Notes: a model not told the origin generated them from the letters alone. A stretch of 41,995 nucleotides of DNA from Pseudomonadota bacterium (GCA_031371245.1 JANMJF010000603.1:1-41995); one strand, 5' to 3'; positions 1-41,995 are shown, counted from the stretch's first letter. Made by a program: numbers and translations.

Positions 1-592
1 AGCCATAGTGTTCCCCGCCCACCGCATCGCTCGCACTACTGTCGATCAAGCGCGGCATTTCGCGCTTCTGCATGCGCTTCACGCTAGCCAGTGCCACGCG
101 CGCGCTGACGGCATACAGGCCGAGTACCCGCCGCGTCACGCTGTAGTCATCGGCTACCTGGGTAGCGTCCAGCATGATCTGCCAGGCGTCGTCGTCGTCG
201 CGCAGCGCGGTGCCGAGCGCGGCGCGACAGCTGCGCAGTTGGTCTATCAGTGCGCTGTCTAGCGTGGGCGACAACCGCGCTATCTCAAGTTCGCGGCCCT
301 CGGCGTCGTGGGTAGTGGCGCGTGCCAGCCAGGCTGCACGTTGGGCCGCGTTGTTGGCCTCTGTAACAAAGGAGGCGAGTAAGCGATCGACGCGCAGAAA
401 AGGGTAGCCCGCTACGCGCCCGGCTTGGGCATCGCGAATACCGGCGGCGCGCAGGCGTGCATCGTTGTCGGCGAAGATTTGTCGGCAGTGGGCCAAGCTC
501 GGGCTGGTGGCCGGTAGTTGTGGAGTCGTGCCGCAGGCTGCGATCAAGCCCAGCAAGGTGAGCAATGCCGCCATGGGCAGCCGGCGAGTCAT
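1..592 (-). CDS. putative lipoprotein (5' part only; 3' end runs off the left window edge)
   Basis: Absent from the ORF track because it has no stop in the window. Manual translation from ATG (complement of 590-592) stays open down to position 2. It reads MTRRLPMAALLTLLGLIAACGTTPQLPATSP..., a signal peptide plus lipobox (L-I-A-A-C). It is divergent from the gene starting at 694. The three short plus-strand ORFs here (8-262, 174-407, 465-689) have no recognisable features. Confidence 0.55.
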   Translation of the reverse strand, partial: MTRRLPMAALLTLLGLIAACGTTPQLPATSPSLAHCRQIFADNDARLRAAGIRDAQAGRVAGYPFLRVDRLLASFVTEANNAAQRAAWLARATTHDAEGRELEIARLSPTLDSALIDQLRSCRAALGTALRDDDDAWQIMLDATQVADDYSVTRRVLGLYAVSARVALASVKRMQKREMPRLIDSSASDAVGGEHYG

Positions 593-693
593 GCCCTGCG
601 GTCGATCGCGGTATGCTGGCCCACGGCGAGTTTCGCGCGCCTCAATGCGAGCAGCGGGCTGCGCCGTAACGAAGGCAGGGGAATCATGACAAG

Positions 694-1753
694 GTGACAC
701 TCGCAAGCGATCACTCCTGGCGTACCGCCGCCGCCGTTGTACTCCAAGAGTATGCCCTCGAAGTGGTGAGCTTGACGCGCATCACCCACGGCCTGGTCAA
801 TCTTACGCTCAAGCTTGCGACCCGCGACGGCGCGTGCTTCGCGCTGCAACGCCTGCATCCGGTATTCGGGCCTGGTGTTAATCACAATCTCGACAGGGTC
901 ACGGCGCATCTCGCCGCGCGCGGCATGCTGACGCCCCGTCTGTTGCGCACGCGCGAGGGTGCGCTGGCGGTCGAACATGACGGCGCGCGCTGGCGTGTCT
1001 TGAGCTGGATCGACGGGCGCGCCTTCGATTTTTTTACGCAGCCCGCACAGGCGGCGGCGGCCGGCGCCTTGCTGGCGCGTTTCCACGGCTTATTAGCCGA
1101 TTTCGCCGAAGACCTGAGCGTCGAACGGCCGCCTATCCACGAGTTCGCCCGCCATCGCGCGCGCCTCGCCGCCGCCCAGGACGCGGGGCGCGCCCCATCG
1201 ATTGAGTGCCGAGATCGTGCGCGCGGCGGCACAACTAGACACAATGCGCGCCGCCTATCCGGCGCCGCGTGCTACGCCCGTGCGCCTGGTGCACGGCGAT
1301 CCGAAGATTTCCAATCTACTGTTCGATGGCGCTGGCACGCAGGCCTTGTGCCTGGTTGATCTCGACACCCTGGCACCCATGGCGCTGCCGCTGGAAATAG
1401 GTGATGCGCTACGTTCCTGGTGCAATCCGCGCCGCGAAGATGACCCGCAGGCGCGCTTTGAAATGGATCTATTTGCCGCCGCCGTGCGCGGTTATGGCGC
1501 CGCTGCGCGCGATTTCATCAGTGGCGACGAAACGGCCGCCATCGTACCGGCCACGCTGGAAATCCACCTCGAACTTGCGGCGCGCTTTCTGATCGATGCG
1601 CTCGAAGAAAGTTATTTCGGCTGGGACGCGGCTCGTTACGCCAGTCGCGGTGCGCACAATCTGGCGCGCGCCCACGGCCAGCTCGCCGCCGCCGCCAGCC
1701 TGCTTAAGCAGCTCACTGCCGCCGAAGACGCCGTGGCAAGCGCCTTCGCGTGA
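694..1753 (+). pseudogene. aminoglycoside/homoserine-kinase-II-type phosphotransferase (APH family), interrupted by a +1 frame change
   Basis: ORFs 694-1359 (frame 1) and 1202-1753 (frame 2) together make one APH-fold kinase. The N part reads ...RITHGLVNLTLKL...RVLSWIDGRAF. The C part reads VRLVHGDPKISNLLFDG...CLVDLDTL (H-G-D-x4-N catalytic loop and DLD metal site). The frame switch must lie at about 1185-1205, next to the GGGGCGCGCCCC run. It could be a true frameshift or a sequencing indel. Confidence 0.6.
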
Positions 1754-1791
1754 CTGACTGCGCCGCTATACTCAAGCGCGGACTGTGAGCG

Positions 1792-2214
1792 GTGAAGAAC
1801 ATGCACATGACAAGTCATCGAAGCGGCGTGCTGTGGGGCCTGGTCATCGCCATGCTCGGCGGCTGTGCGAGCGTCGATGTGCAGTATCCCGATGGTCATC
1901 GCACGCGCATGAGCAAGGTCGAGTTCAAGGCCTATGCCGAGCGTGTGTTCCGTTATCAGAACCGTATTGTCGATCGCTTGATCCGCGCTGACGGTGGCTA
2001 CGGTGACGAACAAGACGAGCCCGATGCGCGCCTGTCGCGCGCCGAAGAAGCGATGGAGGAGGCCTGCCAGCCGTTGATTTCCCTGGTCAGTGCCAAGGCC
2101 GAGCATCGCGCGCTCGGTCTGTCCGACAAACTCGAAATGCCGCGCGCGGCACCCGCCTGCGAGCACGCAGTGGCAGCGGTCGATGCGTTGCTGCCGGCCG
2201 CCGCGATACGCTGA
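1792..2214 (+). CDS. hypothetical lipoprotein
   Basis: The N-terminus ...SGVLWGLVIAMLGGCASVD has a hydrophobic core plus lipobox L-G-G-C. Start is ambiguous (GTG 1792, ATG 1801 or 1807). No family recognised. Confidence 0.6.
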   Translation: MKNMHMTSHRSGVLWGLVIAMLGGCASVDVQYPDGHRTRMSKVEFKAYAERVFRYQNRIVDRLIRADGGYGDEQDEPDARLSRAEEAMEEACQPLISLVSAKAEHRALGLSDKLEMPRAAPACEHAVAAVDALLPAAAIR

Positions 2215-2287
2215 CAGCGCAGGGTACCTGGCCTGCTTCGAGGTGACGGGTATACTCGCGCTTTAGCTCGTTGGTAGCGAGGGAGTC

Positions 2288-2650
2288 ATGAGCAATATCA
2301 CCCTGCCCGCTGATCGTCAGTGGCTCGTCTATGCGCGTTTCGTCGAACAACAGAAAGCGCAATTGCGGCCGTTGATCACCGAAGATTTGATAGAAGAGCA
2401 CCGTCGTCGCCCGCTCGGTCAGCATGGCGATGGCTTGATGCGGCTGCTCAATCTGTTCCGCCGCACACCGGCTTATGCGCTCTATTCGCGCACACCTTGC
2501 CTGGAATTCCAGGTGATTCGTCTGCCGGTGCCGGCAGGCTCGGAACCGCTTCCCATCGACGACATTGTCTACACCGATCAGAACGAGGCCTTGCACGCAG
2601 TGTTTCTGCGCAACCTCGAAGATCTCATGCGCAGCGCGGGAGCGAAGTAA
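2288..2650 (+). CDS. small protein, candidate small (alpha-like) subunit partner of the downstream dimethylformamidase-family protein
   Basis: 120-aa ORF with GAGGGAG directly upstream of ATG 2288. Its TAA stop overlaps the next ATG (TAATG at 2648-2652), indicating translational coupling. The product call rests on size and position only; I cannot verify homology by eye. Confidence 0.55.
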   Translation: MSNITLPADRQWLVYARFVEQQKAQLRPLITEDLIEEHRRRPLGQHGDGLMRLLNLFRRTPAYALYSRTPCLEFQVIRLPVPAGSEPLPIDDIVYTDQNEALHAVFLRNLEDLMRSAGAK

Positions 2651-4917
2651 TGGCCAAACCTTATATCACCGGCTATTGCGACAGCCTGAGTGTACGCCCG
2701 GGCGAGACCTTGCAATTCATGGTCAGCGCTGAAGGTGTGAGCAGCGCGCAGGTGCAACTGGTGCGCGTGCTGCACGGTGACGTGGCGCCCGGCGGCCCGG
2801 GTTTTGTTGAACACGAACTCGCCGCCAGCATGAATGGCACGGTCGCGCTCCAGACGCAGTTCACGCAGATCGGCAGCTTCGTGCAGGTCGCCGACCGCGA
2901 TGGCTCTCTGCTGCCGACGGGGAGCTTCACCGTGCATGCTTTCGTGTGGGCGACCACGCCGGCTAAGGGGCGTCAGGGTCTGGTCGCACAGTTCGATGCC
3001 GCCAGCCGCCGCGGTTACGCACTCGGTATCAACGCAGCGGGCTGCCTGTCGTTCTGGGCCGGTGACGGTCAAGCGGTGCACGAAGTCGCAGGTGAGCGGG
3101 CGCTCGCCCCACGCCTGTGGTATTTCGTCGCAGCGGCCTATGACGCCGAGCGCGGTACAGTCGAGCTCTATCAGGAAGCGGTGGTCAACGCCTATAACAG
3201 TCACTTGAGTCCGCTGTTGGCACTGGACGACGGCACGCGGGTGGCCGGTGTACTGGCGCTGACGCCGCAGGCGGCGGGCAGCGATCTGCTGCTGGGCGGC
3301 TACCACGACGACCAGCCTGGCCATGGCCGCTGCGTAATCGGCTTGTTCAACGGCAAGATCGACCGGCCCGGTCTACAGGCCGGCGCATTGGGACTCGCAG
3401 AGTTGGTACGTCTGCGCGAGGGGCGCACACCGCCGGCCGCCGGCACGATTGCGTATTGGGATACTGCGGCCGGTTATACCGACAACGGCATTGGCGATCG
3501 GGTGGTCGATATTGGTCCGCGGGGCCTGCACGGTCAGGGTTACAACCGTCCGGTGCGGGCCATGACCGGCTATAACTGGCGTGGCAAGGATGATTGTTTC
3601 CGCCTCGCGCCCGAGCAATACGGCGGCATCTATTGCAACGACGACGCCATCATCGACTGCCGCTGGCAGCCGACCTTGCGTTGGACGGTGCCGCTCGATC
3701 TGAAGAGCGGGGTCTATGCCGCACGACTGACGGCGGGTGTCGTCGAAGACCACATCGTGTTCTTCGTGCGTCCGACCACGGCCCAGGCCAAAGTCGCGAT
3801 GCTGATGCCGACAGCGAGCTACCTGGCCTATGCCAACGAGCGTTTTGTGCTCGGCGACCCGGGACCGGTCGAGGCCATCACCGGCCACGGCCTGATTCTG
3901 CACGACGACGATTATTTCCTCGGCCAGCACCCGGAGTTTGGTGCGTCCACCTATGATCACCACGCCGATGGCGCGGGCGTTTGCTACAGCTCTTACCGGC
4001 GGCCGATCATGGGCCTGCGGCCGCGACACCGCATGGCGGCGACCGGTGTGGCCTGGCAGTTCGCGGCCGATCTCTCCATCGTCTGGTGGCTTGCGCAATG
4101 TGGGCACGATTTTGATGTCATTACCGATGAGGATCTCGACCGTGAGGGCGTGGCCCTGCTCGCGCCCTATAAGGTGGTGATCAATGGCACCCACTCCGAG
4201 TACTACTCGGAGCACATGCTGGACGCCACTGACGCCTATCTGGCGCGCGGCGGGCGGGTCATGTACCTGGGCGCCAACGGTTACTACTGGGTGGCGGGCT
4301 TTCGCCCTGACCAACCCTGGTGCATGGAGATACGCAAGCTCAACGCCGGTTCGCGCGCCTGGCAAGCCGCCCCGGGTGAGTACTACCTGGCGTCGACCGG
4401 CGAGAAGAGTGGTATCTGGCGCGACCGTGGCCGCGCGCCGCAGAAGTCGATGGGCGTGGGCTTCACCAGCGAGGGCATGGACGAGTGCAAACCTTACCGG
4501 CGCCTGCCGGATTCCTACGACAGTCGGGTGTCGTGGATCTTTGAGGGCGTGGGTGAGGAGTTCGGCGCCGAGGGTCTGGCCCTGGGAGGCGCGGCCGGTT
4601 TGGAGCTCGATCGCTACGATCTGATGTGGGGCACGCCGCCGGATACCTTCCTGCTGGCCTGCTCCAGCGGACACTCGGACAATTACCCTCACGTTGGCGA
4701 AGAAGTGATGTTCAACCTGCCCGGCATGGGCGGTACCCAGGACTTTCAAGTGCGCGCCGATATGACGCTATTCACGAGTCGCAATGGCGGCGCCGTGTTC
4801 TCCAGCGGGTCGATCGCCTGGGGCCAGGCTTTGCCCTGGAATCATGGTCGTAACGACGTGGCGCGTCTCACACAGAATGTCCTGAACGCCTTCATAAACG
4901 ACGCTGACGTGGTGTAA
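2650..4917 (+). CDS. N,N-dimethylformamidase large (beta) subunit family protein
   Basis: ATG 2650 is preceded by GGGAG. The 755-aa product starts MAKPYITGYCDSLSVRPGETLQFMVSAEG..., the N-terminal pattern I associate with the DMFase beta-subunit family, and the length fits (~760 aa). The ORF-track start at 2320 is an in-frame upstream extension overlapping the 2288-2650 gene and is probably not used. Confidence 0.8.
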   Translation: MAKPYITGYCDSLSVRPGETLQFMVSAEGVSSAQVQLVRVLHGDVAPGGPGFVEHELAASMNGTVALQTQFTQIGSFVQVADRDGSLLPTGSFTVHAFVWATTPAKGRQGLVAQFDAASRRGYALGINAAGCLSFWAGDGQAVHEVAGERALAPRLWYFVAAAYDAERGTVELYQEAVVNAYNSHLSPLLALDDGTRVAGVLALTPQAAGSDLLLGGYHDDQPGHGRCVIGLFNGKIDRPGLQAGALGLAELVRLREGRTPPAAGTIAYWDTAAGYTDNGIGDRVVDIGPRGLHGQGYNRPVRAMTGYNWRGKDDCFRLAPEQYGGIYCNDDAIIDCRWQPTLRWTVPLDLKSGVYAARLTAGVVEDHIVFFVRPTTAQAKVAMLMPTASYLAYANERFVLGDPGPVEAITGHGLILHDDDYFLGQHPEFGASTYDHHADGAGVCYSSYRRPIMGLRPRHRMAATGVAWQFAADLSIVWWLAQCGHDFDVITDEDLDREGVALLAPYKVVINGTHSEYYSEHMLDATDAYLARGGRVMYLGANGYYWVAGFRPDQPWCMEIRKLNAGSRAWQAAPGEYYLASTGEKSGIWRDRGRAPQKSMGVGFTSEGMDECKPYRRLPDSYDSRVSWIFEGVGEEFGAEGLALGGAAGLELDRYDLMWGTPPDTFLLACSSGHSDNYPHVGEEVMFNLPGMGGTQDFQVRADMTLFTSRNGGAVFSSGSIAWGQALPWNHGRNDVARLTQNVLNAFINDADVV

Positions 4918-4927
4918 ATGCCTAGTA

Positions 4928-4965
4928 GTTGTGGCGCGGCTGTGGTCGTGCCACAACGCATTTTC
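4928..4965 (+). terminator. putative intrinsic terminator after the DMFase-like gene
   Basis: GTTGTGGC (4928-4935) pairs with GCCACAAC (4950-4957), extendable by 3 more pairs. It is followed by GCATTTTCC. The U-tract is short. Confidence 0.4.
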
Positions 4966-5208
4966 CACGCTGGCCGGCCCTGCGTGCGCGTGTTAGTGTT
5001 CAAGCCGCAGGGGAGTCGAAAGATATACAAGAAGAAGTGCCCAAACTCACCTTATTGAGCTTGCCTTTTTTCAACTGAAACTCGCACACCGCATCAGTCG
5101 GCTTCGTGCCGCATGCCTGCCCGCGCGGATATCGCGGGCGTTTCCGTACTGCCATCGGCCTCGTACCCTTGAGGTCGCCGCGTGGTGCGCCGTCAATGGA
5201 GAGCAAGC

Positions 5209-5493
5209 ATGAGTGCAGTAATAAAGATTGACGAGGCCAAGGTGGACAGCGTCCCGGGCACGCCACCAGCCATCTACCACGTTACCAAGCTCGAAAAGTG
5301 CAAGTTGGATCAGGTCGGTCCGAGCGGTTATCGCTATGTGATCGAGGGTGGCTATGCGCCCATCACGGGCTTTCACATCGGCAGTAAAGAGGCGGTCTTA
5401 ACCCATGCCTCGGTGCTGGCCAAGGAAATGAATGCGCGGCGCGGCGTGAAGGGCACCCGTCACATCGTGATCGGTAAGCCGAAACAGTCCTGA
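5209..5493 (+). CDS. hypothetical small protein (94 aa)
   Basis: ATG 5209 has GGAG about 9 nt upstream. The product MSAVIKIDEAKVDSVPGTPPAIYHVTKLEK... matches no family I recognise. It sits just after a visibly lower-GC spacer (4920-5200). Confidence 0.45.
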   Translation: MSAVIKIDEAKVDSVPGTPPAIYHVTKLEKCKLDQVGPSGYRYVIEGGYAPITGFHIGSKEAVLTHASVLAKEMNARRGVKGTRHIVIGKPKQS

Positions 5494-5514
5494 ACTGGCA
5501 CCCGACGCGCGTCG

Positions 5515-6459
5515 TCAGCCGCGCGTCGTTGCCGCCGGCGCGCTCTTGCCGGCCTGAATCACACTCGTTGCAATACTGATCATCGATGAGATGTCGGCCA
5601 GATTGGCCGGCACGATCAAGGTACCCTTGGCATCCCGCGCGAGCTGACCGAACTCTTTGATGTACTGCTCGGCGATGCGCAATTGCATGGCCTGTGCACC
5701 GCCGTCGCTGCCGAGCGCTTGGGCGACACTGCGTAAGCCTTCGGCGGTCGCCGACGCAATCGACATGATCGCCGCCGCCTGGCCTTCCGCTTCGTTAATC
5801 CTTTGCTGCTTGTTGGCTTCCGAGGCCTTGATCACGCGCTGCTTCTCGCCATCGGCCTGATTGATGGCGGCATCGCGTTCGCCTTCCGAAGCCAAGATCA
5901 CCGCACGCTTCTCGCGCTCGGCGCGCATTTGTTTCTCCATCGCGGTCAAAACATCGTGCGGTGGGTTGATATTGCGGATCTCATAGCGCAACACCTTCAC
6001 GCCCCACGGCGCCGAGGCCTTGTCGAGTTCCGCCACCACATTGCCGTTGATGGTGGAGCGTTCTTCGAAGGTGCGGTCGAGATCGATCTTGCCGATCTCG
6101 CTGCGCAAGGTGGTCTGTGCGAGCTGGATGAGGGCGAATTTATAATTGGTGATGCCGTAAGAAGCCTTGTTCGCTTCCAGCACCTGCATATAGAGAATGC
6201 CGTCAACACCGACCTGCACGTTGTCCTTGGTGATACAAACCTGCTCGGGGATGTCGAGCGCCTCTTCTTTGAGGTTGAGCCGGTAGGCGATGCGCTCGAC
6301 GAAGGGCACCAGAATATGGAAGCCGGCGTGCAGGGTGCGGCTGTACCGGCCCAGGTTTTCGACCACGAAGGCGCTCTGCTGCGGCACGATGGTCGCGGTC
6401 TTGGCGATGACAATGATGACCAGGATGGCGATGGTCAGGACGACGTAGGTGGTTGCCAT
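5515..6459 (-). CDS. SPFH/band-7 (stomatin/paraslipin-like) membrane protein
   Basis: Starts MATTYVVLTIAILVIIVIAKTATIVPQQSAFVVENLGRY...: an N-terminal TM helix, then an SPFH core, then a coiled Ala/Glu-rich C-terminus. AGGAG lies 7 nt upstream of ATG 6459. The track ORF extends to 6618, but that extension overlaps the NfeD gene. Confidence 0.9.
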   Translation of the reverse strand: MATTYVVLTIAILVIIVIAKTATIVPQQSAFVVENLGRYSRTLHAGFHILVPFVERIAYRLNLKEEALDIPEQVCITKDNVQVGVDGILYMQVLEANKASYGITNYKFALIQLAQTTLRSEIGKIDLDRTFEERSTINGNVVAELDKASAPWGVKVLRYEIRNINPPHDVLTAMEKQMRAEREKRAVILASEGERDAAINQADGEKQRVIKASEANKQQRINEAEGQAAAIMSIASATAEGLRSVAQALGSDGGAQAMQLRIAEQYIKEFGQLARDAKGTLIVPANLADISSMISIATSVIQAGKSAPAATTRG

Positions 6460-6481
6460 AGTGAGCTCCTGCGAGTGGCTA

Positions 6482-6937
6482 TCAATGCCGATTACGGATG
6501 TGGAGAGTGAGGCCGGCGGTTTCCCATACTTCAGCTTCGCTACCGGCTTCGATGGGCGCCTCGTCGGTGTTGCGCGCGCTCCAGCTCGTGCCACGGTATT
6601 CGACGCGGCAAGTCGCACCCGCTGCGAGACGTTCCGGCACTACGATAAGGTCGCCCATGATTAAACGTTCTTCGACCTGGCCGACGTTGGCTTTGAACTT
6701 GTTGTAGAGCCGTGCGCGGAACAGCGCCATGCAGCTTAAAGCCAGCGCGGCGAAGATGAGCCATTGCGCCCATTCCGGCAACGGTACGGCCGCCATGCCG
6801 AGCAGGCCGACGACGATCGCGGCCGCACCGACGAATACCAGATAGAACTGCGCGCTGACGCCGAGCATTTCGGCGCCGAGTAACAGCGTGCCCGTCACCA
6901 TCCAACCCCACCACGGCATGCGTCGTTCCTCGATCAT
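6482..6937 (-). CDS. NfeD-family membrane protein
   Basis: Has hydrophobic N-terminal helices (WWGWMVTGTLLLGAEMLGV..., AAAIVVGLLGMAAV..., WLIFAALALSCMALF) and a C-terminal OB-like soluble domain (...GATCRVEYRGTSWSARN...). It lies 22 nt upstream of the SPFH gene, the classic nfeD-SPFH operon. Start is 6937 or 6919. Confidence 0.8.
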   Translation of the reverse strand: MIEERRMPWWGWMVTGTLLLGAEMLGVSAQFYLVFVGAAAIVVGLLGMAAVPLPEWAQWLIFAALALSCMALFRARLYNKFKANVGQVEERLIMGDLIVVPERLAAGATCRVEYRGTSWSARNTDEAPIEAGSEAEVWETAGLTLHIRNRH

Positions 6938-7083
6938 GGCGGGCCCAGCGCTCGCGCTGAGCATCGTGACGGCAGCGCACGGCGCTTGCAAGGGCGGCGC
7001 ATGCTACGTGGGGCGATTGTCAAACGCGGGGCTAAGTCGTTAGTGTGTTGCGCAGCGGCGAATACGCCAACAGCGAGGTCGAT

Positions 7084-8214
7084 ATGATTACCAGCTTCGA
7101 CGATTACCTTATCCACCAGACACCGCAGGCCCTGGTCCATGTCGGTACCACCGATTCCAATGCCTACGATCGCTATTTCCTTGAGGGTTTCGTCGCGGAT
7201 GGCTCGCTGATATTCGGTGGCGCCTTCGGTCTATACCCTAATCGCGACGTGGTGGACGCCGCCTTCAGCGTCAGCGTCGAGGGCGCGCAGTACTCGCTGT
7301 TCGCGAGTGGCCGCGCACCGCGCGAACGCGGTGAGTCGCGTGTCGGCCCGATCCAGGTGGAGATCCTGTCGCCCATGCGCAGCCTGCGTCTGTCGGTGCA
7401 TGACAAGGCACGTGGCTTCTTCGCCGATTTGCGCTTCGACGCTGTCACCGGTGCCATTGATGAAGGGCGCCAGACCCTGACCGACGGTCCGCGGACCTCA
7501 GTCGATTTGACGCGCTACTCGCAACTCGGCACTTGGTCTGGGGTCATCGAAGTGAAAGGCCGGCGTATCGAACTGGCAGGCAAGCAGGTACTCGGCGTGC
7601 GCGATCATTCCTGGGGCGTGCGGCCACTAGGCGGTGGTGGCAGCACCCGTTGGGCACCACAGATCCACTGGTATTGGGGGCCGATTTTCTTCGGTGACGA
7701 ATGCATGCACTGGCATGTGAATGACGACCCCGAGGGTGAGCTGCCCGACCGCTTCGCGGCCCTGGTGCCGAGCGTCGATGGCGCCGGTGATGGTCCGCTC
7801 TACATGCGTGACACTGGCGGCGAATATCTCATCCCAGTGTCCTTCACGCCGCGCTACCGTAACGGCACGCGGCGCGTCGAACATCTGCAAGTGGTCATGC
7901 ACGACAAGCGTGGGCCGCGCATGACGCTGGAATTCATTCCTGATCAGCGCCTGCTGTTTTCATTAATGGGCCTGGGCTACACCAATAAAGCTTGGGAACA
8001 CGGTGCCTGGCGCGGTGAGTTGATGGTCGACGAGAACGCCTGGCCGAGTCATGAACAGTCACCGCTGTTCCCACGCAATTGGCACATGCATCACGTCTGC
8101 AAGGTCAAGCGCGACGACGGCAAAGAAGGTTCGGCGATCCTCGAACAATGCCTGTTCGGGCCGCATAAGCCGAGCGGCTTACTGGGGGTGACCGACGGGT
8201 GGAAGGTAGCGTAG
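7084..8214 (+). CDS. conserved hypothetical protein (possibly AttH/CrtC-like beta-barrel fold)
   Basis: ATG 7084 (MITSFDDYLIHQTP...) has GAGG upstream. The ORF is long with GC-rich third positions. The only motif I can point to is GVRDHSWGVRP, reminiscent of the D-H-x-W-G motif of the CrtC/AttH family, which is weak evidence. Confidence 0.7.
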   Translation: MITSFDDYLIHQTPQALVHVGTTDSNAYDRYFLEGFVADGSLIFGGAFGLYPNRDVVDAAFSVSVEGAQYSLFASGRAPRERGESRVGPIQVEILSPMRSLRLSVHDKARGFFADLRFDAVTGAIDEGRQTLTDGPRTSVDLTRYSQLGTWSGVIEVKGRRIELAGKQVLGVRDHSWGVRPLGGGGSTRWAPQIHWYWGPIFFGDECMHWHVNDDPEGELPDRFAALVPSVDGAGDGPLYMRDTGGEYLIPVSFTPRYRNGTRRVEHLQVVMHDKRGPRMTLEFIPDQRLLFSLMGLGYTNKAWEHGAWRGELMVDENAWPSHEQSPLFPRNWHMHHVCKVKRDDGKEGSAILEQCLFGPHKPSGLLGVTDGWKVA

Positions 8215-8271
8215 CCGCACAATTTGAGTTTCTCTGCGCCGGGAGCCGGACAGCATGGCACTGGCAGAAAT

Positions 8272-8289
8272 GTCCGAATAAATTCGGAC
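8272..8289. terminator. palindromic hairpin between convergent genes
   Basis: GTCCGAAT-AA-ATTCGGAC is a perfect palindrome flanked by an A7 run on the plus strand. It sits between the 7084-8214 (+) and 8336-9229 (-) genes. U-tract geometry is poor on both strands. Confidence 0.3.
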
Positions 8290-8335
8290 CCACAAAAAAA
8301 CACACGGCACCCAATTGCAGGCCTCGCTATCGCTC

Positions 8336-9229
8336 TCAGGTGATGGAGGCCTGATAGATGCTTTCGATGGCGGCATCCAGCGCGCTATCAAAGGCCGCAT
8401 CGCTCTGCTGTTTGCTCAGACCTTCGGTCAAGGCCCGCGAGAAGCTCGCGACCATGCCGTGGTTGCGTGCCAGGCGCGTGTTGGCGTCGGCACGGGAATA
8501 GCCGCCGGACAGGGCGACCACGCGCACCACGTTCGGCTGCTTGATGCAGTCCTGATAAAAATCGTCGACTTCGGGCAGGGTGAGCTTGAGCATCACCAGC
8601 TCGTTCGGCGCGAGCGCGGTCAGCGCATCCATGACGGCACTCTTCAAGAGTTTTTCGGCGTCAGCCTTGTGCGGGCAGTGGATATCGATTTCAGGCTCGA
8701 TGATCGGCACTAGGCCCGCTGCGCATATCTGTTTGCCCACCACGAACTGTTGGGCGACCACCGCCTTGATGCCGGCGGCATTGGCCTGCTTCACCACCGA
8801 GCGCATCTTGGTGCCAAAAATACCTTTGGACTTGGCCTTCTTGAGCAAGGCATCGAGGGTCGGATTGGGTTTCATCAACTGCACGCCGTCGGCTTCGTCG
8901 GCGAGGCCTTTATCGACCTTGAGGATCGGCACGACGTTCTTCACGTTCCACAGATATTCGGCGGCCGGTTGGCCGACGAATTCACGATCCATGGTGCCTT
9001 CAAACAGGATCGCGGCGAGGATGCGTGTGCCGCTGAAGGCGGAACTCATGACGATGCGTGCGCGCATTTCGTGAACCAGCGCGAACATGCCCTCGTCGTC
9101 AGACCAGGCGCCCTCATGGATGCCGTAGAGCTGCAGCGCTTTGGGGGTCGAACCACCACTCTGGTCGAGCGCAGCGATGAAGCCTGCTGCCGTGCGCATT
9201 TTTTTGAGTTGCAGTTCGTAGTTTTTCAC
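8336..9229 (-). CDS. fda: class I fructose-bisphosphate aldolase (Staphylococcus Fda type)
   Basis: ...GFIAALDQSGGSTPKAL...ILFEGTMDRE...VPILKVDKGL...GVQLMKP...IFGTKMRSV...LVPIIEPE...VMLKLTLPE...VVRVVALSGGYSR...ASFSRAL... is colinear with the ~296-aa class I Fda as I remember it. The likely start is GTG 9229 (MKNYELQLKKMRTAAGF) with GAGGAAG upstream. ATG 9199 is the alternative. Confidence 0.9.
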   Translation of the reverse strand: MKNYELQLKKMRTAAGFIAALDQSGGSTPKALQLYGIHEGAWSDDEGMFALVHEMRARIVMSSAFSGTRILAAILFEGTMDREFVGQPAAEYLWNVKNVVPILKVDKGLADEADGVQLMKPNPTLDALLKKAKSKGIFGTKMRSVVKQANAAGIKAVVAQQFVVGKQICAAGLVPIIEPEIDIHCPHKADAEKLLKSAVMDALTALAPNELVMLKLTLPEVDDFYQDCIKQPNVVRVVALSGGYSRADANTRLARNHGMVASFSRALTEGLSKQQSDAAFDSALDAAIESIYQASIT

Positions 9230-9601
9230 GGTCTTCCTCGGCTGTAGATGGGGGTAGCCAAGGTTTTGGCTAGTGGTCTCTATTCTAACCGCCGAGCGTC
9301 GCGGCGCGAGCGTTCTACGCGCGCTGTCGCTACGCCCGACCAATCGTCATAGCTCGTCACCGTCCCATCGACAACCAGCCTCAAAGCCACGCTCCAGACG
9401 CGGCGACGTCGGTCGCTATTGAAGAAGCAGTGGCGGCCGCTGCGGTCCACCATCGATTGCCCACGCCAGCCCGGCCACCCGCAGATCAGGCACCGCGCCG
9501 CCGCTGGGCGCGCTAGCGGGTTCGCACCCGCACAATTTGCTGATAGTGACGTGCGCCATTTAAGTTTCGCCAAACTCAGCTTCTCTCACCGCCGCCCAGC
9601 C

Positions 9602-11383
9602 ATGTCGCGCTGGGTTCGATTGCTGATCACGGCGGTAGTGCTGCATCTCGGTAGCGTCGCGTTGGCGGCCGGCGGGCCGCCGACCTTGCCCGGCTTGAAC
9701 GTCGTCAGTAAGACTCTTTGGACCCCGACCGCAGTGCGCAAGGTGCTACGTACTTTTGCCTTCGGCGGGCAGGCCAGCGATGCGCAGATCGCGATCTGGG
9801 CGACCATGAAGCCGCAGGCCGCGATCGTTGAAATGCTGACTTTCGACGAGCACAACCTGCTGCTCTCGCCGCCCGACGCCCGACTTGCCAAGGAGGGCTT
9901 GCACAAGCGGCGCCAGACGCTGCGCGCGCTCGGCGATTTCTGGGCCTCGGATAACGCCGCCAACCCAGTCTTGCCCGACGAGCGTGAGCACTACGCGCGC
10001 AGCAGCTGGCACGGTGCAATGCTGGTCTGGTCGATGGCCGCTCGTGTACGCGGTGGCAATCCCTTCCGCCATCGCATTGGTTATTGGGAAACCAATTTTC
10101 ATCTCGCCGTAAACCATACGCGCGGCGTGTCGAACTATCAGTTGGTGCGTTACTACGACGATGTCATGGCCGCGCTCGCACGGGGTGACGGTTACGACCA
10201 AGTGACTGCGACCGCCGCGCTGTCCGCTGCCATCGGTCAGCAGTATCGGCATCGCTTCAACCGCTATTATGCGGGCGAGTGCTACTGCAACGAAGACTTC
10301 GCGCGCGAATTTCACCAGCTCGGCTTCGGCGTGTTGGGCAGTCGCGACAGGGACTATCACGAGCGCGTCTCGATCAAGAATACCGCCGCCGCGCTGACCG
10401 GCATGCGCTTCACCAGTAGCGAGGCGCCGGATGAGTGGCAAGCGGAAAATGTGGTGTTCGAAACCGACGGTCATGTGCCACAGCCGGTGTCTATCCTGCA
10501 CCACACGATTTATGGGGCGACCACCCGCGAGAAGATCCGTATGCTCGCGCGCTTCGATATTGAGCAGCAGGAAAGCCTCGACAATCTGCCGTTGATGATA
10601 GTGCAGAGCATTGCCGATGACAGCATCTCGACCGTCGAGGCTACCGCGCTGCGCACGGCCTGGCGCAGCATGAAGAAAAAGAATCTGCTGCGCTATCTGC
10701 GCGCCTATGCAATCTCGACCCTGTTCCACTCTACCCAGCGCGTTAAACAGCTGAGCAGTCTCGAGCGGGTGATGGTGACGGCCAATCGATTTGCCGACAC
10801 CAACCTCGAGCACTACAACGACGTGACCGAAACATGGCGTTTGTACTGGCAAGATGAAGTGGTGCCATTCGAGCCCTGGCACGACGTGTTCGGTCATCAG
10901 AACGGGCCGGAAACGGCTGGCAGCGCTGAGCTGTTCCGCAAGAATTACAAACGCGCCACTGACGCCGTTTTCAGCTACAGCCGGCAGAACTTAAATGGCG
11001 AGGCGCGGGCCAAAGACTGGCGCGCGATCATGCCGCGTGGCAAAGGCTATTTGATCGGCACCACCGCCGAATGGTTATGGCAACGCTTCGTGTCCGATGG
11101 CCTGAAGAATTTCGGACCACTGGAGCGCGCCCATCTCTATGCCTTGCTCGGTTACGGACGTGACCTCGGCGCGGTATTGCACCCGCAGTTCCCGGATACC
11201 GCGGTGACGCTCGGCGAACTCCGCCGCGGTGCCGGCAAGGCCTGGTTAGCCAAAGTCGGCGCAGCGCGGTTAGCGCTCGAAAGCAAAGACGCTGGCATCC
11301 GCGAGCGCAGCAATGATCGCATCGGCGCAGCCATCGATTTCATTATTGCCACACCGTTCATGCTGGCTGAAGAAGGGCGTTGA
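9602..11383 (+). CDS. secreted hypothetical protein (possibly DUF1800-like)
   Basis: ATG 9602 gives MSRWVRLLITAVVLHLGSVALAAGGPP..., a signal peptide. The ORF is 593 aa. The segment GYWETNFHLAVNH resembles the FW-x-NHF core of DUF1800, but no DUF1501 partner follows, so the family call is tentative. Confidence 0.75.
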   Translation: MSRWVRLLITAVVLHLGSVALAAGGPPTLPGLNVVSKTLWTPTAVRKVLRTFAFGGQASDAQIAIWATMKPQAAIVEMLTFDEHNLLLSPPDARLAKEGLHKRRQTLRALGDFWASDNAANPVLPDEREHYARSSWHGAMLVWSMAARVRGGNPFRHRIGYWETNFHLAVNHTRGVSNYQLVRYYDDVMAALARGDGYDQVTATAALSAAIGQQYRHRFNRYYAGECYCNEDFAREFHQLGFGVLGSRDRDYHERVSIKNTAAALTGMRFTSSEAPDEWQAENVVFETDGHVPQPVSILHHTIYGATTREKIRMLARFDIEQQESLDNLPLMIVQSIADDSISTVEATALRTAWRSMKKKNLLRYLRAYAISTLFHSTQRVKQLSSLERVMVTANRFADTNLEHYNDVTETWRLYWQDEVVPFEPWHDVFGHQNGPETAGSAELFRKNYKRATDAVFSYSRQNLNGEARAKDWRAIMPRGKGYLIGTTAEWLWQRFVSDGLKNFGPLERAHLYALLGYGRDLGAVLHPQFPDTAVTLGELRRGAGKAWLAKVGAARLALESKDAGIRERSNDRIGAAIDFIIATPFMLAEEGR

Positions 11384-11460
11384 AATCGCACCATCACGCC
11401 TCAGGCCCAACCCCCGATGGGTCGCAATCGTGTCGACGTGTAAAATCAGTAAGAATTCAA

Positions 11461-11485
11461 CCACCCCCTTTTGGGTGGGATTTCT
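11461..11485 (+). terminator. putative intrinsic terminator
   Basis: CCACCC (11461-11466) pairs with GGGTGG (11473-11478) around a 6-nt loop, followed by GATTTCTG. Confidence 0.4.
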
Positions 11486-11655
11486 GAGCTTCCTTACAGT
11501 TCGGTGGTCGCCGATCCCGCTCGACCGGCCGATGTCCATGATTACTCGAATGATTGCTGGAGCGCTGGAGACTGGCCTCGATCTTGCTGGACTAGATGGC
11601 CCCTATTAACCCCAAGTCGAGGGCCAACCCTCAGAATGTTCTCGGAGAAACCAAT

Positions 11656-12216
11656 ATGCCTCGTAGATTGTTAGGACTGATATTCGGCGCCTTTTTGGCG
11701 CTACCACTGGCCGCAAACGCCGCGATGTGGAATTTTGGCGGCGCGCTTAACGCCGACCAGGAAACCCACCCGCTGGTACTGCCGTCACCATACTTCGGCG
11801 GCGGTATATTGATCGCATCGCTGAATGACGTAAGCGGCGCTTTTGTGCTGGATGTGCTTTTCTCGGGTTTGACCGGGCCTGTGGCTGCCGGCCATATCCA
11901 CGGCCCGGCGCTGCCAGGGGTCGCCGCCGGCATACTCGTAGATCTGGGTCTACCGACGGTTTTTGTCCCCGGCATCTTCGCTTACCACTTTGCGCTGGGT
12001 CTGGACGCGGCGGCGATTGCGATGCTGACCACGGGTGGCACCGCAGGCGTAGGCACCCCGACGCCGCTTTATGTCAATATCCATACGCCAAGCAACACAG
12101 CCGGCGAAATCCGCGGGCAGCTGTTCGTCACGGCTTCGCCGATACCGGTGCCGCCCGCCGTGTGGCTGATGGGTTCTGCGGTGCTCGGGTTGCTGAGCGT
12201 ACGCCGTCGAGTCTAA
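11656..12216 (+). CDS. CHRD-domain protein with C-terminal VPLPA/PEP-CTERM-type sorting tail
   Basis: Signal peptide MPRRLLGLIFGAFLALPLAANA. CHRD-like core (...GPVAAGHIHGP..., ...LYVNIHTPSNTAGEIRGQL). The C-terminus IPVPPAVWLMGSAVLGLLSVRRRV has a Pro-rich motif, a TM helix and a basic cluster. Confidence 0.8.
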   Translation: MPRRLLGLIFGAFLALPLAANAAMWNFGGALNADQETHPLVLPSPYFGGGILIASLNDVSGAFVLDVLFSGLTGPVAAGHIHGPALPGVAAGILVDLGLPTVFVPGIFAYHFALGLDAAAIAMLTTGGTAGVGTPTPLYVNIHTPSNTAGEIRGQLFVTASPIPVPPAVWLMGSAVLGLLSVRRRV

Positions 12217-12241
12217 GCAGAATTAGCTGAGTTCGAATTTG

Positions 12242-12268
12242 AAAACCCCGCGCTGCGGGGTTTTTTTT
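12242..12268 (+). terminator. rho-independent terminator
   Basis: AAAACCCCGC-GCT-GCGGGGTTTTTTTT: a 6-bp GC stem (12246-12251 / 12255-12260) with a 3-nt loop and a T8 tract. Confidence 0.8.
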
Positions 12269-12373
12269 ATCCGGAACAGTTGTGGTGGGCAATGCCCGAT
12301 TTCGCCACAAGCGGTCGTGGCTTCAAACCCGATCTGAATTCTTCACAATCGCTCGCGCCAGTTCGTCCGGGGC

Positions 12374-12583
12374 GTGAGTAGCAGGCGGCGCAACTTCACG
12401 TCGTCTCTATCCGGAATAGTGGTCCTGACTGCGCCAGGGATGGCGACTTCGGATCTCACCCGTGCCCTTGGTCTTACTGGCAGCACGGTTAAATGGTATT
12501 GGCAGCGGATATTCGCCAAACTTGAGGTGCATCGTCGTTTCGAGGTGGCCAAGGTTGCCCACCATCGCGGCTGGCTAGCTTGA
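12374..12583 (+). pseudogene. orphan LuxR/GerE-type HTH domain (C-terminal remnant or stand-alone mini-regulator)
   Basis: ...LTAPGMATSDLTRALGLTGSTVKWYWQRIFAKLEVHRRFEVAKVAHHRGWLA matches only the last ~55 aa of LuxR/MalT-type regulators (T-V-K-W-h-x-x-x-I-a-x-K-L). Only about 100 nt separate it from the upstream terminator, leaving no room for a receiver or sensor domain. The start is a GTG. Confidence 0.4.
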
Positions 12584-12717
12584 GTGGACAGACGTGGCGC
12601 CGCCTGTACCGTCCGTTTGGGAGGTTGCGTGCCCACCCCGGCGCACCGAGTATTCAAATTGGCGGCGGGCCACGTCCGTCGCGTTGGGCGGCGAAATTTT
12701 TTCCGGAGGAATCGCTA

Positions 12718-13797
12718 ATGGCTGAGATTTTTCTGCAGAACGCCTGGTATTGCGCTGGCTGGGATTACGAGATTCATCAGGGTCGCAATGCGATCATCGC
12801 GCGCAAGATCGCCGGCGAACGCATCGTCCTGTACCGCAAGCCTGATGGCGGCGTGGTTGCGTTCGAAGACCGCTGTCCCCATCGCCAGGCAGCGCTGTCC
12901 CTGGGCCGCAAGGAAGGCGACGGACTACGCTGCATGTACCACGGCCTGAAGTTCAACAGCGCTGGCGTGTGCGAGGAAATCCCCGGTCAGACCACCATCC
13001 CACCGGGCACCTGCGTGCGCGCCTTCCCGGTTATCGAGAAAGACAATTGGGTCTGGGTGTGGATGGGCGACCCGGCGCTGGCGGATCCGGGATTGATCTG
13101 CTTCTCGGTTGGGCCGAGCGATCCCGCTTGGAATATCCGCACCTCGCAGATGCATGTCGAGACCAACTACCGCCGCGAGATCGAGAACCTTGCGGATCTG
13201 AGTCATATCGCCTGGGTCCATCCCCAGACTGTCGGCGGCGATCGCAAATACAGCGAAATGAAATCGCATTTCGAAATCACCCCACGGGGTTTGAACACAC
13301 GCTGCTGGGTGCGCTCAGTCGCGCCCACCGGCGCTGTCGCCCATCTTTTCCCCGAAGGTACGAAATTAGATATCTGCCTGGAAATTCAGCACACCGTGCC
13401 GTGTAACTGGATCATGCATTTCCGTGCCTTCACCGCCGGCTCGGCGACCGTTGGGGAATCCAATGGCCAACTGGTGGTGGACACCTGGACATGCCAGGCC
13501 GTGACACCTTGTGATGATGATTCAGTCGACTACTACTACTCGTGGGGCGCCAGTAAGGAAACCGAGTTCCCTGGTTTGAGCGACCTGCTCGGCAGCACTT
13601 TGGACGAGGCCTTCGAGGAAGATCGCGTCATGCTCGAAGCACAGCATCAGCGGCGCAAACAACGCCCCAATCTGCAACCCTTGAACATTGCCAACGATAC
13701 GGGTCCGATCAAAATGCTGTGGGTGCTGGATAAGCTGCTCGCACAAGAGCGATCTGCGACGGCTCCGTCACGCAATGCCCATGAGCAAACTGCCTGA
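12718..13797 (+). CDS. Rieske [2Fe-2S] aromatic-ring O-demethylase/hydroxylase oxygenase component (VanA/phthalate family)
   Basis: ATG 12718 follows GGAGGA. Rieske motif CPHRQAALSLGRKEGDGLRCMYHGLKF (C-x-H...C-x-x-H). Mononuclear iron motif NLADLSHIAWVH (D-x2-H-x4-H). 359 aa. No reductase partner gene is adjacent. Confidence 0.9.
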   Translation: MAEIFLQNAWYCAGWDYEIHQGRNAIIARKIAGERIVLYRKPDGGVVAFEDRCPHRQAALSLGRKEGDGLRCMYHGLKFNSAGVCEEIPGQTTIPPGTCVRAFPVIEKDNWVWVWMGDPALADPGLICFSVGPSDPAWNIRTSQMHVETNYRREIENLADLSHIAWVHPQTVGGDRKYSEMKSHFEITPRGLNTRCWVRSVAPTGAVAHLFPEGTKLDICLEIQHTVPCNWIMHFRAFTAGSATVGESNGQLVVDTWTCQAVTPCDDDSVDYYYSWGASKETEFPGLSDLLGSTLDEAFEEDRVMLEAQHQRRKQRPNLQPLNIANDTGPIKMLWVLDKLLAQERSATAPSRNAHEQTA

Positions 13798-14560
13798 CCT
13801 GTAGCGGGGTATTGCTTGCCAACGAAGTAGCGCTTGAATCGACGGGGAGATCACACTGGGCAGATCACGAAAGAAGCACTACTCGAACGAAGTGCGGCGC
13901 AGCTGCCAGGCATTGCCGCGCGCGCACAGATGTCACACGCGAGATGAGCCGTACCAGTCTGTCAACGGGCTGGGTCACCGCTTTCTCTATCGGACACAAC
14001 CGGATGCTGACCAAGTTTGCGGAACAAGCTCAACGCCTGAAGTCATGGGAGCCCACTGCGGTGGTCTCGAAGGGGCGACTGCGGTCTACGAGACACTCAT
14101 GCAAAACAAGGTCATGACCTGGGGTGGCGACGTGCGGGCGCACAAGCACGCCGTGCACATCAATCTCGGCGAAGCGCATGCACCGGCGCGCGCCGCCGGC
14201 ATACCCCTTGAGCGCCTGATCGTCGCTACCGAAGCATGCATGCACCAGCGCGAGTTCTCGGTCGATACGCGCGTCGATCTGAAAATGCGCGCTGGATACA
14301 TCGCCGACCTGTGCCACGAAGGAGTGAACGCGATGATTTCGTCGAACGCGAGCTTGCCTATGAACTCTATGGCAGGCATCGCTTAGGGTTGGCGCCGAAC
14401 TACCCGCTGTTTTGGGATCAGGCGTCCCTTAGCGGGAGTCGCCAACGACGGCGCTGACCCGCCCGTCGTTGTGCGATGAAAGCAATAGGCGCAATTCCAT
14501 CTGTCGGTCTTTAACCGGCGTTCAAAGGCGGGGATTGGGATCATCAAATATCACACGATA

Positions 14561-14980
14561 GTGCTGGCGTCATTGTTGACGACGACGATGCTTGCAACCG
14601 CCGACGAAGACAGCGCGGTCGCGCAAGGCAAGCGCCACCAAGCGATACCACTGCGCGCGGAAGTAACGCCCCTATTGAAGGACGATATCGAGGGCGTGTC
14701 CGGCAAAGCGGCCGCCCTGTTTCTAGTCCGGGTCCCGCCTGGGGCGGCCGATCCCGTCCATCGCCACAACGCATTAGTCTACGTTTATATGCTGGAGGGA
14801 TCAGTTGCCATGCAGGTCCGCAGTCGACGTGAGGTCATCTTGACCGCGGGTCAAACCTTCGTCGAAAAGCCGAGCGACATCCACATCGTAGGCCGAAACC
14901 TCAGTACCACCGACCCGGCGCGATTCCTCGCGTACTTCGTCAAAGATAAAGATGCGCCGCCGGTCTTGCCCGCCGAGTGA
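14561..14980 (+). CDS. cupin-domain protein, probably exported
   Basis: GTG start. Hydrophobic N-terminus LASLLTTTMLATA. Cupin motif ...VPPGAADPVHRHNALVYVYMLEGSV... Confidence 0.7.
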   Translation: MLASLLTTTMLATADEDSAVAQGKRHQAIPLRAEVTPLLKDDIEGVSGKAAALFLVRVPPGAADPVHRHNALVYVYMLEGSVAMQVRSRREVILTAGQTFVEKPSDIHIVGRNLSTTDPARFLAYFVKDKDAPPVLPAE

Positions 14981-15058
14981 TTCCCAAACACTCCGAGCGG
15001 CTGTCCGCTCGGCTCGTTCACGCGAGCAAGGACCGTATCGGACCGGTGCAGCCAATCG

Positions 15059-17443
15059 TCAGGCGCTGAGCAGTGACAGCCGTGGCGCTACTGGGGTCGC
15101 CGCCTGCCACTCCTTCAGCCAGGTCTCAAGCGCATCTGCCGCGAGCGGCCGACTGATGTAATAGCCTTGGGCGATGTCGCAACCCCAGGCCGTGAGCATG
15201 GCTTGCGCCTCGGCCCGCTCGACCCCTTCGGCGACGACGGTGAGCCCCATGTTGTGACCGAGATCTATGGTGCTGCGCACGATGGCAGCATCGTCGGCGT
15301 CCTTGTCCATGTTGAGCACAAATGACTTATCTATCTTGAGCTCTGACACCGGTAAACGTTTCAGGTAGGCCAATGACGAATAGCCCGTGCCGAAGTCGTC
15401 GATCGACAAACGCAGGCCTAGGGCGTGCAGACGCTGGAGATTGTCCTGAGCGCGCACCGGATCATCCATGATGGCGCTCTCGGTGACTTCCAACGTCAAG
15501 CCACTGACCGCAATACCGTGGCGCGTGATGCACTGCGCGATATAGGCTGGCAAATCATTGTTCAGAAGATCGCGCGCCGAGACATTGATACATACATCGA
15601 GTTGCATGCCGACACGCCGCCAGCACGCGAGCTGCGCGCAAGCTGCTTCGATGACCCATTGCGTGATATTGCGGATATAGCCAGTCTGCTCAGCGAACGG
15701 AATGAAATCATCGGGTGGCACAAACCCGCGCACTGGATGTCGCCAGCGCACGAGCGCCTTGGCTTGCACGGCACAGCCGCTGGCGAGATCGATTTTAGGT
15801 TGGTAGAGCAGCACCAGTTCGTTGTTTTCGACAGCGCTCCGCAGTTCGCCGAGCAACGACAGTCGCTCCGGGCTCTGTTCATAGCTGGGGTCATACTCGG
15901 CGTAGCCGCTGCGCGTTCGCTTGGCGACGGTCATGCTCAGATCGACCCGACTCATCAGGACAGGAACGTCGTCGCCGTGGTCCGGATAGACGACGATGCC
16001 GACACTGCCGCCGACATCGACCACCTGGTTGCCAACATTCAGGGGGGGTTCCAGTACCTCCATCAGTCGCACGGCCGTGCGTCGCGCAGCGGCGAGATCT
16101 GCATCAGGCAAGAGGATCGCGAATTCGTCGCCACCCAGGCGCGCCAGCGTATCGGACTTGCGTGCCAGCAAGCCCTGTAAGCGCTGGGCAACGGCCTGCA
16201 AGACCAGATCGCCGTATTGATGACCGAGGGTGGTATTGATCAGTTGAAAATTGTCGAGATCAAGCAGCAGAACGCTCACCGCGCCATGGCTGCGTTGCGC
16301 GTGGGCCAGCGCCTGCTGCAGTCGATCATGGAGCAGCGCACGATTCGGCAACTGCGTGAGGCCATCGCGATAGGCGAGATCCATGATAGTGGACTCGCGG
16401 GTGGCGATAGCCTCGCGCATTTGATTGAAGGCCGTGGCCAGCAAGCCCAGCTCGTCACGTGAGGTAATTTCTGCCGATTGCGTGTAATCACCGCTGGCCA
16501 TGGCCTGCGCCACGACGCCAAGCTGGCGAAGCGGGTTGGTAACGCCGCGCGCGATGACGAAACTGCCGAACAGCGCCGCGCTAAGGCCGATCAGGGTCAT
16601 GGTCATGAGATAGTTGCGTAGCTGCGCGGCACCTTGCAGGGCCGATGCCAGTGAGCGCTGCAGAATAGCGACGGCCGCTGTATCGGTGTTGACCGTGAGC
16701 GTCGCGACCGCGGTCATATCGGTCGCATCGCGTAGCGGTTCGGTCGATTGCGAAGTGCGAGCGTCGAGCAATTGTGCGAAGCGGCGACTGGCGGCGGCTT
16801 GGTCTGTGGGCGGCAGCGTGGTGCCGCCCAGTCGCCAGTCGTGCTGGCCCGAACGGGTCAGGAACGACACTTTCAGCCCGGTCAGATCGGCCAGTTCACG
16901 CGCTACCTCGTCTTCAACGACGAAGCCCATTGCCACCCACCCGACTATCGCCGGCGCGCGCACGGCCAGCACGACCACCTGATAGAGCCGACCACCCGTC
17001 ACGGCCAAGCCAGCGGCCTGACCGGATGACTGCGCCTGAGTCAGCAGGGCGCCGTAGGGAAATGCGCCTTTGACATCGAACTCGGGCACCGTGCTGGCGG
17101 TGATGCGGCCGTTCAGATCGGTCATCATGAGGAGGTCGGCCTTGATGCGTCGACCGTGATTTTCGAGTGCCGATCGCAAGGTCGCCGCATCATCCGTTGC
17201 GACCGCCTCGCGGAATGCAAAATCGGCGGCGAGCACCACGGCGGCTTGGCGCAATTGCAGCGATTTATCCTCAAGAATGCGCGCGAAGACACGCTCGCCG
17301 ACCGCCAGCTCGCGCGTGACCTGACGCTCGGCGCTGCTGCTGGTGAAGAAACTGATGCCGGCAATCGCTACGCAGGCAAGTATCAACACCAGGCCGCCAA
17401 AGAAAGCGACGATGCGGCTGCGGATTGAGCGCGGTGCTATCAC
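15059..17443 (-). CDS. membrane sensor diguanylate cyclase/phosphodiesterase (TM, ~240-aa periplasmic domain, TM, HAMP, GGDEF, EAL)
   Basis: TM1 is IVAFFGGLVLILACVAIAGISFF and TM2 is YLMTMTLIGLSAALFGSFVIA. HAMP region (...ASGDYTQSAEITSRDELGLLATAFNQM...). GGDEF domain with I-site (RKSD-x5-GGDEF). EAL domain (QPKIDL..., EVTES..., DDFGTGYSSL..., ELKIDKSF). GTG start lies 6 nt after the upstream stop. Confidence 0.95.
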   Translation of the reverse strand: MIAPRSIRSRIVAFFGGLVLILACVAIAGISFFTSSSAERQVTRELAVGERVFARILEDKSLQLRQAAVVLAADFAFREAVATDDAATLRSALENHGRRIKADLLMMTDLNGRITASTVPEFDVKGAFPYGALLTQAQSSGQAAGLAVTGGRLYQVVVLAVRAPAIVGWVAMGFVVEDEVARELADLTGLKVSFLTRSGQHDWRLGGTTLPPTDQAAASRRFAQLLDARTSQSTEPLRDATDMTAVATLTVNTDTAAVAILQRSLASALQGAAQLRNYLMTMTLIGLSAALFGSFVIARGVTNPLRQLGVVAQAMASGDYTQSAEITSRDELGLLATAFNQMREAIATRESTIMDLAYRDGLTQLPNRALLHDRLQQALAHAQRSHGAVSVLLLDLDNFQLINTTLGHQYGDLVLQAVAQRLQGLLARKSDTLARLGGDEFAILLPDADLAAARRTAVRLMEVLEPPLNVGNQVVDVGGSVGIVVYPDHGDDVPVLMSRVDLSMTVAKRTRSGYAEYDPSYEQSPERLSLLGELRSAVENNELVLLYQPKIDLASGCAVQAKALVRWRHPVRGFVPPDDFIPFAEQTGYIRNITQWVIEAACAQLACWRRVGMQLDVCINVSARDLLNNDLPAYIAQCITRHGIAVSGLTLEVTESAIMDDPVRAQDNLQRLHALGLRLSIDDFGTGYSSLAYLKRLPVSELKIDKSFVLNMDKDADDAAIVRSTIDLGHNMGLTVVAEGVERAEAQAMLTAWGCDIAQGYYISRPLAADALETWLKEWQAATPVAPRLSLLSA

Positions 17444-17449
17444 GAGTGG

Positions 17450-18082
17450 CTATTCGAGCGGTGGTGGCAGAGGCAGATCCTGGCGCAAGGCCACCGTCAG
17501 CGTCTGCGCTGGGGTCGCGGCCTCGACGTGCAGCGTCGCAGGTGGCGTTGCGGTGTCGTCGTCAATCATCTGGTAATGCCAGGATTGGAGTGCATAGTCG
17601 CCGGCCGGCAATGACGTCAGTTGCACCGTACCGGTGGCATCGGTCAGTGCGAAATACGGGGCATCGACGATATAGACATAGGCAATCATGCCATCGTGAA
17701 TATTGCAGCCGAGCACCACCAGCCCCGCTTTATCGAAAGTCACCGGCGCGGCCGTGATGCCGTGATAGAGCTTCAACTGGAATACTTTCGGTGGTGAAAA
17801 AGAATAGACGTGATGTTTGATGTCGTCTTTGTTCGGGAAGCTGACGGTGGTGCCTTTTGCCAGCGCGCTCACGCGCGGCTCGAATTTCTGGTTGATCTGG
17901 TCGATGATTGCGGTGCGCGAGGGCGACGGGGCAACTGTACCGCCAGGACGCGCGAACACCACGGCATCGGCTAGCGGCCGGCCCTGCGTATCGACCACGT
18001 GCACCTCAAGTGCAGCTGTGTTGCCCGCAGCCAGCAGCACGAATGCGAGGGCGGACAGGCCACACCCTGACCAGCACCTCAT
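17450..18082 (-). CDS. periplasmic cupredoxin-like protein (amicyanin-type copper-ligand spacing; family often annotated 'methylamine utilization protein')
   Basis: Signal peptide MRCWSGCGLSALAFVLLAAGNTAA. Candidate type-1 Cu ligands are DIKHHVYSF (His) and GCNIHDGM (C-x2-H-x2-M, the spacing seen in amicyanin). Flanked by Ig-like segments. The start ATG overlaps the upstream stop (ATGA at 18079-18082). Confidence 0.8.
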   Translation of the reverse strand: MRCWSGCGLSALAFVLLAAGNTAALEVHVVDTQGRPLADAVVFARPGGTVAPSPSRTAIIDQINQKFEPRVSALAKGTTVSFPNKDDIKHHVYSFSPPKVFQLKLYHGITAAPVTFDKAGLVVLGCNIHDGMIAYVYIVDAPYFALTDATGTVQLTSLPAGDYALQSWHYQMIDDDTATPPATLHVEAATPAQTLTVALRQDLPLPPPLE

Positions 18083-24229: not shown

Positions 24230-26377
24230 TCATTGAAAATTTTGACCGATCGCGAGCGCCTCGCGCGGGTCAAAGACATGGACACGATTGCGTCCGAGTT
24301 TTTTGGCCATATAGCAGGCGGCATCCGCGTCGCACAGTACGGTGGCTAGACTGTCCACATTGGTACCGATCATGAGCAGTCCAACACTCACCCCAATACT
24401 GAAATGACCGGTGTGCCAGGGAAAGCGAAAATTCGCCAGCCGCTCGCGGATCGCTTGGGCGACTCTCTCGGCCTGCTGCAAATTGCAATACTCCATCAGG
24501 ATTGCAAATTCGTCACCACCAAACCTGGCCACGGTATCACGGCGGCGTAGCTCTGCCTTCAGCAGGACGGCAACCTGACGCAGTAATTCGTCGCCGCCGG
24601 CGTGACCACAAGTGTCATTGACGGCCTTAAAGCGATCGAGATCCAGAAAGAGCATGGCGTGCGCATCGGGTTCGTTGAGCGGTTGCGCAATCACCCGTGC
24701 CAGCCGCCGCTCGAACTCGTAACGATTCACCAAGCCCGTCAAAGCATCATGGCTGGCACGATGCAGGATAATTTCTGCTTGTTGCCGCTTTTCGGTGACG
24801 TCTCGGATCAACAATACGACACCGTAGGTGCGATCGGTGGCACTACGGATCTTGCGCGCGGTGAATTCGACGGCGAGTTCTGCGTGAGAACCCAGGCGCA
24901 GCAAGCCTTCGCCGCCAGTGTAATCGCAGTTGACGGCCAGGCACTGCCTCACCGGCGACTCCATAACTTCGTGCAGGCCATGACTGCGGATCTCGAAGAC
25001 CTCGTCGAACGAGCGACCCAAGACCGCATTCGCCGCGATGCCGAGGAAATTCTCAGCGGCCTGATTCACGAACTCGATCTTTCCTGCGGCATCAGTCGTT
25101 ACCACTGGCTCGCCGAGCGAACTCAAGGTGGTCTGGAGCTTATCCTGTTCGTCATGCAATGCGATCTGCGCCAGCTTCAGTTCGTGGACGTCGTAGAGCG
25201 AGCCCGAGAGGCGAATAACGCGCCCATTTTCCACCCGCTGCGACATCGCCCGGCTGCGAAACCAGCGGACTTCTCCATCGTGCGTGGTCATTCGGAATTC
25301 GACGTCGAGCGGGATTTTTTCGCTGAGATTGGCAGCGATCGCCGCTTCCACCCGCACTTTGTCTTCCACGTGTAGCAGGGCGGCCAGGCTGCGTTGAGTG
25401 GAGGCGAGGGCTTCGAGTTTGTTCCGACCTAACAAGGCTTTGAAGTTGTCCGAATACCACATGCGGTCCGAGTCCAAGTCCCATTCCCACAGGCCGTTGG
25501 TAGAACCCGCTTCCGCCCGCCGATAACGTTCCTGCAGCGCGGAAATTTCCGCAGCGGCTTCCTTGGCGGCGTGGATATCCTGTAATGATCCCGACATACG
25601 CACGACCGTGCCGGTGCGGCTAATCTCGGCACGACCGCGACACCAGCGATAGCCACCATCCTTACGACGAATGCGAAGCTCGCTGTCGTAGGGCGTGGTA
25701 GTCGTGATCGCGTATTGCAGGCGTTGTTTCACTCCAGGGGCATCCTGCGGATGCACCAGTGCAATGAAGTTCTCTAAATTGGGCTCGACATCGCCCGGCT
25801 CGTAGCCACAGATGGCGTAGCAACGCGATGACCACCACATGACTGGACGGTTGACGTCTGGCCAGTCCCATACGCCGTCGGAAGAACCATCAACCGCCAG
25901 GCGCAATCGTTCGGCAGTGACAGACTGCTCGGCAAGTCCGTGGCGATGGCGTGTGATGTCGGTGCCGGTCACGACGAGTGCGGTGACCTCGTCCGCTCCC
26001 GGGGCCGACCAAGGCACGGCGTGGATGCGAACCCAGCCGCAGCTATCGTTGGCGCGCTGTGCACGACATTCGTGGGTTGTTGGCTGCCGCTCGCGCACAC
26101 ATTCACGCAGGGCGCTGAAACAGGCATCACGGTCGGCGGGATGCAGGATCACCGACCAGCCCATGTCAAGGGACGCGGCAGCATCGATACCGCCATAGCG
26201 TAAACACGTCCGATTTACGTACAACGCGGTCAAATCGGGCCGCAACACCCAGATAGCCGCAGGTGAGGTTTCGACGATCTCAAAAAACGGCGCAGCACTG
26301 CCGAACACCTGGCTGAGCGTCGCGAAAGTCGGCGCGGGATGCGGCGCCGTGGTGTCTAACGTGGAGCCATGGGTCAC
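24230..26377 (-). CDS. multi-PAS/PAC diguanylate cyclase (GGDEF)
   Basis: Repeated PAS/PAC units (...WVLRPD..., ...DGVWDWPD..., ...NGLWEWDL..., ...EPVVTTDAAGKIEFVN...). C-terminal GGDEF domain with I-site (RRRD-x5-GGDEFAIL). The start is uncertain: GTG 26377 (MTHGSTLDTT...) or the longest ORF start at 26476. Confidence 0.9.
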   Translation of the reverse strand: MTHGSTLDTTAPHPAPTFATLSQVFGSAAPFFEIVETSPAAIWVLRPDLTALYVNRTCLRYGGIDAAASLDMGWSVILHPADRDACFSALRECVRERQPTTHECRAQRANDSCGWVRIHAVPWSAPGADEVTALVVTGTDITRHRHGLAEQSVTAERLRLAVDGSSDGVWDWPDVNRPVMWWSSRCYAICGYEPGDVEPNLENFIALVHPQDAPGVKQRLQYAITTTTPYDSELRIRRKDGGYRWCRGRAEISRTGTVVRMSGSLQDIHAAKEAAAEISALQERYRRAEAGSTNGLWEWDLDSDRMWYSDNFKALLGRNKLEALASTQRSLAALLHVEDKVRVEAAIAANLSEKIPLDVEFRMTTHDGEVRWFRSRAMSQRVENGRVIRLSGSLYDVHELKLAQIALHDEQDKLQTTLSSLGEPVVTTDAAGKIEFVNQAAENFLGIAANAVLGRSFDEVFEIRSHGLHEVMESPVRQCLAVNCDYTGGEGLLRLGSHAELAVEFTARKIRSATDRTYGVVLLIRDVTEKRQQAEIILHRASHDALTGLVNRYEFERRLARVIAQPLNEPDAHAMLFLDLDRFKAVNDTCGHAGGDELLRQVAVLLKAELRRRDTVARFGGDEFAILMEYCNLQQAERVAQAIRERLANFRFPWHTGHFSIGVSVGLLMIGTNVDSLATVLCDADAACYMAKKLGRNRVHVFDPREALAIGQNFQ

Positions 26378-26774
26378 TAATGTTTTCCAGGTATTCGATA
26401 TTCCAGCGGGCCGTCGTCGAGGCACAGCACTATAGCGGTCGGCGTGCGCGCATGTTGAGGCGCAATGTGAGCACACGCCGGGCAGTACTGGCAGTCAGGT
26501 TGGGTGCAAGCCAGTAGGCCGCGACGGAACATCGGCAAGCGCCGTGGCGACAGTATCGGTGATGCGTCCCGCTTGAGCCACCCAGGCTGCGTCACTGGCA
26601 CAGCGGGCCACGATTGTCGCGTGCAGAATTCCGGTATTGTTGAATAATTGGCTCACCGCTGACCCCATCACCGTCCAGGCGACTGCAACCGAAGGGTGTC
26701 ATGGACGCCGACATCCTCGACCTGCAGCAGCGTGAGCAGCGGCTATTCGATGGCACTAGGAGCAGCAAAAAACG

Positions 26775-27416
26775 ATGTCTCCGCGACGAAACAGAGTCGA
26801 TCCCTGGGGGGATTTCCATGCGGTGGCGGCCAGAGGCATGTTCACCGGCAATCGCGGCTGCGTGGTCGATGATCGTGAACAAGTCGTGCGTCATCACGCC
26901 AGCATATTGTGGATTACCTGCCTCACTGCGTTTCGTGATTGGCGATGGCCGCTGGCGCGCGCGCGGCGCTGGACGCCTTTGTTCTTCCTTGACGACGCGG
27001 TCGCTTTAGCCGCCGGGCATCGACCTTGCGCAACTTGTCGGCGCGCCGACTATCTTGCGTATCGGGATGCAGTGACTCGCGCCACGTCAGCGCCACGGCC
27101 GCTCCGCGCGTTCGAATTGAACGAGCGCTTGAACAAGGAACGACTGCACTTAGGGCGCGGGCTGGTGCGGGCGGGCGATCGCATGGTGTGGTCCACACCC
27201 TGTGCGGACCTGCCCGACGGTACGGTAGTCGTCAATCGCGAAGGGGTGTGCGAGCTCGTGCGTGGTAGTTCGTTGCTGCGCTTCGCCTTTGATGGCTGGA
27301 CTACACGAAGGCCAAGGCCGGTGCATGGCGTGGCGTCTGTATTGACACCACCGACCTCGGTGATGGCATTGGCCAACGGCTACCAGCCGACACTGCATCC
27401 GAGCGCACTCGCGTAA
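26775..27416 (+). CDS. conserved hypothetical protein with Ada-like Cys motif
   Basis: AGGAGC lies about 10 nt upstream of ATG. The product reads MSPRRNRVDPWGDFHAVAARGMFTGNRGCVV...WITCLTAF...LFFLDDAVALAAGHRPCATCRR... I do not know the function (see findings). Confidence 0.7.
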   Translation: MSPRRNRVDPWGDFHAVAARGMFTGNRGCVVDDREQVVRHHASILWITCLTAFRDWRWPLARARRWTPLFFLDDAVALAAGHRPCATCRRADYLAYRDAVTRATSAPRPLRAFELNERLNKERLHLGRGLVRAGDRMVWSTPCADLPDGTVVVNREGVCELVRGSSLLRFAFDGWTTRRPRPVHGVASVLTPPTSVMALANGYQPTLHPSALA

Positions 27417-27444
27417 CTTCACCGTGCTGCCGCGGTCACTGGTC

Positions 27445-27565
27445 CTGTTCAGACACGGCTATGTCGGATCGTTATCCGATCGCACTGCCCCTGCTACAGT
27501 ACCGCCCGATACGACGGGCCGCTCGTTGCGAAGAGTAACAACTGTCGCGGTGTATCAGGAGAGAA
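27445..27565 (+). repeat. imperfect direct repeat, copy A (left boundary of the low-GC cassette)
   Basis: Colinear identical blocks shared with copy B: TATCCGATC 27473-27481, TGCCCCTGCTACAGT 27486-27500, GGCCGCTCG 27517-27525, AGTAACAACTGT 27534-27545, TCAGGAGA 27555-27562. Internal hairpin potential between 27491-27500 and 27541-27550. Confidence 0.7.
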
Positions 27566-27877
27566 ACGAGGTGGTGGCGCTTCATGGCAGGCCGCGCCCG
27601 CCGCCATCGCGTAGTAAGCACGGACACGTCCGTCCTGACCAGTCACGACAAAGCTAATGATGCTCTGACATAACGCGGTACGGCAGCAAGTTATGGGCAG
27701 GCAGTGCGCGCGCTGGTTTATCTGGCGCAAGGTTACGCGCTGACTTCCAGCCGTAAAGAGTCCGATGGCGCATTGCGCGATCACCGACTGCCACCTGAAT
27801 ACTCTAGATGATCGATCCTTTGGAACGCCTATTTGGGTATTGCGAAGTGGACGAATGCCGTTTGCAAAGGGTGGGCA

Positions 27878-30715
27878 ATGATATTGCGTTATGACATTCA
27901 GGGATTCAGGGCGCTCGCAGTGTTTTTTGTGCTTGTCTACCACGTGTGGCCTGCTTGGTTGCCAGGTGGTTTCATAGGTGTTGATGTTTTTTTTGTTATT
28001 TCCGGCTATCTCATTACGGCGCTTCTGAGGCGTGAACTAGCGGCGACGGGCAGCATTTCTTTCTCGAATTTCTACGCGCGCCGTGCGCGGCGTTTGCTGC
28101 CTGCGTCTCTGTTGGTGCTGGGTGTGGTGTTACTGGCGGTTTTCCTGCTTCAGCCCACCCTGTTGTGGAGAAGTGTCGCTGGTGATGTGATTGCCGCCGT
28201 GCTGTACGGCGAAAACTGGTGGCTGCACTTCAAGGCGTTGGATTATCTCGCTGGAGGTGACCTTAGCAGCCCTGTACAGCATTACTGGTCGCTTTCGATC
28301 GAAGAGCAGTTCTATTTCCTGTGGCCGGTGTTGATGCTGGCCGTCTATTCCACGGCTCGACATTGCTGGCGAGGCGATCCTCTCGCAATGTTACGTTGGA
28401 CGCTGCTGCTTATCGTTCTCCTGTCGCTGGGTTTCTCGATCTGGACCGCGCTATACGGTGAATCTGGCGCAGGCTATTTCTCGACGTGGACTCGAGCCTG
28501 GCAACTTGGGGCTGGCAGTTTGCTTGCTCTTGCCGAAGGTGGCCAGCAGCGTGCGGGAAAATGGATGTTGCACGTGGGCCTCGTCGGTATGGCGCTCTCG
28601 GCCAGTGCGCTGACGGCAGCGGTAGCATACCCGGGCTGGTGGGCCTTGGGTCCCACCGTTTCAACCGTGCTCTGTCTTGCGGCTGGCCGACATTACAGCG
28701 ATTCGGTGTTCACCCGCTGGATGGAAGCTCGCCCCGTGCAATTGGTGGGCGATGTGTCTTATTCGCTCTATCTCTGGCACTGGCCGATCGTGGTGTTTGG
28801 ACGGCAGCTCTGTCCAGACGGGTACGGAGCGCTTTCCGGTTCTATTGTGGTATCGCTGTCGTTGGCGATCGCAGTGCTCAGCAAGCGCTGGGTGGAGGAT
28901 CTGTTCCGTCACAATCGCGTGCATGCCCAGCGGCCCTGGATGGTGCTCAATTGGGTCGCATTGGGCTCGCTGTTCGTTGCCGGGTTGGCTGGGCTGCTGA
29001 CGTGGTCGGCGCAGGACAAGTCCGATGGCGGGCCGGCAAATTTCCCCGGCGCGGTTGCGATTTCCTTAGGCTACCTTGAAGACGGCAAAGGTGCGTTTAC
29101 ACCATCGTTAATAAACGTAGAAGGGGACGTGGCCGCCGCCTATAACCAGGGCTGCATACAGCAGGTAGAAAGCGCCGAGGTACTGCGTTGCACTTACGGA
29201 ACGGATGATGCCGCAGTCAAGATTGCGCTGGTTGGCGATTCCCACGCGGTGCACTGGTTGCCGGCGTTCGAGGAGTTGGTGCGGAAATACGATCTACAAG
29301 TGCTTGGAATCACAAAGACCAGTTGTGCATTTTCCGACGTGGCCGTTTATCACGCCGGTCTCAAACGAGAGTACGCGGCTTGCGTCGCGTGGAGCAAAGC
29401 GGTGGTCGCTGAACTTTCACGAAGTAACATAAATTATGTGGTAGTCAGCCAGTCTGCCCAGCAAATTGTTCCATCTCATCTTGGCGATCCGCAGGCAGCA
29501 GTGGCACCGCTTGCAGTCGGCATGCTCCATCTTTGGCGGCAGTTGGAAGCGGCGGGTAAAACCGTCATTCCGATTCGTTCAACGCCAACGCAACCCACGG
29601 TTGTACCCCGCTGCGCTGCCAGCCATCAATGGCCATTCTCAGAGTGTACCGGAACGCAGGGCGAGGTTCTTTTTGACAGTGCGATCTCGTATGCCGCTCG
29701 CCAGGCTGGCAAGGTACCGCTGGATCTGACGAAGTATTTCTGTGTGTCGGGTCAGTGCCCGGCCGTCATTGGCGGCGTGTTTGTCTATCGAGATTCCCAC
29801 CACATCACAGCAACCTACATGCGAACGCTTGCTCCGATGCTGTTGCGGCACTTGTCGATCAAGGGGATCAAGCCGAGGGCCCATGTAATTGACAGCGTGC
29901 CGCTACCAGACGTTGGCGATGTGGCGCTACTGCGCCCGTCACTACGCAAGGCAAAGTATGACCGCGGCGAGGGCTTCGCTGACAAATGTATTCGCATTTC
30001 AGGAGCGACTGTTGCTGAGTGTGACTATGGGCCGGCAACCGCACTGAGGCACGTTGTAGTGGTAGGAGATAGCATGGCTGCAAATCTGTTGCCGGCCTTG
30101 GTCGCAGTCGGCGCTAGCAAAGGCTGGAAGGTAACGGCGATGGTGAAGGACAGCTGCCTGTTCTCCCAAACGGCGGTCTACAACCGGCTTGCTGGGGGCG
30201 CTTTTGAAGATTGCCGGGCGTGGTCATTGGCAGTTCGTCAGCGCTTGAGCGAGATCCACCCCGATGCGGTGCTGGTTGCCCAGTCACCGAATTATCGCGT
30301 CGATGTCAATACATCGTTGGGCGCCAGCGAGGAGGTGCTGGCTGTGGGTGTGCTCGCCATGTGGAACGCGCTTGAGACGCTGAAGATTCCGGTCGTGGTG
30401 ATGGATTATCTGCCGGTGATGAAAGGAGATGTTCCAGCTTGCCTGGCCGACGAATCCTCGCGTAAAGCCGGTTGTTTCGGGTATACGTCCGGGAGCCTGC
30501 GTAAGGGGGTGTTGACGCTTGCAGCCGAACAAAGTGGCAGGAAGTTGGTGAGTCTTACTGACCAGTTCTGTAATCGGCAGTATTGCCCGGCGGTCAAAGA
30601 TGGGATCGTTGTGTATCGAGATTCCATGCAGCCAACGGCAACTTTTATGCGCAGTCTGGCCGCCGTCCTCGGCCTGCGACTGCAAGATGCGGTTGTCAGT
30701 CTTGCTGAACATTGA
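27878..30715 (+). CDS. acyltransferase-3 (OafA/YrhL-type) membrane O-acyltransferase with two tandem C-terminal SGNH domains
   Basis: ATG 27878 gives MILRYDIQGFRALAVFFVLVYHVWPAWLPGGFIGVDVFFVISGYLIT (AT3 signature) plus multiple TM helices. SGNH-1: KIALVGDSHAVHW ... VYRDSHHIT. SGNH-2: VVVVGDSMAANLL ... VYRDSMQPT. 945 aa. GC is visibly lower than the flanks. Confidence 0.9.
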   Translation: MILRYDIQGFRALAVFFVLVYHVWPAWLPGGFIGVDVFFVISGYLITALLRRELAATGSISFSNFYARRARRLLPASLLVLGVVLLAVFLLQPTLLWRSVAGDVIAAVLYGENWWLHFKALDYLAGGDLSSPVQHYWSLSIEEQFYFLWPVLMLAVYSTARHCWRGDPLAMLRWTLLLIVLLSLGFSIWTALYGESGAGYFSTWTRAWQLGAGSLLALAEGGQQRAGKWMLHVGLVGMALSASALTAAVAYPGWWALGPTVSTVLCLAAGRHYSDSVFTRWMEARPVQLVGDVSYSLYLWHWPIVVFGRQLCPDGYGALSGSIVVSLSLAIAVLSKRWVEDLFRHNRVHAQRPWMVLNWVALGSLFVAGLAGLLTWSAQDKSDGGPANFPGAVAISLGYLEDGKGAFTPSLINVEGDVAAAYNQGCIQQVESAEVLRCTYGTDDAAVKIALVGDSHAVHWLPAFEELVRKYDLQVLGITKTSCAFSDVAVYHAGLKREYAACVAWSKAVVAELSRSNINYVVVSQSAQQIVPSHLGDPQAAVAPLAVGMLHLWRQLEAAGKTVIPIRSTPTQPTVVPRCAASHQWPFSECTGTQGEVLFDSAISYAARQAGKVPLDLTKYFCVSGQCPAVIGGVFVYRDSHHITATYMRTLAPMLLRHLSIKGIKPRAHVIDSVPLPDVGDVALLRPSLRKAKYDRGEGFADKCIRISGATVAECDYGPATALRHVVVVGDSMAANLLPALVAVGASKGWKVTAMVKDSCLFSQTAVYNRLAGGAFEDCRAWSLAVRQRLSEIHPDAVLVAQSPNYRVDVNTSLGASEEVLAVGVLAMWNALETLKIPVVVMDYLPVMKGDVPACLADESSRKAGCFGYTSGSLRKGVLTLAAEQSGRKLVSLTDQFCNRQYCPAVKDGIVVYRDSMQPTATFMRSLAAVLGLRLQDAVVSLAEH

Positions 30716-30901
30716 TACCGAGCAGCTTTTCCTTGCCGCTGAATCGATACTTCAAACGCCACCATTTTCCGGCCGGTGTCACCCCCAGGAACAACCCGCC
30801 ACTGCCGCATAGCTGCAAAGGTTTTGCGTCTACATTTGAGTGGAGTTAGTAAGTTTATAAAGAAATTGTAATTTAACTAATTTCAGTATGATTTTCTGAC
30901 C

Positions 30902-32092
30902 ATGGATCCGATACACAATCCCTTCGCTCCAGGAGCCGGCATGCCGCCTCCCGAACTAGCAGGCCGCGACGAACTCCGCGAACTTGTGCGTGTCGCCATC
31001 GAAAGAGTAAGGCTGGGACTCCCACCGAAAAGCATCTTAATGGTCGGGCTCCGAGGCGTGGGCAAAACAGTGTTGCTCGACCGCATGCGTGATGATGCCG
31101 AGGCTAGCGGCATCCAGACCGTGCGCATCGAAGCACCAGAAAGCCGCTCCCTGCCTGCGATCCTGGCGCCGCAGTTGCGGCAAGCCCTGTTGCGTTTGTC
31201 TCGCAATGAGCAGGCAAAAGAGCTGGCCAAGCGCGCGCTCCGCGGACTGGCCGGTTTCGCGCGCGCGCTCAAGATTAAATATCAAGACATTGAGGTGGGT
31301 ATCGACTTCGAACCTGAACCAGGGCTCGCCGACAACGGCGACCTGGAGCACGACCTGCAGGCATTGCTGGAAGTAGTCGGCGCTGCGGCGCAGAAAGCGG
31401 GTAGCGCACTGGTCCTGTTCATTGATGAACTTCAGTACGTCGAGGAGGAGCAACTGGCAGCCCTCATCACTGCTTTGCATCGAACGGCACAACGGCGTAT
31501 GCCGGTCGTTTTAGTGGGGGCGGGTCTGCCACAACTGAGAGGACAGATGGGGCGTGCGAAGTCCTACGCCGAGCGCCTATTCGATTTTCCAGAGATTGCG
31601 GCGCTGCCGGCGTCGGCAGCGCGGATTGCCATAGCAAAGCCAGCGCGCGAGCAAGGTGTGGAAGTGCTCGAAGAAGCCCTCGAGAAAATCTTGGAGCAGA
31701 CGCACGGATACCCATATTTCCTGCAGGAATGGGGCAAGCACGCATGGGACGTCGCAGTAGAATCGCCGATTACTCGTAACGATGTGGAAGTGGCCTCGAC
31801 GGCTGCGGTGGCAGCTCTCGATGAGAGCTTTTTTCGCGTACGCTTTGACCGTCTTACACCCTCGGAGAAGAAGTATCTTCGGGCGATGGCGGAACTCGGC
31901 GCAGGTCCCCATCGATCGGGTGATATCGCGGAAAAATTAGAGCGCAAAGTGACGTCGCTCGGCCCGACGCGCAATCAGCTCATTTCGAAGGGCATGATCT
32001 GGAGCCCAAATCACGGCGATACCGCTTTCACGGTGCCGCTGTTCGACGAATTCATGCGCCGAATCATGCCTGGCAACGACTGGAAGTTGTGA
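30902..32092 (+). CDS. AAA+/ORC-Cdc6-like ATP-binding protein with C-terminal winged-helix domain
   Basis: NPFAPGAGMPPPELAGRDEL...; Walker A GLRGVGKTVLL; Walker B LVLFIDELQ; ...THGYPYFLQEWG...; C-terminal wHTH-like LTPSEKKYLRAMAELGAGPHRSGDIAEKL. Preceded by a strongly AT-rich spacer (30830-30900). Confidence 0.85.
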   Translation: MDPIHNPFAPGAGMPPPELAGRDELRELVRVAIERVRLGLPPKSILMVGLRGVGKTVLLDRMRDDAEASGIQTVRIEAPESRSLPAILAPQLRQALLRLSRNEQAKELAKRALRGLAGFARALKIKYQDIEVGIDFEPEPGLADNGDLEHDLQALLEVVGAAAQKAGSALVLFIDELQYVEEEQLAALITALHRTAQRRMPVVLVGAGLPQLRGQMGRAKSYAERLFDFPEIAALPASAARIAIAKPAREQGVEVLEEALEKILEQTHGYPYFLQEWGKHAWDVAVESPITRNDVEVASTAAVAALDESFFRVRFDRLTPSEKKYLRAMAELGAGPHRSGDIAEKLERKVTSLGPTRNQLISKGMIWSPNHGDTAFTVPLFDEFMRRIMPGNDWKL

Positions 32093-32204
32093 GCCCCGTT
32101 AGTCCGAGCCTCTAATTCAGCCCCAAATGAAATGCGTGGTCGCGTTTCTGCAGCTGACTGATTGTGGCCCACCGAGCGTGGTATTCGCTTGACGCTGCCT
32201 CGCT

Positions 32205-32335
32205 GCGGTTCGACAGAGCAGCATCGCTATCCGATCTTAATGCCCCTGCTACAGTTCACCTCGTGCAGAGGCCGCTCGATGGAAAAAGTAACAACTGTAG
32301 CAACTGTAGCAGTCCCATTAGATTCAGGAGAAGAC
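32205..32335 (+). repeat. imperfect direct repeat, copy B (right boundary of the low-GC cassette)
   Basis: The same five blocks in the same order: 32228-32236, 32241-32255, 32270-32278, 32287-32298, 32324-32331. Contains a tandem AACTGTAGC x2. CTGCTACAGTT (32246-32256) is the exact reverse complement of AACTGTAGCAG (32302-32312). Confidence 0.7.
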
Positions 32336-32478
32336 GTGACCCTTGCGTAGACCAGGCCCTGCACTGCCACTGACAAGGTCGAGAGGGCAGAGCAGGCGAC
32401 CAGCGCCATCGGCGCCTGCAAAAAGGGTCCGCGCCTGTCTGACCGCGTCGCCCGCACGGCGTCCAGGCCTTGTGTTCG

Positions 32479-32931
32479 ATGGAGATCGTTGAAGTCGGAC
32501 TCGCCGGCTACATGCCCAGCACCGAATGTCAGCACCGCGACCGTGCGCCAGTGCAGATTGCACCGAGAATTTCGATCCAGCTGCTGCAGGTGGACTTCGA
32601 CCACAACATCCGCATCACGCGTGCCCGACTCGACCCGGGCGTAAGGCTGCGCACCCACATCCACACCGGCCATGTGTTTGCATGGACGCTATCCGGCACC
32701 TGGAAGTACATCGAATATGAGCTGAGCAGCTACGCCAATTCTTATCTGTACGAACCGGCCGGTTCGTCGCACACGCTGCTCGTCCCTGAAAACAGCAAGG
32801 TGCCTGCGGATGTCATCTTCATCGTCCATGGCTCCAATGTCGAGCTCGGGCCCGAGGGCGAATTCGAGGGCATCACCGACGCCGCGCAGATCGCTCGCGC
32901 CTACATGGATCAGACTCATCGAATGCGCTAA
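32479..32931 (+). CDS. 2,4'-dihydroxyacetophenone dioxygenase-like cupin family protein
   Basis: ...ISIQLLQVDFDHNIRITRARLDPGVRLRTHIHTGHVFAWTLSGTWKYIEY...YLYEPAGSSHTL... shows the cupin H-x-H...G-x-W-x-Y-x-E pattern of the DAD family. Start is ATG 32479 or TTG 32470. Confidence 0.7.
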   Translation: MEIVEVGLAGYMPSTECQHRDRAPVQIAPRISIQLLQVDFDHNIRITRARLDPGVRLRTHIHTGHVFAWTLSGTWKYIEYELSSYANSYLYEPAGSSHTLLVPENSKVPADVIFIVHGSNVELGPEGEFEGITDAAQIARAYMDQTHRMR

Positions 32932-32968
32932 CTTATAGACTTGGGGATGTCCCTGGGGAGGATGACCG

Positions 32969-33349
32969 ATGGCTGATTCGGGCGCTAAGGATCCGGCCGC
33001 GCTGTGGCGCGAGATGGTGGGTCAGTGGGAGAAGACCGCCAACACGCTCGCCACGGGCTACATGGGCACTAACGAGTTCAGCCGCGAGGCGAACCGCGTG
33101 ATGAGCGCCTCGCGGCATATCCAGAAAGGCATGCAGGAGGTCATGGGGCGTTACCTCGACGCGCTGAACCTGCCGACCAAGACCGACATTGACGGGTTGG
33201 GCGAACGCCTGCACGCGATCGAGGACGAACTCAGCCGCGTGAGTGCAGCAATCGAGAAGCTCGCGGGTTCGAGCGACGGTCCGGCTGGCGGCGTGCCGCG
33301 CGTCGCGCGCACCAAGCGCTTCGCACCGAAAGGGGAGCACAAGGCATGA
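32969..33349 (+). CDS. small PhaE/phasin-like coiled-coil protein
   Basis: GGGGAGGA RBS. 126 aa. ...YLDALNLPTKTDIDGLGERLHAIEDELSRV... is the LN-h-P-T/S-+-x-D/E-h-x-x-L motif seen in PhaE C-terminal regions and in phasins. The stop overlaps the phaC start (ATGA at 33346-33349). Confidence 0.6.
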   Translation: MADSGAKDPAALWREMVGQWEKTANTLATGYMGTNEFSREANRVMSASRHIQKGMQEVMGRYLDALNLPTKTDIDGLGERLHAIEDELSRVSAAIEKLAGSSDGPAGGVPRVARTKRFAPKGEHKA

Positions 33350-34425
33350 ACGCGACCAACGCCACTCCCGCATCTGTCAGCACCCGTATGCGCGAGGAGG
33401 TCGAGCGCGCCTTCCAGCGCACGGTCAAGGGGTTTGCCTTCCTCACCGCGCCCGAGCCGCCGGTCGGCCTCACGCCCAAGCACGTGCTGCACCACCGGGG
33501 CACGCAACGGGTCGTCCACTACCTACCGATGGCCGATGAGGTCTACCGTGTGCCCGTGCTGCTCATCGTCCCCCCTTCGAATCGCGGCTATGGAATGGAC
33601 ATGTTGCCCGGGCAGAGCCTCGTCGAGTTCCTGCTCAAAGCGGGCTTCGATGTCTACATGCTCGAGTATACCGAGCCGCGGCGGAGCGAGGCCCGACTGA
33701 GCTTCGACGACTACGTGCTGCGCTTCCTTGCGGATGCCGTGCAGCGGGTGCTCCGCGATTCCGGAGAAACACAGCTCTCCCTGCTGGGTTACTGCGCCGC
33801 CGGCGTGATGGCCGCGTGCTACGCTGCGCTTACGACGCAAGGACCGGTAGCCAATCTGGTGTGCCTGACGACACCCGCCGATTTCCATCAGATGGAGATG
33901 CACCGCAACCTCACCGACCCGCGATATTTCGACGTCGATCGCGCCATCGATGCGAACGGCATGGTGCCGGGCGAAGCATTCCTGCTCGGCGCGACCATGC
34001 TGCGCCCGGTGACACCCATCGCAGAGCGGATGCGGCTATGGGACAACATGTGGAACGACGAGTACGTAACCCAGTTCCGGCGCTTTGACGGCTGGGCCTC
34101 GGACACGCTGCCGCTGCCCGGCGCCTATATGCGCCAGCTCATCAAGGAACTGATGATCGAGAACCGGCTCTTGAGGGGCGAGTTCGTGCTCGGCGGCCGG
34201 CGCGTCGATCTCGGCGCCATTACCATTCCATTTCTGCACGTGGTCGCCGAACACGACCATCTGGTCCCGCGCGGCGCGTCGCAGCCGCTGATCGGCATGA
34301 TCGGCTCTGCAGACAAGGAGGAGATCGTCCTGAAGGGCGGACACCTGAGCGTGGTCACGGGCCCGAACGCAAGGACGCGCCTGTGGCCCAAACTCGAGGC
34401 ATGGCTGGGGGAACGATCAGCATGA
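33346..34425 (+). CDS. phaC: class III-type poly(R)-hydroxyalkanoate synthase catalytic subunit (PhaC-like alpha/beta hydrolase)
   Basis: 359 aa (class III PhaC is ~355 aa). ...VPVLLIVPPSNRGYGMDM...SLVEFLLKAGFDVYML... Lipase-box-like LLGYCAAG (catalytic Cys). ...FLHVVAEHDHLVP (Asp). ...VLKGGHLSVV (His). Confidence 0.8.
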   Translation: MNATNATPASVSTRMREEVERAFQRTVKGFAFLTAPEPPVGLTPKHVLHHRGTQRVVHYLPMADEVYRVPVLLIVPPSNRGYGMDMLPGQSLVEFLLKAGFDVYMLEYTEPRRSEARLSFDDYVLRFLADAVQRVLRDSGETQLSLLGYCAAGVMAACYAALTTQGPVANLVCLTTPADFHQMEMHRNLTDPRYFDVDRAIDANGMVPGEAFLLGATMLRPVTPIAERMRLWDNMWNDEYVTQFRRFDGWASDTLPLPGAYMRQLIKELMIENRLLRGEFVLGGRRVDLGAITIPFLHVVAEHDHLVPRGASQPLIGMIGSADKEEIVLKGGHLSVVTGPNARTRLWPKLEAWLGERSA

Positions 34426-35015
34426 ATGGGGACACTTCGCGCAGATATCCGCGCAGCATCGAGCTCGGCAATGACGCATTTGAGCTGCGCTACATGGCAC
34501 AGGGCGACGGCGCGGCGGTGGCCGCCTTCGCTGACGCGCTGCCACCACACGACCTGCTGTTCATGCGACGGGACATCACGCAACCGAAGGTGATATCCGC
34601 GTGGCTTCGCGGTATCGCCGCCGGCAAGATCACGACGCTGCTCGCCACCCGCAACGGACGTGTGAGCGGGTGCGTCGCGCTCATCCGCGACGAGCTGTCC
34701 TGGTCACCCCACGTCGGCGAGATGCGACTGGTGCTGGACCCCGCGGTACGCGGGCGTGGACTTGGCCGGGCGCTTGCCGACGAATGCTTCGCCATTGCCC
34801 TGAGCCTGGGTATCGAGAAGATTGTCGCTCACATGACGGTCGATCAGCAGGCCGCCATCGCGGTGTTCGAGGAACTCGGGTTCCGCCCCGAGGCGATGTT
34901 GAGCGAACACGTCCGCGACCGTCAGGGCGTCAAGCACGACGTCGCCATCCTGAGCCAGGACGTCAACCGCTTGCTGGCGCGACTTGAAACCTTCGGCCTT
35001 CACGCACCCGGCTAA
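34422..35015 (+). CDS. GNAT-family N-acetyltransferase
   Basis: ATG 34422 overlaps the phaC stop (ATGA). Acetyl-CoA motif VRGRGLGRALADE (R-x-x-G-x-G), then ...AIAVFEELGFRPEA... Confidence 0.85.
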   Translation: MNGDTSRRYPRSIELGNDAFELRYMAQGDGAAVAAFADALPPHDLLFMRRDITQPKVISAWLRGIAAGKITTLLATRNGRVSGCVALIRDELSWSPHVGEMRLVLDPAVRGRGLGRALADECFAIALSLGIEKIVAHMTVDQQAAIAVFEELGFRPEAMLSEHVRDRQGVKHDVAILSQDVNRLLARLETFGLHAPG

Positions 35016-35030
35016 CAGGCGCGCCGCCGA

Positions 35031-36575
35031 TCACGTTCCGGACTTTTTGCGCGGACCGCCGCCGCGCTTGCGGTAGATCTTGCGCACATCGTGATCGGTA
35101 TGGTGATCCAGGATGACATCGAGGGTCCGTCCGATTTTGGTCGCGATACGAATCTGCTCGAGTCGCGGCCAAGTCGCTCGCCGACCTTCCTGGTAGAGCT
35201 CGTCGATCTCGCTGGCCTTGAGATGGCCGAGCACCTTGCGCGGATCGACCAGGCGGAACGACGGAGCAATGTTGATGTCGCCGGTGTACTCCTGCGCGTA
35301 CAGCGAATAGAACATGTTCAAACGTTGACCGACGTTGGGCCATGGGCCCAGATAGCGGCGCGAGAACTGCTCACCAGCACGCAACCATTCCCGGCTCGCG
35401 TGCCGCCACACGTCTTTCACGGCTTTCGGCCCCGGCCACAGTTCGTCGCTCTTGAGTAGCAGCAGCGAGAAAGGATTGGCCTGGCTGACGATGTAGTGGT
35501 TCACGCCGTAGAGCCGCGCCAGCCGCTTGGCCGGCAGATCGTCCGTGACCGCGCCGTCGACCCAGCTCTTGTCGGGCAAATAGGGTTGTGGCTCGCCATG
35601 TACGTTCTTCGCGCTCAGCTTCTGCGGATCGAGCACGCCTGGCGCGGCGCAGGACGCGAGAACGGCCGAGCGGACGTAGACATTAGGCGACGTCGTCGCG
35701 TTCATCAGCCGCGAAGCCTGGTGCTTCTCGACGGACGCGATCGTGATGTTGATCATGCGGCCGGTCTTCTCCAGCGCCTCCTGGAAGGTGAGATCCGCCA
35801 CCAGCAGATCGACCAGTTGGTAGACTTCCGCCGCCTTGATCTGTGGTCTGCGGAAGCGCCAATTCGGCGTGCCGAAAATCTGCTTGCATACGGGTGCGAG
35901 CGCGCCAGATGCAAAGAATGCGTGCAGCTCGTCGTCGTCGTTAGTGCCGAGCACCCCCGCGATCAGAGCGCCTCCGCTCGATCCCGAGACCACGGTCGGC
36001 AGGAGATTCTCGTCCATCAGGGTTTTCACGACGCCGGCATGAAAATGGAGCAAGGATCCCGCCCCGCTCAGCATCAGCGCCGAGCGCCCGAAGCAATGGC
36101 TTGCGCGCTCGAAAAAATCGAGCTTGTCCTGCCAGGCGATAGCGCTCTCGGGTAGCGAAGAAACATGCTTGAGGCTATCTATCAGCTCGTCGACGTAGTC
36201 GGCGATGAGCTGCTTGGTGCCGAAGCGCGCCGCCTCGTACAGGCTGCTCTGGCCGATACCGCTCATATTGCCGTGTAAGCCCTCGTTCAGAACGAACAAC
36301 AGGCCTATGTCGTCGCCGCGCGCGCGCAGATCGCGCAGTTCCTGCAGCCGCCGGCCGATGTCGGCGTAGTCGTAGTCGTCACTCTCTTCGGTCTGTTTCC
36401 ACGCGTCCATGCCCGACACTCGGTCGTGCTCGCGCGCGGCTTGTTGCCACTCCTCGTAGCGCGAAGCCTGGGCCAGGCGGCCTTCGAGATCGTCGAGGGT
36501 TTGGTCGGTCCGTGCGCGAGGTGCTTTGGATTTCAATGGGGCGGTCCTCCGAAGATAAGTCGAATGCGCAGCCAT
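35031..36575 (-). CDS. DUF3336 + patatin-like phospholipase/triacylglycerol lipase
   Basis: N-terminal ...ASRYEEWQQAAREHD... (DUF3336-like). LSGAGSLLHFHAGVV oxyanion region, GSSGGA (G-x-S-x-G), and WVDGAVTDD (catalytic D-G-A). Confidence 0.9.
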   Translation of the reverse strand: MAAHSTYLRRTAPLKSKAPRARTDQTLDDLEGRLAQASRYEEWQQAAREHDRVSGMDAWKQTEESDDYDYADIGRRLQELRDLRARGDDIGLLFVLNEGLHGNMSGIGQSSLYEAARFGTKQLIADYVDELIDSLKHVSSLPESAIAWQDKLDFFERASHCFGRSALMLSGAGSLLHFHAGVVKTLMDENLLPTVVSGSSGGALIAGVLGTNDDDELHAFFASGALAPVCKQIFGTPNWRFRRPQIKAAEVYQLVDLLVADLTFQEALEKTGRMINITIASVEKHQASRLMNATTSPNVYVRSAVLASCAAPGVLDPQKLSAKNVHGEPQPYLPDKSWVDGAVTDDLPAKRLARLYGVNHYIVSQANPFSLLLLKSDELWPGPKAVKDVWRHASREWLRAGEQFSRRYLGPWPNVGQRLNMFYSLYAQEYTGDINIAPSFRLVDPRKVLGHLKASEIDELYQEGRRATWPRLEQIRIATKIGRTLDVILDHHTDHDVRKIYRKRGGGPRKKSGT

Positions 36576-36841
36576 TGAATGGCGGCGAAGCCCTCAAGGT
36601 CAAGCCTGCCGGCAACCACTCTATCGGTGGCGAAAACGAACCACATCGGAGGCAGCGACGCGACGCAAATTATCGTCTAGTATTTTCCCCAGGCGTTCAG
36701 CCACCGACGTCATCAACCAGCTACACAAGGAGAATCTCAGCCCGCGCCGGGCAATCACCGTCGCCGACTTCGAGCGCGACTGGCGCGCGCTGGGGCGCAG
36801 GCATAACACCTTAGGTCGTTTTACGAGGGGGAGGTTTGGAA

Positions 36842-38458
36842 ATGTCGCAACAATTCGACGTCGTCGTGATCGGCGCAGGCGTGTCAGGTCTTTACGCATT
36901 ACATAAGCTGCGCGAATGCGGGCTCTCGACGCGCGTTATCGACGCTGGATCCGACGTAGGTGGCACCTGGTACTGGAATCGCTATCCGGGCGCGCGCTTC
37001 GATTCGGAGTCCTACACCTATCAGTACTCTTTCTCGCGCGAACTGATCGAGGAATGGAACTGGAGCGAGCATTTCGCCGCCCAGCCCGAGATTGAGCGCT
37101 ACCTGCAACACGTCGCGGACAAGTTTGATCTGCGACGGGACATCACGTTCAACGCACGCGTGGAGTCGGTGATCTTCGACGAGACCGACAAACTGTGGAA
37201 TATCGTCACGGATTCCGGGCTCCATGTGCGCGCGCGCAACGTGATGGCCGCTACCGGGTTCATGTCGGCGCACCAATACCCGGACATCCCCGGTATGGAC
37301 ACCTTCAAAGGCGTCGCGGTCCACACCGCGCGCTGGCCGCGCGAAGGGCTCGATCTGCGCGGCAAGCGGGTCGGCGTGATCGGCACCGGCGCCACGGCCG
37401 TGCAGGTCATTCAGACCATTGCCCCCGAGGTCGGACACCTCACGCTGTTCCAACGCACCCCGAACTGGTGCGTGCCCTTGAGGAACCGGCCCATCGATGC
37501 GGACACGCAACGCGATCTCAAGGCGCGCGCGGAGCAGATCTTCGCGCACTGCCGGGAGACCTACGCCGGCTTCATCCATAAGGCCGATGAGCGCATGGGG
37601 GCCAACCTGTCCAAGGAACAACGCTGGGAGCACTACCAGACCTTGTACGATCGCGGCGGGTTCGCGCTGTGGCTCTCGAACTTCAGCGACGCGTTCACCG
37701 ACCGCGCGATCGCTGAGGACGTCAGCGCATTCCTCGCCGAGAAGATCCGGCAACGCGTGCGCGACCCCCAACTCGCCGCGAAGCTGATCCCGACCGATCA
37801 TCTCTACGGTACCAAACGCCCACCCGGCGAGAAGGACTACTACGAGATCTTCAACCTCGACCACGTCGAGCACGTCGACCTGCGCGACACGCCGATAGAG
37901 CACGTCACGGCAAAGGGCATCGAGACCCAGCTCCACGGTGGGTCATCCCGACTCCACGAGCTTGACGTCATCGTTTACGCGACCGGCTTCCGCGCCATGA
38001 CCGGCGAACTGCTGCGCATGAACATCGTCGGCGAGAACGGCCTGTCGCTGGAGGAGAAGTGGGAATGCGGCCCCAAGACCCACCTCGGCGTGCAGTTCGC
38101 GGGCTTCCCGAATTTTTTCGCGGTGCTCGGTCCGCACAATCCCGCCGCGTTCTGCAACATCACGCGCTGCGCTGAAAGCAACGTCGACTGGATCATCAAC
38201 TGCATCCGTTACGTCGAGGAACGCGGTTGCACCACCATTCAACCAAGTGTGGAGTCCGAAGAGACCTGGACGCAGCGCTGTTACGATTCGGCCAAGGGCA
38301 TGCTGTTCGCCGACGTCAAGAACTCGTGGTTCTTCGGTTATCACAACCGTGGCGGCGAACAGGGCCGCTTCCTGGTCTTCACCGAGGGCGTGCCGGCGTA
38401 CGACCGGATATTCTCGGAAACCGCGCGGAGCGGCTACGAGGGCTTCGAGATTCGCTGA
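36842..38458 (+). CDS. Baeyer-Villiger (type I flavin-containing) monooxygenase
   Basis: GGGGGAGG RBS. FDVVVIGAGVSGL (FAD). DVGGTWYWNRYPGARFDSES. BVMO fingerprint FKGVAVHTARWP (F-x-G-x3-H-x3-W-P). VGVIGTGATAVQ (NADPH). Confidence 0.95.
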   Translation: MSQQFDVVVIGAGVSGLYALHKLRECGLSTRVIDAGSDVGGTWYWNRYPGARFDSESYTYQYSFSRELIEEWNWSEHFAAQPEIERYLQHVADKFDLRRDITFNARVESVIFDETDKLWNIVTDSGLHVRARNVMAATGFMSAHQYPDIPGMDTFKGVAVHTARWPREGLDLRGKRVGVIGTGATAVQVIQTIAPEVGHLTLFQRTPNWCVPLRNRPIDADTQRDLKARAEQIFAHCRETYAGFIHKADERMGANLSKEQRWEHYQTLYDRGGFALWLSNFSDAFTDRAIAEDVSAFLAEKIRQRVRDPQLAAKLIPTDHLYGTKRPPGEKDYYEIFNLDHVEHVDLRDTPIEHVTAKGIETQLHGGSSRLHELDVIVYATGFRAMTGELLRMNIVGENGLSLEEKWECGPKTHLGVQFAGFPNFFAVLGPHNPAAFCNITRCAESNVDWIINCIRYVEERGCTTIQPSVESEETWTQRCYDSAKGMLFADVKNSWFFGYHNRGGEQGRFLVFTEGVPAYDRIFSETARSGYEGFEIR

Positions 38459-38614
38459 AGGGCTGGCAACTGACTGCGCCACATCGCGCAGTTTGACTGT
38501 CGGAGACGCGCGGTTGGATCGAGGATGGTGTGGTTACACACCGGCAGGCGACGCTCTAGGCCGGCTTTGGACGCGAGGAATGGCCAGCCGGGGATGGCGT
38601 CGGGCCGGCGGCAA

Positions 38615-38631
38615 GCGCAAATAATTTGCGC
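38615..38631. promoter_or_regulatory. perfect 17-bp palindrome, candidate operator
   Basis: GCGCAAAT-A-ATTTGCGC lies about 70 nt upstream of the methyltransferase start, inside a 240-nt intergenic region. Confidence 0.25.
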
Positions 38632-38702
38632 AGGTCCAAGCTGTACGGAGCCATAATCCTTAGGGCGGCGCAGCCCGCAAAATTGGCAGGTGGCTGAAGT
38701 CC

Positions 38703-39560
38703 ATGGAACCTACCCGGTATAGCCGGACCGCCGAAGCGGCGGCATTTCTGCGCGCCTTGCACCGCCACGTCGATGCGCGGCCCTGGGTGTTCGAAGACGG
38801 TGCCGTGGAGGTGTTGCTATCGGCGCCGAGTCAACATTACATGCGACGGCTCGATGCCCTCGCGCACTCGTGGATGGCGGTCTGGCGCCGCCGCCGCAGC
38901 GGCTTGGCTTCGATGCGCGCCCAGATTGTCGTGCGTGCCCGCTTTACCGAAGACGCACTTTTCGCCCACGGACCGCGGCAATATCTGGTACTCGCCGCCG
39001 GGCTCGACACGTTTGCGCTGCGTTACGCCAGCGCCGGAGTTCAGGTATTCGAGGTCGACCACCCCGCGACTCAGGCCTGGAAGCGTGACCGGATTGTGTC
39101 GCTGCCAGCATGCCTGTGCTTCGTGCCGGTGGACTTCGAACGCGACACCGCAGCGGGCGCGCTCGCGGCCACCTCATTCGACACCAGCTTGCCGACATTC
39201 GTATCGTGGCTGGGCACCACCTACTATCTTACCCGCGCTGCTATTGTTCAGACGCTGCGCGATGTGCGCGAGCGCACCCCTGCCGGGACACGGCTGGTGC
39301 TCGACTACTGGAGCGAGGCGCCTGAGTTCGATGCTCGCGCAAGCCTGCTACTGGCAGGCACCCGCTTCGCGACCGCTTATCAGGGCGAGCCGATCCGCTC
39401 TTTGTTCGCGGTCGCGGACATGCATGCACTGGCCGAAGACAACGGTTGGCGAGTGCGCGAGCATCTCGCGCCAGCCGCGCAGAATGCGCGTTATCTGACC
39501 CGGCGTAACGATGGCCTCGCCGTGCCGAGCTTTGCCTATCTCATGGAGCTCGTGCACTGA
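38703..39560 (+). CDS. class I SAM-dependent methyltransferase (TIGR00027 / leucine-carboxyl-MT-like family)
   Basis: ...YLVLAAGLDTFALRY...VFEVDHPATQAWKR...FVSWLGTTYYL... is the characteristic motif set of this (mostly actinobacterial) family. Confidence 0.85.
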   Translation: MEPTRYSRTAEAAAFLRALHRHVDARPWVFEDGAVEVLLSAPSQHYMRRLDALAHSWMAVWRRRRSGLASMRAQIVVRARFTEDALFAHGPRQYLVLAAGLDTFALRYASAGVQVFEVDHPATQAWKRDRIVSLPACLCFVPVDFERDTAAGALAATSFDTSLPTFVSWLGTTYYLTRAAIVQTLRDVRERTPAGTRLVLDYWSEAPEFDARASLLLAGTRFATAYQGEPIRSLFAVADMHALAEDNGWRVREHLAPAAQNARYLTRRNDGLAVPSFAYLMELVH

Positions 39561-39697
39561 TTGTCGCCTGTTGGCGAAAGCCAAAGCTGGGCATCGGGTA
39601 AGTCCAGTGGGTGTACTTGACTACCATCGCTCGGCAATAGCGCCGCAGCCGCCAGCGGGCTTTGCGCCGCCGATCTCATGCTTACCGAGGACTTGCC

Positions 39698-41140
39698 ATG
39701 CTGCAGCTTTCCGGCCTTGATACTGCATTTCTCAACATGGAAACCAATACTACCTTCGGCCATGTGGCAACGCTCATGTTGTTCGATGGTGCGGGCTTCC
39801 GCGACAGCAATCCCTATGCAGCGATCCGCAGCCATTTTCAGTCCTGCGCCCGCCGGCTACCGCCGCTGTATCGACGGCTTGTCGAAGTGCCGTTCGGACT
39901 CGATCGCCCCTATTGGATCGACGAGGGCGAAGTGGATATCGACTTCCACGTCCGCCACATCGGGGTGCCGCCACCGGGTAATACGGCGCAACTCGCCGAG
40001 CTGATCGCACACCTGGTCGAGCGTCCACTCGATCGCAATCGGCCATTGTGGGATTTACACGTCATCGAGGGGCTCGAGTCAAACGAGATCGCCTTATTGT
40101 TCAAGACCCATCATGCCGCCGCCGATGGCGCGTCGAGTATGGTCATGTTCAGCGACATATTCAGTAGTAGTCGGGATCCCGTGCCACCCGCGGCTGCCGC
40201 ACAGCGAACTGTCGAAGACATGCCGGAGGCCTGGGAACTGCTGGCACGCGCCTATGGGTCGATGCTGCGCCACCCCTTGCGCGGCCTGGGTATGCAGATG
40301 CGCGCCCTGCGTACTGTCTTGGGCAGTGGAGTGGGTGGGCAGAGCGCCGGAAGTGGAGATGCGCGCTTGTCGCGCTGGCTGTCGGGTGCAGCGATCGACA
40401 ACCTGGCCAACGCGGTGATGGTCGCACCGCGCACACCATTCAATGCCACGGTCTCTTCGCATCGGCGCATGGCGTTCACGCCCGTTGCGCTGGAGCGCCT
40501 GAAGAACATCAAGCAGGCCGCCGAGTCGACGCTCAACGATGTCGTGATGAGCGTTTGCGCGGGCGCGTTGCGCCGCTATCTGCTACGCAAGGGCGCATTG
40601 CCGGAGCAGCCCCTAATTGCGATGGTGCCGGTTTCAGTGCGCACCGGCGAGGAAGAAGAACTGTATAGCAACCACGTCTCGTCGATACTCAGTGAACTGG
40701 CCACCGACACGCCGGATCCACGGGCGCGACTGAACCGGATCCGCAGCTCGATGCAAAACGCCAAGGAGATCCACAATGCTATCCCTGCCAGTCTGTTGCA
40801 GGATTTCAGCAAGTTTGCCGCGCCGGCGGTCGCCGCCCAGGCCGCGCGCACCGTGGCGCGTCTGCGTCTGGCCGATCAGGTCGCCCCGATCAGTAATGTA
40901 GTGATTTCGAACGTGCCGGGTTCTCGCGAAACACTCTATCTGGCCGGCGCCGAGCTCACGGCGCTGGTGCCGGTGTCGACGGTGAGCGACGGCATGGGTT
41001 TGAACATGACGGTCATCAGTTACCGCGAACGCGTGGTGTTCGGCTATGTCGCCTGCCGCGATTTGGTGCCGGATCTGTGGGACTTGATCGACGACACTCG
41101 AGCGGCAGTCGACGAGCTGGCCGAGGCCTACCGCGTCTGA
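39698..41140 (+). CDS. wax ester synthase/acyl-CoA:diacylglycerol acyltransferase (WS/DGAT)
   Basis: GAGGA RBS. MLQLSGLDTAFLNMETNTTFGHV... Active-site HHAAADG (H-H-x3-D-G). ...NVPGS...LYLAGA... C-terminal motif. 480 aa. Confidence 0.95.
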   Translation: MLQLSGLDTAFLNMETNTTFGHVATLMLFDGAGFRDSNPYAAIRSHFQSCARRLPPLYRRLVEVPFGLDRPYWIDEGEVDIDFHVRHIGVPPPGNTAQLAELIAHLVERPLDRNRPLWDLHVIEGLESNEIALLFKTHHAAADGASSMVMFSDIFSSSRDPVPPAAAAQRTVEDMPEAWELLARAYGSMLRHPLRGLGMQMRALRTVLGSGVGGQSAGSGDARLSRWLSGAAIDNLANAVMVAPRTPFNATVSSHRRMAFTPVALERLKNIKQAAESTLNDVVMSVCAGALRRYLLRKGALPEQPLIAMVPVSVRTGEEEELYSNHVSSILSELATDTPDPRARLNRIRSSMQNAKEIHNAIPASLLQDFSKFAAPAVAAQAARTVARLRLADQVAPISNVVISNVPGSRETLYLAGAELTALVPVSTVSDGMGLNMTVISYRERVVFGYVACRDLVPDLWDLIDDTRAAVDELAEAYRV

Positions 41141-41700
41141 GCGCGAAATGTGCCGCGAGCGGCGCAGTGCCGGTAGGGTCTGCGCTATCTGCGCGTCGCG
41201 GTTTCGGCGGCGAATCGCGCCGACGCTCGAGATCGTCTGCCACCTGGGACAGAGGCGCTCAGCAAGCTGTGATGGCGGGAGGGGCACCAAAAAATTCAGC
41301 CAAGATATTGTAATTGCTTTGAATTCGTTGGCTGAGGATGCATAGATACCCCGAAATTTACCCCCGAGCCAATGCCCACCGCGATGGGCGCCGCCGCTGC
41401 TTCGGCGCGGGTGCCAAGCCGCGTCGCACAGGGGTATTGCGATCAGCTTGCACTATATCCTCGGGGCGGTCTGTTGGCTGAGGTTATCCAACTCATTGCT
41501 TGAGACCCAACCAGTGGAATGCCCCAAGTGGTTTCAGCTACCCGAAGCCGATGTTTGCAATGCAAAAGACTGGAATTGACATATCAGCGCCTTAAGGAAC
41601 ATTTACCGCATGGGAGTGTCTATTTTCGTGTAAAGTTACTTCAGATCGCTCCGATAAGAGAGCTTGGCAACACCGGTAAATGTAGCTAAGGAGGCTAGGC

Positions 41701-41995
41701 ATGACCACCGCAGCACTTGGGACGTGGCGAAATCCTCCGCTCGCCTATGTGGTGGCAGAACTCATCATCTCGCCGTACTACTCAATGTCTGCGACCATTC
41801 CTCGCCTGCAGGATTCTTTGCGTAGTGCGTACCCTCGTACAATTGAAGGCCAAGAGATTGTAATTGACGGCGCTGGCCCGCCATCGCCACATCCACTATG
41901 GCAGCTAATGAGTGAGGACCAGGGAAGGGCAGTTCAACTCGGGATTCGAGCGCTCTCCCTACACGCGACAATCTATGTGGACTCGCGAGACTTCC
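41701..41995 (+). CDS. TIGR04255-like hypothetical protein (N-terminal part; runs off the right window edge)
   Basis: Absent from the ORF track (no stop in the window). AAGGAGG (41688-41694) lies 6 nt upstream of ATG 41701. The frame is open to the window end. MTTAALGTWRNPPLAYVVAELIISPYYSMSATIPRLQDSLRSAYP resembles the N-P-P-L-x-x-V-x-x-E-h-x-F start of TIGR04255 proteins. GC is lower locally. Confidence 0.5.
   Translation, partial: MTTAALGTWRNPPLAYVVAELIISPYYSMSATIPRLQDSLRSAYPRTIEGQEIVIDGAGPPSPHPLWQLMSEDQGRAVQLGIRALSLHATIYVDSRDF

Follow-up and report, generated by a model that had tools for sequence, protein, structure and literature searches.

We conclude that the region at 27.47-32.54 kb of the window (the whole stretch of DNA that was analyzed, 42 kb) most probably represents a degraded genomic island of an ordinary kind, and not a new RNA or a new system. 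The best reading of its two direct repeats, which in our estimation stands about an even chance of being correct, is that they are att-like junction repeats of an integrase-less cassette that became joined to a decayed integrative element. As judged from homology searches, remains of a decayed integrative or phage-satellite-type element demonstrably adjoin one of the repeats (copy B), and the cargo between the repeats looks acquired by its composition and matches, as it consists of a plasmid-type ATPase and a phage moron-family acetyltransferase and has the lowest GC and GC3 of the window. The features of the locus are as follows:

26775..27416, plus strand: left flank, gene for a conserved hypothetical protein of 213 aa (ORF call).
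27468..27562, plus strand: repeat copy A, with its core at 27468-27548 and its last block, TCAGGAGA, at 27555-27562.
27878..30715, plus strand: gene for an AT3 + SGNH O-acyltransferase of 945 aa (Pfam Acyl_transf_3 and SGNH).
30716..30901, plus strand: AT-rich spacer, the predicted upstream (promoter) region of the ATPase gene (plasmid homologues have comparable AT-rich upstream DNA).
30902..32092, plus strand: gene for a solitary AAA_16 (ORC/Cdc6-like) ATPase of 396 aa (Pfam AAA_16 and AAA_22).
32223..32331, plus strand: repeat copy B, with its core at 32223-32301 and its last block at 32324-32331.
32293-32310, and 32238-32256 with 32302-32320, plus strand: tandem AACTGTAGC and inverted-repeat arms, respectively, within copy B (pairwise comparison).
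32541..32341, minus strand: relic of a Toprim_3-DUF3987 primase-helicase pseudogene (phmmer, tblastn).
32530..32931, plus strand: right flank, fragment of a 2,4'-dihydroxyacetophenone-dioxygenase-family cupin gene (Pfam Cupin_7).

Copies A and B have the same (direct) orientation and lie 4753-4769 nt apart, and the five colinear blocks from which the repeat had been recognized in the sequence-only reading were all reproduced, with offsets of 4755, 4755, 4753, 4753 and 4769. The direct repeat is real and far above chance: the Smith-Waterman local score of A versus B was 69, and that of 300 dinucleotide shuffles was 21.5 +/- 2.3, with a maximum of 34. The two copies have a common length of ~85-105 nt at an identity of 76-88%, with a 16-nt indel, and include ungapped segments of 33 nt (88% identity) and 32 nt (84% identity). 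Among the identical runs (15, 12, 9 and 9 nt), that of 15 nt is unremarkable at 76% identity (P=0.22), and a lone 15-mer is, as the earlier reading had held, background, because the window has 7 unrelated exact direct repeats of 15-17 nt. The mismatches between the copies were clustered with moderate significance (P about 0.005), a signal driven by a single 16-nt patch. The weaker similarity that had been suspected in the next 100-200 bp on the right side of both copies scored 18 versus 19.4 +/- 2.3 for shuffled sequence, which is chance. Within copy B, both the 11-bp perfect inverted repeat and the tandem duplication of AACTGTAGC were confirmed; AACTGTAGC is present there twice in tandem and once inverted, and in copy A once in each orientation. 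Copy B is an imperfect palindrome of 83 nt with arms of 19 nt that are 84% complementary, and the palindrome in copy A is poor.

The AT3-SGNH gene and the AAA ATPase gene were the sole genes found between the copies by the ORF and domain scan, in agreement with the sequence-only reading, and the lower GC content of this segment was also borne out (57.3%, in the lowest 1% of 4.7-kb windows). GC3 was 0.625 for the O-acyltransferase and 0.646 for the ATPase versus 0.730 +/- 0.052 for other genes, with that of the left neighbour genes also lowish (0.665-0.668), and the spacer at 30716-30940 has a GC content of 47%. The O-acyltransferase has an additional C-terminal extension of about 270 aa and matched PHROG 6705 ('O-antigen acetylase', category moron) with E=3e-139. 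Its nearest homologues are 59, 57 and 52% identical, followed by those of Lysobacter and Luteimonas at 44-47%; the nearest ones occupy other contexts, and one homologue is in a glycan biosynthesis cluster without the ATPase. The ATPase, which weakly matched ORC4, is by its relatives a plasmid-type accessory gene: tblastn identities were 74% to a P. oryzihabitans plasmid, 71% to Azoarcus pAZKH and 62-64% to Sphingobium plasmids, and matches were present in 115 plasmid records, including those of Rhodococcus and Arthrobacter, a distribution that crosses phyla. Homologues of the ATPase are solitary genes in varied contexts, and the homology to plasmid DNA stops near 32073, no more than 20 nt from the stop codon. 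The repeats are absent beside the plasmid copies of the ATPase gene, and no PLSDB plasmid has the repeat element or the gene pair. As had been noted, no integrase or transposase domain was identified in any scanned ORF of the window; likewise, there was no excisionase, and no tRNA or tmRNA gene as a target was found by ARAGORN, anywhere in the window.

A trace of another element is to the right of copy B, where a minus-strand peptide with a weak resemblance to Toprim primases had been noticed by eye. This peptide belongs to a genuine primase-helicase relic, based on phmmer searches of 1.84 billion representatives (E=4.6e-13 and 5.1e-13), tblastn with P0311 (E=1e-18 over 32541-32341), PHROG 2249 'DNA primase' (E=0.0024) and Pfam DUF3987 (E=0.022), and illustrates that a very weak by-eye peptide motif can flag a real pseudogene relic. 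About 200 nt, or ~60 codons, of the gene are present, comprising in order the end of the Toprim domain, a deletion of ~45 codons, a 1-nt frameshift and the first ~26 residues of DUF3987. The intact relatives have a length of 671-831 aa, contain the domains Toprim_3 and DUF3987 and are named 'putative DNA primase/helicase'; relatives of this primase were found on at least 578 IMG/VR contigs. The element that encodes a full-length relative in L025 has the order integrase, AlpA, primase, capsid, protease, portal, TerS, TerL. A longer primase pseudogene is carried by the relatives P0319 and P0320. The primase-helicase homology breaks off near residue 405 of 831, at a distance of 10-18 nt from copy B, which places this copy at the point where a gene of a mobile element was broken by rearrangement.

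At the left border, copy A begins 52 nt past the stop codon of the last ordinary gene, and this junction has no definition independent of the repeat; copy B is set against the primase truncation. No match was given by Pfam or NCBIfam for the 213-aa protein of this left-flank gene; it has over 5,000 homologues, of which the best 120 are 68-83% identical, and its neighbours were different in every relative examined. On the right, the cupin gene is on the plus strand, not the minus strand, and is truncated at both ends, lacking ~15 N-terminal and ~21 C-terminal codons relative to homologues of 162-164 aa. Its tblastn limits are 32530 (or 32503) to 32907, and its junction with the primase relic is at about 32530-32541. 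For annotation, this means that the cupin gene as called, of 150 aa, is a fragment and starts inside antisense primase relic DNA, and that the minus-strand ORF at 32227-32673 is in part relic and in part noise.

Only two copies of the repeat are present in the window, which has about 25 intergenic regions. Neither a third copy nor an empty site, both of which had been proposed as checks, was found in the window, fetched loci, strain contigs or relatives: there was no further copy in the remaining 37 kb of the window, in ~1.3 Mb of fetched loci or in ~70 kb from relatives L010-L013; scans for the exact blocks in 185,579 species genomes, the JGI metagenomes and IMG/VR returned chance matches only; and the element was absent by BLAST from plasmid and phage collections. 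The cassette is present in all five strain-level contigs, among which there was no empty site or excised form. No synteny with the locus was seen in relatives whose amino-acid identity is 74-83%, and their intergenic DNA is too diverged for alignment. Divergence between strains is about 1%, and the hot spot of substitution is the 3' half of both copies, the 5' half being strain-invariant. Specifically, strain contigs L004 and L006 differ from copy A at 27543 and 27546, both in the 3' arm, and L019 has five SNPs over 1657 nt, four of which are at 32284-32323 in copy B. One Logan contig, L007, terminates within copy A.

According to the reading that we favor, the region would be a patchwork of horizontally acquired DNA that integrative mobile elements, now decayed, left behind. 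An integrase-alpA-primase element (P4-like, PICI or cfPICI-like) would formerly have been located to the right, so oriented that the integrase end faced the cupin gene and the distal end faced copy B, and the AT3 O-acetyltransferase and plasmid-type AAA ATPase genes would represent an integrase-less cassette between two diverged recombination sites of ~100 nt. The copies would then be att-like junction repeats, similar to those of a CIME joined in tandem to a second integrative element. Site-specific recombination may have put one element beside the other, producing the direct repeats, after which a deletion from the edge of copy B would have taken the part of the primase gene that encodes the helicase, along with all DNA distal to that part, and more rearrangement would have cost the element its integrase end and shortened the cupin gene. 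The additional deletion has to be assumed because a clean site-specific insertion would leave the primase gene uncut. The repeats would now be decaying scars, as suggested by the between-strain substitutions gathered in the 3' halves of both copies, and the cassette is probably fixed in the sampled population and not self-mobile. If this is right, the locus is an example of how integrative elements or phage satellites leave behind surface-glycan-modifying and plasmid-type accessory genes after their own decay.

Several observations count against att function. Typical attL/attR pairs have a short identical core in common, and the repeats here are long and 76-88% identical with an indel of 16 nt, their longest identical runs being 15 and 12 nt. 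In addition, the window is without an integrase, an excisionase or a tRNA/tmRNA target, and neither an empty site nor an excised form was found. Two alternatives had been offered in the sequence-only reading, scars of a decayed integrative element on the one hand and a structured RNA or protein-binding element on the other, with a lean toward a functional element because conservation falls in blocks. The first has gained from the primase relic by copy B and the acquired cargo, with att function being putative; the second proved weak, as the folds are no better than those of shuffles, the clustering of mismatches has a P of only about 0.005 and the 3' halves vary.

Of the other explanations, it is unlikely, in our view, that both copies are protein-binding sites of mobile DNA, either iteron-type replication sites or operator/promoter modules with AACTGTAGC as the binding unit. 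The replication sites would be comparable to the ori and crr regions of phage P4, which are about 4.5 kb apart and are bound by the P4 primase-helicase. The tandem and inverted arrangement of AACTGTAGC in copy B, and its presence in each orientation in copy A, would suit such a role, as would the primase-helicase relic adjoining the element, the ORC/Cdc6-like ATPase with an AT-rich upstream region between the copies, the position of both copies upstream of plus-strand genes, a weak -35/-10-like TTATCC-N17-TACAGT seen by eye in the strain-invariant 5' half, and the grouping of the mismatches in one patch. However, a promoter scan was negative, the half that bears the motif is the strain-variable 3' one, and plasmid ATPase genes are without such flanking repeats. 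Moreover, copy B occupies the place where the helicase domain of the primase belongs and so is non-native relative to that gene, and the 80 loci (1.08 Mb) that encode related primases contained no sequence resembling the repeat.

We consider it quite improbable that the copies represent a low-copy dispersed palindromic repeat of the lineage (REP, MITE or Correia type), with homologous or illegitimate recombination between them and no link to an integrase. In its favor are the 83-nt palindrome of copy B, the four clustered SNPs of L019, which differ from copy A and resemble a conversion patch from an unseen copy, and the end of contig L007 inside copy A. Repeats of this kind have many copies across the intergenic regions of one genome, and the counts given above (two in the window, none in L010-L013, chance matches only in the public collections, and none by BLAST in plasmids or phages) speak against this for the sequences covered, as does the poor palindrome of copy A. 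Furthermore, that a dispersed repeat should bracket exactly the most atypical segment, with one copy at a pseudogene breakpoint, would be a coincidence.

It is very unlikely that the copies are the source of a structured RNA. Such an RNA, an sRNA or a 5' leader with pairing between the 5' UCCGAUC and the 3' end that contains AGGAG, would regulate the acetyltransferase and cupin-phaEC genes. RNAalifold predicted a common extended stem-loop of 25 pairs (97% of cells paired), three of which differ between A and B in both bases, and an SD-like AGGAGA is sequestered in both folds. Against this, the structure is derived from only two independent sequences, its consensus energy is only -12 kcal/mol across 123 columns, and the SD-like block has no conserved start codon after it. 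The 'conserved hairpin potential' of the earlier reading is weak, with fold z-scores of -1.0 and -1.9 and a hairpin in the variable middle that is no better than random; there was no significant covariation signal. Among the strain SNPs, that at 32323 disrupts a predicted pair and those at 27543 and 27546 only shift a mismatch. No known RNA of Rfam 15 reached the gathering score, and at E<=10 there was only microRNA, snoRNA and sRNA noise outside the repeats, with no family matching the repeats themselves. The repeats should not be labelled as an RNA gene.

It is similarly a long shot that the element is an undescribed recombination or replication site (a hairpin with direct and inverted AACTGTAGC) that lets integrase-less cassettes be captured or moved in trans and is used by satellite-like Toprim-DUF3987 elements of an uncultured lineage; if true, this site would parallel attC/CALIN sites or the P4 ori/crr pair functionally, with unrelated sequence. 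Least credible is terminal redundancy, in which a circular plasmid-like molecule of ~4.75 kb entered through one Campbell-type homologous crossover, or a concatemer piece of more than one unit was inserted, and the copies then diverged: the plasmid-type ATPase gene has an AT-rich upstream region of its own and the direct repeats enclose exactly one unit, but copies made in this way should have started out identical, as opposed to 12-24% divergence with a 16-nt indel when strains differ by about 1%, and neither element nor gene pair is in PLSDB plasmids.

Established element classes were also compared with the locus. Elements that depend on Xer (IMEX) have 28-bp dif-like XerC/XerD sites at their borders; with a single gammaproteobacterial dif consensus, the best border match had 15-16 of 28 mismatches versus a background mean of 14.7. 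In the TR/VR pairs of diversity-generating retroelements, differences are only at adenines in one of the two copies, and a reverse transcriptase is encoded close by; here the mismatches involve all bases, there are indels, and no reverse-transcriptase domain is in the window. Integron attC sites are 50-150 nt in length and have an R'' (RYYYAAC) and an R' (GTTRRRY) around an imperfect palindrome. Like attC/CALIN arrays, the locus has imperfect repeats of ~100 nt with hairpin potential that bound a promoter-less-looking cassette with no integrase nearby; unlike them, the conserved arms are not mutually complementary and the cassette is 4.7 kb with two genes, each with an upstream region, and searches with the RYYYAAC/GTTRRRY regex on both strands of both regions and the whole window gave zero matches.

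The O-acyltransferase shares with the prophage O-antigen acetylase morons of the OafA/Oac type (PMC7448272, PMC9558356) its AT3 + SGNH architecture, the strong PHROG 6705 match and the status of an isolated accessory gene in acquired DNA, but it differs in the additional C-terminal domain of ~270 aa and in having its closest relatives in Lysobacteraceae-like chromosomal glycan clusters. In P4-like, PICI and cfPICI satellites, integrase, an alpA-type regulator and primase-replicase occur together, with accessory genes usual at the distal end (PMC10085698). The locus resembles these in its relic of the Toprim_3-DUF3987 primase-helicase family, and the module order around the L025 relative is as described for satellites; it differs in that it has only ~60 primase codons and that integrase, alpA and packaging genes are absent. 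Because only the primase relic is present, with no integrase or AlpA domain in the window, membership was rejected and the locus is assigned as a relic and not as a satellite. Both CIMEs and integrative elements that accumulate in tandem at att sites are well established (PMC5704250). As in a CIME in tandem with an integrative element, there are acquired genes without integration or transfer genes, bounded by direct repeats and beside the remains of another element. The differences are that the repeats are ~100 nt and diverged in place of a short identical core, that the att sites are putative, that there is no target gene such as a tRNA and that the neighbouring element is cut at the repeat. 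Set against what is known, the locus opens no new question, and its practical value is in annotation.

Two direct repeats flank an acquired two-gene cargo in the window, and one of them lies at the breakpoint of a mobile-element pseudogene. The features concerned, from left to right, are as follows:

26775-27416, + strand: conserved hypothetical protein of 213 aa, without a match in domain searches
27468-27562: copy A of the repeat
27878-30715, + strand: AT3 and SGNH acyltransferase (domain matches)
30902-32092, + strand: AAA_16 ATPase (domain match), its true start set by comparison with plasmid homologues
32223-32331: copy B of the repeat
32541-32341, - strand: primase-helicase relic (tblastn E=1e-18)
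Right of copy B, + strand: Cupin_7 gene, PhaE-like gene and PhaC-like gene (domain matches)

The five blocks of the repeat are present where the sequence-only reading had placed them. A repeat scan returned two ungapped segments shared by the copies, one of 33 nt (88% identity, spacing 4755) and one of 32 nt (84%, spacing 4753), and when the two intergenic regions were aligned locally with gaps the score was 69, far above the 21.5 ± 2.3 (maximum 34) of 300 dinucleotide-preserving shuffles. Identity across the 81-column core of the alignment is 76.5%, and past the core copy B is longer than copy A by 16 nt, in part through a tandem AACTGTAGC. That reading had also judged a lone 15-mer to be background and the colinear block set not to be, which holds because the window contains seven exact direct repeats of 15-17 nt that have no relation to the element. 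The additional 100-200 nt of similarity that it suspected to the right of each copy is at the chance level when local alignments are compared with shuffles, as is any similarity to the left by the same test.

Several other candidates were rejected. The exact 15-mer CACTGGTCCTGTTCA, found at 27437-27451 just left of copy A and at 31407-31421 within the ATPase gene, is a chance pair, since it has no extension and the window has seven pairs of this kind. An inverted repeat (27700-27720 and 32348-32368) is 76% complementary, a level that chance pairs commonly reach, and a sigma-54-like GGCCGC-N-TTGC, judged by eye, is valid in copy A only. A coding role for the repeat was excluded because the 2-nt change in offset destroys any shared reading frame between blocks; the ORFs spanning the copies on either strand had no family matches, and those on the minus strand had no credible whole-protein family match.

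The cargo of the cassette is acquired. The lower GC reported between the repeats was borne out: the A-to-B segment has 57.3% GC, within the lowest 1% of 4.7-kb windows, and the GC3 values of the two cassette genes (0.625 and 0.646) are the minimum of the window, against 0.730 ± 0.052 for the others, with the two genes left of the cassette also being lowish (about 0.667). The ATPase is 74% identical to the product of a Pseudomonas oryzihabitans plasmid gene, 71% to that of Azoarcus pAZKH and 62-64% to those of Sphingobium plasmids, and it matches 115 PLSDB plasmid records, including Rhodococcus, Arthrobacter and Clavibacter. These plasmid homologues are solitary genes in unrelated contexts, each with its own AT-rich upstream region, and so the very AT-rich spacer of the cassette, a feature of the sequence-only reading, is explained as the upstream region of the ATPase gene itself. 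DNA homology to the plasmid genes ends near 32073, no more than 20 nt from the stop codon, and no repeats flank the plasmid copies. The family comprises solitary ORC/Cdc6-like AAA_16 proteins of ~396 aa encoded on alpha-, beta- and gammaproteobacterial as well as actinobacterial plasmids; they gave no match to a specific Pfam, NCBIfam or PADLOC family or to a solved structure. Its members, together with their AT-rich upstream regions, lie at the following positions:

30716-32092: the window
5959-7152: locus L022
5959-7158: locus L023
5956-7131: locus L024

The acetyltransferase has a match (E=3e-139) to PHROG 6705, a family named "O-antigen acetylase" in the moron category. Its nearest homologues are 59, 57 and 52% identical, followed by those of Lysobacter and Luteimonas at 44-47%; one homologue lies within a glycan biosynthesis cluster without an adjoining ATPase, and the repeat is absent from both relative loci examined. 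The subfamily (P0192-P0212), from Lysobacter, Luteimonas, Marilutibacter and metagenomes, is of 940-970 aa, ~270 additional C-terminal residues relative to the usual AT3-SGNH proteins of ~680 aa, and this extra portion matches DUF459 weakly and includes a second SGNH stretch.

All of the real genes of the region are on the + strand. The 213-aa protein left of copy A has >5,000 homologues, of which the top 120 share 68-83% identity with it, and no Pfam or NCBIfam family. The neighbors of its gene differ in every relative locus (L010-L013) and are often envelope-modifying enzymes, such as LpxR together with a GDSL lipase (L012), a GT4 glycosyltransferase (L010) and, in the window, the AT3 acetylase. 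Further left, an 879-aa ORF (21545-24184, + strand) carries a HupE/UreJ membrane domain at residues 30-195 and a TonB-dependent-receptor Plug domain at residues 241-348, and is either an unusual fusion or an in-frame read-through of two genes.

The minus-strand peptide GESDFNDLHRTQGLDAVRA beside copy B had been noted for a weak resemblance to Toprim primases. The peptide itself is matched by PHROG 2249 ("DNA primase", E=0.0024), and a marginal match to Pfam DUF3987 (E=0.034) lies immediately downstream, colinear with and adjacent to the first. When the 95 codons of 32514-32230 were searched with phmmer against 1.84 billion representative proteins, matches were obtained at E=4.6e-13 and 5.1e-13, and the search also recovered full-length proteins of 671-831 aa; these full-length relatives contain Toprim_3 and DUF3987 and bear the JGI name "putative DNA primase/helicase". 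In the relic the Toprim end is followed by a ~45-codon deletion with a 1-nt frameshift and then by the first ~26 residues of DUF3987, after which homology ends at 32341-32350, just 10-18 nt from the final block of copy B (end 32331). At its opposite edge, near 32530, the relic adjoins the cupin homology. Its closest relatives (P0311, P0312, P0319 and P0320) are themselves truncated or frameshifted, which implies that the decayed element is old and common to the lineage; P0311 and P0312, the two that were aligned, share 81-84% identity with the relic.

The cupin, of the 2,4'-dihydroxyacetophenone dioxygenase family, is without ~15 N-terminal and ~21 C-terminal codons relative to the 162-164-aa family. 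The called 150-aa gene (32479-32931, + strand) is a fragment: family homology extends only from ~32530 to 32907, the called start falls within the antisense of the primase relic, and the conserved C-terminal GLPRPDVIGxPxDW is absent immediately before the PhaE-like gene.

Among IMG/VR contigs, at least 578 encode relatives of the primase by an alignment-based search; an alignment query was required, as a single-sequence scan returned nothing. The one full-length match serves best as an intact model of the relic in the window:

1-10935 of IMGVR_UViG_2808606525_000004 (L025), ~11 kb: integrase, AlpA, Toprim_3-DUF3987 primase-helicase, capsid, prohead protease, portal, TerS and TerL

Its integrase has Arm-DNA-bind_3, Phage_int_M and Phage_integrase domains, the 10 ORFs scanned included no tail gene, and the layout is cfPICI-like. 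As the relic is oriented in the window, the integrase end that was lost lay on its right, with the distal end facing copy B.

Conservation in discrete blocks had been taken to favor a functional element. Blockwise conservation between the copies is moderately significant (P about 0.005) but dependent on a single 16-nt patch, and the longest run of identity has an unexceptional length (P=0.22). Relative to the window, two strain-level contigs of the same locus (L004 and L006) have substitutions at 27543 and 27546, within the 3' half of copy A, and in a third (L019) four of the five SNPs over 1657 nt are clustered within 40 nt (32284-32323) in the 3' half of copy B, one of them disrupting a predicted pair. 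This concentration of substitutions in the 3' half of both copies argues against constraint there. Conversion from copy A was rejected as the source of the L019 SNPs because the variant bases differ from copy A; the cluster could be a local mutation hot spot or reflect conversion from an unseen copy. The leading alternative to the preferred reading, itself unlikely, is that the repeats serve the element as sites of protein binding, replication or regulation.

The repeat sequence had no match in any collection searched. No third copy was found within the window, and scans for attC core motifs and for a dif-like site (one consensus) were negative. The pattern TGCCCCTGCTACAGTN{8,24}GGCCGC gave three matches in 185,579 species genomes (Syntrophorhabdus, Litorilinea and Cytobacillus), with similarity confined to the pattern, and CCCTGCTACAGTN{8,24}GGCCGCTCG gave two in JGI metagenomes, all judged to be chance after reading their sequences; two patterns had 0 matches in IMG/VR viral contigs. 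Distant-mode BLAST found nothing in PLSDB plasmids with both copies and just a 60-nt acetylase motif in phages with the whole 4.9 kb, and nhmmer found no copy in ~1.3 Mb of fetched loci. Diverged copies would escape the pattern scans, which require exact blocks. Less probable again is the alternative that the element is a dispersed palindromic repeat of low copy number. Exact-protein look-up found the 213-aa protein in four strain contigs and gave no record for the cupin, PhaC and ATPase (provisional gene starts). No empty site was found: the cassette is kept in all strain contigs, and synteny is lost in more distant relatives, with neither synteny nor the element found among relatives of the 213-aa gene, cupin and acetyltransferase. 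The search among distant relatives weighs little because intergenic DNA would be unalignable at 74-83% amino-acid identity.

There is a slim chance that the repeats are a structured RNA. RNAalifold on four distinct sequences predicted a common stem-loop with three pairs altered on both sides, from input representing only two independent lineages and with the structure derived from the same sequences. Rfam had no match at the gathering score and, at E<=10, none overlapping the repeats; fold z-scores were -1.0 and -1.9 for the + strand, and those of the minus strand were -1.5 and -0.8; and the variable middle of the repeat has a hairpin that does not surpass random expectation (frequencies 0.10-0.48). 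Terminal redundancy after a Campbell-type or concatemer insertion is the least probable of the alternatives.

The reading that we prefer, and to which we give about an even chance, is that the repeats are att-like junction sites of an integrase-less cassette that became joined in tandem to an element of the integrase-alpA-primase type, followed by deletions. The cassette would be CIME-like (PMC5704250), and the subsequent deletions may have started at the margin of copy B and also removed DNA of the integrase end. However, the window holds no recombinase, the domain scans agreeing with the sequence-only reading that integrase and transposase are absent (nor is there a tRNA or tmRNA); the repeats are unusually long and diverged; an additional deletion must be assumed; and the count of two copies is that of the 42-kb window alone. 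It is improbable that Toprim-DUF3987 elements use the repeats as a new kind of site for cassette capture or replication. Decayed islands that keep direct repeats as remnants are well known, and so are acetylases of the moron type and accessory genes of the plasmid type, and nothing here indicates a new mechanism.
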